From NCBI GenBank assembly GCA_017499595.2, contig CM039002.1, positions 558,001 to 622,000 on the forward strand: DNA of 64,000 nucleotides. The letters are read 5' to 3'. Under the pieces are notes generated by a model. The model made no database searches, was not told the DNA's origin, and worked only from the letters and a program-made list of their open reading frames with translations. Positions 1 through 64,000 of this stretch are shown one piece after another (positions within the stretch are counted from its first letter, which is position 1; the number at the start of each line of letters is the position of its first letter). The DNA is from Psilocybe cubensis. Taxonomy: Eukaryota. The position numbers were made by a program, and so were the translations under genes.

Positions 1-129
1 ATGTCAGACTGTGATAAGTAAAGGGACATAAAAAATCAGAATGAAAGTCCAATGGGGTCGTTAGTGAAGAGTCCTTTTTCTTTCCTTGAATTTGTGAAAA
101 CATAGAACATTATCGAATGCGCAGAAGGA

Positions 130-1607
130 CTAGCAATGCCAAGTGCTCTGCACAATGAATCAGTACATTGCACACGTTTACGAAAGTAAAGCAGCCAGCT
201 TACATCGCGAACCCCCGGAGTAGTCACACTCTGGTATGCGGGCAAGCCCGTGCATTCTGCCAAACTGACGAGTTTATATCCCGCTTTCTGTAGTTGTTGA
301 ATGGCGAACGGAAGGACTTGGTGCCTAAAGCATCGTGTAAAAAAATCGGATATGGGGGACAATTTTAAGACAAAGTATACTCACGCAGTGGTTTCTGGAT
401 TAATAAAACAAATCGAGTGAGATTCGAGTAACACAGTCGATGCCAGAATCACGCACCTTCTGTTTCGTGATTAAGTGCGACAATGGTGCTGGGATGCCTC
501 GCGATGAGTTGAGTATATGCGGCTTCACTTTGAGCAGGTGTGGAGCCTGTTGAGTCACCAGAGCTGCGAAATGACAAAAGCAGTTAGCTCGCCACTCCTG
601 AGGTGATAAAGAGGAAATATGTTCCACTAACTCGAAGTCCCACAATGCGAGTACCTGTCCTCGGATGGCCGCAGCTTGTCGAACTAAGTCGTTGTAACTG
701 CCGTAAGCTAGATAGTTACTGTTAATAACGAGTCTGAGAATGGTATACATATCAACTAACGTGGTCTCATAAAAGCTGGAACCACTCCAATAATCTTTGT
801 GAGAGCTTCTGCAAAGACCGAAATGAATATGTATCAGACAGGATCATTCAAGATTGTGTCGGAAAGAATATGATAAGATTTCATTTACTCACGCTCAACT
901 TTCCACATCTCGTCATGTACTATATAGAAATGTAAATCGAGGGTATGAGATACGAAATGTTACAACTCACTGTCGTCCCAAGACAACGTTGAAAGATCTT
1001 TGTGGCTCCAGGTATGGGAGGAAACCTGGTGTCCATGCTGATATGCGTACTGTACGCGTTTCACCGAGTCTGCGTCGTATATGCAGGCATCTTTATACCA
1101 TACGTTAGTATAACAGGCAAATAAAATGGCAAGTATTCAAGAGGATGCCAAGAAGAAAGGAATGGACACTGACAGTTATTGCCATCTATTATAACGAAAT
1201 GGTGTTAACAGGAGTAATCAGCACCCGGAGATTAAACGGCTTAGGATTCAAGTGAAATGGCACGACAACTTACTGAAGAAGAAAGTACCAGTTGCGTTGG
1301 CAGCGACAAGAGCTTTGCTGACATCATAACTGCACGGTGGATAAGAGTCAATCGGGAAGCGGAGACAATAGTAACAACACATACAGGTAGACCCAAGGTC
1401 CATCGTCCTAGATAGAATTTGGATCAAAAAGGTGAATCAACAGAAAAACAATACATCGAGGTGAAGCCTCACAAAGGTCAACGCGACGTTGTTGGGCTTC
1501 GTGCAAGTCGTCACGACCCTTGCCAGAGCCTGTCGCTTCTCAACGACAGGTGTCGAGCAGACAAGTGCAGGAAGCACCACGGCCAGAACAAAATTTAAAG
1601 AACGCAT
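130..1607 (-). CDS. Secreted carbohydrate esterase family 4 (chitin/polysaccharide deacetylase, NodB domain), multi-exon
   Basis: Spliced minus-strand reading: signal peptide MRSLNFVLAVVLPALVCS, kexin-like EKR, ALTF|DDGPWVY (CE4 motif 1), HQVSSHTWSHKDL (metal-binding H-x3-H), FMRP|PYGSYND, LWDF, GYKLVSLAECTG. Many short GT-AG introns; stop TAG at 130-132. Confidence 0.9.
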
Positions 1608-3288
1608 CGTTGTTTGTAGTAGGTTAGGAGAGTAAAAGACGGACAGTTTTCAAGGAAAGGGCCTTGAGCTTTTATAGTGTCGGATTCCTAATGCCAATGT
1701 GAAGTTGCCGTCATTCCATCTAGTTCCATCCCGCCAGACAGTCTCCCGAAAGCGACGGTAAATGACTCCTGACATGAAGTCTTCACCATTATTAGAAGAT
1801 ACAATCCGACAGTGCAGCTCGGACGAGACACAATTGTCGAGATTACGCCTAGTGCTTGAGGCCGCGTCCGTGTATTTTCGTCATAGCGAGGAGCATGATC
1901 CTTTGTTGCTGACCAGAGGGTTGAAGAGCGTTCATATTGGCCAAAAATAACCTTTTCTATTCGGTTTCGACTTGGCCAGCGATAGACTCGGAAGAAATAT
2001 GCCGCGTGTCTACCCCATTTCTTCAAAATTGTGATTAGTTGGCTTCAATCGAACTGAGAAGGGGCAAATGAAGTCACGATAAATTTAGACTTACATTGAC
2101 AGGGTTAACAGGGACATCTTGACAAGGATCTCTGTAGATTTCTCGGCATCTAGACTATGTGTACGCTGAAATTGTTCTGCGTCACTGCGAAATGAATAAT
2201 CGAGTAGCCAAGTTGACGGCCGAAGTTGACCAAAATCTTCCTTGCAGTCTTCAGCACCACTGAAGAGAGATAACCATCATTAATGTCGGCCTTTAAATGG
2301 GAAACTTCCGACTCCGGATGCATGTGGGGATAGGCAAAAGCAGAACAGAAGTTTCTCCACTGGCAAACCGATCTATCAGCTAAACCAATTGCGACTCGTC
2401 TAAGTAGTCATCCTATATCCATCGTAAAAGTATAATAGCCCGAGTCGTTGAAAAAGTTTTAGCAAAGTGGAAGAGGTTATATGAGCGCCAAAAAGTGTCG
2501 TTTTGCTATGGGTACCTGAAAGTTCCCAGTGCCAACCTGGTTGGTGCAAGAGACAAGCAAGAGAGAATGAAACTTGCAGGCTCCACCAAAGCATGATTAT
2601 GTCATTATTAACCGTTCGGCACCATTCGGGCCGTCAAATTTTTGTAAAGCAGTAAACTCAGCAGCCAATTGGCAATTCTAACTTGTGCTTTGAATAGCTC
2701 TCAAGCGATTGGTCGGGTCATTGCTATGGCTAACGGGCGCGTCTGGACTCCGGGACTTGATTTGCCACTGCCGTAGCAATTAACATACTTGGGCGTCGAG
2801 CAGGCGTCGAGACTGTGGTATCAGGTTGCAAGTGTGAATGTGTAGCTCTACATCTGCAGGAAAAAAAAGATTTCAGTAGTGGTACAGTTAGCCAATAGCC
2901 GGGGTAGTCTTGTTGACTGCCCCCCTATTTTATTGCTCCCGTAGCTCCCCGCCCAAGTTCAGTAGACTCGGTAGATATCTTAGTCAAGTATATAGCTTCT
3001 GTAGGTTCATGTAATCTCCATGCCAATCTCAATAGACTGTATAATATTTTTCTATGGATGCTACTGTGACTATATTGCCCACTATATGTCTATCTATCCT
3101 CAATTTAGTATTGAATTACCCAGATACATTCGGTCTATGGAGACAAAATAATCTTGGGAAATCTACTATTGTTATTACTGACCTTTATGGGGGTCCAATG
3201 CATATCACACGGTATTATAACATGATCAAGATTATGTATTCAGGTGGGTCAGCGAGCCAACCAAGTATACAGTAATTTATTTATCATA

Positions 3289-5458
3289 TCATTCTTCCAT
3301 ACCATTGTCATCATCCTCACTATCCGTCTCTCCGGAATGTCCATCAAGCTCCTGACGGACTCTAGCAATATCCTCTACAGTAAGCGTCGGCATTGAAGAC
3401 GGGGGAGCCAAGCCAGCGTGCTGACTGCAATCCAGTTTGTCAGGGACCCAAACAATACTGGTGCAACACACTTACCAGGCATGTTTGTACATTTTCTTTC
3501 GGATCGCGAGCACCACATCCTTATTGATAGCTTCCCATGTCTTGAGTACCTCGCGGAAAGCATTGTGACGTTCGAAAATGAGCTTCGCCCACATATGCGC
3601 TTTGGTGAAGGTGCCACTGCTCCACTCGTCCAAGCAAAAGTCGATCTAAAAAAGGAGTAAATTATATGTTTGCTCCACCAAGATTCACACTCACCACTGT
3701 CAGAACCAAAGCCAGCGTTTCTAATGGGATGGGGTTGAAATGGGCGGCATAAATGACACCCGGCCCAGTAAGTCCGTCAAACCAGATGGCCTCGATGGTT
3801 TCGGTAATGATTTTCCCTCTCGTATGACCGGTTTTGTTATGAGGATTCTACAATAATCAGATTCCGGCAATAATATCATTCACGAGAACGCACCTTGTAG
3901 TGAAAAGCCGCATCCGTTTTCAGTAAAGTGTAGAGGTCACGATTGTGGGCGATTGTCGAAGACTTCGTCCCCTTCTTGAAGCCAAAGAGGTTGACGACCA
4001 AGCTACGTATGATTGTCAATGCATGCCCTCGGATACGGGACGGGCGTCTTCGTAGCTGCAAAAAGAAAGCATCAGGCGACAGGAATAACAAGGGTAAGGA
4101 TGCACACTTGCGATGGAGCTAATGCCTTCGGTGATAGCATAGTTTTCCTGGCTGGCCAGACAGGCATTCCGCCAGCACCGTTCGGCCCATTGGAAGCGCA
4201 ACTCGGATGAGGGCAAAGAATTCTGGGTGCTCACCAAGACTTCGAATTCGTGTGCGGCCCTGTTGATTAATGCGCGCGCAACGTCTTCGTAGTCACTCGC
4301 CTTCAGCCTGCGTCCAGGAATTAGAACCACCCCCTCTTTGAGCTGGGGTATCATAGGCTTTTCGCCCGTCGCTCCATGCTCACGTTCGGGATGTTCTTCA
4401 TCACTGTCGTCCTGGACATCGTTACGCGAGCGTTTTTGTGCTCCGGTGGCATCGTCATCGTCGTCGCGAGACCTCTTGCCAGGTTTGGTTGGGCCATGAA
4501 TGGTTGGCGTGTCATGGACGTCTTCCATGGGGTGTGCAGAGTGGGCTTGGACTGGCGGTAATGCCTTGTATGCATGGGGTGACAGGCGCTTCGATAACTT
4601 GCCGGCGTGGGCAGCTTGAGGTTTGACGCGGATAAGCGGAGGGCGGTTTTCTTTCTCGGTGTGGGTGTAGGGCACCACTTTGACCTTTAGCAGCAATTTG
4701 GTGCATATTAGTAGACATTGAGCAGTGAGGACCCTGACTTACTGAGCTAGAGAATGAATTTGGATTATCAAACATCTCTTCTTCGCTTTCATTTTCGGCG
4801 TCGTCATCTTGCTGCGATCCTCCTAGAAACAAATGGTGGTAATACATTTATAACATAGTGGTGCGGGACTTACCATTATGTTTCTGGGCGGCCATGGCCT
4901 TTTTGAGTGCTTTGTATTGGTTTTGTATGCGGCTTAGCTCTTTTTCCAACTGGTCTTTTTCTGGGGCGGTATGAGCAGCACTGAAAATAATGGCATGGGT
5001 GTTGTAACGAACCTAACTCCGATTTTTTCATGGTAGGTTTGGATTGCCGTTTGGTGCGCTTTGCAGGTCCTTGGCTTTTTGCAGGCCCAGTGGGGGCATG
5101 TTCTTCATCGGAGGCGGCAATAGAGACTATATTAATGTATGTGACATATGTTTGTTGCAAAATTGTGTGGTTCGTACCTAGTTTTTTTTTCGGGCGTCCT
5201 CGCCCACGCTTGGGGGGTGGCACAGGTACGGGGGTAGATGCTCGGGCGTCTTCCTGGTCGACCTCGTCCTCTGACATGGTGGCCGCGTCGGATTCTTTAG
5301 GGCCTGATGTTGTCAATGTACTCGCTCGGTGGGTGAAAAAAGTTACCAGAGTCGGATGTATGGGCCTCTTGATCCTCTGGGTCGTGGTATTCATCCGTGT
5401 CGGGCTCTCCCAAATTTTCTGCTTCTGCAGTGGAGACCTGGGCTGCTCGAGGGGCCAT
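3289..5458 (-). CDS. DUF6532-like domain protein with N-terminal acidic/disordered region and AT-hook (transposon accessory gene), multi-exon
   Basis: AT-hook PKRGRGRPKKK (~5180-5212). C-terminal exons read IIRSLVVNLFGF...LLKTDAAFHYK|...IEAIWFDGLTGPGVIYAAHFNPIPLETLALVLTV|IDFCLDEWSSG, which I recognise as the DUF6532 pattern. GT-AG introns link the ORF fragments. Start may be 5458 or 5548. Confidence 0.75.
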
Positions 5459-5626
5459 TGAAGGAGGTGGGAGGGAAGGAGCAAGCAACCTACAAGTTTT
5501 AAAATCCGACAAAAAAATAACGACCTTGTTATTTGTGCCAGGCGCCATTGACCTGGGTGTTAAACATTGCCACCCCCTATTCTATAGGTGAGTGTCTCGT
5601 TGGTTCCTCTGGTTCAATCAGTCACT

Positions 5627-8600
5627 ATGTTTCTCCATCACCCCAGAATAATTCGATGTATGTACTGCACCCACGCCCCCTTTGCATCGGAGGATAGCTT
5701 GTATCGGCACATCTGCAACTCAAAGGGTTGCAGAGCAAAGATGGAAAAACTCTCGAGTGGCGACAGACTGCCCCCACCATCTGCGGATCTCTCTGTGTCA
5801 GAAGATGAGGTCTGGCCCGATCCGCCAGTGACTCCTTGGGCTCCCATGCATACTCAACCTCTACCTGAGAGTTCCGAGTCAGCAACCGAAAACAGCGAAC
5901 CCTGGGGCAGTGCACAGCAACCAGATGTGGAGGACAGCGGGTGCTCATATGTAGAGACATTTCCTGGCCCTACAGGCACTCCGGTCGGGAGAGCACCAAC
6001 GGACTATCAGCAACATGCCGAGTGGCAAAAGCAAAACCAACTGGAATCATGGTATCCATTCGCATCTCAGGATGAGTGGGAATTGGGCCGCTGGTTAATA
6101 AGATCCGGTTGCAGCACTGAAAGGATTGACGAGTTCTTGAGATTGAATATGGTGAGTCTCGTCGCAGATGTTGTGAGCCCTGTGCGAGCTGATTCCTTGC
6201 AGATGCGTAGCCGTATGAGGCCTGCATTCAAAAACACCAGAGCGTTGCACAAACGCGTCGATCTGCTGCCCGAGTCTTCACCTTGGTTTTTCAAGCCCCT
6301 CAAAGTCACAGGAAACCTCAAGGACCACCACAACAAGTATTTGGAGGAGGACTTGGAGTTGTGGTATCGCAACCCTGTGGATTGTATAGCAGAATTACTC
6401 CAAAATCCCGCCCTGGACGGACGGTTAGGTTTTGAACCACGACGCGTGTATCGCTACCCCAATTCGATGGATCGTGAATACAACGAGATGTGGAGTTGCG
6501 ACTGGTGGTGGGAAAGACAGGTATGTTGGTCAATAATGATGTTCATCGGGGCAGCGATTGACTTACCAAAAAACATAGAAGTTACTGCCTGAGGGTGCCA
6601 CCGTGTGCCCTGTCATTATATCGTCTGATAAGACCCATTTGACGAACTTCTCGGGTGACAAACAGGCATGGCTGGTATACATAAGTGTCGGTAATATACC
6701 GAAAGAGCTCCGTCGCAGTCCCTCGGCCAAGGCAATGGTTCTGCTAGGCTATCTCCCAGTCGCTAAATTCGCATGTTTTGATGAGGCCCGCCAGGCTGTG
6801 GAAAAGTATCAATTATTCCATCGCTGTATGCGTATCATCATGGAACCTCTGATTAAAGCTGGGCAAGAAGGAGTCCAATTGCAGTGCGCAGACGGTTATG
6901 TGCGCCTCTGTTTCCTGATCCTCGCTGCCTATATTGCAGATTACCCGGAGCAATGTCTAGTCACTTGCATCCGAGAGAACTCGTGCCCGCGTTGTCTTGT
7001 TCTGCCGAAGCAAAGAGGCGAATACATGGACAGACCCCCATTACGCACGCCCGACCATACTTTGGAGGTCCTCGACGACACCGCCCAGGGCAACAAGCAC
7101 CCGGACTTCAAGAAATATAACTTGAGATTGGTGGATCCGTTCTGGCGTGATTTGCCTTTCTGTGATATCTTCGAGGCCATTATGCCAGACCTTTTGCATC
7201 AGTTGCACAAAGGTATTTTCAAAGATCACATCTGTAATTGGGCGGGTCAGGCTTTGGAAATCGCAACAGGGCCAGGAGAAATGGACGAACGCTTTAAAGC
7301 CATGAGTTTGCACCCAGATGTACGGCATTTTGACGCTGGCATCACGCACACAACCCAATGGACGGGGAAAGAGCACAAGGCAATGGAAAAGGTTTTGTTG
7401 GGTATCCTAGAAGGCGCCGTCAATGATCGTGTCATCCTCTGCGCCCGGGCATTGCTTGATTTCATATATTACGCCTCCTTCGAGACCCACAGCGACAAGT
7501 CTTTGCGTATGTTAGACAAGTCTTGGCTATGTTTCCACCAAAACAAGAACATATTCGTAGAGCTGGAGCTCCGCAAGCACTTCAATATCAGCAAACTACA
7601 TAATATTCGGCATTATGTGGATGCGATTCGTTCATTTGGCACCTTGGATGGATTCAACACCGAGAACACGGAACGTCTGCACATTGATTTGGCCAAGGTC
7701 GCATATCGGGCTTCTAACAAGCAGAACTACGTCCCACAAATGATAGGGTGGCTGCGCCGACGGGAGAACATACACAAGAACACGATTTACTTGCACTGGA
7801 GGACGCAATGGACGGAGGAGCATAATGAGGAGTCAGACACCGAGGATGAGGATGACGCAGGCGAGGATGAGGAGGATGATGACGTGGACCAGGTAGAGGT
7901 GGGTGAGGTTGCGGGAGCCAAGGAGGTAGTTCATCGTGTGGCCTTGCGAGCACCACTGCCCGCGGTGCCCCTGCGCACGCTTGTGCATGAGTATGGGGCA
8001 GAGCAACTGTTGTCGGAACTCAATTACTATCTGGAGGATGTAGGTTCGCAGTACAAGGCCTCAATTTCTAGCACGTTCGCCGTGTATCCGCGCGCCAGGC
8101 TGACCTTGCCTGTCATACCTGAGGTCGGGACGGAACCAGTCAGAGACGCGCTGTCGGCGACCCCCGCCGTGCCCGCGCGACATACCCCACAGGGAACCAA
8201 GCGAGCTGTACCACCCAAATTCACCACGGCACTTTTCAAAACAGCATCTACCGATGTCAACAAAGGCCCGTTAGATGGTCTAGCTGTTGGTCAGATCCGT
8301 TTAATCTTCGATAGCCCACGCACTACCTCAGACACGACCAAGACCCCTTTGCTGTATGTCCGTTGGTTCAAGCCCCTCCGTTTGCCGCAGACAGAAGCAG
8401 GGCTCTGCGAAACATCATGGTCCTCGCGACACGGAGCTACGCGGGCCACTGTAGTGCCTTTGACAGACGTCGTACGAAGCTGCCATCTCATGCCTCTGTT
8501 TGGGCGCCATATAGCCAAGGAGTTGGGGTGGCAGGCAATTGACGTACTACACCAAGCACCCAAGGTTGCTCTGAATCCTTATCTTCGTTTGTATGACTTC

Positions 8601-8687
8601 TATTGGTTTCGGTATAAGTTATCTATGCATGAAGAGGAGGCGTCGCCGGATCGAAAGGCGACTTTTGGTAAGAAACGCAAGCGTTGA
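5627..8687 (+). CDS. Plavaka transposase (CACTA/EnSpm-related RNase H-fold DDE), with N-terminal zinc finger; about two internal introns
   Basis: C-x2-C...H-x5-C finger (CMYC...RHICNSKGC); WYPFASQDEWELGRWL; LWYRNPVDCIAELLQNP; EMWSCDWWWERQ; IISSDKTHLTNFSGDKQAW; AYIADYPEQCLV; CPRC; PDLLHQLHKGIFKDH; GTLDGFNTENTERLHIDLAK. Introns at about 6151-6202 and 6521-6578. No disabling stops seen. The 5' end is uncertain (GTGAGT donor at 5588). Confidence 0.93.
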
Positions 8688-8746
8688 GCAGTAATGGAGG
8701 ACTACAGATTTCCATCTATGACAATGTAGACACCATATGATATACA

Positions 8747-9501
8747 CTAATGACGACCCAAGTGTAGTTGGGCTCGACCCTGAATGTGTTCCAAGGTTTG
8801 CCTTAAAGACTTTACTTGGCGTTCCAGAAAGTCAATACGATCCGTGAGTTCCTCTTCTTTGTCAATGAACCGGAACGCCTGCCCAATTTCTTCGGCGTCG
8901 TACTCCTCCTCGAGAAGCTCCTGGAATTTAGAGAGGCGGAGCACCTCCTTTTGTATGACCTTCATCGCTTCACGAGCAGAGCAAGATGCCCGGGTGCGGT
9001 TGCGTACGCGAACAGGGCTGCCTGGGGTTTCTTCGCCCCAGGTGTTAGGATCGAGTTCGCTATCGCTATCTGTGGGACAATTAATGTTCGGGGGCTCTAG
9101 TATATCCGCTATCACATACCTGACGATAGGCTAATGATTTCCTCCCCTTCAGAGTTGTTTGAACTCTCTGTGGCGGCAGCAGCAGCGGGGGCCTCGGCGC
9201 GGCGCACCACAGTGCGTACTACGCCCTCAGTGACACTGTAAGTAAAGATTAGTGGTAGCTCTGGGGTGGGATTTAAGTAACTCACCTGTGACGAGTTCTA
9301 ATGGCGGCCTGGCGAGCAGGCAGCCTACGGCGTACTGGGCCAGATGCCCTGAGGCCTGCGCGTTGTGGTGCAGCTGGGGCAGATGCACTGGGGCCTCCAC
9401 GTCGTGGGGCAGCCGATGGCGAAGCAGGTGTCCTACGTCTCCAACGAGGGGTCCTGGGTGGACGGAGGTTCATGGCGTGGCGCGACTGACCGGGGCTCAT
9501 G
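8747..9501 (-). CDS. Hypothetical transposon cargo protein, Arg/Pro-rich N-terminus and C-terminal coiled coil
   Basis: ORF 8747-9115 has heptad-like EELTDRIDFLERQVKSLRQTLEHIQ. Upstream exons are linked by a GTGAGT donor near 9285 and a CAG acceptor near 9237. Exon structure is inferred. Confidence 0.45.
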
Positions 9502-9777
9502 TGGGAGGAGCAGAAAGAGGAGTGCGGCGCCCAGACACCGGCTTGTAGCCCTCTTATATCGTCTGAGTTATGGCTCAAACATTTGCCACAAAATTGCCAA
9601 TGGCGATGGCGAAGGTGGCGATCACTTTGTTGGAGTTTACTGAAAATTTTTTGGGTTTCGTTCGATCCCATGCTCGATTTATGACACGCAGGGGAAAACT
9701 TTAAGATTCCAATAGACGTGACTCTACTCGAAAAGATGTGTAGGTACAAAGGAATGTATGAGGTTCAACCCATGTCC

Positions 9778-10350
9778 TCAGACCCTCCGGGACCTCTTCT
9801 TGTTAAGCGCCTTTCTCAGCAGCGCCACCTCTTTTTGTAACAACATGATCTTCTGGTCGTCAGCAACGGCCTTGATCTTCATGAAGCGGACTTCTTTGTT
9901 GAGAGCGATGTTGAGTTTGTGATCAGAGCGGAATTGTTCCAATCGTTCGTGAAGTAGGTCCTGAATTTCGGCTTCGCGATTTGTCAAATTCAAGCTCACA
10001 TGGTGGTGGTGCAGTGACAACTCTTCCAGGCGTTGCAGGTGTTCCCGAATGACCGCGATCGAATGGTGAATGGCGGCCGGTGTCGCGGACGATCTCGCCG
10101 TCACCGCTGGCTCAACCTGGCCTGGAAACACATCATCTGGACCGATGTCTACTATGCTAGCTGGAGAAGTTTCGGCAGCAATGTCTCTGCAAGATAAAAA
10201 GTTGAGCACAGTGGACATGGCTGCAACCAGGGCGAAATACTTACGACAGTCTGAGGGCCCCGCGTCGGCGTGTAGCATTCGGGGTGGGTGTTGAAGGGGT
10301 CGCCGAGGAGGGTCGATACCTCTGGAGTGATGGCGTAGCCCGACGGACAT
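9778..10350 (-). CDS. Hypothetical transposon cargo protein with C-terminal coiled coil and basic tail
   Basis: Part of the 245-aa ORF 9778-10515, with a probable in-frame intron (GTAAGT ~10244 to TTGCAG ~10187). Ends IMLLQKEVALLRKALNKKRSRRV (possible NLS). Confidence 0.5.
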   Translation of the reverse strand: MSVGLRHHSRGIDPPRRPLQHPPRMLHADAGPSDCRKYFALVAAMSTVLNFLSCRDIAAETSPASIVDIGPDDVFPGQVEPAVTARSSATPAAIHHSIAVIREHLQRLEELSLHHHHVSLNLTNREAEIQDLLHERLEQFRSDHKLNIALNKEVRFMKIKAVADDQKIMLLQKEVALLRKALNKKRSRRV

Positions 10351-10576
10351 TAGGAGAATGAATCGTGTTAGCTTTGGAGCGGTGAGGCGTTGGGGTGCGA
10401 GACATGATGGCAGACCTGATAGAAATTGCAGAGGCCATGCCGCTTTTATATATGCCACGAACATGTCAAATTTCCGGGTCATAGTTATGTCCAAATGACC
10501 TCCGCCTGTTGACATTTATATGGCAACACAATCCATACGGCAGACAGACATGTTTTCGTAGTAGAGATTGTACATC

Positions 10577-11500
10577 TTACTGGCTGACGGACTGTTTAAT
10601 GGCATCTACAACCTTGATAAATTCATCCCGCTGCCGAGTCCACTCCAATCGTTCTGCCTGGAGGGTGTCACGCTCCTGGCATACCGCCGCTAGTGTCTTC
10701 TCCAGTGAATCTTTTTGATCGACAGACTTAGCCAGTCGCTCTCGCACACGACCCCAATCCATCTTTTCGTCTTGCCAACGACTGAAAACATCGTTGATGG
10801 AGGACTTGGTGGCGCTGACCATTCTCTCTAAAGCCGAGACCGAGGCCTCCATTTCTTTGACGGAATTCTGCACAGACTGTATGCGGCGTTCCAGTTGGTC
10901 CTCTCGATCCATAACGAAGCGGCCTGCAGGTATACGCCACAGGATCTCCTCATGGAGAGCCAGTGCCTCAGCCGTGACAGGCCCTCCTCCGCGCGCTGGC
11001 TCTGCACAAAATCAGTACAATAGACCCAGTTAAATACGCATTACTCACTATCGCTATGGTTGTCCATGCTGTCCTCTGTGACGGAACCGCCTTCCTCAAC
11101 TACTTGCGCGGCGTTGTGAGCGTCATTGTGGTCCTCAACAACCTGACTTTCTTCATAGTGAACTGCGGTAGCGACCTGAGTCAGTAATCACTTCGCAGGG
11201 GCCCACCAATGGACACTCACCAGACACATACTGGCTGCATTCGTCGTCGGCTAACTGCGTCTCCGTTGCTTCAAACATACCGGCAGGTGAGGCTGGATGA
11301 GGGGACGTAGACGCGCGAGATATAAACACGCGAGGAATGGGGGTCTGAGGCGTAGCGTGGCGCTGAAACGAGACTCGCTTGTCCTTGGTGGGGGATTTGG
11401 GTTTGCGGCGGGCTCTGCCTCCCGGGGATGGAGAGCTGGTGGCGTCGGAGATTGACACACGAGGGGAGGACGTGTGACTCGCCTTGTTCGTACGAGCCAT
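10577..11500 (-). CDS. Hypothetical transposon cargo protein, three exons, long C-terminal coiled coil
   Basis: Exon 1 MARTNKASHTSSP...ECSQYVS ends at a GTGAGT donor (~11220). Exon 2 reads HYEESQVVEDHND. Exon 3 includes the 111-aa heptad-rich ORF (LERRIQSVQNSVKEMEASVSALERMV). Confidence 0.55.
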
Positions 11501-11675
11501 GGAGAAGACTAGGGCGCAAAAACATACACAGTCGGCTCATGCCTTTAAGGAATAAAATTGCATGATCGGTCGGCGGGGGCGTCGCGATCGGGCGGCATGA
11601 CGTAGGCGAGGGTAGAACACGGTCAGCACCCCCATAACAGGGGCCCCGATCGCGTATCGATAAGGTGTAAGGGCA

Positions 11676-12179
11676 GCACACCAGAGAGCTCTGGTGTGCG
11701 GGGTATAAGTCGTTGTCCAGTCTTATCAGAGACCTCTGATCACGGCACGAGGGCTGGTGCTAATCGAAGTAGTTTTCCATTGATTTGGCGAAGAAGGTGG
11801 GGTCGATACGGAGTGTGCGGATACAATGTCGGGGGCGATGAGAACAGACCAGAGACCTCTGGTGGGCTATCACAGTGTGTTACCCCGGTTACATGATTGG
11901 GAGCAAAAGCGCGAGTGCAAGACACGCCAGAGAGCTCTGGTGGGTCTGACACTATACCGCCCAGGGGGAGCACGACCAGAGACCTCTGGTAAGCCCCGCA
12001 GACGTCTGGGCGCCGCCATGCAGCTTGTCAGGTTGCGCCTCTTGTCGATAACGAGCTGGGCTAGGCGGTAGGAAACCAGAGAACTCTGGTTGTCCTAAAT
12101 CACCTGGGATGGTGCAGCGAACGAGCCAGAGATCTCTGACTTGCCCGCGACCCCCGCACCCAAGACCAGAGAACTCTGG
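11676..12179. repeat. Array of eight 14-bp palindromes (C/T)CAGAG-AN-CTCTG(G/A) separated by unique spacers
   Basis: Copies start at 11681, 11726, 11849, 11927, 11976, 12076, 12126 and 12166. Centres are AG, AC, AC, AG, AC, AA, AT, AA. Confidence 0.9.
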
Positions 12180-12296
12180 AGGCGGGAGGGGTGAGGTTGC
12201 TATCAAGATGGTTGCAATCCACATCACCCCTTGTCGTGTCACGTGGCTCTTTCAAACTCCGCTCAGGTACGTTTTGATTCCTAAGTCCCTCTTCCC

Positions 12297-12653
12297 GTAC
12301 CTCCCGGTCGCCCTACAGAAGGTCTTCTGTAATCGCGACCCCGACAGGTACACCGTCTCTTCAGAAGGTCTTCTGAACAGACGCTGTAAATAGGGAAACC
12401 GTCGTTGGCCCCTAGAGTCCCACTGCCCCCTACCTCCTGGTCGCCCTACAGAAGGTCTTCTGTAATCGCGACCTCCACGGGTACACCGTCTCTTACTGCC
12501 CCCTACCTCCTGGTCGCCCTACAGAAGGTCTTCTGTAATCGCGACCTCCACGGGTACACCGTCTCTTCAGAAGGTCTTCTGAACAGACGCTGTAAATAGG
12601 GAAACCGTCGCTGGACGGAGGGTGGTGTGTCGCTCTACAGAAGATCTTCTGTA
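12297..12653. repeat. Array of six 18-bp palindromes T(A/T)CAGAAG-(G/A)T-CTTCTG(T/A)A, within 73-bp tandem and ~107-bp direct duplications
   Basis: Copies start at 12314, 12360, 12447, 12520, 12566 and 12636. Exact tandem unit at 12422-12494 and 12495-12567. Confidence 0.9.
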
Positions 12654-12823
12654 AAAGTGACCCTCTCTTCACCCTGGAACTCTCTTCACATCATATTCAC
12701 ATTCACAACATATTCTGCATAGCTGGTGTACAAAGCTGGGTTGCGTCTATTGCTCTTCGTACGTCGTATTACTGGGGTAACGTATGCTGGGACAACAACT
12801 GATGTCTATCACGCAGATACACA

Positions 12824-15800
12824 ATGCCTCTCACTTCCCAGATTGACTGGTCGAAGGGTACCGTCTTCATCCACGACGGCACACTTATTTGTTCGCCCAA
12901 CTCCAAACGATTCGTCATACTACCTTGTGGGCCACCTTCACTGAAGCATTTGGAAGCCGCCAAAGATGAAAACAAGGCCCACCTGCCTTACCCCGGTTCC
13001 ACACATTTTGACCGCAAACTCGATATCGACCTCGCCTTATACCGGCAACCCGTGCAGTGGGAAGACAGTTATGGCTGGCTGGCCTTCGTACCATTGTCAC
13101 CATCATTCATATCCTTGCCATTCAAGCCATTGTCTTGGACCCCAGAACCGAGGCGGTGGAGGACAGGTCAAACCACATACCAATGGGAAGTAGAGTCTCA
13201 TGAAAAGGGCGAATGGTATAGATGCGAATCTCAGCTCGTTTACCTCTGCGAGAAGCTACGGTTATGGTATCGCATACCGGGTACCCCGCCTCCTGTGCCG
13301 TCTCGGTTTGGTTATGACAGACCGCACCGAAGTAAAGAAATTGCCGAGAAGATGGTTGAGGTGTCGCGCAATGCTTTCGTGTTGTGGATGGGTTTCCTCT
13401 CCTACCTGATTGCGCAATCTCGTCGTCCGGAGCACGCCGCCCACCTACGTGATGACGGTAAGAAACCCGTCCCTGCGTGGCATACCAAAATTCTCGAGGA
13501 GCAGGCCGCTGAGGCTGCAGCAGCAGTGGCTGCTTCGGCCCAAACAGGATGGGATCCTATCACCCCACCTCCGCCCTTGATCACGGAGCCATGGTTGGAT
13601 GGTCTCCGCCAGTCAGTGGTCTGGAACTTCACTCCACAAACGCCGCGCGCTGGAATTGCCTACGATTGGACCACATCGCACCGCACGCGACCTCCGATTG
13701 AGTTTTTTTTGGACAATGCCATCGCAGTGTACTATCCTTGGGGAGTAGTGGAGGAAGACACTATGAAAACACACAAACTGGTGCGGCAGGACCTGAGACC
13801 TCCGTCCGAAATGCTGGCCACGGTGCTAGACGAATTTCTCGGGTCGACGGATGTGCCACTGGCCACTCTGTTCATGCGCAAGTATTACGAGCAACCCGAC
13901 AGCACTGTTTCGCCCAGCATTAAACTGTTAGGGCAGAGCCACTCGCAATCGTTTGTGTTTCAGCACATCATGGACCGGTATCACAACGAACAGACTGCAT
14001 TCGAGAGAGCATGGGACAATCCAGACAACCTGGACATTGACGACATTCTGCGGCAGAGATCTTCCCAAGTAAATGCGAAGGCCCGACGGATGGAGGAGAA
14101 CTGGAATGATTCCTTTACGGAAGGTCATGAAATGCAAGGACGTATTTCTGGAGTTGTGGATGTCACAGGAGACGTTCGTGGCATACAAAATACCGAGTCA
14201 TTCACTGATTGGGAGCCGTACTGGACACGACGACTGGCTCAATGGCGCAAGGCGTTGGAGAATGAGGACCCCGCTGCTCGTCGCTTGCGGTTGGCTCGCG
14301 AGAAACAAAAGCCTACCCGACGCACCAAAATGTATCAGTGGAAAATGGTGCGCCACGCCAACGGCACAGTCACATACCTCAGGCAACTGGTATCGCCCAA
14401 CATGGCTGCCAAGTTGTACCACAAGTACCGTCCACGTCAAGTTGTGTACAATTCCATTGACAACGTCTGGGATCTTTGCCGGTACTTCAAACCTCCAATT
14501 GAGCTGGCTCAAGGAGGCTCAGACAATAGTGACTTGAGTTCAGGAAGTTCTGACGAGTCAGACCCTGGCCCCATTCCCTTGGTGTCCAAACCCAATCAGG
14601 TGGTTAACACGCCAGAGCCCCAGGAACCGCGCGTGCAACAGTTTGACCCTAGCAGTCGCCCGCCAACTCCTGCTGCGGAACATTTCAGTGGGTATCCAGG
14701 ATCGCCGGATATGCAGGTAGATGCAGTCCATTCCCATGTCACCGACACAGTCCCACCCCCAGACGTGGAACCTGCCCTCACTCTCCTGGACGCCAGGCCC
14801 CCACCGGCCCCCAAGCCAGATGCACGCACAGGCTGGATGGTGCCCGCTCGGAACCTGGTACAATCCTTGCGACTGGGTTATGGGTATACAGGCCCAGGTT
14901 CTGGGTTCTCAGTGCGTGCTTCCACCACGACGAAGGATGAACGCAAGGAATGGCTTGAGATTGTGGAAAGCCTGGGTTTCCTAAGCGCCAATGCCGACGA
15001 CCACCTTGAAGAAGCCGACAAGCAGACTGTGCAGGTCTTCTATCAACATTACGTCGTGTCCGACAGTGAAGACATGTTGGCTGACCTATGTGACCTGCAC
15101 CCCAACAACAAGTACGGGCTACACACCTTCTTGGGATTACGAGAGGTACAGCGCCCCCACAAGAGCATGTTCGTGTTCTCTGAACCACGCTCACAGTGGT
15201 CAGACTGGAAACTTGGTGTGGAAACGGCCGAGGTCGCGTTATACGTATGTCGGTTGATGCAGATGTATCCCACTCTGGACATCGACGACATTGGGTACAA
15301 ATTGCTAAGCAAGGGCGTGCCCTGTCGCACCTTCGTCAAGATCCCAGCATCGCCCCGGAGTAAAACCGTCGTTGACAAGTTTATTCCGACCTCATTCCGT
15401 CCCGCGGGGTATACATTTGTGGTGGAAGACTTCCTAGAGTACCGACATCAATGCGAGACTCTTTTGAGCATGCCACAGGGTAGAGCCGCTGTTTTAAAGG
15501 GGGGTATAATCAGTCGCATTGCCAGTGAATACCTGGGTTTGTTATCTACTTTGGAAGGCCCATCCCCTGAAATCATCACTAACAAGCAAGGTTTCATGAT
15601 ACTTTTGGGGCCTAACGAGTGCTGGGCTGATGACGAACTCACGGAAAAAGAGTTAGCGGTGTTGTGTGGCACATACGGAATGTATACGGGTAAGCTGACA
15701 TCACAACTTGCTGGTTCACAACTCACTCACTTGTATACAGCTCGTGCCAATCAGACCACTATTGTCTCATGGTTCCCACCGGCGGACCTCTGGGCCCCTG

Positions 15801-16030
15801 GGTCCTTGAGAAATGGTCGTCAGCTTATTGAGTGGACACCAGACAATGAAAAGTGGTATCAAGATCGCGTCCGAGATATTCTTGCTGGTCAGGCTCAGCC
15901 ACACACAAAGGTACAGTGGAGGACATGGTATCGCGGTATACCACAGGCGCGCCGCCTGAAGGAGCAGTCATCTCATCGTAGTGCAGACTTTGTGGACCGC
16001 CATTTGCCCATCACCCAAGGCAAACTGTAG
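12824..16030 (+). CDS. Uncharacterised ~1050-aa transposon-borne protein (Trp-rich N- and C-terminal domains, disordered linker)
   Basis: 1068-codon ORF, probably with one in-frame ~51-nt intron (GTAAGC ~15690 to TACAG ~15740). C-terminal block GRAAVLKGGIISRIA...DDELTEKELAVLCGTY...SWFPP...W...EWTPDNEKWYQDR...I...G.AQP...W resembles an agaricomycete hypothetical family that I cannot name. Confidence 0.8.
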   Translation: MPLTSQIDWSKGTVFIHDGTLICSPNSKRFVILPCGPPSLKHLEAAKDENKAHLPYPGSTHFDRKLDIDLALYRQPVQWEDSYGWLAFVPLSPSFISLPFKPLSWTPEPRRWRTGQTTYQWEVESHEKGEWYRCESQLVYLCEKLRLWYRIPGTPPPVPSRFGYDRPHRSKEIAEKMVEVSRNAFVLWMGFLSYLIAQSRRPEHAAHLRDDGKKPVPAWHTKILEEQAAEAAAAVAASAQTGWDPITPPPPLITEPWLDGLRQSVVWNFTPQTPRAGIAYDWTTSHRTRPPIEFFLDNAIAVYYPWGVVEEDTMKTHKLVRQDLRPPSEMLATVLDEFLGSTDVPLATLFMRKYYEQPDSTVSPSIKLLGQSHSQSFVFQHIMDRYHNEQTAFERAWDNPDNLDIDDILRQRSSQVNAKARRMEENWNDSFTEGHEMQGRISGVVDVTGDVRGIQNTESFTDWEPYWTRRLAQWRKALENEDPAARRLRLAREKQKPTRRTKMYQWKMVRHANGTVTYLRQLVSPNMAAKLYHKYRPRQVVYNSIDNVWDLCRYFKPPIELAQGGSDNSDLSSGSSDESDPGPIPLVSKPNQVVNTPEPQEPRVQQFDPSSRPPTPAAEHFSGYPGSPDMQVDAVHSHVTDTVPPPDVEPALTLLDARPPPAPKPDARTGWMVPARNLVQSLRLGYGYTGPGSGFSVRASTTTKDERKEWLEIVESLGFLSANADDHLEEADKQTVQVFYQHYVVSDSEDMLADLCDLHPNNKYGLHTFLGLREVQRPHKSMFVFSEPRSQWSDWKLGVETAEVALYVCRLMQMYPTLDIDDIGYKLLSKGVPCRTFVKIPASPRSKTVVDKFIPTSFRPAGYTFVVEDFLEYRHQCETLLSMPQGRAAVLKGGIISRIASEYLGLLSTLEGPSPEIITNKQGFMILLGPNECWADDELTEKELAVLCGTYGMYTGKLTSQLAGSQLTHLYTARANQTTIVSWFPPADLWAPGSLRNGRQLIEWTPDNEKWYQDRVRDILAGQAQPHTKVQWRTWYRGIPQARRLKEQSSHRSADFVDRHLPITQGKL

Positions 16031-16501
16031 CCTGGTGTGTCAAAATTGGTATGTACTCTCATATTGGCGACATACGCCTTGCTGACCTTACGCAATTGAC
16101 ATTCAGTATCATAACGAATTTCTTGTTGGTATTTCATCTTGGTAAGTAGTTTCATAGCCTCTACTAAGTGTGTCACTCACGCCACACGCACACCACACAA
16201 TCAATTAGGCCAAGCAATATATGTATATTATCAGAAGATTAATAGTTCGTCGTAAGATTATTATGCAACAAAGGTCTGGTATGTACAAGTGGGGCGACGA
16301 CGGGGGTATATTCTACTCAAATCAGCAAAACAGCACAAGAGCAATATCTACAAAGAGAGGTATGATACACCAAGAAAACATGATAGCAGAGAGTCCAGAG
16401 ATAATGATACAGGTAGCAAGAAAGCACAAAGCACAGCAAGAAAGCGAAGCAACAATGACAGCACAAACGCAAGAAAAAAACACCCGAAGAACCCAACCCA
16501 A

Positions 16502-17119
16502 TCACAACCTGCTCACGCTACGCTGGACAAGTTTATAGTGTTTGCAGAGCTTTTTGTAGACGGGGTCTGGGAAGCGATGGTGGAGGAATCGCTCGAAAGC
16601 CAAGTTGTTGATGCGGCAGTAATGCTCGAGGATCTCTCGAAGAGCGGCATTATGAACAAGTAGCGCTGGCAGGGGCGCTAGTTCATCCTGTTGGACCAGC
16701 TGGTTGGCCACGGTGGCAAGGTCATGACGTCGGGTGACAAAAGGAAGGATGGAAGAGTGGAGGCACCGAAAAACAATGCCGGCGCGTTCACGATCCATGG
16801 CCGCACTGCGAAGGTGCGCGTCCGCATCGGAGTCCACAGGCCAGGCTGCCAATAGCGGATGAACGACGTCAATTAATGGGAATCGGCGCAAGACGCGCAC
16901 CTGGTACACAAGGCAACATTTCCACCCAACCCCCCATATCCACCTCGCTATCCTGCTCTTCCTCCAATAGCGGTGCGCGGTCGCTGTTGTCTGGCTGCGA
17001 CATACGACGATGTAACGGAATGGTGTCCTTGTTGTCGACACCGAGTGCGCGTCGCAGTTTGCTGGAACCGGCCTTACAGAACTTGGCAAGGACTGTGAAA
17101 AGTCTGCCAGCCCATACAA
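16502..17119 (-). CDS. Small hypothetical transposon cargo protein (structure uncertain)
   Basis: 205-aa ORF with a protein-like C-terminal half (LATVANQLVQQDELAPLPALLVHNAALREILEHYC...). The 5' exons are unresolved. Confidence 0.35.
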   Translation of the reverse strand: MYGLADFSQSLPSSVRPVPANCDAHSVSTTRTPFRYIVVCRSQTTATAHRYWRKSRIARWIWGVGWKCCLVYQVRVLRRFPLIDVVHPLLAAWPVDSDADAHLRSAAMDRERAGIVFRCLHSSILPFVTRRHDLATVANQLVQQDELAPLPALLVHNAALREILEHYCRINNLAFERFLHHRFPDPVYKKLCKHYKLVQRSVSRL

Positions 17120-17439
17120 GGATGAAACAAATAATGAAAGCCAGGGCCTTGGTGAGGTAGTGGATGAGCTTGCCGTGCAAGCGAAGGTCAGAGGTGATAG
17201 TGTTGTGCATTGAAGAGATGTGGTGGTGGTGATGATGGGTATTGCAGAACAAGATGTGAGTGCGAGAAATTGGGGAAAAAATTCAGTTTTTATTTCAAGG
17301 AGCTATAGACAAACGTTGGCAAACGATATGGCAACACAGGTATAAGTTAGCACCACTAAACTACTTGTTCTAGGTGGTATATTAATGTGCCAAATGAACA
17401 TGAACAGAGGTATGGTGGGGCAGCAGGCTCAAGCCAAAA

Positions 17440-17731
17440 AAATGATGCCATGGGACGCGTCTAGACGCGCCCTCCAACGCGCCCTTCAACCCATACAGAA
17501 GGCCCAAAAGGCCCCCTTTAAAACCCCCCTCGTACTCCGTCGCTGCCGCCGCCGCCGTCGTCGTCGTCGTCGCGGGTGTACTTGTCCCACCCATCACACC
17601 CTCCAACTCGCCTCCCACCCCAAACGAAAGCCCAAACGCCCCCACCCCACTGCCCCACCCCTCCTGTTCCGTCGTCACCCGCCCTCGCCCACTCCGCTGC
17701 CGTCGTTGGCACCACCGTCGTCGTTGGCACC

Positions 17732-17765
<34 letters not shown>

Positions 17766-18054
17766 CGGGTGCCCTCGTTCCACCCATCGCACCCCCTCCA
17801 ATTCGCCCTGCAACCCATAACGAAGGGCCACAAGGGCCCCAACCTATACCCCCCCCTCCTACTCCGTCGCCGACGTCGCTGTCGTCGTAGTCGTCTTCGT
17901 CGGCGGCGGCGCCGTCGCCGCGGCTGCCCTCGTCACCCATCCCACACCCTCAAACCGCCCTGCAATCCATAACGAAGGGCCACAAGGGCCCCAACCAACC
18001 CTCCCAACCCCCCTTCTACTCCGTGGTCGCCGTCGCCGCTGCCGTCGTTGGCAC

Positions 18055-18087
<33 letters not shown>

Positions 18088-18226
18088 GGGTGCCCTCGTC
18101 ACCCATCCCACACCCTCAAACCGCCCTGCAACCCATAACGAAGGGCCACAAGGGCCCCAACCTATACTCCCCCCTCCTACTCCGTCGCCGACGTCGCTGT
18201 CGTCGTAGTCGTCGTCGGCGGCGGCG

Positions 18227-18259
<33 letters not shown>

Positions 18260-18600
18260 TGGGCGGCTGCCCCTCGTCCCACCCGTTCTCATCGCCCTCC
18301 ATCACATAGAACCCATGCCAAGGGGCCCCAAGGCCCCCAGGCAATGCCCCCCCCTTCCTGCTCCGTCGTCGTCGTCGTCGCTGTCGTGGTCGCCGGCGTC
18401 GTCCTCGTCCTCGTCGCCTCCCACCCCTCCCAGACCCTCCAAACCGTAACGAACGCCCAATAGGGCCCCCCAATACCCCCTCCTAGTCCGTCGCCGCTGT
18501 TGTCGTCGTCGTCGTTGGCGTTGTCACCGTCGTCGTACGTCGTTGTCGTAGTGAGACCTCGTCGGTCGTCGGCGTCATCGTTGACAACGATGACGACGAT
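17440..18600. repeat. Subterminal GC/CpG-rich minisatellite: ~130-190-bp units of a C-rich block plus (GTC)n/(GCC)n tracts
   Basis: Near-identical core GCCCTGCAA(C/T)CCATAACGAAGGGCCACAAGGGCCCCAACC at ~17805, ~17957 and ~18123. Degenerate copies at ~17481, ~17610, ~18310 and ~18440. The cores alternate with GTC triplet runs. Confidence 0.85.
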
Positions 18601-18670
18601 GTTAATTATAAAAAAAAGATTATGTAACGTATGGACGTATCATGACTTACCGCATCTCTTCCTATATCAA

Positions 18671-18742
18671 AGTCTCATGGTCTAGTGGTTAAGCGCTGCG
18701 TCTTTTTAGCTGAAGTCGGTGGTTCGAACCTCGACCAGGCCA
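18671..18742 (+). pseudogene. tRNA-derived sequence retaining Pol III A-box and B-box
   Basis: A-box TGGTCTAGTGG (18678-18688) and B-box GGTTCGAACC (18721-18730) at tRNA spacing, ~72 nt overall. Acceptor, anticodon and T stems pair poorly, and there is an internal T5 at 18703-18707. Confidence 0.65.
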
Positions 18743-19016
18743 TTTATTTGGCGCGCGGACTACAAAGGCTACGGGCCTATCGTAAGTACCGCGGTATGTC
18801 GCCTTGGCCTTGATTATACTATCTTCGTAGAATACCGTATGTCGTGAATGCAGTGTATTAAACATATGTAATGAAAACATATCATGTAATTGAATTATGT
18901 AAGTCTACTAAGTACTACAAAAGCTACTGGTAAGTGCGGTTAATACGGTGTCTACGGTAATATAGGTGTAAGCTACTGAAAAAAACGTTTCCCGCTGATG
19001 TACTCGGAATCCTATT

Positions 19017-20297
19017 CATCGCGAAAACCGCCAAAAACATGCATTGCCTTTGTACCCTTTTAAGGTAAGTCAGGAATTAGCCGACCTTACCAAGCCAATC
19101 AAAACATTTGTTGACCTTGGATTGCCTTTGAAAGGTTAGTGAATTATTAACTGATCTTTGCTTGGGATTTTAATATCTGTTCTTATTGTAAGTCATAGCA
19201 AAATATTTCAGATGTATGTATAATCAGAGAATTATAAATTCTACCTTATTTTCCAATATAATTATATGCTTTGCCTTATATTGTGTTGTAAAGCTTTAGA
19301 AAAATATTTCCTTGTTAATGAAATCTTACCTGAAAATTGAAAGGCAAACCAATATCTAGATTAGTAGTGTAGGTTATTCATTGATTTTTAGTTATTATAT
19401 TGATTGTTCAATATTTATAACCACGGGGCGCTCCTCACTGCTCAGAGCAAGCTCAGAGACAAAGTTCCGTGAGAGATCACATGACATAGAGTCAGACATT
19501 GGGGCCACGGAAATTGGGGACGGGGACTCTAAAAGACCGTCGCACAACTCAAAACAACTCTGTCAAGGCTTTTCACTTCCCCATCTTCAAGAAATTAAAT
19601 GGTAAGAATTTCTTCCTAACTTGTGAGATTCCTGCCGTATAACCTCTAGCAAGTATACAGTTCCAACAGTACTAGCACACATGTGGGACTGGGTTTGGCT
19701 GGTCAGATAGTAAGTGCACATCATATTCTGTACCATCTATTCCACAATGTACTCATTTTCAACACGAAGGTGACCGACTATCTGATTCTCGCACTCGGTC
19801 TCGTTCTTGCACTTGGTCTCATTCTCGCACTCGGTCTCGTTCTCGCACTCGCACTCGCACTCGGTCTCGTTCTCGCACTCGCACTCGCACTCGGTCTCAT
19901 TCTCGCTTTTAGCGTAGTTTTTTTGCTCTGCTGTTTTGACTTCTACAGTAGCTTTTTTTACTACACGTGTATTTGTATTCAGTTGGTTAATAAGCAATTT
20001 GTACATTTCTGGATACCGGCGGCCAAGCCAGAAAGAGTGAAATAAGATTCATTAATGAGCGCACATCTTTGCAAAGTTACCCAGCTTTGCAAGGGCAATT
20101 AAAGATTTGCCCTGCCTTCAAAGGTCAACTAAGAATGACCAAAAGTTACAAAGGATTCGCAATGTTGCTAATTATAACGTGTCCTTACTTGTAAGTGCTT
20201 ACAAGTAAGGCCATTTATAATCTTTGTGTCCTTAGTGCCATTTGTTACCTTTATTAGCAATGTATTATCTGGCAAACTTATGGCGGTTTTCGCGATG
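19017..20297. mobile_element. Non-autonomous TIR DNA transposon (1,281 bp), CATC...GATG ends
   Basis: Perfect 17-bp TIR CATCGCGAAAACCGCCA (19017-19033) / TGGCGGTTTTCGCGATG (20281-20297). TT flanks both sides (19015-16 and 20298-99). AT-rich interior with no transposase ORF. Confidence 0.9.
19783..19906. repeat. Hexamer-based tandem repeat (CTCGCA/CTCGGT/CTCGTT/CTCATT) inside the non-autonomous element
   Basis: Directly visible: ttctcgcactcggtctcgttctcgcactcgcactcgcactcggtctc... Confidence 0.85.
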
Positions 20298-20663
20298 TTT
20301 TTGTGTAAGTTGGAACCAATCTGAATATCGCGGCTATCACCAGTTCCGCCTAGACTCGTGAGCAGACGTTTTTAAAAAAATCAATAAGCAGAGTTCCGTG
20401 TATATTTAGAGGTTGTTTAAAGGTCCGATTAGAGTCCTTGTGGTGTTTGCCTTCCGGTGCCGCATCTAGACTGGACGAATCTAAATATTGAGTTTCAAAG
20501 GTTTTTCTAAGACCGTCAACCTAGATTTGAGAGTCCAGGCACCTCGGGGTACAGAGACTACTGCCTGCCAAATCACGTTGATTTCTACAATCTAATATTG
20601 AAGAGTCCGCAACGATACATTGCACACTATTGCCTGCAGTTTACACGATTAGGTAGCCAAGCT

Positions 20664-21569
20664 TCATGGTATGACTCCGTCCTTAACAGACTGCCATGAT
20701 TCTCGAGACGAAATATCATTCCACCATCTAAATAACATTGTCAATAATAGAAGATCAGGTAATCTAATATATATATGCCTGCTGGAAAACATACCTGGCG
20801 ACGTTGGGCCTTGTCGGAGAATCAAGGCCTGATGCTCCAGCGTCCTTAAGCAACGATCCGTATGGAAGGTGATACAAATCAGCGAGAGTTACAGACTGTT
20901 GAATATCATTGTCATGATTTGGAAGAACCAGAATACAGCCGACGGAAAGCATACGTTACCGACCAAATATTTCTGTTTGCTGAGGATTTTTTCGTAGACA
21001 TCAAGCTTTGTCTCGAGAGTCGCAAGAAGTTTGTCAGCAAGCTCGACGTTGCCGACTACCCCATACTTTCTAAATAAACAAGAAGCAGCGTAATCGACAT
21101 GAATACATGCACGGTGATATAACAAAGGTTCACGTTACGGCTTGAAAACTTTTTCGACTACAGCCTTTTCAGCATATTCATTAAAATATGCCTGCTCTAT
21201 CGAAGATGCCTGTTGAAAAAGTGCGTAGGCAGCAAAATCGGTAAAGTCGGGTATTAACCCAGGGGTTCCTTGGTTAGCATACTTGGCCGCAATATATTGG
21301 CAAATAGCCCTGCTTTCATAGAGGATAAACCCATCATCGTCCTGTATGTATAGATCAGACTCCCCTGAGGAGAAATGCGGTAAGTAAGAAATGCTTACTA
21401 TGCAAGGGACGACACCGAAAGGTTGCTTCTCAAGAAAATCTGCGGATTTGTGTTCTCCTTTTAAGAGATTGACTTCTTTCAAGATGAATGGCACTTGTTT
21501 TTCTTTGAGAACAGTCGCAACGCGCCAGGTGCAGGTTGTCATAGGGTTGCCATAGAGCGTTAGGACCAT
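20664..21569 (-). CDS. Glutathione S-transferase (phi-like/fungal), multi-exon
   Basis: MVLTLYGNPMTTCTWRVATVLKEK...KQPFGVVPCI|DDDGFILYESRAICQYIA...LDVYEKILSKQKYLVGN|SVTLADLYHLPYG...RPNVAR|WWNDISSRESWQSVKDGVIP*. Confidence 0.93.
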
Positions 21570-23203
21570 TGTGTAGAGAGCGTCACTCCGGGGTAGGTTA
21601 CAAGAGGCAAATTTCAGATGGAAAGGAATTGAATAAACCATCTCTTTTTAAGTGAATTTGGTTGCTAACATACAACTGTCATATCAATAACGTAGAGACA
21701 ATATTGAGCGGTTTGTCACAGAATTACCGTCATATATATCAATTCGGTCAGAGGCGGTTTGGAAAAGTCAAGGAGAACAACTACCATTGGTCGAAAAATG
21801 ATCTACTTTTTTGCTTCTTCATCCTTGCTTGACCCCTTCGTCATCTTTCCTACGCACATGGTTTCAGGAACTCACCAACATGGGAATTTTCTTATAAAGC
21901 TGTAGTGCCAGACGACGTTGAATGCAGGTCTAGTTTGCCCATGCTCACTAATCAGGACAAGGAGTACTTGCAAAGGTGTTGGCAAGTTGTCAATTTTGAC
22001 ATCTGCTGACTGTGTTGTATTACGTGTTGTTAAATGTACCCAAGAAAGGCAAGAGTGTAGAAATACGTAGCGCTTGTGGCACTTGTGCTATATTTTGATA
22101 CCAGAGAAAAATTCTGAAGCTTATTCTCGGTCGTGTTGTATGAGTAAAATACGATCAGTAGTCCATGTAACATTGTGAGTTATTCTACGACGTTAATTGA
22201 ATGCAGTGTCGGACTAATCTCGGACCCAGTTGAATCGGAGATATTGGCGGCACAACGGCTTGGAGAACGGCACCACTACCATACGAGCCACCTTCTCACG
22301 CTCAACAACACCTCTTGCCCACAAACTTTGTAGTATTTTACCTACCCATCGATTTTGCATTGTCAGGATTGCATTCAACCGCTCGCCCAAGAGTTATATC
22401 AAGCCACCAACACGCCAACGCCCAAAAGTATTGATTAAATGAACATGCCGATGACGGTTGACGCAGCATCCAACAATTCGCTTCTTAGTTCGCTTTATCG
22501 GTCAAGGTGCCTATATTTTTTTCTGCAGTTCTGACCATTTCTCTACCACCTCCATTCGCACCTCTGCAGGGTGCTTTATCAAAAGCAAATCAAGATTTTA
22601 CAGATGTCTATGGCTTTCCCGAACTGGGGCTCAAGAGCCTTTGGGTTGTTATAAATGGGAGGTGGTTAAATTTGAAACAAGGTAATACGTATCATTCTGT
22701 ATGTACCCCATTTTGATATTCTGTTATCTGCAAGGCCAACGTTGACTGTTCGTACCCATCTCCTCTTATTTAGTCATTTCTCTCATTTATGAACCACCGA
22801 TTATGCGTGCTTCTATACGGTCTCAGCTAGTCTCGACTCGGGCCCTAATTATCGAACGGCATTACCAAAACCCGCCAAAGCCAAAAGGCAACTAAAGCCG
22901 GATATTGTGCATCAGTAGCTGGTGAATCTCTAAATTTTCTCGGTCTCCGACCCTCCTTTGTTGATGATAAGTCATGCTATATGCATGTAGCCGCCGAAAA
23001 ACAAGCCTGTCAAGTCCGTCGACATCCATTGGCAGTTTCTCGAGTTTGACTGGCCCATGCCTGGCCCGAATTAACTGTTGATGATAGGATTTTATGTCCG
23101 GAGCGGAGGCTATTTCAGACGTGGAAAGCTTTCTTTATATACGAGCGAGCAAGGTATCTTCCACCTTCCGTGTCCTTTCCACCTCTCCACCCGCTTTGAA
23201 AAC

Positions 23204-24763
23204 ATGTACGATACTCATGATCTGAGACATGTCGAAAATATGCTCGACAGCCTCCCTATCACGGACGAAAACGTAAATTTAACTCTCAACATACCGTCTC
23301 AGGAAGATATTGTGCGGACGCGATGTGTTTCTCTCGACGTTCAAAATCAATCCCAATCTTCGCTCCCGCTCATCCATCGAATGCCAGACGAAATGCTCGG
23401 AGAAATATTTTTGGCTTGTCTCTCACCACACTGCACTAGGGAAGCACTAAAGGACCAAGATCGCCAATTTCCCATCCTACCTATGTTTGTATGTCGTCGT
23501 TGGAGAAATGTTGCTGTATCAACGCCAAGATTATGGACACAACTTGACATCGATATCCCGCGAACAAAGCGCGTATCGCTTCGTCGTCAGCAAATTCAGG
23601 ATCAAATCGCTAGGTCTGGAGTGTGCCCGCTTGATGTGTCTATTTGGTTCCCGGAAGTATGTGGCCGTCAATGGGAGGAAACGGACGGTCCGCGTTACGA
23701 CAAAGCCAACCAGCTTACGGGGCCTCTGTTCTCTGAACAGCATCGGTGGAGGAGTGTTCGGTTAGAGGGTGCTTCGCAGATTACAGAGATACTCACTCAA
23801 CTAAACCCTTCGAAGTTGACGGCGCTGGAAGAAGTCGAATTGAATTTAGACGGAAAATTTTATTCGTCACTTCCAGCAGACTTCCTTCAGGCTCCAAAAT
23901 TAAAGCATCTTGGGCTTCGACGACGTCTTACAGTCCCCACCATTTTGTCTACGCCATGGCATAGACTGATACATCTCTCGTTTACAGTTTGGGAGATGCC
24001 CGACTCATCTCCTACACAAACGCTCGCTGAGATGCTCGCTTTATGTCAAAATCTCACAAGTTGTTTCATCCGTTTATATGGATGGGTTTACCGAACCCCA
24101 GACACCACCGAATCAGACCATTATCCTTTGATTCGACTCCCGAACCTCTCAACGCTCAAAATATATGAAGGCAAACCCTCTAGCATCCATACTTCATGGG
24201 ACTTACCTCGATTACGCGACGTTGAATTCCATGTCACCGAAGTGATTCCCCCACACGACCAAAGCGCATCCCTCCGCGCGATCATCGAGCGTACAGAAGG
24301 TACCATCCAGAAATTGACGACTCAGATCGACATGCACAAGCAAGGTGATCTTATTGGATGCCTTGATCGCTGCACGGATCTTCGGTCACTGGTGCTAGAG
24401 CTTCCTCCGCCAATCCATGTTGGCAGTCAGGCGGGTTGGGGGTATGCCTTAGCATACCCCACTGAGCCGGAGGGACTACCGCATGACGATCTGTTGGAGT
24501 GCTTGATGCCTGGCCACGGACCAGGAAATACAACGAGGTGCCCTAAGCTGGAGAGCTTTCGGTGTGAACAAAAGGGGGTGTTTTCAGATAATATGCTTTT
24601 TGATTTTATTTGTTCTAGATGGTGTACGGAGCGCCAGGATGTGTCCAAACTCAAACACATCGTTGTCAATTTTGGGAACGATTGGAAAGAGACCAAGATG
24701 CTCGAGAGCCTTGAAAAACTCTCGGCATTTATTGAGGACGGACTCGTCGTAGAATTTCTGTAG
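23204..24763 (+). CDS. F-box-like domain protein with C-terminal LRR/RNI-like repeats
   Basis: PLIHRMPDEMLGEIFLAC...FVCRRWRNVAVSTPRLWTQLDI followed by LxxLxL repeats (APKLKHLGL, LPNLSTLKI, CPKLESF). Single long ORF; ATG at 23204 taken as the start. Confidence 0.88.
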   Translation: MYDTHDLRHVENMLDSLPITDENVNLTLNIPSQEDIVRTRCVSLDVQNQSQSSLPLIHRMPDEMLGEIFLACLSPHCTREALKDQDRQFPILPMFVCRRWRNVAVSTPRLWTQLDIDIPRTKRVSLRRQQIQDQIARSGVCPLDVSIWFPEVCGRQWEETDGPRYDKANQLTGPLFSEQHRWRSVRLEGASQITEILTQLNPSKLTALEEVELNLDGKFYSSLPADFLQAPKLKHLGLRRRLTVPTILSTPWHRLIHLSFTVWEMPDSSPTQTLAEMLALCQNLTSCFIRLYGWVYRTPDTTESDHYPLIRLPNLSTLKIYEGKPSSIHTSWDLPRLRDVEFHVTEVIPPHDQSASLRAIIERTEGTIQKLTTQIDMHKQGDLIGCLDRCTDLRSLVLELPPPIHVGSQAGWGYALAYPTEPEGLPHDDLLECLMPGHGPGNTTRCPKLESFRCEQKGVFSDNMLFDFICSRWCTERQDVSKLKHIVVNFGNDWKETKMLESLEKLSAFIEDGLVVEFL

Positions 24764-25173
24764 TTTATGTTACTTATACAAATAGAATTAGTAGAATTTT
24801 AGATTTGTATAGACTTGCTCTACTTTGACCATCCGGGAAGATACGATAGTTGTCGTCACTGCCATTCATATATATATATATTGGCATTCATTGAAGAAAT
24901 TGTCCACATCACATCCTGGTCCAGCCGCACTATGGTAGAAGGAACGACCCCAGAATCCACTGGATTAATAACTATTACCAATGGCTTAGGCCTAAAGTTT
25001 CTGCCAAAGGAGGGGTACCAGTGCTCTTCGCGGTATCTCGAAAGTGGATGTGATCTATTTTTAGAATGGTGAGACTTGGCGTCCCGAGTGTGCACGTTGC
25101 CCCTATTTGCCCCCTGAATCAGGCTAGGTTGTTCCCTGTATTGAACCTTCTCTGCGAGTATTGAATTGAGAAC

Positions 25174-26906
25174 ATGCCGGCTAAGAAGGTGCTGATTGGG
25201 TTCGGTGTCGATGTTGACGCTGTTGCTGGATGGTATACTCCACAAAATAGCTTGATCTGTGACGCCTAAAGCTTATCAGATCTCGTTTTCGATTCTTCAT
25301 GTAGGCTTGGATCTTATGGAGGAGAGGACTCTCCGCTTGATATTTCCAGGGTATGCGTCCTTGTAGTTACTTTGCGCTGTACACCCCTGACACCTTGCAC
25401 CTTTTAGGGAATGTATGCCGGGGAGGTGGGATCTCTTCGTTTGCTCAAGTTATTTAGCAAATACGGCATCAAGGCAACCTGGTTCATCCCTGGTGAATAA
25501 TCGTCTCCAGTTAAGCGCCAGTAACACGGCTTATTGGAAAATAATCCTATCAGGCCACAGTCTTGAAACTTTCCCTGAACAAATGAAAGCAGTACGCGAT
25601 GCAGGCCACGAGCTGTAAGCTACGAAATTGTTAAGTCGCGTGGCTCTTGGTCGAGTTAACATACGTGGTAGGGGTCTCCACGGCTATTCGCATGAGGTGG
25701 GCGTAAAGTCTATGGTGATAATCGCACTATGACAGATGTACGTCAAGAACCCTGCCGCACTGACTCTTCATCAACAAAAAGATATCTTTGAACATACCTA
25801 CAAGTTGCTTACGGAGTTCAACAATGGCATCCCACCCAAGGTGTGAATGAGACTGGTGATTGTACATTCACCAATATGAAAAGATCTTTAACAGGGAAGT
25901 GTTGCGCCATGGTGGGAAACGAGCAAGGATGGTACCAATGTTCTTCTTGACAAGGGCATCGAATACGGTTCTGTTGCTTCAGTTATAGCCATGGCCAATT
26001 TTCCTAATTATATGTTCGCAAACAGATCATTCGAGCATGGCCCATGAGTAGGTCCAACTCTTTCTTTTCCAAGTGTCGCAATATCTATTCAAATTTGTTT
26101 AGCTCACAGGCCTACTACATGAGGGACGCAGATCAGTGGACCAAGATAGATTACACTGCAAAGGCAGAGACGTGGATGAAGCCACTCAAAAGGGGTAATG
26201 AAACGGGCCTCGTCTGCATTCCTGCTAACTGGTGCGAATTTAAAAGATTCAGTTGGGTAAGAAAAGTCACTGACCAATGATCATAGGTATCTCGAAGATT
26301 TAACTCCCATGATGTGGGTTATATATACATTTTCTATTGCTTGACACCGCAGCACCTGAAGCTAATAACATCTCGACTATAGGTTTATAAAATCAAGCCC
26401 GAACTCCCATGGATGGGTAAGCCTTTCAATTAAAACGACGGAGCACAACTGACTGTTCGAGCACAGGTAAATTCCAGAGACGTTGAGCAGCTTTGGAAAG
26501 ATACATTCAGCTATTGCTATAGGTAGCTATAAAGCTGATTATTATTAGTAAATAATTCGTTGAAAGGTCTGAACCAAGGGAAGAAGAAGAATTCATTTTT
26601 CCTATAACAATTCACCCTGATGTCAGCGGGTGAGTGGCATTTGGCTCTTCCCTATAATCCTACCTGATGATATGACGTCCACAACAAGTCGACCCCATGT
26701 CCTTCTTATGCTGGTAAGAAAGTGAACGGGATAAATATTTATTGGACGAATGATTGACAATTTTTTAGGAACGCTTTATCGAATGGGTAAACACGCATGA
26801 AAACGTCCATTGGGTTCCCATGATAGAAATGGCACGGGATTTCAGAAGGAAAAACCCACCTGCTCCCAACGCAAAGATGCCTGTTGGTTTTCAGCAAATA
26901 ATCTAG
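25174..26906 (+). CDS. Polysaccharide deacetylase, CE4 PuuE/PgdA-like type, many small exons
   Basis: [51 protein letters not shown]...[14 protein letters not shown]...[13 protein letters not shown]...APWWE...[26 protein letters not shown]. Confidence 0.9.
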
Positions 26907-27207
26907 TATGGGCTGCACATTTGAGAGATTGACGGATGAAATTTGTACATCATTACTCAAGGAAAATATACATGTAACCAATTTCACAAAGAATGTCAGT
27001 TTTTGACAGACAAAACACCTCAGAATTCCCTATTCATTGGCTCTTGAGAGTTTGAAGACCATATCACGCTCCATTTAGTGCATAGAGCAGTTCTATTAGC
27101 CCATATAATCCTGTCAGAGATAGGTAGATATTGCTATCAAATTAGTAACCCTAGAGAATGAAGAAAAAAGCGCCCAAATAATATTCCTCCCTCATGAAAT
27201 AAAAGAA

Positions 27208-28509
27208 TTAAGCCAATAATCTCTGTCTTTCGTTCGGCGTTCCATCCATGCCATTGTCATTTGACTTCAATCGTAACACTTGAGATAAATATGCAATAGA
27301 CTTCCGTAAGTCCCAATTTTTGATGCTGTACCACCTTTTGCCATTGGTCTCTATACGGTCGCTTCTGATCCGGTGTTGATCATCGACGGTTACAGAGATA
27401 GCAGCAAATGTGGTGAAAACAGACGCCAGAGTCGTACTGGCTGTGATCATAAACATAATGATCATTTGTAGCTTGGCTGCCTGATGCACCGATGAGCCAC
27501 CCAGTATGGCACCGGTCATCATGCCTGGTATAGCAATAATACCAAGAACACTGTTTAAAAAGGTTAGTGGGTGTACCTCGGAAAAAATATCATTCGCTGA
27601 CCTCATGTTATTGATAGGCGGCGTTAAAGCCACCTTGAGCGCTTGTATGACAATTGGGCGGCAGGCTTCCGTCCGTGTCGCACCGAATGCCAGGTATATT
27701 TCAGTTTTATCCCTGTTTTCTCTTTACAAACGTAAATCAGGCCACTGTCGGAATATCATTCTTTTACTGAAACTACTCACACAAGTTCTTTAAGGATATA
27801 ACTAACGGCAATGACAATGCCGGTGATGGTAGCGCCACAAAGCATCCCTACAATTGGAACTATGGACATGCAACGCAATCTATAGTCAGTTACTTTTCTG
27901 AGGTTAATAGGTTAATAAGATCATACTTACTGTACTGAATCGGCGTCCAAAATGGGTCGACAGACATGGCGAACCTGGCACCAAGAATAGATATTGGGAT
28001 CGTCGATCCAAGCATCGCGATCAGGACAGCAGGGAACTGAAAATGGTTATATCAAGCTTAAAGTTTTCCGGGGTAAGGTTAATCGTGTGCCGCACCATAT
28101 ATCGGAACCTACGAGGTGACTTGTTGATCACTGGAAAAAACATATCAGTTAAAATAGACATAAGGTGTTATCTGGATTCTGGAAGTACCTGTTTCGAACG
28201 TTCCCAGAAAGTTCAGAATGACTGGGGAAGGGTTGGTTAAGTTAGAGGTCGCACAAGAAAGGGGTAGCGATAGACGGGCTCACAGGCAATGAGAGCTACG
28301 AGCCATGGATTTTTGTTGTCAAAGACCTGCTGCAACAGTGTAGCCACGACAGCGAGTTGGCCAATGCACCGTAGCGCCGCTACTAGGAGAGATATCCCAA
28401 CCCCCAGGCGAAAAATAGTGGAAACTCCAACGTCGAATACGATGAATCCTAACCCAATTGCGACATTCGCCCAAGCCAGCTCGGCTTTATCTCCTGTGGG
28501 TTCATCCAT
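27208..28509 (-). CDS. UPF0014 family membrane protein (YbbM/FetB/STAR2-like permease)
   Basis: LLVAALRCIGQLAVVATLLQQVF; PIVGMLCGATI; EIYLAFGATRTEACRPIV...ALTPPINNM|SVLGIIAIPGMMTGAILGGSSVHQAAKLQMIIMFMI. Confidence 0.88.
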
Positions 28510-29372
28510 GGATAACTAACGCAATAAGAGAATTATTGGATGTTCGAGGTCAGTTCGAAACTTCGAAATGCTGAATGCCTTCACGCGTCGACGCTTCACT
28601 TCTGCATCTTGTTGCAAAATTTTCGTTAGAAAATTGCTCCCGTGAAGTCGTTGATATCACGAAGACTTACTCGTACGCTGGTAGAAGCTGACCGTTCGCG
28701 AGCAAAAGAGACCCGTCAACCTGGAGACTGACGTGGGTACTTGGCACAAACAATTGAAAAGCAAAGGAACCGTTTGTCCCAGGTGCGGGTAATTTACTTA
28801 TGTACAGTGCGGACCGATGCCGCCTCTGTACGTCATTGTTGTTGGCCCAATCATATCCTTCGCATTTGAGTGTGATAGTCAAGTCCGACTAAATAGCCGG
28901 TGAGCCCCTATTTGGAAATAATTTCCATGTTGAACCTGCACCACCACCACCACCAAAGCTGTGATGGCTGCCAATTTGATTGACGATAAAACAGAAACAT
29001 CGTCAGTATGCCCTTTTTACAGGTCAAATTATCTTGCTCTACGCGGATTTATCTAGTCAAAAACCAAACTTATGACGCACCAACTTTGAATGCCGTCGAA
29101 AATGAAATGGTTAGCGCTGCCTATCCGCTCAAGGTTCTTACTTTTCGAACGAAGCTGACCAAATTGCTATATAGACGTTATAAAAGCACAGCACATGTTA
29201 GGCTGTATCGTGATTTTACGATCGTATTGGAACGATCGAGTGGTGGTTGGAAAGTAACATAGGCAAACATGAAGGGATACAAAAGGCTCACCCTCGTCAG
29301 CCTTCCTTCCAAACCCGCCCCTTTTTACTTCACGCCAAAATAGTCAAAACCCCCAATCAGTAAGATACCATC

Positions 29373-32250
29373 ATGGGACGCTCGAAGCCTTTGCTTGGAT
29401 ATAAACCGCAAGCGAAAACTGCACACATCAAACGTGTGTATCCCACAGATTTACCCCCTCTCCCCCCTTCGTACGAGGCCGCTGTTACCCACCGCCAATA
29501 TCAGCAGCAGCAACAACAACAGCAACAGTATCAAACCGCCTATGATGAGGCTCGCAACAGAAACCAATACACACAACACCCCGTTCATGTCGCACACGCC
29601 AATCAGTCCACCTCCTCTGGTTACAACCCACCGACTCAACAACCAGCCCCCGCCAATCAGGATGCTGCATATTACAACCCCGCCATGCAACATTCTAGAT
29701 ATAACACACCCGCCTATCAAGATCCCGCTTGTTACGCCCCGCCCGTACAACAATCAACTTATAACGCCCCCGCCGCACAACAGCGCCCACATGCTAACAA
29801 CGCTCCCGCGTTGGATGCTTGGGGCGCAAAGCTCGCGGAAGAAGAACAACATTACGGCGGGAGTTTCTTTGGTAAGCTCTCATTATTATCACTGCTTGAG
29901 TATCGTGGAATATTGACGAATAATACTCATCCCCAGAACCCAGTCATCCCACGGTCTACTCCAACGCGAACAACGCCAGGGGCTCCGACCACGCCAATGG
30001 CTACAACAACTTTAACAATGCAAACGCTTATGCTTCGAGCAGCACAAACGTTGCCAACGCCTATGCTGCGCGTAATGCAAGCAGGGCAAACATTTCCGCT
30101 ACGAGCCGCTACTTCAATGTACCACATAGCGCTCCCATTCCAGGCAACAACGGCGTGAATGCTGGTAGAGTTCCACCCTCGTCCGGCCTTGCGTCAATGG
30201 ACGTCGACCCTGACCCACTTTTTGATATGAACATTGACGACCCTAATGCGATGGATCTTGACTGCCTCTTTGTCACATATGGCGGTGTCGTTTATTTAGT
30301 TCATTCATTGGGTATGGATGTGAATCACACTCCTGTCGACGATGTCATGGCGTGGGAGGCCCAGCAGTCCCAGCACCAGTTTCTGCAGTACCGACAAACT
30401 CAAAACAACGATTTACAGCACCAGCAACACCAGCCACAACGTCAACAGTTTCAACAGTCTCAACGACAGCAACGCCAATTATTTCAGCAACAACAACATC
30501 TTCAACAGCAACAACTACGTCCACAACAGCAGCAACGTCTTCAGCAACAGCAGCAACGCCCTCAGCAGCAGCATCAGCAGAATCAACAACAACTACGGTC
30601 CAGGTGCTCAGGGCAAGTGCGTGTAATCTCTCAACCTGTTCCATCCAGACTAGCACAGCCTATTCCTTCTATCACGCCTACAAACACCACTACGCAGCCA
30701 GCAAGCAATGTTGCTTTTACCACTGGGCATACGCTTTCGCGTAGGAACGTCGAACGTGTCGCCGACCGATTCCGCGACCTCCATCTCTCAGAAGTTGGTA
30801 TTTCTACCAGCAATTCTTTATCAGACGGAAACACCACCGGGGTTGGTGATCAACGCTGCAGTCATCCAGGATCGATGGCTTCTGCCGCGGCGTCGGGACC
30901 CAACAGTACCACACCCGAAGGCACGCTTGTTTCGTTCAGCAGCGATGACCTTGTCAATCTTGGAAGCCCCCGACCATCTGTTCTCGGCGCGAGCGGCGTC
31001 TGGGAAGATCTAGCTGGCTTGCAGAACGCCTTCATTCCGCCTTCGCCACTGGTGGATGACAGTCTTCTCGTGCAAGTCCCGCTGTCTTCGTCTCCTTACT
31101 CCAGCAGCAGCAGCAGCGGTAGCAGCGAATACTCCCAGTACTTTGATCTTCGAGAGCTTGACTGGAGCCGCTCGTCCGCTTCGTCGTCGCCCATGTATCG
31201 CGAACAGTCTTTGTCTGGCAGTGACAACCAGCGATCGCCGGCTCGTTTCTCCAGGTCTGCCCAGTGGACGCCCCTATCAAAGAAACTCCAGACCATGAGC
31301 AACGTCACTCGTCGGTGTAGGACCAAGAAGCAGAAGAAGATCATCGTGTTGGGTGTTCCCAGAGACACTCTACAGCAAACTCGAAGGAAGAACAAGTTAT
31401 CATCTTCCTCGTCGGCGCGTACCGTCAGGCCGAAGAAGAAGAAAGCTGTCCCCAAGACGGTTACTGCGACGCCACCCAGCGTCGTCATCGACTCTACTGT
31501 CGTTTCGGCGGAGCAGCAACCTGGTAAGTTTCTTTTCTTGCTCTTTTTCTTTTTCTTTACAATATTTTTTGTGCAGAAACAACTCGTACCGCACACGCCA
31601 ATTCATTGCTTGACGTTCCAAGGCGTTCGGCAAATCCCGCCACTACCCCTGTCAAAGCAATTACCAAGGTCTTGCTCCCTAGACGAGTCCTCGCTGCCAG
31701 CATCACTCCGCCTAGCTCTCGAACCGCAATAGAAAACAGGCGCCCACGCAAGACTGTGACGTTCGCTGACGACGTCGCCCCCAAAGCCGTCCCCAAAGCC
31801 GTCCCTGCTCCCGTCACACCCAAGGCCCAACCTCTGTTGCCTTCTCTTCCCATCACCCCTGTCAGAGAACCTAGGGTCTCGCGTTCCAGCTCCAACTCAT
31901 ATGAGAAGGCTTCTTACGTTGCTCCCGTTCCTTCCTCGCGCGATGTCGAGAAGGCATATTCTATCGGATGGTGTCGCTATGAGACTACTTCTGAACGCGC
32001 GACGCCAGCCACCCCTCCAGCGCGTCCACGACGCGAGCGTGAGAATATTTCTGGTAGCCACCCCCTTTCCAAGGTGCCTCTGGAAAGGAACGGAAAGGTA
32101 TCTGTAGAGAAGGCCTCATCTCGTACTGTTACTGAACCTCAGCCTGCCAAATGCGACGAGAAAGCCTTACCGGGCGCGTTCCCAGAGGAGCCTGAGGCCA
32201 GTGGCCCTACTCTGTTTTCGTGGTTGAAACAGAAGGTTTTGAGGTGGTAA
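29373..32250 (+). CDS. Large low-complexity, Q/N-rich disordered protein (three exons, ~920 aa)
   Basis: ORFs 29373, 30155 and 31606 join in frame through introns at ~29872-29937 (GTAAGC...CCCCAG) and ~31524-31576 (GTAAGT...GTGCAG). Contains poly-Q tracts, a PPSY motif, basic patches and a C-terminal LPGAFPE. Confidence 0.6.
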
Positions 32251-33569
32251 ACCAATACGGGTAAGTTCTTTTGTTTACACCTGTTCAAGTACCACAAAAA
32301 TTGATCAATATTGTGCTTGTTTTCAGTCCATCTTGCTACTTGCTCTGGGTTCGGATTGCTTCTTCTCGGTTTTATGTACTTCACTTCTGCCTCTGGATCT
32401 TCTTGTGTCTTTTTGATTTGTGGCTTATTTGTCTCTTCTTTCCCTTCTCTGGCTGTATATGGTTCTAGAACTTGGTCTTTCTCTCTCTTTCTCTGGACTG
32501 CTGGGCGCTTTGGGAATGTTACTACGAGTTCATCTGGTTTCATCGCTTGGATACTTGCACTCCTGTGATCGCCTCGCGACTTTTCTTAACCTTATAGGTG
32601 GCCAGCCATATACCACCTTTGACAACTGGACTACTCTAGCCTCTCTGTGCATTCCTGGATAGCCTGTATAATCCCCGCCTCTTGTTTTCCCTCCTCTTCG
32701 ATTTGTCTTTTCGTCCTTCGAGATTTTGGGCACATATTATTATTTCTATTTCTGTTCTTTTTTTATCATCGATTTGGGTATGTGTCTGATTTTATTCGCG
32801 CCTCACCTGACTGTCAAAACTAATGTGTCTTCAATGTAGCAATCTTTTCTTTTGGATGTACTGCACTTCTTTCTCTCTCTCCTCATATTCCTGGATCTCT
32901 TCACTTGGATCTTTTCTACAATCGAACTGGACTTGTTCACACCTCAATATCTCCTTCTATCTGCATCGGCCTTCTACGACTGGAAATCTCTTCGACATCT
33001 TTTATACGACTACAGATTTATCACCCTGAAAATAACCAGAAAATCTCGCCTCCTCGCCTTCGAGCGAGCGAGCCGAATGTTAAAAAAAGTGTTTCCTTTT
33101 CTTTCTTTTTCTATCTTATTCTTCTAAAAACCAAGAAATCTCGCCTCGTCGATTTTTGACCAAGCCGAATGTTAAAAAAATGGACCCTGTTCTCTTCAAC
33201 TTCAGCCTTCATCCTTCAAGCTTCGCAAATAGAATTACAGAAATCCCAAATGTCTCGCCCATCTTCACTATCAATACCCTTATTTTTTTCTACAATATTT
33301 TATTATTTTTCGAATCTTCCATATATCGTTTTGTAGATACCACACAGCCTACTGTATATACCATAAATTAAAAATGAATATTGTTATTAGTTTTGTATTC
33401 AAGGTCCAGGTCAATCACTTAAAATTCATTGTTCAGACTTGAGACCTTTTAGAGTATGAATATTTGATGTATTGATAATATTGAGCTATGGGAAGGATGT
33501 ATGACTTGGATGTCAGAGCAAGTATGATTATCCCATAGTAACCGCCTAATGAACTTGCACTTGAGTAGC

Positions 33570-34912
33570 TTAGTTTCCAGTCCAGACAGCTATTCAAACA
33601 AAAGAGGTTCAGTAAAATCACACTTTTTTATTTTTTGATGCACGTACCGGGTCCTGGGACTTGGTAAGTGGTCTGGGACTGGGCAGCAGAGGTGTAGATG
33701 TTGATGTTGACACCAGGGTCGTTGGCGCCGTATGCACCTTTGGCCGTAGATATGAGTATACTTTTAAAGCAGAACGGTTAATATATGCGTACCTGGGAAG
33801 CTGACGAGGTAGTTGCCGCTGGGAGTTTGTCCTCCTCCGCCAGTAACGATGAGTTGGGCGCCTATCGGGTATATTTATGAGTATGTGCGCAATGTCGAAT
33901 GCACCGCATTTGGGTTGAGAGACTTACACTCGGGATAGAATTGGGGTGTGTTGGCCTGGTGAAGGGCGAGTAGCTCGTGCTAAATAGATAAAGTTAAAGT
34001 TGCTACTTTACCTAATTTCTGTCATGAACGGAAATCACGTACGCGGATGAGGTAGTTGCCTGCAGCAAGAGCAGCTGGGATCTTCGTGGTGTATTGGAGT
34101 GTGTCCATAACGAGACCGTTACCCCATTTTCCTTTTCTGAAGAGAACAAAGTCGGAAACCATGTTAGTAGTGGTCCTTTGTAGCTCGTGCGATTTCGATA
34201 GCCTACCCAACAGTGCCGGAGATAAGACCGGTCTGGTCGATCTTGAACCACTTCAAACTGTTGCTGTTTGCGGACGAGCAGGGGCCGTTGCAGTTGGCCA
34301 TGTAGACCATGACGGGGCCTTCCGCGTGTGTCCATTGTCTGAGAGGCGACCAGATTAAGTCAGAATATGAGTCGAACACAGCAGCGGGAAAGATTACGCA
34401 CGAATACTTGGCGGTGATGGTGCTACCAGCGGGAACGGTGGCGGAGAGCTGGGAGCCGCTGGCCTGGCCATTGTTGTTGCAGCTCAACGACTGTTATTTT
34501 TATAGAGGTAAGTGTGCGCGGCCTTTCACTCAAAGACATTTAGTTCACGTACTCCAGAGCTAGTCGACAAGATGCTTTTGACGAGGTTCAGAAGCGTTGG
34601 CAATTATTCAATCAGGCTCTGACTTACGGGTCGTAGGAGCCTATTTACATACATGCTGTCAATTTTCAGAGTTCGGAGTGCCTAACGATGAGTGCTTACT
34701 GTAGGGGCGTCCAATAGATGATTGGCCAACAGGGGAGTTGTATGGTTGCCATCCTTGATAGTTTTGTCCTGAAAACAAGCTTTGGCTTTGTAAAGACGTT
34801 TATAAGTTGAAGAAATCCTACCGTTAATGACATATGCGATAACACCGCCGTGTGCAGCGACCTGCGACACGAAAAAGGAACTCAAGACAGCGATGGACGC
34901 AACGTTGAACAT
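33570..34912 (-). CDS. Lytic polysaccharide monooxygenase, AA9 (formerly GH61), multi-exon
   Basis: Signal peptide followed by N-terminal His (VAA|HGGV); LSCNNNG; QWTHAEGPVMVYMANC; WFKIDQTGL; GNYLIR|HELLALHQANTPQFYPEC|AQL; FPG|AYGANDPGVNINIY...PGP|AVWTGN*. Confidence 0.95.
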
Positions 34913-35792
34913 AGCTCAGAGGTACTGGGTTTCTTGAGATGTTACAGTTTATGCACGACGTCTTTATACATTTCTGAGATTCAATAACTTCCACATGACG
35001 AAAGCGGGGAAGGGGCATTTATCGGCCTGTCGACTGAAAAACTGTGCAATTCGGAGGTTTGACTTCGGTCCTCATGGAGCAAGAACGAGGACGAAGGAAC
35101 GAATAAATGCCTTAGAAATATCGCCTACGAGATCCGAGCGAGATAGTCTTTGTCCTGGGGCAAGTAAATGGCTGGATTTTCACCGGATATTCAAAGAATG
35201 AAGCACTGAAGGAATTGACTGGAGTCTTGTGATCTACATGGTGCCGAGTTGCTTCCGCGACCTGCAGAACGATGAGGACCGCCAAGACTTTGGCGGTAGT
35301 CTCAATAACCAGAGTGGCCTTGATACACCTATTCTAGCCAGTTCCATAAAGCCTACAAGCGAATACATGCGTACGGAGGCAATAGAAGCATCCCGAAGAG
35401 CTTTGAGACGCATAAATAACGCATCATGTAATGGACAAGCAAAGTATTGAGAGCCAATCAGCATAGCGACACGGCGAATTATAGAACTTCCATTTTGAAT
35501 AATGGCCGGCCTTCGTTTTGGGTCATTTTAGCATTGTTAGGCCTGTGATGGTAGGAAATCCCTGCCGCCTAAGATGAGTCCAGTATGTAAACTGGTTCAG
35601 ACCTTGATCCATTTTCGTTTAGCTGAGGAGGGCAATGCAACAGAACGTTGATTTTTATCCCCATTATGCCATTGTGAGGTAGAGACCTTGATCTATTCTG
35701 ACGCAAAATATTCATCCTGACAAGATTTCATTTATCCTATCCTCGTCTGTGAGTCCCTTATTTCAGAAAGAAAATTGATAGCCAACCAAAAA

Positions 35793-36698
35793 TTATGCGA
35801 CTTTTTTCGGCCTTTGACCAAATATCCCAGTTCCGACTCGCACAATATCGCTCCCCGCCTTGAGAGCCGCTTCATAGTCGCTGGACATACCCATGCTCAA
35901 GAGCAGACGTCCCGAAGTTTTATCTCCCCATTTCTCTCCCACCTGCCCAAAGTTCTGTTCCAGGTAACTGTGCAACAGATCTCTGGTTTCTTTAAGCCGC
36001 TCGAAATCTGCATTCTTTTCTGTTTCGGATGCAGTAAGAGATAGCTCCAAAGCACCGATAGTCATCAAGCCTTCCAACTGGAGACTTGGACATTCTGTCA
36101 AGATGTGCTTTGCTAGCAGGGCGACCTCCGAGTTTGCAATGTCGGACGATGATGTCAGTGGTGGGATCCCTGACTTGGAGTCTTCACCAGAGGTGTTGAT
36201 TTGAATCAGGATCCTCAGCGGTGATGACCTATCCGTCGGTAGCGCTTTTTGCAGCGCTGTCGCTGCCTTGATTGAGCCTAACGTCTGGATGCTATACAAA
36301 TTGGGAATCGCTTTTTGACACAGATTAGACGACAGAAAAACAAGGATAATGTTACTCACAAGCAAGAGTTTTAGCTTTGTTCGATTGTAGGGTTCCAATA
36401 AAATGCCAACGAATATCCGCAGGAAGCTATTGAGATAAGTAGGCTTCCTTCTGCATTGCGAAACTTAACTCACCACGCGAGCCTTCTCCTCCAATTCTTT
36501 TACGTAATTCTCTCCGAAGTCCAGCTGGCCGTGCTTATAGCATGCAATTATATCAGAGGCAGGCTTCACTTTTGAAACTGCGACCAAAGTAGGAGACCTC
36601 GCAGGCAGCGAAGCAGCCTGAATCCTTGCCCGGACCTCGGCTAAAGATTCCAAAAGTTCGGTTGTTCGCTCCTCCGTCGGATTCAAATCTGTGGACAT
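35793..36698 (-). CDS. PLPBP: Pyridoxal phosphate homeostasis protein (YggS/PROSC family)
   Basis: [78 protein letters not shown]. Confidence 0.93.
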
Positions 36699-37129
36699 TT
36701 TGCGTGAATATCGTCTTTTAAGAATTTGCGTATATCGTGGGTAAGATATGTGACTGAAGTAACTCAGTCTCATATATGTGGCAGGACAGTAAGTAGTAAG
36801 CTTACATTCAGATTGCGACGGACTTCAGTGCAACATGGATTACGTAATGTTGATCTTATCAGGCAACACCACTTAAGTAGTCCCGGCGTTACTTTGCTTA
36901 TGCTATGCACGAAGACTAACCGCATAAATATGAGGGGTACTCTACTTCTTTACCGAAACACTCCGTCACGGTGGGTGGGAGAGGAGCAGAGGTAAGTGAT
37001 TTCGCTGTCTATCACATTGTAGATTACTGAGGTGTTCAATAGAATTTTTCAAGTTGAATCAGTCTATTAATCCGATTTCTAGACGTTAGATAATAATATC
37101 ACTGGAATACGCGTCATTCTGTCTATCGA

Positions 37130-38140
37130 ATGCCACCAATCGCCCTCACCTACCCACACGTCGAAGATTGTCAAAAGCGCATACGGGCCTTCTTCGTGGG
37201 AGTCTGTTTGATAGACACTTCCAGAGCGAAGCTTGTGTATGTACATGTACATGACTGATTTGATGTTTGTGCTTTAAGATACTTACCTTTAGTACATCAC
37301 ATTGTATTTCGTCAGGTGAGCTACTTTGGTAAAACTCTTAAAAGCATATTAGTAACTCCATTACAGGTGGTTAGACAATGGTCATCCGGTCTATGCATTT
37401 ACCAGGGAAGATCTTCCCAGCTGGTATCTGACTATCGCCTCAGAGTCTCCGGAGGAGATTCGCTTTATCATCAAGCTTGGTCCTGAAGACGGGAGAGAGC
37501 CATCGATCGTGTTTTATCTCCAAGGTCCCCTTATAGGGCTAGGGTTTCTCAAATTCGATGCAGTTGATGCTTGGTTTGAAGAGGAAGAACAGATATTCGT
37601 CCACCCACGGGATCCATATAAGGTGCGTGTGTATTTCATATCCATAAATTTAGTTTTCATTAGGTTCTTTAGAGGATCGATGTACTGCAATCTTCGAGAC
37701 ATGTACGCATTGAGGTGAATGGCATCGAGATAGCTAACACTCGTTGTCCAATAATGTTGTTCGAAACTGGACACCCGATGAGGACGTATATCCCGAAGAC
37801 CCACACCCGTCTTGACCTGTGGGTGCCTTCCGGACACCAAACTACGTGCCCGTATAAGGTAGGGGACTCTCTTGAGTATACATTCCGGCTGTTCTTACTT
37901 GCATAATAGGGAGTTGCGACACACTTCAATATCGTTTTATCCTCAGGAGAAACGTTCGAAAATGTTATGTGGTCTTACACCAATACGACCTCAGAAAGCG
38001 CCAATATAAAAGGGTTAGTAGCTTTTCTCGACGAGAAAGTGGATGTTTGGATAGACGGAGAGCTTCAAGAACGCCCAGAACTCCCATCAACTCCCCAAAT
38101 TGTTCAAAAAAACACGAAACAGTTCGCAGAAAACTTTTAA
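37130..38140 (+). CDS. DUF427-domain protein (two DUF427 units), tandem copy 1
   Basis: PHVEDCQKRIRAFF...DTSRAKLV|WLDN...FDAVDAWFEEEEQIFVHPRDPYK|RIDVLQSSRHVRIEVNG...LFETGHPMRTYIP...TTCPYK|GVA...WSYT...GLVAFLDEKVDVWIDG. Confidence 0.88.
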
Positions 38141-38442
38141 ATATATTTGTAATGGCATTGTACCTGTGCCAACATCGAAATGTTTGGTTAATCTTGATAG
38201 AACTAAAGTACTTTGTTCAGCCAAACCTAATAGCCTGAACACATGCTATATCGACTCCTCATGCATCATGTCTTGATTTTTTTTCTTGAGTGCTCAACTG
38301 GAATTGTCGTTACAAGGCCATGGACTCCGCGGCACTCATTCGTTACGTAACAAAAGATGACATATCCGTTTACAGTGTTGAACATTGATCGTCACATCGA
38401 ACCTGACTCAACCGCCGACGACGTCTTTGTGTTGTACTTATA

Positions 38443-39689
38443 ATGCAGCAACCGTCTATTAACAAGGAACTTGGTCAAGAGCAAGGGCGGAAGATAAAGC
38501 TCATGCCGAAAGCGACGTTAAGAGCAAAGAGGTCGGATTTGTTACCTATTGTTTGTAGTATGCTGAGGAAAGCTGAACAGCGTCCAATTGGTAGATTGGA
38601 GACTAAACAAGGAGATGTTAAGACCGTACCACATATCTTGCACCCTGCAGGTTTCCCACTTCCACATGTTGAAGACTCTCGGAAGCGTATTAGAGTCTAC
38701 TTTGGAGGTGTCTGCGTAATAGACACCACGAAAGCGAAGCTTGTGTATGTCCTGCTTGGTTTTCTATGATTCTTAGAGGAATGTAATTCTGGTGCTCACG
38801 ACTACAATCACAACGTAAATTTCTCAGGTGTGTCTCAATTTTATATAGATTTCAAACCTTAATGTTCGTTGGGCAGGTGGTTAAACAATCACCATCCGGT
38901 TTACGCATTCACAAGAGAGGACCTTCCTAGCTGGTACCTCAGTATCGCGTCGGAGACCCCTAAAGAAATTCAGTTCATTGTTAAGCTCGGTCCTCAGCCT
39001 GAAAGGTTCCCAGCCATTACATTTCATCTCGCTGGACCTCTGATAGGATTGGGATTTATCAAGTTTGAGGCTGTAGATGCTTGGTTCGAGGAGGAGGAGC
39101 AGATCTACGTGCACCCTCGGGATCCGTACAAAGTGCGTGGGATATGCGTTCTCTGTCCGTGCTATGAGCTTGCTATAATCGTATTTTCACAGAGAATTGA
39201 TGTGCTTCAATCCTCCAGACATGTTCGTATTGAAATCAACGGTGTGGAGATAGCTAACACGCGCTGTCCTCTCTTGTTGTTCGAAACCGGAGAGCCTATG
39301 AGGATATACATTCCTAGGACACACACTCGAATGGACCTTTGGCATCCTTCATCACGCACAATCGCCAGCCCTTACAAAGTAAGTTCATAGGTCCTTTTTT
39401 GATCCGTTGCTTCATGGCTGCGTACCAGGGGACAGCGGAACTCTACAATGTTGTCCTCTCCTCGGGAGAGACGTTCGAGGATATTATGTGGTCATACCCC
39501 AGTACGACTCTGGAATGTGTGACTGTGAAAGGGATGGTCGCGTTCTTTGACGAGAGAGTAGATGTATGGTTAGACGAAGAAAAGCAAGAGCGTCCTAACG
39601 ATCCAAGCGGGCCCGCTACACCTGGACCTTCCCATCCACCCGAGGTGTTTAAACCGGGAAACGATTTACTTATCTTACAGAAACCGTAG
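38443..39689 (+). CDS. DUF427-domain protein, tandem copy 2 (start uncertain)
   Basis: Same exon structure and motifs as copy 1: PHVEDSRKRIRVYFGG...AKLV|WLNN...AWFEEEEQIYVHPRDPYK|RIDVLQSSRHVRIEING...SPYK|G...WSYP...AFFDERVDVWLD. Confidence 0.85.
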
Positions 39690-40955
39690 TCTTGAGAAAC
39701 AAGTTCAAAGAAATCGTTTTTATTCTGCAATGGTTTGGTCATCAGCACTAGGTAAGGTTGAAATTTCTCGCAGGTATCGTAGTCCCGACCATCACCGTCA
39801 TTGCGTCTTCCCTCTCGCAGTTCCCTGACAATCCCTCTGGACCAAACTTTCTCTCTAAGGAAAATTGCTTTAAATAGACATATTGTACATGTCAACCTTG
39901 TCCTCGTAATACTTGGCTGCATGGCGAGCTCGACGCCCATATGCATGGGACAGCTTCTTCACACATACACACACGAGTTATCTCTCCGCCTTACGATCCG
40001 GACTGTCGAATTTTTTTGATAATAAACCGTGCTTCTGAGGAAACATCATGTTGACCCCTTTTCGAGGGATCAACGCTCACACAGGCCCCGGGAAGCTCCC
40101 CTAAGGGCTTGTCCGGAATTTTGCTGATTTTTGGCCCTCAAATCCGCGAAACCGGACAGAGCTCCTCAGGGGTACTTCCAAATATGGAAAATTTTCTCCC
40201 CTGCGGGGCGTCAATCAGTCACCACCGACAAAATAACACCATTGTTATGTGCAAACCCTCATAGAAAGGATAATAATGCTCGCTATATATAGAGGGAAAA
40301 TATGAATTCATGTAGCACGCATGTAAGGGAGGGAGAAGATGTGACTGAGAGAAAGTGATTGGGAAGAAAAGGATGATTTGGCGGACGTTTGACGGACATT
40401 TATCTACTGTCGACAAGGTCCTGTACGATTAACAAGCTCGAATAGGGTCACATACAATGATACAAACACTTGTTATTCAACTTATTGTTGGATTATTAGA
40501 GCGTTAGTTGCAAACATGTACTTGACAATATGTCCAACTTCAATAAACTAGACAAAAGAAACCAAATTTAATATTTGTTGAGAGGAGATAGTAGATAGCA
40601 AAACAAGAGTACAAGCATAAAGGTTGAAACCGGTACAAGTACAATTTATAAGGTATCGACAATAATGATAATAATTAGTTCACAGTTGGATCCATACCGA
40701 CTGAATATAATTTGCAGTATGTGCCCAAGAAAGCAAAGAAAAAAAAAAGTAAAGTAAAGAAAGCAAGAAATAAAACCCTGAAAGTAAGATGTGAACTTAA
40801 GTATCGACAGACGGAGAAAAGAACAAAGAGGGAACTTACCAAAAAGACAAGAGGAGAGGATAGGTCAAATGTAAGCCATCTTTAATCGTTGTCGAGTGTC
40901 GAGAGCACCACACGGCAGCAATACAAAAGACACCTCCTTTCCCCATTGCCACGTC

Positions 40956-43900
40956 TCAGACGAACATCCTCTTCGCCGACTCCGGTCGTCCACCATCGTC
41001 ATCCCTGTATCTTTTATTATTACTGTTCGTGCCGCTGGAATTGTTCATGTTCATGTTTCCCAAGTTACTGCCACTGCGGTTCCATGTGAAACTTCCCCTC
41101 CTTGGTGTAACGGGCGGTGCTGATCCTGCTGCTGATGAAGGAGATGATTGAATAAAGTACACGTCAATCGATGGTTTCTTCAGTCGCTTCCTCCTCGAGC
41201 GATCTCCATTTCCAGCATTAGAATTATCGCCAATCATTGGACTGGATGGGTTGGAATGGACGAGCGATTCAATGGTCATCGCCGTAGCGGTGCCTCCGGG
41301 AGAAGTGTTCAATGCGTCAATGGGAGCAGGCTGTGGTTTCTTTTTGTACTAAGATATCGTAAGGGGCCAACAAAGGAATGGACGGAAGTAATCGATACTT
41401 ACGGTCTCGAGCTCGGGTTTTCCTCTCCACTTTGCAATGGCTTCACAGAATCGTACTGCTGCCCTCTCTACAGGTTCTGCTGGGTATTGCCATGCCAGGT
41501 CTTCCATATGGGTAGCACAGTCAGGCGTTGAGGCTGGTATATCGTAGAACTAGACGTCAAAAACCACGTTAGCATCAATATTCCAGATGTCGGAATAAAA
41601 TGATCCATGAAGTATCATGAAGGTACCGAGTCTGGCGTCGGACCTCATCGACACCCTAGCGGAACAGGAAAATAAAGAAGTATAACAAACTTACCCTTTT
41701 CAACCTCTCGTGCATCTCCATTTCATACTCCTCTTCTCCCTTACTCTTAATCCCCGCGAATTCATTCTCCTGATCCCTTAAGCTAGGGAAAAGAATCTTG
41801 ATGGCGTCCACGAGATTAGGAAGCTCATCTGGGTCCAATGACGAGAACTCGTCGTCATCGACATCATCCTCATCAATCTCAGCAGGGTCCACGTTCTCCT
41901 TCCCCGCATGCTCGTTGATACCAAGTCCCACCAACAACAGGCATTGCACAGCTTGAAGTCCAGTCCAGCCAGCGGTCAAGTAGCCTTCGAGCACGGCTCG
42001 CGTTAGCAGCCCTGCAAGGAGCATATACCACTCAGACGATGGGCGCAGGGCGAACTCATACATCCTGTTTTGAGCTTGGGTTTGCGCGGAAGGTGCCTGT
42101 TGAGGCTGACGCGAGTTCCTCGACGCCAACGAGGGTGACGCAGGAGGTGGTAGTGGCGAGTATCTTCCACCCCCGATAGTCCACCCTGCCTCGCTCCTCG
42201 GTGTTCCCATGTAAGCGCTTCCTGAAGCAGAAGGAGTAGCACCCCGACCCGCGACACCGTCCCGCTCTTTTCCATCCTCACTCGCGTTTGTGTCCTCCTC
42301 TCCGCGCGCCTCCCTCCCCAACTCAGCGGCCACAAGCGCAGATAGTCTTATGAACCTTGGGATAAGCTTGCTCAGCTTCGTATTCCCCGCACCCGTCGAA
42401 CCCTTTCCGTCTTCCCTGACCTTCCTCCTCAGCGCGCTCCCGCGTACACCCGGCCGAAGCAAACCAGACCCAATACCACTACCATCCTCCCAACCAGTGA
42501 TCCCTCCACCTCCTGGGGCCACTATCCCAGTCTTTGTCCTCCATGTCACACCAGACCCGGCGGAAGCCCCTATCATTGAAGGTCTGTTGTTGGCGGAGCG
42601 CGGGGACGTACCAACACCCCCGCCACCGGCACCCCCGAACGAGCTCCCTCGGCCACGAGAGTTGCTGCTCCCCGTCTGTCGCGGTGGTGATTTAGCCTCA
42701 ACACAAATCTCGCAGCCCGTGTGCAGGTGGCGCGGGCATCGGAAGGCCGGTGGCGAGTTGGCCGTGCTGGGATCCGCACCTACAGCGTATAGCGCTCGTG
42801 TACGTTGACTAGCGTGCGGTCGATTTGTAGATTGCATCGGAGGCCCCAAAGGTTGCGAGCTTTGCTGCTGGTGCTGTATAGATGGGTACTGCATGTGCAT
42901 ATTGCGCGGTGAGTTGGTCTGAGTATAACCTTGGTGGCCTGAGTTGGAGCGTCCAGGGGAGTAGTTGTGATACTGCTGCTGCTGATTCTGTGAGGGCCGG
43001 ATTGGCGACGATCGACGAACCGGCGCAAAGGCACCTGACACAGGCGCAAGCGTCGCTAACGCATTTGGCAAATCCGAAGGTGAAGGTACTACGGAAGACT
43101 GAGGCGAGTGATCCGGCGGGGTGGATGCAGCCGCTGACTTAGCCGTGTTGGGTGTAGTTACATTAGTTGCATGGGTGTGGCGATATGGGGGAGAAGGTGC
43201 CTGCCTGGCAAACAGATCGTTGACGATCGTCCCCAGAGCCAACCTCAGACGCACACCATTTGGGAGTCGATGGGGATGTGCCGCATTCGAAGCGGTCAGT
43301 TTGGGGGATGTGGGGGGTGTAAGGATATCTTCGTCGTTGATGGGATGGATCGGAGGCGGCTGATCGAGCATCGAGATGACCACCTTTTCCAGCCCTTCCG
43401 CACGCAGTCGAAGGCTACGGGCAAGAGCAAGATCTTGACGTCCAAGCCTTTCATCTTCATCGTCATTGTGAGGGTGTCCCGGTCCTCCAGCACGAGCTTT
43501 GAGAGCGACCACTTCTTCGCCCTCACTCCCCTCTTCGTCATCTTCTTCGTATGATTCAGGTCGTTTCCGATGAATGTAATTGGGGGATGTAGGCCCTCCC
43601 GTCCGATCCGTCATGCCCAACTCGGCCCTTGCTTGGGCAAAACGCGTTCTCCCTGTACCATCCGGTCAGTGAGTACTCGCTGAAGCCCAAACCTGTTACT
43701 CACCATGAACCCATAGCATATGGTCAATGATTAATGTTCGCGTACTTTTCTCCCTAGGTGGAATCGAATGAAGATGATGGGCATGTTTATGCGCAGGGGC
43801 ACGGAACGATGACTGAGGGATATTGCTGGAGGACGGACCACTGGTCGAGGCGCCAGTAGCATGTGCGCTATTTTGAATGCTAGATGTGCTTGCCACTGGC

Positions 43901-44037
43901 GTCTCTTGTCTTGGCATCGAGACATTTCTGTAAGACGGAATGGCTGACGGATACAAAGGGTTCGGTTGGTGCATGTATTGGTGCTGGTTAGCCATCCCGA
44001 TGGTCGAGAAAGGGTCCTTATGTTGGTCGAATTGCAT
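40956..44037 (-). CDS. Hypothetical protein, largely disordered with several ordered blocks, four exons
   Basis: Spliced ORFs: IPPREKSTRTLIIDHMLWVHG|RTRFAQARAELGM...RCPRHLHTGCEIC...WYMLLAGLLTRAVLEGYL...|FYDIPASTPDCATHMEDLAWQYPAEPVERAAVRFCEAIAKWRGKPELET|YKKK...KRMFV*. Confidence 0.8.
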
Positions 44038-45549
44038 CTGTGGGGAAGGGACTCTCACCGAATTTGTACAAGAACCGATCGAACAGTCCCGAGTTTGCCC
44101 TAAGTGCCGTGGGAATTTTGGTCACTGCTCATAACCCATCATCTGGCAACGCCAAACCGTGTGCTTGCAAATCACATCCATCCACCCTCGCCGACCCTTT
44201 GGCTTCTTGCTTCGTCTTCACAATTTAACCTGCCATAGGCGTGGAAATCGAAATAAAAGATTCGCACACCGGGGTCCCCTGATTTGCATCTCAATTCAGT
44301 TTAGCCCTGCATCCTTTTATTCTTGCCGAGTTGATGAACTGAGGAGCTGCGATTCAGTCCAGATTTTCTGTACATAGGCAATGAAAGGCTCACATAGACT
44401 ATCTCTTGCCCTTTCCACCACCAAAAGACCACGAAACCTAGTTTCATCGCAAGGCGAAAAAGAATGCTAGTCGATATCCTGCCGTGGATATGGGACAAAA
44501 ATGAAGCAAAGGAAACACCCCGTTCCCCGGGCGTTCTGCTCTCTTTATACTTTCATGCTAATAATCGTCGGGCACATTGCTGACATCGCATTGATACTAT
44601 TCAGGACATTATTTCGCGCCTTCATTCTCGCGTGAGACCGGATTCTGGCAATATCTATTTTCTTCAGTCAGCTTCGAGATAAGGTGATTGACGATGCGCT
44701 CACCACTGTAATGAATATGAGGCACTTTTTACAAGTGTATGGTACACATAAGCCATCAGTTACTTTTTTTCGTGTGTGTTCAGTGCCGATCGTAAAACAG
44801 GCCCTGTGTATTTCCGGACTTCGATATTTATACGGGTAAATTTGAATCGCAAAACTAGCACGAAACCGACCAATATTGACAAACCACGAAGTGAAAGGAT
44901 ATTCGCAAAGCAATTTCAATTATCCACTGCGTTGTAGAGGCCATACATACACAAACGCGTCTTTAGGCGCCTTCCTATACTGGACCGAAAGTAAGTCAGC
45001 GATTCGTGTAATGCAAATATACTTTTCTCGTACGTGAGCGTGAACATACGTCATGCCGTGAGGCTATATAGAAGCCAGATGACAAGTTCATTTCTTGAAA
45101 GACAACCAACATTCACTGATGTCAAAAGAGCTAGACCGGGCTGCAAAACGATAAGAGAAAATCTTGGAGGCTCCTCATCTACACGTCGAGAATGATAAAT
45201 GCTCAAAGTGGACGGATTGCAGGCAAAGACGCTTCGGGGATCCATTCGATGGAAAAGTACTGCTACAACGTTTTCAGTACACATGCACATATGATGGATA
45301 TTTACAACTTACCTAATGTGCGTAACCAAAGTATATAAACGAAGAGTATAGCGTGAAGAATTTTATGAGGGCATCCAAAGTGTGACAGTGGAGGGATCGA
45401 TCGATGTAGCGATTGCAGGAAGTGAATATATGCATATGTTGAGTATCCCTCACTTCTGACTAAAACTAAAAATACATGACAGATCATATATGTTTGTTTA
45501 AAGTGTATAAGTAAAGAAATCTCACTTACTTGGATTATGCTCATGCGTC

Positions 45550-46800
45550 TAGCTCTTGGTCCTGTTCGATTGTGCTTGCTTTTTAAAGCTAATTGAAAAT
45601 TGCTCTCCCTTCACTGGAACAGGAAAATCCCAGTTACACGTCATGCATTCTGGCATCGAGTTAGAACTGGTGGCCATCTTCCATGCTGGTGAGAATTTGA
45701 ACGTTGGGCGTAACCACAACGCAATCTTGGACAACTTCTTGAACATATAATAAACCAATTTGAGAGATGAGACCGATACTAGCGAAGACTCACCCTAAAG
45801 TCGATAGCAAGACGTTGCATAGTTGGCACAGGGTGCCTTATCAAAAAGAAGGGGTCAGGACAGAGATTCGATGCAGTTGGTGGGGTGTTGAAAGTAAAGG
45901 GATATATGCGCGTATATACGCTTTTGGTCGTCTTGTAAACCGAAGGTAATCACTGACGCGTAAATACACCAATAGGAGCCTCAAAATAAGCGGAAGAAGA
46001 AAAGCTTACCAGACCTCTCCAGTGCTATCCATTTCCCCAGGTTCCGTTCCCCAACCTCCATCTCTACACCAAGCCCACATGCATTCCGAGAGGGTTACCA
46101 CAATCAGCACAATTTACCAATTGTTGTAGCGAATGACGCGCATGGTTTATTGAAGTACCAACGAGTGGTACCTAAAACCATAAATTCGAGCGTTCAAAGG
46201 CCGAAAAAATATGAGGAGCATGATAATACAGTAGATAGAAGGTTGTGGGATGAAAGAGAGTGGCTCTAGTAGAGTCTAGGCGAATTGTACATCCAGCTCA
46301 GCTCTAATTGACGTGATTGGATCATACAGCCATCAGTGGCAGTGCAGCTGGTATAAATTTGTGGCTCGGTTGAATGCGTCCTCTTTCCGAACCCTCCTGT
46401 CTTGTCGGCCGTTGGCACAGAGCAAAGAAAACCAAGACTCTCTGGAAGCCGGTAATCCTTTCTTGAACTGGAGTATAAACATTGGTTCCCGGATGCTGAA
46501 CGATATATATTTTTTTTGTTAAATGAGACCTCGCTTCTTCGTTTGAAAACAGGTTCTTCGCAGGTTCTCCCACACGAGGCTAGAGCTGGCTGGTGATTCC
46601 CTATGCCAATGACTTTTGGTTTTTCTCCGCAATTTCTGTAACGTACGTATCATCAGTATATCTAACTATAGGGGTATCTTCTTGCGCGTGCTTAACAGCT
46701 GTCCTATTGATCAAAACCGGGCTTGGAACCTTTACTCAGGGCCCAACTTCATCACTAGTTGTCCCCGCCAGCTTGACATGTGCGACAAAGGATTAAAAAA
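45550..46800 (-). pseudogene. Possible degraded gene remnant of unknown family
   Basis: Protein-like stretches (VQHPGTNVYTPVQERITGFQRVLVFFALCQRP; LYVQEVVQDCIVVTPNVQIL) with splice-like signals, interrupted by in-frame stops. Confidence 0.25.
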
Positions 46801-46993
46801 CAAGTTCGTTACGCTTAAAAAATATCTGTTTTGAACTACTAAAATACACTGTACTTCTAGCGTCACTTTCTTATGAGCATGCAATCAAAATCCGTGCTCT
46901 TCAGTCGTCTTTAAGCTCTGACTGCCAACTGGCGATGACGATAATCTGACTGGCATACAACTATGTTCTTGGAGACTGGCTGAGTCTGGCTCA

Positions 46994-47207
46994 CACTGCT
47001 GGCGCTGATACATATTTGATAGAAAAATATGTATTGGTAATTATGTTTCCTGTTGGTTTTTGACATATTTTTCTCGTATACAGAGTCCGGGGTTACCCAA
47101 TTAGGGAAGCCCGAAGCCTATATTCCAATAAAATATGTCAAAAAAATGTAGGAAACATAATTACTGGGTCTTATTTTCTTTGAAAATATGTATGAGCGCC
47201 AGCGGTG
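46994..47207. mobile_element. MITE (214 bp) with CAC(T/C)G termini, ~78-bp imperfect TIRs and 3-bp TSD (CACTA/EnSpm-like)
   Basis: Left CACTGCTGGCGCTGATACATATTT...GTAATTATGTTTCCT...TTTTGACATATTTT aligns without gaps to the reverse complement of the right end, CACCGCTGGCGCTCATACATATTT...GTAATTATGTTTCCT...TTTTGACATATTTT. TCA flanks both sides (46991-93 and 47208-10). Confidence 0.88.
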
Positions 47208-48957
47208 TCAAACTGTTTTGCAAAGAAAACTTTGACTCCGATTTCGTTCTCCGCCGGAACACTCCCGAACATCTGGAGCCAGGATTGATTGTCTTCCAGC
47301 CTCGTCGTGCTCGGGCTACGTGAGGCAGGTCCTTCGTTGTCAATGCTGACGAGGACGAGGTGGAAATGCTAGCACGTTTTTTTTTCTCGCTGACGAAAAC
47401 GAGGAGGCAAACGTCCGACAGAATCTCTGGCTCGTGTGTACACTATGTTCTCGCTTGTCACGGATTGGCCTTCTCTACCAATAACTTGGAATTTCCTGAG
47501 AAAATTTCTTTGCCATGACTTCTAATGTGCAACAGTTCCTGCAAAAATGCTATACATGTTGCTCAGAGCTTGGGAACTCGAAGGCAATCTCCGATAAGAT
47601 GTGGGCTGCTGTCAGCAAGTATATCCGGGTCGCCAAGCGTCTGAGGGGAAGGAGAGAAAAACTAGGAAGAACCGGTGAGCACGCGCAGTTTAACTCTAAC
47701 GTTACCTAGAACATAAGGAAATACCAGGAAGCGGGTGAACTCGGGACCCAGAAGAAGTAGGTATTAGCCTTCTATGTCTAGGCAGCCGCAGCCGCAGCCG
47801 CAGTCCCGACTAGGGTCCGCAAAATATCATTTGGTTGATATACCATCGATAGAATTCACCTTTATCTCAATGCCCATCTGAATTGATACAGCACATACCA
47901 ATGTGAAAACCTGTCAATCCAATCCGGCACCGTGAATGCACGAATGATATCAATTCTTGAGGTTTGTACTTGTGTTTGTCGATTTCTAATAAGCTCATTG
48001 AACGCGACAAGGAATGCATTTTAAATGTCCTAGGCTTCATCATTCAGAGATAACGAACTGTTTCAGTTTTTTCCTGAGCATATGACGGGGTTGTGAAGCA
48101 TGAAGCTGAAGGGTGACTGTGACTGCGCTCCCAGGTCATGGCATGATTCAATTGTAAATCTTATAATTAGCACAGTGAATACGCCCCTCACTTATTTGAG
48201 GCACTTCATGTAGGACATTGACAGATAGTACGCAGATGTGCACTGGCAGGGGAGCACTGCCTATATCACCGACAATCTCCATCCCGATGTTCACGAATAA
48301 CAAATTTCAAGCAATAGGGTTCTCTGGTTTATTGAACCACCTTTCAACGCATCCATGGAAATTATGTGAAGTTTCAAATTTGGGCCCGTAGAGTTTTAAA
48401 CATATAACACTGCACCTTTAGGCGCCTTCAATGTTCATTGGACTGTCTGACATTTGGATTACCTCAGAGCTTTACTTAGGCATTGCATCATGACCCACCA
48501 TGATTATCTATCCATCAAGCGCCCATGGACATCCATCAACCATGAATTTCCGCGTGCTAACCTGTCTATCGGTGCTGATATTGTGCTGCCAGGCTTATTT
48601 AAATAAGCTTTTCTGCGATTGCCCTGAGCCAGCAAAGTGGTAAGCGTGCTATGTGCACTGTCGTTCTATGGATCGACTTGTCTTAAATGATAGTATCACT
48701 TTTGCGACCCACACAACCAGGTACATATTCATCTGCTTTTTATAACTGAGGACTTTAACGGCCTTGAATCCGTTATGTATACTGGCTTCCCAGGCGCCTA
48801 ATTTAGATCTTAAATGTAATAGAGTGTTTGGATAATATTCAATGTGTGAAACGCATCACACCAGAAAGAGTTCTCTGAAATAGACTGTAAAAAATTTATA
48901 CATAAGAACCGTGTGCTGACTAGGCTAAAAACTTGTTTGCGTTGCTACCAGCCTACA

Positions 48958-50291
48958 ATGGGAACAATGAATGCTTCTCAGTTAAACTACGTCGCCGACT
49001 TATGCGAGTCGGCGCTGTATGGTATGCTATTTTTCCCATTCAGATTGGATGACGATTCTAATCACTTTTTAGGTGCCTTCTCCGTCTTAATTCTACTCGT
49101 CATTTGGATTCTTTTGTGAGAAATTCTTCCTGCCGCCAAATTCCACCTACCATGGCTAAAGATGCATCCCTTTCTAGCACGGCTAAGAAGATGACGATAG
49201 TCCATAAATGTATGTTCTTTGCCAGTATTATAATGTGGGCAATGTCAACCGCGCACCTGGGCCTCCTCATACAACGTCTGTCATACGGGAAAAGCACTCT
49301 TTGGGAAGCAAAAGCTGCTGTGTCTCTCGCCACCTTGCAGGTATGCATGTTCTATCGAAAATCGGTGTATTCGACGAATTATCAAACATTTAACCGGATC
49401 TAGTTGATGGTTAGCGACACAATTCTAGTATGGCGAGTTTACGCGGTATGGGGGAAGAGTTACTGGACAATCATTATTCCCGCCATATTGGAAATCAGCG
49501 CAGCTGGTATACTCTTTTGCATCTCAACTGCCATTATTCCATCTAATTTGTGCATTGTTGGTAGCTGTTCGATTTTCCGTGGTCGCAAATGGAACAGAAG
49601 TACTTCGTTTTGTGTCAGACCCCGCTAGTTTTATAGTAGCCGCCAACACAGTTTATTGCACAAGTCTTATTGCGGGAAGAATCTAGTAAGAACTTGCTGA
49701 GATAATACACCCCCAATGTACTCATATCTGATTCCACTTTGGGTTCTAGCTACTTGCAGTATTGTATCAGAAAGGCGGCACCAACCTTGAATGCATCAGG
49801 AAGAAACAGGTATCAGGCTGCAGTATTGATGATTATAGAATCTGGAGCTCTTCACACTCTGTCTCTGGTTAGTTGCTGTAATGTGTATATTAAGTGTATC
49901 ACTAACCGAAGCCACGATGGTGCTTGTATACTAGATTATTTCTATAATAATTGACAAAGTTAATAGTCCTGGCATACATGTAGCTCTGGATATAAATATG
50001 CCTCTGACCGTAAGACGTCATTTACTATCTTTCCACCCATTCTAAAAAGTCTCTTAGGGAATTCTTCCGACATTAATCCTACTCACTGTGCACTTTGAGC
50101 TCGCGCCGGGCAGCCGTGTATCAAGCTCAGAATTTATGCTCTCTACTGATCATGAATTCCAGACGGCGGAGGCGCCGGCTATAACCTTTAAAGAGGGTAC
50201 AAGTATTGGTTATTCGGGGTCGAAAACAACTGTGAGCACTTTGAAGGATGGAACCAGTGACGAGCCACTTGAGAAGAGATATGAGGTATAG
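48958..50291 (+). CDS. Multi-pass (7TM-like) membrane protein of the expanded agaric hypothetical family
   Basis: LCESALYG|AFSVLILLVIWILL...MFFASIIMWAMSTAHLGL...|LMVSDTILVWRVYAVWG...IIIPAIL...VLMIIESGALHTL...|GILPTLILL; five to six introns. Confidence 0.75.
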
Positions 50292-51048
50292 AACATCACA
50301 GTCTGACAGTAAAGTCCGAAAATACTGTCTATAACGCTCCGTGTTCTTAATAGTTTTGTTTCAACATTACCATTAAGAAACGATTTTCTAACCAAGTCTG
50401 GCTGTAATACACGTGGCCAGTGTCGGAATTTTCAGGAATGCCTTACAAGGCCGAAAAGGCCGGCAAGGCCCGGCTAGCCTTGTGATGCCTCCCAATCTGA
50501 GAGCGTGCCTAAGAAGTAACCGTGATTGACCTTGTAAGGTAGTGGCTTAGAAGTCTATACATGCCTAGCAAGGCGTAGGGAATAAGATTAGATTAAAAGA
50601 CCTTGCTAGGTTGGGCTTGATTCAAAGGGCATCTAACAAATTAAAAGGAAGATGAACGCACTGACATAGTTTCCAATTGATTAGTAGTCAACGATTGCTT
50701 TCAGTAGGAATTGTGTTGAAGTCAAACTTTTATGCACTTACCAAGAACCGAACGCCAGACCTTCAAGACAAGACAAACCTACCAATAGCATTGTTACCAC
50801 TAGACCAAACCTCCTTTCTTAAATTATAGTGTGGCGTTAATATGACACCACATTTTCTGTGCTTAGTCAACTGATGTAACCGATCGAGTCCAGAGTCGTC
50901 TACTCGGACTTCAATTTTTTCAGACAATCTCAATCGTGAGGGCCGTACTATGCATTGAAAAGCAAAGAAGTAATCAACCAAACACAGTAGTATGTCCGCC
51001 ATAATGAGATACACCGGAATGCAAAGTAGTCTAAGTACAGCGTGCCTA

Positions 51049-53047
51049 CTATAATGGTGTAATATTAGCACGCTTACTAGAGCGTGTGCTCCGTGTTTTG
51101 GCTACAACAGTTGCGTCAGGCTGCACAGGGGCCAACCCCTTCTTTCGACCACGTTTTGGCTTGATTACTGGTGCTTCAAGTGGAGAAATGCTTGTGGAAG
51201 CATTAGGAACAGAGACTGTATTGGAAGAAAGGGGAGGGCTTGTCGGAGTCTGAGTCTTCGGAACTGGGAGAAATACTGGGAGTGGAGCATTGACCGTGGT
51301 ATTTGTAACATGGAGTGCAGACTCAAAGGCTGCCGGAGTCGGTTCTAATACCAATGATACATAATGGGCATGAGCTAAACGCGTGGGAATCAAAAGACAA
51401 GTACCTTCGTCAGTATCAGATCTATCTTCAGTAATATCCTGAGTATTAGATGGCAGGTTCCGAGTGCTTTGTAGTGGCGGCGCAAAGTCTTCTACATCAG
51501 AGTCGGTGTCACGGTCTTCCACATTAACGATAGGACCCGGAATAGAAGTTGTTGAACTAGGAGTTATGGTTGTTTGTCGACTAAAGTTGGCAATCATCTG
51601 ATAAACCGGATGCGGAGATGGACTTGACTCGGAATCCGACATCCTGGAATGGCTTGATGTAAGGATTTCCGTAGGCTGCTGTGTAATAGAAGTAGGAATA
51701 ATGGGTTTTTGGTGTGGAAAGAGAATATTATCCCAATATTTGAACAGTGAAGCGAGTGATGACTGCTGTGTAATGAGATAATGCTTGTACATATCGTGTT
51801 GAGCAAGATAAAGCCTCCCTGTTGTTGGTCCTACACCACTACTGGTAAATTCACGGTCGTCGGATAAGATGTATATAGTCTATATTAGTAGTCAATATCT
51901 AGCACTCAATTTATAATACATGTAATAACAAATACATACCGCTGTTGCAGACGCAGCTATCAAGCCTGGTGTTGTACAATTCATACGACTATCAATATGG
52001 GCGCTTGGACTATCTTCCCGTGTTCGAGGCATAATCTCCGCCTTTAAGGCCGATGGCCCTAGAAGAATGATTCTTGCCGTCTAAACTAGAGTTTTAGCCA
52101 GGTATTATGTATTTTCAGAATTAAATATACTGTACCTTCAAAAGAAAATCACTTTTAAAAAGTCCCAAAGCGTTGTTGGTGTCAGAATCTGCAAATAAAA
52201 CTGGGGGAAATGTGTGCGCAGTGTCATTGGGATAAATGAGCTTCCAGATTTCCTTCGTTCCGGTCATCACTTTTACACGGTCCGATGCACCAAGCAATGT
52301 TTGCACAACCGCATGGGAGCTTAGGCCAAAAGACAATGGTGAGGTGAACAGCTCAGATGGAATGTTTGGGAAAATAGAAGGCGCAGAGGTCCGAATCTTA
52401 TTTAGTATTGTTGAACGGCCTTCCGACAAGCCTTTAACGAACTATAGAATAAAGATATATGAGCAAGATATCCTAAACTTGGAAAAAAGATATAAAACGC
52501 ACCACATTAACTGCCATCTCCACATTCTCACTGATAATTGAATGGTACTTTGCTGGAAAGCATTCGTACAATTCCGCAATATTGCCAAGCTTGGATGTAT
52601 TCTCGTCTTTGTACCGAGCAGATGCATTGTTAGAGCTGAACGAAGGCCTGGGATTTCCAAAGAGTGACTTGGGAACAATAATACGATAGAAAATGAAATG
52701 ATATTTAGCAAGACGAATAAGGTCCTTTCGGAGAGCTATTTCGGCTGCGCAATCCGATGTGTCAGAGACAGCAGGTCGAACAGCGCCTTTTTTGTTGATC
52801 AAGCGCATTTTCAAACTTGCGTTTTCCTCTTTAAGCTCCCGGACCTTTGATTCCAGATTAAAAATGGTATCTTGCTGGATCCGACACCTCTGTTTCTATT
52901 CATTAGAATCTAGAAAATGCAAAAATACATTAAAATATTACTTACTTGCTCAAGCTCGGCCAATGTTGCTCCACGGAAAAAAGACGCGCCTGAAATGGAT
53001 GACTCGCCTGCAACGGAGCTTGGAACAATTGACATTGATGAAGACAT
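51049..53047 (-). CDS. Transposon accessory protein: N-terminal coiled coil, helical core (DUF6532/DUF6698-like, tentative), disordered tail with AT-hook-like motif
   Basis: Spliced: MSSSMSIVP...AELEQ|KQRCRIQQDTIFNLESKVRELKEENASLK...|...FPPVLF...GLFKSDFLLK|TARIILLGPSAL...TTPGLIAASATA|TIYILSDDREF...YKHYL...LFKYWDNILFP...KPKRGRKK. Confidence 0.7.
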
Positions 53048-53318
53048 GACCAAAGAGTTGTACCAGAGAGGATATGAGTTAGAATATCAGTGCTGCTACT
53101 CAGAAAGAAGAAATTTTGTGTCTTTTAAACAGAAAAGTGAGCCGCACCCTTTCCTCATGTTAAGCGCCGTGCTATAGCCTTGATATAACATCATTTTCCC
53201 ACTATGTAAAGGATCAAGCTGAAAATTTAATATAACGTGTACAAAACACAAAAATAGAGCACTATGCATGCTTGATTACACTCTTTATTGTATTCTGTTT
53301 AATATGTAACAACACTAG

Positions 53319-56300
53319 TTATAATAAAACATGTGTAGTTAATTTTATTGATTTTAACCGCCACCACATGTCCGGATCAAGTGAATCCATAACAATAAAC
53401 TCGTTTGCATCATTTCCAAAGTCTGGAATCAGAAGGCCACCGCGTACTATACTACGTACGTCAATAATTGCAGAGTTTGTTCGCCTTCGGGCTCGTACTC
53501 GGAGAAACTCTAAATCTTTATCACGCCTACGTGCCAAATTTGTGCGCTGATCAACCGGTTCATCAAGTGGCAGAATAAGAGCAAGCGGCCACTCTGTTTT
53601 GTCATCTAATGACACAATAAACATGAACAGAAGTTGTGCAAAGCAGTACTTCTGATGATCAAGTGCCAAAAGGACGTAATCATTTCGTGGCCGCTTGTGG
53701 AAACTTTTGCTAACTCGAACCATATCTCTTTGAGCCGACCAATCAATTTCCGACTGATAATGAATTCTTGCAAGCTCAAATGGTGTAATCTGTTACACAA
53801 GTAAGTTTTGACATGAAAAATAAATAATGCTTAAATTGTTCTTGTAACTCTTACCTTATGATTGGCTTTTAATCGGATAGTACTTCCAGAAGCTGCTGCA
53901 AGGTATTTTCCTGTTTTAATCCGGAAGCGTTCAAATGCCATGTTCTCTTTGAATTGTTTTTCCACATCGGCAAATGTGATTATTGCTTGAAGTGACCCAA
54001 TTGAAATGTGACTTTGAGCTCTTTTCTCATTACTTGATCCTGTTAAATGTCAATTTAATAACATTATACATGTACAAACAAATAGACCGTTACCCAATGA
54101 ATTTCCAAGATTGGAAACTTGTGGTGTAGATATAAGTGATTCTTCGCCGTCCTCTTTGGGCATGTCAAGATCATCAATAGCATTGATATCCATGCGAATA
54201 ATCATTGCAATAAGATCATCGTGGTTCATTTTTAATATCTGTTAGAAGCAAATTTACTAGATCAGACAAATAATATTGTACACATGAATTAAAGCACATT
54301 CCTGTGGCGCCACATCTTTGAAATTGGTGTGAAAGCGGTACCAGAGCTTAAGCAAGCCATGTGCCTTTTCATTGGGTTTAGTATTAGAGTTCCGAGTTGC
54401 ACCTTTTGCAACAATATCTTGAATCATATGGACATGTGAATGGATTTTAGGAAAATTCCAATTTTTGTCTGGATGGAGTTGAATATATTCCTGGAAATTT
54501 TATTGTTGAGAGAATTAATTGGGTCTACATATGAATTGGAGAATGCCTTACCTCAAGAATAGAACAGAACTTTGCAAGTTCTTTTTGTAACCCATGTAAT
54601 GTTGTACTGCTATGAATAATCAAAGATGAATACATATCCAATTCTACAAAGCTTCGCATAAGCTTGAGCAGACAATATCCACGGTCTGACTTCTCTAGAA
54701 CATTATGAGATGCATAACAAATGATCTAGAAATCACAGATATATTATATTCACAATTAGTGTCTAAAAAATGCATGTGTACCTTTGCTATATCTTCATAT
54801 TTTGTTCCATCTGCAAATTCTCCTGTCTTAATTATAGATGCAAAGTGATTAAGACCACTCCATCGAGGAATTTGATCAAATCTATAAAAGCATAAACCTT
54901 ATTATTACTTATCCATCAAGAGGTTATATTATCAATGCTTACTGATTGTCAATAATCTCAGCATCTTTCCTTCCAGAGCTATCAATAATAGCCTTAAATT
55001 CTGACCATAAATGATCAGAAAATAGTCCACCATGGTATGCATGTAGTCGATCCCAGGAAAGAGCTTTATATACATCACTCCCATTCATCATCCAAAATAC
55101 ATTCTGTAGGAAATATTAATCAAGAATAATGACATATATAATGCACTATACCTCTACATTTCGTAATCCATATTCTTTTAAATAATTCTCCTTATCTTTA
55201 GCTGTAAAATTTTGTGCCTCTGTATATATGTGTTTCATTTCTGCTGATGTTCGATAAGGGTATACCGTGGTAAGATTTGATAAATTTTCCTTTGGAACCA
55301 AGCATACAGGACACGGAAAGTTGCTTGTAGCACCACGGGTTAGGGCCATAACACATCTATAAAATAGGCGCCCAACAGTTTCATTTACTATAACAATTAT
55401 ATTGAAGTAAACTATTACTTACTGCTCTTCATAATCCGCTGATAAAATCAAAATAAAGAAGAATAGCCACCGGACAATGTTGTCTGCACACTGTGCATAG
55501 TATCCTGTTGTGGCATATTCTTGAACGGACTTAAGAATTTCGTGGAATCCTTTGTGCCAAACAATACGCTTGAAGTTTACAAAAATTTTCTTTCCTGACT
55601 CGCCAGCATCTTCATCAACCTAGAAATCCATATTTGGAGTTTAATACTAAAAAAATTTATAACATTTAGAATGCTTACAATAGGCAGCCATCCAACTAGG
55701 ATTCCCCCACCAATACCATCACTGTTTCGAAGATTTGCTGGAAGATTTGCACAGCGAGCAAGCACTGGATATGCCTTTGCAGTACCAAAGGTGGATAGCC
55801 GAGTTTTGTCTGCATATAGGATAATAAAAAATGGTAATGCACCATTGGGAAGAAGGTTCTAAAGCAGAGTAGGATGATAAGTATTCTACATTTGTAAAAA
55901 GAAAAATATATACATCTACCTGGATGCTCCACCATTCATTTGCAGTCCATGGTTCTCCAATCAACCGGTCTCGTTTACCGTCATTTTGTTTATAATGCCT
56001 TTCAGCAATCCAATGAAACTGTGAAAGTAGAGAAGGATTCTGAAGAAGACTATTGCACCACTCAATTAGTGGCCGGATATACACTTCATACCCAATTTCA
56101 TCATTTTGGTATGGTACAAGATATTCCTTTTTCTGGAACTGTACTCCATAGTATTAGTTAGTACAACTACAAAATAGAAAAAATATTACGCACTCCAGTT
56201 GAACGGTAGCTACGAGCAAGCTCCCAGGTCTTCTCAAGCTCTGATACACTGTCAATTGTAAACTGCTCTGGCTTTTCTTTGATTCTGTCAATAAGGGTTA

Positions 56301-56980
56301 ATAAAATCTGCTTTTGCTGCCTATTCATATGTGAGCTAAGTGCAAGTTCTGCCACTTCGAAGTCAAGACGTGTCCTAAATGGATGCCACGGGTTGGTACT
56401 GGTAGAATGGGGTGTTGGTGACGTTTGATAGGAATTTGGATTATATTGGTGTGTAGGAATGAATTTTGGTGGCATATTTGCACTTGGATGAAATTCAATG
56501 CAGATTTGATGTGGAAGCGGTGGGGGCAAATGATTATTTGAAATTTCATCAAGCATTTGAAGTATAGAGGATTGATTTGTGACTGGCTCAATTGAATCTT
56601 CCGGCTCCATTGAAAGGGAAATATGATGACCATTTAGAGAATCCTGTGTCTCCATTTGAGCCATATCTATAGCAGAATAAGAAGCGGTTGTAGAATCCTC
56701 ATTTGGTATAGCTGGAGAGTGGCTAATAGCAGCATTTAAAATTGATGTATAATGTAGAGAGTCTGTATGAGTTTTGAATGGTAAATGTCAATAATTAGAT
56801 TATACACTATGACATACTATTTTCATAAACCCTATTTGCAAAATCTCCAAAAGCATTCTGTGCATCCAGACTTGGTGTTTTGCCACTACATGATCGGATA
56901 TGTTGAGCAATGCCTTGGATGCTAAACATCTTGTTGCATATTGGGCACAATTGGTCCTTTGGCTGGCGGCGGTTAGCCAT
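53319..56980 (-). CDS. Plavaka transposase (ADYEEQ subtype), intron-rich, with N-terminal zinc finger
   Basis: CPICNKMFSIQGIAQHIRSC; WHPFRTRLDFEVAELAL; IRPLIEWCNSLLQNP; EPWTANEWWSIQ; ILYADKTRLSTFGTAKAYPV; ILSADYEEQ|CVMALTRG...PCPVCLVP; ALSWDRLHAYHGGLFSDHLW; NWNFPKIHSHVH...KGATRNSNTKPNEKAHG. About a dozen short introns; intactness not exhaustively checked. Confidence 0.88.
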
Positions 56981-58861
56981 GTCTTTGAAAGTAAAGAAGA
57001 TATCAGAAAGAGGAGCAGATAAAGAATTAAATATGATCCAACTGCTTTTATACTATTTTACCAGCATCTAATATAGAGTGTGCTGGAGATTATTCGTCTC
57101 ATAGGCCCTAGTTTCATCATTCTGCTGCGCTACATCACTAAGCTACCATAATCAGTTCATCAATTTAGTCTGCCAGAACATGTATTCTAGTAACCATCTA
57201 TCAAAATATGTCATAGTATCCAGCACAAAGGTCTTTAAGAGGTTAAAGATTCTCATTGTTGATGATTAAGGCAGTACTACCATAGTTGTACAGTGCAATA
57301 TGCATGCAACATACAACAATCAACACCGAGTTACAATGCATCAACTTATGAGATATCAGTCAAATCATTCTTTCCCATGTATCATGTTCAAAATTAGTCT
57401 CTCTTCGTGTGGAATTACTGATTATCCACCGTACCCTAGATTATTTACCTTTGTAGATAGCATGTGCTACATAAACAGTTACTTTGGTGAAGACGTAGAC
57501 GATGTATGTGATTTTCTTCTAAGTCCACTGTGTCGCGTGATCCATGTGACATTCTTCTCACGGCCGTGACCCTTTGCTTACTTGTGCTCTATGGCGCACA
57601 AACTGCAGGGATATTGACACAGCACTAAAAGTACATAAAATAAAGTGTAAATGATCCACAATGACGTAGAAAATTGTCCAATTTGATATATCTATACTGA
57701 CCATCCCTTGAATGCCTGACAACTTTGCACTTGCTGTGTATGTGTGTGACGTTAGTCACAGTCAAGTTGTAAGGCCTCGTATGGTTGTAATATGGATCAA
57801 CTTCAACTTCAGTAGGTTTCTTACGGTAGCTTGTACATTTAGCACTCACATTTTCTCAAAATAAATACGCATTTGGTCCTCTAAATACATTCTATAAATC
57901 ATTTTCATTTGCCCCTCTTTACAAGTGAGTGACACATGACTTCTATATTTATCTAATCCAACGCAAGGCAAAAGTCGGCATTCTAAGAGAGCCGAATCAC
58001 ATTAGAAGCCAAATTTTGGCCTAATCTAGGCCCCATCATTGTAAGGCTATCCCGAAATTTCCGACAAGCGGCATGTTTCCTGCTCCGCAGATAATTGTTC
58101 TTCTGAGTTTCAAGACGGCAGTTATTTGCCGTGCTTAATAAGCACGGCCACCTTTCAAATTTCGAGGTTTAAGGTTCAACGTCAACTCGTACCACTACCA
58201 TTGACAGTGACGCTGAACACATTTTGAAGATTTGAACTTCATTTTGTCTCCTTCTCAAGCCACTCACTGCATTCTTATGTATCACTTGGAATTCACTTCG
58301 ACACGATCCGTTCGTATCGGCACTTTTATGCTCTCGAAACCTTACACCATCAATTCAACTTCCCCTCCGCGCAACCTACAGTTTCTCCGTAATTGAACCC
58401 ATGTGGCATCCTCTGCACGCCAGAGGACGGCTCCTGCATTGTGAATTCTTGCCTGGACACTGGACCTCTGGGGATTTACCCTTTTTTGCTAAGCAGTATA
58501 TCTCAGGGCAAGTAAACGGTGCAATGGTATGCCCCTATCTGGTTCCTTTTCACAACTTTATGGATAAAGATTATGAGGCTTTTGATATTCGCCCAAACTG
58601 CTAAGATTTATTTCCTTGCGGCAGTGTCTGGTGACAGTGAAACCTGAACTGATCCATGATAACCATCAATCCAAAGAACACGAGTCAAAGGATAGCGACA
58701 CTATAAAAAGGGGCGATGGTTGGAGCCATCCATCTCTGCGAGGTTTCCAAATTCTGTTTCACAGGTGGGCATACACAAGTGAGTATCATATTACTGGAGT
58801 TGAAAAATATGCCTGTTTACCAGAACGCAGTCATCGAACGTTTCCAATCCACAATTTTTAA

Positions 58862-60194
58862 ATGTCATTTGGAGACCTTCCACTGGAACTCGTTCACCTA
58901 ATCGTGGGCTACTTACGTGACAACGCAAGCACTTTGAAAATCCTATCTCTCGTGTCTCATACCTGTTTAGCTGTGTGTCGAACCCATCTGTTTAGGGTTC
59001 TGCGCATGAACACCCTCAATCCTTCATTTAGCTACAAATGCGCACTTTGGCAAACGGTGCTCAAGCATTCCTCGGCGGTCCTTCCGTACGTGAAGGTCTT
59101 GGAGTTGGGTCCTCCGGTTTTTCAACTTCGCGCTCGCGATGTGAATATGTGTGCCAAGCACTGGACAGAGGTCGTGGATAGAGGTCTGCCATCAATCCAC
59201 AATGAATGCATAGAGTCAATTCTCCAGGGTGTCATACACGTCCAACAGGTCACCCTTCGATTCGAATATCAATCCTGGGGAAAATTTTCCCCGTCCTTTC
59301 AGCGGTCTATTATAGATCTTTTGGGAAGGCCATCTCTGTCATCATTGAGCGTTGAGGACGTTGTAGGCTTCCCTATCAGGATTCTCGGCAGCTGCAAACG
59401 ACTACGGGATCTGTCGTTGATTTCTGTGGAGGAAATTTCCGACGACTATGATCCTGTTTACTGCAGAACCTCCCTCGAGATGACAACGGGTGTAAGAAAA
59501 GGAAGCCTGCAATCGCTTACCTTGTTCGCATCAGACGGTTGCAGCACGTCTTTGGACTGTATCCTTACTGCGCATGACTCTGGAATAATGGTGTCAAGTC
59601 TTCAGCGGCTCTCTGTCAATATGACAGGTTCTGACGGTCAACTGGCACTGATAAAACTATCACATTCTGCATCATCAATTACTACCCTTGAACTTCGTCT
59701 CTCCGATCATATTGGTGCGCCAAACACAGAATGCTTGTGAGGTATCATGCATTTACTCTTCCGTTATATATTTAGGACACAAATTTTGCAGTCTGGGCGA
59801 TTTCCCTGAGTTGCGGATCTTGAAGCTCAGCATTTCGTATGACAGCTTTCGGCCGCTGCATGTTCTGGCTCTCTTTTTGTCTAAATCCCAACCTGCTAAA
59901 AAGTTGGCAGAGATCTCGATCCACCTCAGATTAGACGCCGAAAACTTCGAACGCTCTTCACAGGAGTTAACACGGATATGTTCCAACAAAGACTGGCAAC
60001 TTGTCCAACAAACTTTAATCATGGAAGCTGCCTTTCCATCGCTGAGCAAGTTGAACATTGTGTTTCGGCCTAAAGACGTTGCAACATTTATAAGCGACTA
60101 TCTAAACCTCTCGCTGAATCTTTGTCTTCTCAAAAGCATGCCAACTTTGTACGCGCAAACGCATCCGAAAATTGATATTTACGACGGTACGTGA
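58862..60194 (+). CDS. F-box-like domain protein with LRR-like C-terminus (two exons)
   Basis: MSFGDLPLELVHLIVGYL...TLKILSLVSHTCLAVCRTHLFR; LxxLxL repeats; intron at ~59715-59775 joins ORFs 58862 and 59688. Confidence 0.82.
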
Positions 60195-62056
60195 AGGGAA
60201 TAACTTCATCAGCTAGTGGATGATAGACACTGACTTTCACAGATCGATTTGAACAATATGTGCATAGCTGAAGAACATTCCATACTCTCACTACTATCGA
60301 ATGCAGTTTTCAGTACATGATTCCTACCATCTGTTGGGATGGATTTACACTGTGCTCACTGAGGAAGAGTTTTGTAAACGTTTCAATGTGGAAGTTTTTC
60401 CCGATCTGCGTGTAAGTAAACTAATTCCGGAATCGGCAAAAAGACAAGGGTTGCGTCTAACGCAGGTCTAACGTCGTTCGGCTAGCCATCTGAACACTAG
60501 AAAAATGGATAAGGAGGCCCGATGTACCGGTGTATGCAATACCACCTTCAGGCTTCAAAGTCGTGTTTTTAAATGTCAGGAAGCGGTAAGAAGATATGGG
60601 GAACTGGCCAAGAGCTTCCTCTCAATTTCTTCAATATTGTTCGCCGTCGACTTGCCGCCATTGTGAATTTCCATTCAATATCAATGTCATTGATGTCGCC
60701 TCCCCGGTCAAAGCGTCCGTAAATAGTCCGCAACCCGTAGGTAAGTTTAGTCCAGCAAAACACATCTCATTTGACGATAACAGTTGATGAGACTGCGTCA
60801 ATGAGGACATATAGGCGGTCGAACAGTCTTGATTCAGGTTAAAGTGCAAGGAATAATTTAATCTAGCTGATTCTAAGCATATTTCGTCACCTCGACTTTT
60901 ATGGGTATCTGCAGCGCCCCATGGAGATGAGATCTCGTTGCCACTTTGTCCTTTTTGCTGGCTCCCGGTTCTAGTTTAGTTTTCCTGCTCAATGCCGAAG
61001 GCCGTCGAGTGCTTACCTACGCTCTCCCGTTCCGGGCACATGGCCGCAACGGTTGAACGGGACCTGAAAGTTGGGGTGCGAATTTGAAGTTGGAGCCTTT
61101 ATCTTCCTCCCGTCCACTGCCCAGATTGCTAAATCCATACGATCGGCACCACGCCTTTCGTCCATCTTCAAAGCCGACAGTTGCATCGAGAAACGACGAC
61201 AGCCACTCGTTTCTCCTTGCTCCGATCTCACCGTCTGTCGCTGTGGTCGCGTTCGCGATCGTGCCAGTCTTCGCATCGTCTCATAGTATTCTGGCAAATT
61301 GGGCACGAGGCCTGTACACCCTACGTCAGCTTACTCCACCTGTGTGATACGCACGGCACGAAGATTCCTAAACAAACCTCGCCGAATAGAGGTTTCCTTG
61401 GGTTTCTTGTTCCCTTCATCCCCCAACGAGAGTGGTTGCTTACTCGTCCCCCGTTTTCTCAGTGCCACGTTGTCCTTTATTCCTCTTCGCTCTACGCAAA
61501 ATCTGAAAAAAGGTTTCCAAGCCGCTGCCTTGGTGCAGATTTAACTAGCCAAATCCAAATTTTCTGGTGCCGGACTGCTACGAATTCTCATTCCCAAACT
61601 TTCTAATCTACGACGTGCCTGCGGATAAATCTATCGTATACATCAGATTGGGCGTTTCATTACACCCTGACCTCGCTGCAAAGTCGAACACGTTCATGCC
61701 TAGAGGCTTCACCCTGCGAAATCTCATCGATCATTCTTGTTCAAGATCACGGCCTCATTTACAATTTAGAGGAAGTGCGATAACTACAAAGAGTCCACCC
61801 TCACTCGGCCCCCTGTACGACCGTTTACTTTCTGTGTGCGACCCGTACTCTCCTCATAATTAGAGCTTACTGACGGATCAGGCCTTCCACTCACTTGTCC
61901 TCATCAAAGTAATTTCCACCTCAAACAATCCATTTCCGCTCTTTAAAATCTACATCGTTGTACTCTTCAATTTCAAAGCACCCTACGCTTAGGATCGGCT
62001 CACATATTCTTGATTTCTTGATAAACCCCAGCCCTTGACCTTTAGCGTACACCAAA

Positions 62057-63011
62057 ATGCCCCATCTGCCTACTTCGCAACAGTCCTCATCACAGAAGTC
62101 ATATACTATGTCTCCTGTCTCGCCGACATCGTCTTATACCTCATCTGACTACTCGTATTTCTCTCCACACGCGCCATTTACCAGTCCGAGTCCAAGCACT
62201 AGCAGTGGCACTTTGAGCGTTCCAAGTTCTCCGTACGTCAATGTTGGACCTCTTGCTATTGGACATGGGTACAAACCTCCAATGTCACACAGCGCAGGCA
62301 CAACTATAACAACGACGACGACCTCGCCTGGCGGTCCCGTTATCACCGCCACTATGACGACGCGTACTTCAGCAGGCATTAGCAACGTCAGTAGTGCCGG
62401 TGGCGGTGGCTACGGCAGTTATTCTGGCTACCAGCCCCAAGCCAACAGCAATCAGGATGTCCTTCAGCAGTTTGCGCTCCACATTCCGCCTCCACCGCCA
62501 TTATCGCTGTCTCTTTCTACACAGCGCAATCCTTCCGCTTCCTCCACGGACTCTCGGAATTCCTCTGGATCTCCTCAGATGTCCCTCTCAAGCACACCGG
62601 CCCAGCATACGCTCAGCGTGCTGCTTCCTCGAAACGTCCAGCCTGAAATGGTCACTATATCGGCGAATAAAGGTGATCGAATACGCGTCGTGGCCGATGC
62701 ATGGGGTGGTGGAAATGAATGTGAGTCTGTTCTTACTCTCGGATGCTCCGTGACTTCTGTCCCTTTTTTGAAATTGTGAACGGGCACTAACGACTGATGT
62801 TTATCCCCCTTTCAACAACTTTAATCTCCATATTGTGTTACATGCTCACCTCACGAATTTTTACGGTGCCCTTACAGGTCATTATGAATGGCAGATCAGC
62901 TTCCCACCTCATGACATAGATATGGGCGCTGTACATGCTCGCTTCGATCCCGATGGCCGATTGACGCTTGAAGTGAGGAGAAGAGCTGCTGCCAGAGCGC
63001 GTTATCTCTGA
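62057..63011 (+). CDS. Ser/Pro-rich protein with C-terminal HSP20/alpha-crystallin-like domain
   Basis: HTLSVLLPRNVQPEMVTISANKGDRIRVVADAW...NEC|HYEWQISFPPHDIDMGAVHARFDPDGRLTLEVRRR; intron at ~62722-62877. Confidence 0.75.
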
Positions 63012-64000
63012 TGCAACATCTCCATTGTATCCCCTCTTCCCTGACATTCAGCATCTCAAACCCGATCCAAGAGCTATGGTAGGAATACCGAACACACATC
63101 GCGTCGACGTGTCCTCTAGGCAAAACTGATGATGGGGGCACGTGTACATGAACACATGAGCGACGAGGTGGAGTTGCGGATCCGAGATCATCAGTCTGCT
63201 CTTTTTTACGGCGTTGGGACTTGGGACCCTGAAGTCCTTGACTTTGCGGGGGTATTTTATTCCCTTTTGTTATCATTCCTGAAATTCTAGATATTTTATG
63301 GTCTTATTTTTCAATGGGCCCTCCGTCGGTTTACCATGACGAAAAAGACATTCACGACCTTGTGAGTGTCTAGGTACTAGTAAACTGGTGTTTGTCAGGT
63401 TTCTTTGATCCTTCCTGGCCAGTTTTCTGCGGCACCTTGGGTAAACTCAACGTTACCTCGACTCCCGGCTCCGACACGACTTTACTCTCACTCTATTTTC
63501 TTTATATGTATGATCCGAAATTTTGACCGGCTGGCACGTCATCATATCGTGAAGGGCTATGCAATGGGAATGGGATGCTGCGGGTGTCCTAATTACACCG
63601 ATACCTCGAGAGATACCTCGTAGAACTACATTCTGATCTATGCAAACTCCTTGTCATAATGTATATATATGCAATCCATCGATATTGCAACTGTGATTCG
63701 CAAGGTAGATGACTGAAGGGCGACAGTCAACGTAAATGATTACATTAAGGATCCAAAGAGTAAATAATTCACATCGTGGTGCGAGCACAGGCCCATGCAG
63801 GCCTCCTAAACCTAGTTCCTTTCGCATTATTACCTCCGCCTATAAGATGCTTCCCGGTCTGAGTAGCCAACGGGTAAGCCCCGCAAACTGCGAGATTTTA
63901 AACGAGGCTTCCTCCGACAGCCTACCGGAGGCTCAGAAGGACGTTTCTTCACATGATGATCGAATACTTGTCTTCAATTCTGAATTTGTTCTTCGGAGTT

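Follow-up and report, generated by a model that had tools for sequence, protein, structure and literature searches.

The window, meaning here the whole 64-kb stretch of DNA that was analysed, contains a 16.1-kb PlavakaB transposon, and two arrays of short palindromes lie in the middle of this element, in a non-coding gap between two divergently oriented genes. The features of the element, of the gap and of the adjoining DNA were placed as follows.

2851 to 19000, plus strand: PlavakaB transposon (CACTA-like), 16.1 kb, with ends CATCTGCAGG... and ...CGCTGATG and target site duplication TA (or TAC)
5627 to 8687, plus strand: Plavaka transposase (PF18759) in two open reading frames (ORFs), 5627–6592 (E 6e-25) and 6735–8687 (E 8e-64)
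10577 to 11011: downstream exon of the leftward gene, coiled-coil, with Pfam coiled-coil matches below the curated cut-offs
11153 to 11500, minus strand: first coding exon of the leftward gene, with its ATG at 11500
11501 to 12823, no strand: putative divergent intergenic control region, about 1.3 kb between the leftward coiled-coil gene and the rightward 1068-aa gene
11632 to 11647, plus strand: motif CCATAAC-A-GGGGCCCC, at the left edge of the putative control region and again in the 3′ tandem repeats at 17815, 17967 and 18133
11676 to 12179, no strand: array 1, eight CAGAG-AN-CTCTG dyads with unique spacers, cores at 11682, 11727, 11850, 11928, 11977, 12077, 12127 and 12167
11999 to 12008, no strand: variant palindrome CAGACGTCTG (CAGA-N2-TCTG), the ninth palindrome, within array 1
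12314 to 12653, no strand: array 2, six (T)(A/T)CAGAAG-(G/A)T-CTTCTG(T/A)(A) dyads
12824 to 16030, plus strand: 1068-aa gene (P0001), of a large fungal family with no recognised fold
19017 to 20297: non-autonomous relative of 1.3 kb, with ends CATCGCG..CGCGATG flanked by TT, adjoining the large element

Plavaka elements are abundant in mushroom genomes, and to our knowledge nothing is known of their control apart from the transposase. In the available part of PMC12730594, PlavakaB elements are defined by the termini 5′-CATCA..TGATG-3′ and a 2–3-bp target site duplication. In the present element the two ends form an inverted repeat, imperfect and about 35 bp long, and the flanking TA (or TAC) is duplicated. 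The element agrees with that definition, its left end reading CATCT and not CATCA. Contigs of three other runs (X5, X6 and X7) join position 2851 to 20298, the 11 letters between being equal to 19004–19014 of the window, and since these contigs cross an empty site, the stretch of 17.4 kb is an insertion polymorphism. From left to right, the large element carries a leftward DUF6532 gene, the transposase, three leftward genes whose coiled-coil segments gave Pfam matches below the curated cut-offs, both arrays, the 1068-aa gene in rightward orientation, a leftward ORF and 1.1 kb of tandem repeats. The first of these, a multi-exon gene with a DUF6532 segment (E 1.3e-10) at 3289–5460 on the minus strand, is divergent from the transposase and is another passenger.

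Array 1 had been placed, in a preliminary description of this DNA, between the divergent coiled-coil and 1068-aa genes, and the gap of 11501–12823 agrees with that placement. The outermost dyads of the two arrays are 176 bp from the predicted ATG at 11500 and 173 bp from that at 12824, the latter being confirmed by a homologue alignment and an upstream in-frame stop. The arrays are non-coding and, to judge from the sequence, would occupy promoter positions for both divergent genes. A candidate 56-nt intron at 12761–12816 (GTACGT ... CTGAT ... CAG), read from sequence alone, would remove the upstream ATGs at 12784 and 12802 of a short frame that runs into the beginning of the 1068-aa ORF (region 12761–12846).

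The 1068-aa protein belongs to a family of 1378 representative clusters (50% identity) at E ≤ 0.001, whose named members come from Psilocybe and Pholiota, and no homologues were found in the viral and prokaryotic collections. Sequence searches gave no match in Pfam, no usable match in the Atlas and 0 matches in the PDB. Structure prediction was confident for an N-terminal part (residues 1–360, pLDDT 80, pTM 0.82) and a C-terminal part (residues 671–1068, pLDDT 84, pTM 0.86); Foldseek against solved structures returned no match with E < 1 for either domain, and the best VIA-align Z scores were 5.9 for the N domain, to generic helical bundles, and 2.9 for the C domain, with no DNA-binding fold among them. 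Cre and XerH were considered as relatives of the protein and dropped at a Foldseek probability of 0.04 or less. In the neighbouring ORFs Pfam detected no DNA-binding domain, and a bZIP identity for the coiled-coil genes was rejected, Pfam giving no bZIP match.

For array 1, a pattern search with CAGAGNNCTCTG (CAGAG-NN-CTCTG) returned 8 occurrences in the 64-kb window, all within 11682–12178, against 0.07 expected by chance, and a count of 8 was reached in 0 of 100 shuffles. The start-to-start distances first reported (45, 123, 78, 49, 100, 50 and 40 bp) were reproduced exactly, and no 10.5-bp helical periodicity was detected in these spacings of 40–123 bp. The seven spacers (28, 33, 37, 38, 66, 88 and 111 nt) showed no mutual similarity above shuffles (top local score 10, null maximum 10.6) and no second match inside the window, so that the original description of eight dyads with unique spacers stands. 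The full 14-bp form CCAGAG-NN-CTCTGG is present in six of the eight copies, with perfect arm lengths of 11, 7, 7, 6, 7, 8, 5 and 6 in order along the array. The first central base is A in 8/8 copies, and given this the sites are polar.

The two copies that depart from the 14-bp form bear on an earlier statement that symmetry was kept more than sequence, with the arms changing together. The copy at 11725 has the symmetric form ATCAGAG-AC-CTCTGAT, as claimed, but the other variant copy, at 12126, is asymmetric (CCAGAG-AT-CTCTGA), with one arm alone altered, which weakens the statement. The paired changes at 11725 also carry less weight than first thought: both are C>T/G>A transitions, and because such transitions dominate the changes among copies of the region, the variant can be two ordinary transitions. 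Such transitions make up 220 of the 408 changed places in X5, 220 of the 418 in X6 and 129 of the 295 in X7 (window positions 1500–21400), as expected for cytosine-methylation decay or a RIP-like process acting on this transposon.

A scan for all dyads showed that only two short dyads are recurrent across the 64 kb, the array 1 motif and that of array 2. CAGAAG-NN-CTTCTG occurs in six copies at 12316–12651, where 0.01 would be expected, with perfect 8-bp arms of two kinds (TA.. and TT..) and a centre that is GT in five copies and AT in one. These copies are embedded in tandem duplications (a 73-nt unit present twice at 100% identity and a 115-nt unit present three times), and the unit number of array 2 varies among copies of the region, a 10-nt insertion at 12612 being found in runs X6 and X7. 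The array 2 centre is the reverse complement of the AC/AT centre of array 1, so the two arrays are oppositely oriented, with mirrored central polarity. An outer CAGA..TCTG is common to all three palindrome types, with 2, 4 or 6 bases inside: array 1 is of the CAGA-N4-TCTG type and array 2 of the CAGA-N6-TCTG type. In total, 15 dyads lie in this compact internal region, 8+1 in array 1 and 6 in array 2.

The arms of array 1 had also been said to extend differently in different copies, which the range of perfect arms (5–11) and an analysis of the flanks bore out. Over 12 flanking positions per dyad and both arrays, 63 of 132 positions were complementary; permutations gave about 41, and not one of 20000 came up to 63; array 1 alone, with 12-nt flanks, gave 46 matches compared with 32.5 (P=0.0007). 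This symmetry is copy-specific, in that each dyad's left flank pairs better with its own right flank than with the flanks of the other dyads, and the extra symmetric positions are scattered and non-contiguous in most copies. It constitutes the main unexplained point of the locus, and it is compatible with old palindromes, once longer, that erode inwards, with mutation by template switching where hairpins form, or with selection that favours hairpins.

Copies of the region in X5–X7 were compared over 12034–12658; among the rows of differences listed, 10 indels (12034–12612) and 4 substitutions (12220–12658), none falls in a dyad core, and 44 indel and 521 substitution rows stand beyond those listed. 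For the wider family, a metagenome scan for 1068-aa homologues gave three loci (L001, L002 and L003), of which L003 is without upstream DNA. L002 (1–2995) contains the end of one homologue, a 1.85-kb non-coding gap and the start of a second homologue at 34% identity. This gap holds short motifs in both orientations, with modules AACTTGAA (28 occurrences within one mismatch, 4.6 expected), CACTGGCA (6 occurrences, 0.13 expected) and GCAGTTGC, as well as four different perfect dyads within 255 bp (1443–1709). At L001, a more distant homologue (30% identity), neither an array nor a Pfam match was found in the 5.3 kb upstream. The idea that arrays would stand upstream of homologous genes was thus upheld at one of the two examinable loci, L002, with other motifs than those found here, and failed at L001. 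A search for the two-dyad pattern in the viral_contigs and genome_contigs collections yielded one locus each, with 2 dyads only and no array.

We consider there to be about an even chance that the dyad arrays are putative two-fold-symmetric protein-binding sites that together form a bidirectional control region. Each 12–16-bp dyad would take up a dimer of a sequence-specific DNA-binding protein, a long series of such sites would permit multivalent, cooperative occupancy, and this occupancy would set the transcription of the two divergent transposon genes, array 1 being paired with the adjoining leftward coiled-coil gene and array 2, in mirrored polarity, with the adjoining rightward 1068-aa gene. 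That the sites would be read as duplex DNA is argued by the invariant core amid unrelated spacers, by the exact fit of the arrays between divergent genes, by the presence of two related and mirrored site types, each next to one gene, and by the absence of the dyads from the element ends. An unchanging core between spacers that have nothing in common calls for selection on that core, or for its conversion. The same observations leave clustered operators for an element-encoded dimeric protein as the best supported of the earlier proposals, although the words "element-encoded" go a step further, to what we infer; protein binding and a dimeric state of the binder would likewise follow from the form and setting of the sites.

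The 1068-aa protein and the coiled-coil proteins are candidate binders, in the manner of TnpA autoregulation in En/Spm. Somewhat unlikely as it is in this specific form, the dyads may be operators of a transposon-encoded, orphan-fold DNA-binding protein, from the 1068-aa family or its coiled-coil neighbours, that coevolves with lineage-specific palindromes. Several findings count against binding sites for a regulator of the two genes: neither confidently predicted domain of the 1068-aa protein matches any solved fold, Pfam sees no DNA-binding domain in the ORFs nearby, symmetry extends past the core in a copy-specific way that plain dimer sites do not predict, the centre of the array 1 dyads is polar, and the 5.3 kb upstream at L001 is arrayless. 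The upstream region of the L002 homologue, full of other short motifs in both orientations, counts in favour, as do the excess of dyads over chance and, among the rows of differences listed, the lack of any change in a dyad core. Compared from general knowledge with heat-shock, MADS, Zn2Cys6 and RFX sites, the dyads fit none that we know of. If such a protein were confirmed, it would represent a new class of sequence-specific DNA-binding protein, in a 1068-aa family with more than 1,300 sequence clusters in fungi, and Plavaka transposons would have in this region a self-contained switch, in which the two types of site serve the two divergent genes. The arrays offer a ready bait for finding the binding protein and could give a function to a very large orphan family that travels with the elements; as operators, they would also make the region usable as a tunable bidirectional promoter part for basidiomycetes.

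An arrangement of this kind has counterparts in well-studied systems. In the yeast GAL1–GAL10 region four Gal4 dyads lie between divergent genes, the operator/enhancer of phage Mu lies between divergent promoters and controls both expression and transposition, and the gypsy retrotransposon carries an array of 12 Su(Hw) sites with non-conserved spacers, which are non-palindromic and bound by a host protein. The present locus resembles the Gal4 upstream activating sequence, the target of a dimeric protein, in having clustered copies of dyad-symmetric sites between two divergently oriented genes, and differs from it in the lack of CGG triplets, the larger number of sites (8+1 and 6), the two mirrored site types and the setting in a mobile element. 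With Mu and gypsy it shares an internal, non-terminal cluster of protein sites, putative here, that would control expression of a mobile element; hosts, proteins and motifs are different, and the gypsy sites are not palindromes.

The closest counterpart in a related transposon suggests another function, namely that the dyads are cis-acting sites for transposition, either an internal counterpart or relic of CACTA-type subterminal arrays or the former end of a separate element that carried the 1068-aa gene, which we regard as unlikely. According to the accessible text of PMC2613891, the subterminal arrays of CACTA elements (En/Spm, Tgmt*) consist of reiterated short motifs in direct and inverted orientation, with unrelated sequence between them and up to 12 stem-loops, and TNPA-like proteins are thought to bind them; each lineage has motifs of its own, thought to coevolve with an element-encoded binder that also regulates the element's promoter (PMC2613891, in the part seen). 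The two arrays are like these in having short motifs that recur both as direct and as inverted copies (a half-site of 5–8 nt in 8+1 and 6 inverted pairs), many of them capable of forming stem-loops, and in belonging to the same broad clade, Plavaka transposases being grouped with EnSpm in the CMCT clade in the available part of PMC12730594. Contig structure points the same way. Contigs of X5, X6 and X8 end within array 1, at 11753–11760. In X6 and in X7 a single contig connects 5371 with 11807, a weak joint with 35 letters on one side and 80% likeness. The motif at 11632 (CCATAAC..GGGCCCC) occurs 4 times, with 0.03 expected, and through its reappearance in the 3′ tandem repeats it brackets a segment with the arrays and the 1068-aa gene.

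Position argues against sites for transposition. CACTA arrays sit within a few hundred bp of both ends, whereas here a single cluster (11676–12653) lies mid-element between divergent genes, and no relative of TnpA accompanies it; from the ends that the empty site defines, 2851 and 19000, it is 8.8 kb and 6.4 kb away. The subterminal regions (2851–3004 and 18750–19000) have a motif set of their own, in which CAGTAG, CCGTAG and GGTAG recur on either strand, and neither region contains the dyad motif. These repeats are likely the transposase or accessory-protein sites of this PlavakaB family, and a published PlavakaB consensus also shows GTAG-type repeats at its start. Because the ends carry this different motif, the dyads are not terminal transposase sites. 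Neither an inverted-repeat partner nor an internal CATCA-type terminus was found near the arrays. A module of arrays and 1068-aa gene without the transposase is not claimed, as it rests on the 35-letter, 80% joint; cover of X7 is absent in 9 of 12 bins over 3492–11459 and present over 11460–18099, missing cover being taken as no evidence.

Equally doubtful is the reading in which the arrays have no function: local duplication, short-patch gene conversion and "palindrome perfecting" by template switching would have left them behind in an internal part of the transposon that is prone to repeats. Array 2 plainly derives from recent tandem duplication, as its identical 73-nt units and its varying unit number indicate, and template switching produces copy-specific arm extension of the kind observed. 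Neutral decay would, however, erase core and spacers alike, and the 12-bp core is identical in the eight copies of array 1 though the spacers are without similarity; the location exactly between two divergent genes is a further point against a by-product.

A less probable explanation still is that the dyads act as hairpins and not as duplex sites, either as RNA stem-loops, located in long 5′ leaders transcribed in both directions and carrying GNUC loops when read in the direction of the neighbouring gene, or as DNA cruciforms, which would be recognised by a structure-specific protein or would modulate translation or stability. The copy-specific arm extensions keep this reading alive, weakly, and, owing to the mirrored polarity, the loops are of one type when each array is read along its neighbouring gene. 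When folded as RNA, five dyads form stems of 10–13 bp at −12.5 to −18.2 kcal/mol, but the remaining stems are of 4–7 bp, 9 of 14 stems reach only −5.9 to −9.1 kcal/mol, and the added symmetric positions are mostly scattered. Fold z-scores of −4.3 and −3.7 for the two strands are a trivial consequence of the palindromes, and Rfam matched no family at the arrays. In favour, the plus strand is free of ATG over 12209–12783 (575 nt), as in 95 of 5000 dinucleotide shuffles. The minus strand, however, is also free of ATG over 12223–12689 (467 nt, a length that no other ATG-free run on the minus strand of the window reaches), and the depletion is therefore not specific to one sense. Both runs probably go back to the scarcity of AT dinucleotides in the repeats. 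Inside array 1, upstream ATGs occur in both senses.

A guide-RNA repeat-spacer locus directed against mobile elements or mycoviruses, loosely like a CRISPR array, can be set aside as extremely improbable, the likeness being the superficial layout of palindromes alternating with unique spacers, while CRISPR arrays have partly palindromic, near-identical repeats of about 23–55 bp and spacers of uniform length, and this locus has 12–14-bp repeats, irregular spacers of 28–111 nt without another match in the window, no domain of a processing enzyme, effector or nuclease by Pfam in the 23 ORFs around the arrays, and the promoter-like setting of a eukaryotic transposon, in a different kingdom of hosts. 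The related early suggestion of a hairpin-punctuated RNA processed like a repeat-spacer array is likewise not supported, the conserved part being 12–14 bp, the spacers varying from 28 to 111 nt, most stems being of 5–7 bp and Rfam giving no match.

Returning to the arrays as putative protein-binding sites, lineage-specific arrays of inverted motifs bound by an accessory protein are textbook knowledge for CACTA elements (PMC2613891, as far as its available text goes). What appears to be new is the internal, single position between divergent genes of a Plavaka element, with two mirrored site types, which is not described in the literature searched. The accessible text of PMC12730594 treats Plavaka structure in terms of ends, target duplications and TET/JBP cargo only; in that text the word "subterminal" is absent and "palindrom" occurs once, in another context, and the exact dyad strings are absent from 193,142 characters of its supplement, in which long cells are cut. 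A literature search for palindromic sites at bidirectional promoters of basidiomycete transposons gave nothing relevant among the matches listed.

To the right of the last ORF, the tandem repeats at 17475–18540 (1.1 kb) extend towards the right subterminal region in CGT-triplet-rich units of about 136–166 nt, and their minus strand would encode acidic, Thr-rich low-complexity peptides. The single weak Rfam row in the window, mir-598 (33 bits, cut-off 69), falls in the CGT repeat at 18208–18261. No tRNA was found in the window; a tRNA-like stretch at 18660–18740 contains GGTTCGAACC, for which ARAGORN makes no call, and several contigs of other runs diverge in this stretch, with loose ends at 18703 and 18721.

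Follow-up and report, generated by a model that had tools for sequence, protein, structure and literature searches.

The window analysed here is a stretch of 64,000 nucleotides of Psilocybe cubensis DNA (contig CM039002.1, positions 558,001 to 622,000). It contains a long gene, whose product we call P0001, downstream of a transposase gene and of two arrays of short dyad-symmetric motifs. The features, in window coordinates, are as follows.

5588-8687, + strand: Plavaka (CACTA-related) transposase gene (Pfam PF18759), ending 4.1 kb upstream of the P0001 ATG
11681-12179, no strand assigned: dyad array CCAGAGnnCTCTGG, 8 copies (6 perfect, 1 with one mismatch, 1 with two)
12316-12651, no strand assigned: dyad array CAGAAG(G/A)TCTTCTG, 6 perfect copies, the last ending 173 nt before the ATG
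12824-16030, + strand: P0001 gene (exon 1 12824-15689, intron 15690-15740, exon 2 15741-16030)
15690-15740, + strand: P0001 intron, GTAAGC...ACAG, 51 nt, in frame, at a family-conserved position
12824-14533, + strand: N-terminal lobe of P0001, residues 1-570, delimited by alignment coverage, model, conservation and charge
14534-14827, + strand: linker, residues 571-668, acidic, Pro/Ser-rich and predicted to be disordered (pLDDT 30-42)
14828-16027, + strand: C-terminal alpha/beta domain, residues 669-1068, delimited on the same four grounds as the lobe

In the standard code the P0001 frame extends from stop to stop over 12803-16030 on the forward strand (1075 codons), with its first ATG at 12824 and a TAG stop at 16028-16030. 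From that ATG it runs for 1068 codons without interruption, giving a product of 1068 residues if unspliced and 1051 residues once the single in-frame intron is removed, in agreement with a preliminary description of the locus as a long intact reading frame with at most one intron and a product of about 1050 residues. All ten motifs quoted in that description occur in the translation (QPVQWEDSYGWLAFVP, SRNAFVLWMGFLSYLIA, QVVYNSIDNVWDLC, GRAAVLKGGIISRIA, RAGIAYDW, IAVYYPWG, WEPYWTRR, DDELT, SWFPP and EWTPDNEKWY). Excision of the intron yields the junction ...MYT|ARANQTTIVSWFPP, in register with homologues, and the 17 residues that the intron would encode are absent from homologues in the alignment. 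Moreover, 12 of 13 rows (the window and 12 other loci) carry T-[G/C/R]-[K/M] at the intron site, as expected, since translation across an unspliced G|GTAAG or G|GTATG site yields those residues, and an explicit frame-restoring GT..AG is present in 5 of the 13.

The N-terminal lobe contains conserved blocks at residues ~80-230, 255-335 and 470-575. Residues 456-570 (14189-14533) are modelled as an Arg-rich basic helix with a small beta-sheet, a module of pI 10.0 and net charge +10, and the conserved residues of the lobe include R470, R489, R492, R520, W506 and W549. The linker that follows was described from the outset as disordered, which its pLDDT below 50 bears out; its length varies among homologues and permits no alignment. 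The C-terminal domain is the best-conserved part of the family and ends in a second basic segment (residues 973-1068, pI 10.5), the remainder of the protein outside these two segments being acidic.

AlphaFold2 models both the whole protein (pLDDT 82, pTM 0.82) and the C-terminal domain by itself (pLDDT 91.0, pTM 0.91) with confidence, and neither model resembles a known structure in our searches. Against the PDB, Foldseek gave no match for the whole model (best E 0.25) or for the C-terminal model (best E 2.0). In VIA-wide comparisons the whole model reached at best Z 4.9 (rmsd 3.3 over 103 residues), to generic helix bundles aligned at residues 96-269, and the C-terminal model Z 3.8 (rmsd 4.2 over 56 residues). 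A library of viral structures gave a best E of 0.39, and the ESM Atlas offered nothing usable for P0001 or P0012. Thus P0001 is, as modelled, a confidently predicted fold without a recognised relative, a statement that is weakest for the N-terminal lobe, since the models searched were those of the whole protein and of the C-terminal domain. None of Pfam, Foldseek or VIA-wide returned a recognised DNA-binding fold or domain for P0001 or its models; the nucleic-acid-binding or anti-silencing function proposed in the preliminary description would be a putative one.

Near-invariant positions of the C-terminal domain are D757, R810, T836, R859, D869, R887, G893, G894, R898, D936, D937, E943 and G949. 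Over ~100 aligned sequences, conservation is 0.98 for D757 and D869, 0.97 for D937 and R810, 0.96 for R898, 0.95 for D936 and T836, 0.93 for R859, 0.92 for E943 and 0.90 for R887, and the glycine pair 893/894 is also kept at 90% or above. The 117-sequence family alignment has no histidine kept at 65% or more at any position, and it has a single conserved cysteine.

Could P0001 be an enzyme? The conserved acidic residues would keep such a role open, and one may imagine a passenger on the transposon whose C-terminal domain is a metal-dependent enzyme of a new kind, with DNA or chromatin as its substrate. Such an enzyme would help the element to evade silencing or would process DNA, and would be carried as fungal transposons carry TET/JBP dioxygenases; the arrays would then be ordinary promoter or transposase-binding elements. 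The five acidic residues, four arginines, T836 and glycine pair, all conserved at 90% or more, lie in the domain that is best conserved and that folds with high confidence. Two family copies at the metagenome locus L019 flank an ORF that weakly resembles Tet_JBP, with an E of 5.6e-4 that falls short of the Pfam cut-off, and capture of TET/JBP dioxygenase genes by fungal DNA transposons, Plavaka included, is described in Kojima 2025 (PMC12730594). However, no enzyme fold was matched by the C-terminal model (VIA Z 3.8, Foldseek E 2.0) or, among PDB sequences, by the 117-sequence family profile (0 matches at E<=10), the alignment offers no conserved histidine and only one conserved cysteine, and the conserved aspartates may equally be structural. 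We consider a passenger enzyme of this kind rather unlikely; it is compatible with the accessory role proposed below.

P0001 belongs to a large family, comprising 1378 clusters at 50% identity for E<=1e-3 and 614 for E<=1e-10, and all 16 members from named organisms come from gilled-mushroom genera. Sequence searches connect it with no characterised host family. Whole P0001 matches no Pfam family at E<=0.01, and its four pieces match none at E<=10, in a Pfam copy that does not include the PF28437 model; PF28437.1 appears in the precomputed Pfam annotation of P0001, P0002 and P0006, and the literature searched does not mention it. Likewise 26 of 28 long homologues have no Pfam match, and the two exceptions (WD40 in P0125 and Cauli_VI in P0133) look like gene-model fusions. 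With P0001 as a single query, the PDB sequences returned two cytochrome c rows (E 0.31 and 0.37), which we attribute to chance. The preliminary description had recognised no TET/JBP, helicase, protease or RuvC signature, and the searches, together with the lack of a conserved histidine, agree with it.

P. cubensis itself has at least 6 divergent paralogues, 30-46% identical to P0001 in alignment. The divergent copies are under purifying selection, with dN/dS of 0.13-0.26 in the 7 divergent pairs for which dS could be computed. Together with the intact frame and the conserved intron position, these values uphold the earlier view of a maintained protein. Other copies are damaged: in-frame stops or frameshifts interrupt those at L005, L015, L017 and L018, and at L023 only a fragment is left. 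Because it has many clusters, divergent paralogues, low dN/dS and some broken copies, the family behaves as a selected yet dispensable mobile-element gene.

The adjacent transposase reported in the preliminary description is a Plavaka enzyme: PF18759 matches ORF 5588-6592 with E 6.6e-25 and ORF 6579-8687 with E 5e-90, and the two ORFs, joined through a likely short intron at ~6521-6568, make up ~1000 codons. Examination of gene neighbourhoods places family members next to Plavaka in four independent places, and the members concerned fall into separate clades of a FastTree phylogeny. Besides the window, these are a P. cubensis paralogue, JR316_0007793 (P0010), which adjoins JR316_0007792 (P0156, Plavaka plus DUF6830); the metagenome locus L001, in which a member at 3632-6578 is followed on the same strand by a Plavaka ORF at 7357-8619; and the metagenome locus L016, in which Plavaka (2628-4058) is oppositely oriented and 4.4 kb upstream of the member. 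The UniRef model P0157 even fuses the two genes of the P. cubensis pair, P0010 and P0156, member first. Order and orientation vary across the four cases, and two distant lineages both place the transposase after the member.

L001 and L016 are the 2 loci with a Plavaka match among 8 independent metagenome loci with at least 3 kb of flank; in the other 6 the available flank contains none. The homologues seen without a transposase stand in short flanks, which is no evidence of its absence. Three loci (L002, L005 and L011) have in common another neighbouring gene, which has neither a Pfam match nor a homologue in a word-indexed search and is unrelated to the family profile and to the coiled-coil ORFs of the window. 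Scans for inverted repeats in the window, L001 and L016, with a targeted search in L016, gave no convincing element ends, and neither terminal inverted repeats nor target-site duplications were found around the gene at these three loci. Because the ends were not found, the placement of P0001 and the transposase in the same element is a matter of adjacency; that the protein is carried by the transposon, as stated earlier, may hold, but 6 of the long loci have no Plavaka in their flanks.

We now turn to the arrays. The window dyads are of CCAGAGnnCTCTGG type and CAGAAGGTCTTCTG type, and the palindrome arrays noted near the gene in the preliminary description are readily recovered. CCAGAGNNCTCTGG, with up to 2 mismatches allowed, has 10 matches in the 64 kb, 8 of them within 11681-12179 (shuffled sequences: mean 2.17, maximum 7), and CAGAAGNNCTTCTG has 9, 6 of them perfect and within 12316-12651 (shuffled: mean 3.19, maximum 8). 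The CAGAAG(G/A)TCTTCTG copies are embedded in direct repeats of 73-115 nt at 12280-12614. Both arrays lie upstream of P0001 only, with none near the transposase and none downstream in the 64 kb.

The link between gene and upstream array, also suggested earlier, recurs in unrelated metagenome loci with motifs, mostly palindromes of 14-29 nt, that differ from clade to clade; clade-specific arrays are found in the window and at L001, L002, L011, L015, L016, L018, L019, L021 and L022. The motif is a 25-nt dyad at L001 (7 matches versus 0 in shuffled sequence), a 23-nt dyad at L016 (13 versus 0) and a 17-nt dyad at L021 (6 versus 0). L022 has 8 matches versus 0.02, L019 9 versus 0.28 and L018 6 versus 0.05; at L011 the 11-mer TGGTTGCCCCA occurs in both orientations (11 versus 0.14), and at L002 the dyads are centred on GGATGATCC (4 versus 0.23). 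The array at L005 is weak, with 1 of 3 matches upstream, and the 176 nt of upstream sequence at L013 contain none. At L001 the same dyad array precedes member and transposase alike, in direct orientation, as predicted for a shared element-specific regulator; its copies number 4 upstream and 3 downstream of the member ORF, compared with 7 and 2 at L016. Since arrays are also present at L002, L021 and L011, where no transposase is detectable, they are tied more closely to the family gene than to the transposase. A generic measure of palindrome density (arms of 7+7 nt, at most 1 mismatch) is raised in the window (20 sites versus a shuffled mean of 8.5) and not upstream of homologues at 9 other loci, so the array evidence rests on motifs chosen by eye from repeat listings. 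Nor does the motif-by-clade pattern prove coevolution with the protein, since related copies inherit motifs by descent.

These observations bear on whether the family has anything to do with transposons at all. It might be a lineage-specific Agaricales host family that merely resides in repeat- and transposon-rich regions, its upstream arrays being ordinary cis-regulatory repeats for host factors. Old paralogues in P. cubensis, purifying selection with a conserved intron, the annotation of members as hypothetical proteins in all sources and the 6 of 8 long loci without a Plavaka match would all fit such a family. However, the family adjoins one transposase family four times independently, in separate clades, and one gene model fuses the two; conserved host factors would not easily tolerate arrays that change by clade; and broken copies at several loci and the very high diversity of the family also argue against it. 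We judge this explanation improbable, and the family protein is probably a transposon helper rather than the product of an ordinary host gene.

That the family protein is itself a new transposase or recombinase, with the arrays as ends of a ~4 kb element often found near Plavaka, seems to us very doubtful: the dyads flanking the ORF on both sides at L001 and L016, the loci without a nearby transposase, the conserved D..D..DD..E set and the loss of DNA similarity between paralogous loci ~30-110 nt past the stop (L015/L017, 92%; L011/L012, 83%) speak for it, but several observations speak against it. The flanking arrays of L001 are direct rather than inverted, and the downstream one immediately precedes the transposase gene; in the window no array follows P0001. 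The searches showed no signature or fold of RNase H-like, tyrosine- or serine-recombinase or HUH type, neither near-identical multi-copy insertions nor target-site duplications were observed, and the member is followed by the transposase in two distant lineages.

The reading we favour, with confidence a little short of even, is that P0001 is a Plavaka accessory protein that acts on the arrays and fills the role of TnpA without homology to TnpA. The family would be Agaricales-wide and would travel with Plavaka-type (CACTA-related) transposons as a second, non-transposase gene, each protein acting on the lineage-specific motif array beside its own gene. It would probably bind the array as a dimer, since the majority of the motifs have two-fold symmetry, with residues 456-570 and 973-1068 as predicted DNA contacts, and binding would either regulate the element's transcription or assist in assembling its DNA for the transposase. 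We infer element membership, DNA binding, dimer formation and a regulatory or architectural role for the family. We count in favour of the accessory protein the two basic segments, the first with conserved arginines, in an otherwise acidic protein; against it, the near-invariant acidic set D757, D869, D936, D937 and E943 points, as far as residue conservation goes, to catalysis. A bolder reading makes P0001 an obligatory second component of Plavaka, a new two-lobed fold that would read dyads as a dimer and possess its own metal-dependent active site, which the five acidic residues would form. This we regard as unlikely, though not far-fetched. If true, it would add to TnpA-like targeting a catalytic contribution to transposition or anti-silencing, one not known from any transposon accessory protein.

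Mushroom genomes widely contain Plavaka elements, and descriptions of these have, to our knowledge, been confined to the transposase and, for a few elements, a TET/JBP gene that they have captured. Full-text searches returned no description of a second conserved Plavaka protein or of its arrays. If the family is indeed the array-reading factor of the element, it would explain how Plavaka is regulated or assembled, provide a natural series of matched protein and DNA-motif pairs for studying the evolution of specificity, and add a confidently predicted fold without a solved relative. Annotation would gain as well, since members are at present labelled hypothetical proteins and are sometimes merged with neighbouring gene models.

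How does the family compare with known systems? Iyer et al. reportedly described TET/JBP dioxygenase genes in fungal DNA transposons in 2014. Like such captured genes, the family recurs beside transposases in Agaricomycetes, with a plausible link to escape from silencing. Unlike them, P0001 has no Tet_JBP (PF12851) match and no double-stranded beta-helix among its fold matches, and because no histidine is conserved the family does not have the HxD...H iron site. Transposases of the RNase H-like fold carry one D on beta1, a second after beta4 and an E on the following helix. P0001 has no Pfam match to DDE or RNase H-like families, PF18759 included, and no RNase H-like structure among its fold-search rows; in a DSSP assignment of the predicted model D757, D869, D936/D937 and E943 lie off the expected elements. 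Such a fold is still conceivable, as a missing fold match does not speak decisively against it.

Another parallel is with CACTA elements, which, according to PMC2613891, need a transposase together with a DNA-binding protein. The latter is poorly conserved, and the subterminal motifs it recognises are reiterated, form palindromes and are specific to the lineage; PMC12730594 (section 3.2.2) assigns Plavaka to the CMCT clade along with CACTA. By the account in PMC2613891, P0001 differs from the DNA-binding proteins TnpA (of maize En/Spm) and TNP1 in having no match to pfam03004 or pfam03017, the families named there, and from TnpA in being far larger (1051 residues versus 67 kDa). Its family is also strongly conserved, which TnpA-like proteins are said not to be, and its arrays are seen upstream of genes, a placement that may or may not correspond to the subterminal one of the TnpA motifs. 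P0001 resembles TnpA and TNP1 in two respects: it is encoded by a second, non-transposase gene next to a CACTA/CMCT-clade transposase, and its family is accompanied by reiterated motifs, many of them palindrome-forming, which vary from lineage to lineage.

Three components recur together: a Plavaka transposase, a second protein that is large and conserved, and reiterated motifs that are specific to each lineage. The second protein, P0001, is encoded at 12824-16030 (+), and its gene is, as read from the sequence, a genuine intron-containing eukaryotic gene whose predicted product has 1051 aa, since close homologues lack 17 residues of the unspliced translation and a splice site is shared. The open frame runs from 12803 to 16030 on the + strand (standard code), with its first ATG at 12824 and a TAG stop at 16028-16030, and the conceptual translation of 1068 residues contains every motif quoted in the preliminary description. 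Within it GTAAGC...ACAG spans 15690-15740 (51 nt, in frame), and the 17 residues encoded there are exactly those missing from close homologues in the alignment; its removal gives a product in which ...MYT is joined to ARANQTTIVSWFPP, in agreement with the same homologues. The splice position is recognisable in 12 of 13 rows (the window and 12 related loci) as T-[G/C/R]-[K/M], the expected read-through of G/GTAAG or G/GTATG (slash, splice point), and a scripted check found an explicit frame-restoring GT..AG in 5 of these 13. The 64-kb window holds no second copy of the gene.

Searched in full with HMMER, 1.84 billion cluster representatives yielded 1378 relatives at E<=1e-3, of which 614 reach E<=1e-10 and 85 reach E<=1e-30. 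Five conserved blocks (residues 80-230, 255-335, 470-575, 680-960 and 960-1060) are each covered in most of the best 150 matches, and thus the whole architecture is conserved. All 16 members with an organism name, among 24 proteins looked up, come from Psilocybe, Hebeloma, Coprinopsis, Panaeolus, Leucocoprinus or Agrocybe; placement in Agaricales was confirmed for four member-bearing species, and the others presumably belong there too. P. cubensis itself has at least six further paralogues, 30-46% identical to P0001. The comparison of copies proposed in the preliminary description gave Nei-Gojobori dN/dS of 0.13-0.26, in line with the maintained protein inferred there, in seven divergent pairs with computable if partly saturated dS (one further divergent pair, its dS beyond correction, is left out), while three near-identical pairs differ too little to be informative. 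Metagenome copies are mostly long intact ORFs of 790-990 codons; stops or frameshifts occur in four loci (L005, L015, L017, L018), and L023 is a remnant only. The precomputed Pfam assignment of P0001 is PF28437.1, so the family has already been noticed as a sequence cluster. Source annotations name no function for it, the two functional names stemming from fused neighbouring sequence. Three homologues look like gene-model fusions: P0010 (JR316_0007793), called 'Enhancer of polycomb-like protein 1', with a long C-terminal extension; P0125, with WD40 repeats behind the family domain; and P0133, with a Cauli_VI / RNase H1 N-terminal motif.

The preliminary description looked to AlphaFold and Foldseek to place the protein; confident models were obtained, but a match to a known structure was not. 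The whole AlphaFold2 model (117 sequences) has mean pLDDT 81.9 and pTM 0.82, with disorder limited to 432-454, the 571-668 linker and the intron-encoded loop, and the C-terminal 400 residues modelled alone reach pLDDT 91.0 and pTM 0.91. Foldseek against the PDB found nothing similar to the whole model (best E 0.25) or the C-terminal model (best E 2.0), a viral structure library gave a best E of 0.39, and the family profile had zero matches among PDB sequences. VIA-wide searches reached Z 4.9 for the whole model, with generic helix bundles only, and 3.8 for the C-terminal part; since a Z of 7-8 is usual even for models that lack a clear match, the predicted fold, searched whole and as its C-terminal part, is unusually isolated from solved structures. 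Residues conserved at >=90% in the C-terminal domain are D757, D869, D936, D937, E943, R810, R859, R887, R898, T836 and the GG pair 893/894, while the N-terminal lobe conserves many Trp and Pro together with R29, R182, R275, R470, R489, R492 and R520. Residues 456-570 (pI 10.0) and 973-1068 (pI 10.5) are basic and the remainder acidic. Of the invariant acidic or His residues that had been sought, the acidic ones are near-invariant, but the family has no conserved His, and a single conserved Cys. The acidic cluster keeps alive an enzymatic passenger role, which we think unlikely, and which would be compatible with an accessory function for the element.

Features beside the P0001 gene in the window
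5588-6592, + strand: Plavaka transposase (PF18759), first half, Pfam E 6.6e-25
6579-8687, + strand: Plavaka transposase (PF18759), second half, Pfam E 5e-90
9778-11536, - strand: three consecutive coiled-coil ORFs, between transposase and dyad arrays
11681-12179, upstream of P0001: array of 8 copies of CCAGAGnnCTCTGG
12316-12651, upstream of P0001: array of 6 perfect copies of CAGAAG(G/A)TCTTCTG

The Plavaka ORFs, linked by a short intron-like stretch near 6521-6568, share the strand of P0001. For the ORFs at 9778-11536 Pfam gives weak coiled-coil rows only, and they are unrelated to neighbour genes of related loci. Neither palindromic motif (dyad) clusters elsewhere in the 64 kb, both are missing around the transposase and beyond the 3' end of the P0001 gene, and none of 100 shuffles reached either count. 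The DNA-like run X1, which holds the P0001 gene (~98% identical over the ORF), shows repeated contig breaks at 11661-12948 and 13754-14236, over the arrays and the 5' portion of the gene, where summed contig depth, which is not copy number, is 100-260 against 47-55 over the remainder; depth and breaks hint that this genome carries related copies at other sites.

Further along the window we observe the following.
17346-18640, just downstream of P0001: GC-rich triplet-periodic direct repeats (units ~150-320 nt), several frames open on both strands, ORFs low-complexity and Pro/Ser/Arg/Thr/Asp-rich
19770-19924: 12- and 18-nt periodic repeats, CTCGCACTCGGTCTCGTT-like, within a Leu/Ala/Gly-rich ORF
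23075-24763, + strand: ORF with one F-box-like row, E 5.4e-4 (weak, below cut-off)
29924-31732, + strand: ORF of 602 codons, no Pfam match
35793-36464, - strand: ORF with one Ala_racemase_N row, E 2.8e-9
41656-43665, - strand: ORF of 669 codons, no Pfam match, in a GC-rich block (0.574)

Adjacency to Plavaka was seen independently four times: in the window; in P. cubensis, where P0010 adjoins P0156 (Plavaka + DUF6830) and one UniRef model, P0157 (2095 aa), fuses the two with the member first; in L001, with a Plavaka ORF 0.8 kb downstream of the member on the same strand; and in L016, where the Plavaka ORF lies 4.4 kb upstream and on the opposite strand. These four members fall in separate clades (FastTree; local support only, midpoint root). 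Linkage to Plavaka and to arrays is supported by these adjacencies and by recurring arrays. Against it, of 8 independent metagenome loci with at least 3 kb of flank, Plavaka turns up in just two, L001 and L016, and the flank available for the other 6 gives no match. A host family unrelated to the element, to which such loci would be congenial, seems doubtful to us. Three loci in two clades have instead of Plavaka a common neighbour gene of ~900 codons upstream of the member. It matches nothing in Pfam, a word-indexed search brought up no homologue, and it is unrelated to the P0001-family profile.
L002:4844-7381, + strand: ~900-codon neighbour gene
L005:3279-6354, - strand: ~900-codon neighbour gene
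L011:1056-3932, - strand: ~900-codon neighbour gene

L019 (1-11845) carries two family copies on one strand, 1-1860 and 9623-11845, and between them a weak Tet_JBP-like ORF at 3553-4113, whose E of 5.6e-4 misses the Pfam cut-off. A G-alpha fragment lies in the same interval, at 5722-6042, and also upstream in L021 and L022. In L016 a DUF6698 ORF (15594-15923, PF20414, E 4.6e-11) lies between the member and further 23-nt dyads at 18135-18690.

Among the related loci, 23 from one metagenome scan, the motif reiterated beside the member gene is particular to each clade.

Reiterated motifs at related loci (matches; shuffled count)
L001: 25-nt dyad centred on GGATCATCC; 4 upstream, 3 between member and transposase; shuffled 0
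L002: GGATGATCC dyads; 4; shuffled 0.23
L005: GGATGATCC dyads; 3, 1 upstream only (weak); shuffled 0.23
L011: 11-mer TGGTTGCCCCA, both orientations; 11; shuffled 0.14
L018: 11-mer TGGTTGCCCCA; 6; shuffled 0.05
L015: 11-mer TGGTTGCCCCA; 2; shuffled 0.07
L016: 23-nt dyad; 13 (7 upstream, 2 just downstream, 4 ~7 kb further on); shuffled 0
L021: 17-nt GC-rich dyad; 6; shuffled 0
L022: 17-nt dyad of L021; 8; shuffled 0.02
L019: dyad on 13-nt half-site AAATGTGGCGATC; 9, ~2 kb upstream; shuffled 0.28

These motifs were picked from repeat listings and would be common to copies of shared ancestry regardless, and a generic palindrome count is elevated in the window only. The two L001 arrays repeat each other in direct orientation; that array, ORF and array make up an autonomous unit strikes us as improbable.

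How might a large protein, a transposase and clade-specific arrays belong together? In CACTA elements a conserved transposase cooperates with a DNA-binding partner that is divergent in sequence and whose targets are element-specific, palindrome-forming repeats (PMC2613891), and Plavaka has been assigned to the same CMCT clade as CACTA (PMC12730594). The full-text literature searched gave no account of a P0001-family protein or of a Plavaka link. Homology of P0001 to TnpA is excluded by Pfam, and so the protein may work like a TnpA but is not one. Since the trio of Plavaka, member and array mirrors the two-protein logic of CACTA, and Plavaka sits in the CMCT clade, we tentatively favour a reading in which the P0001 family would be an element-borne accessory of Plavaka that acts on the motif arrays.
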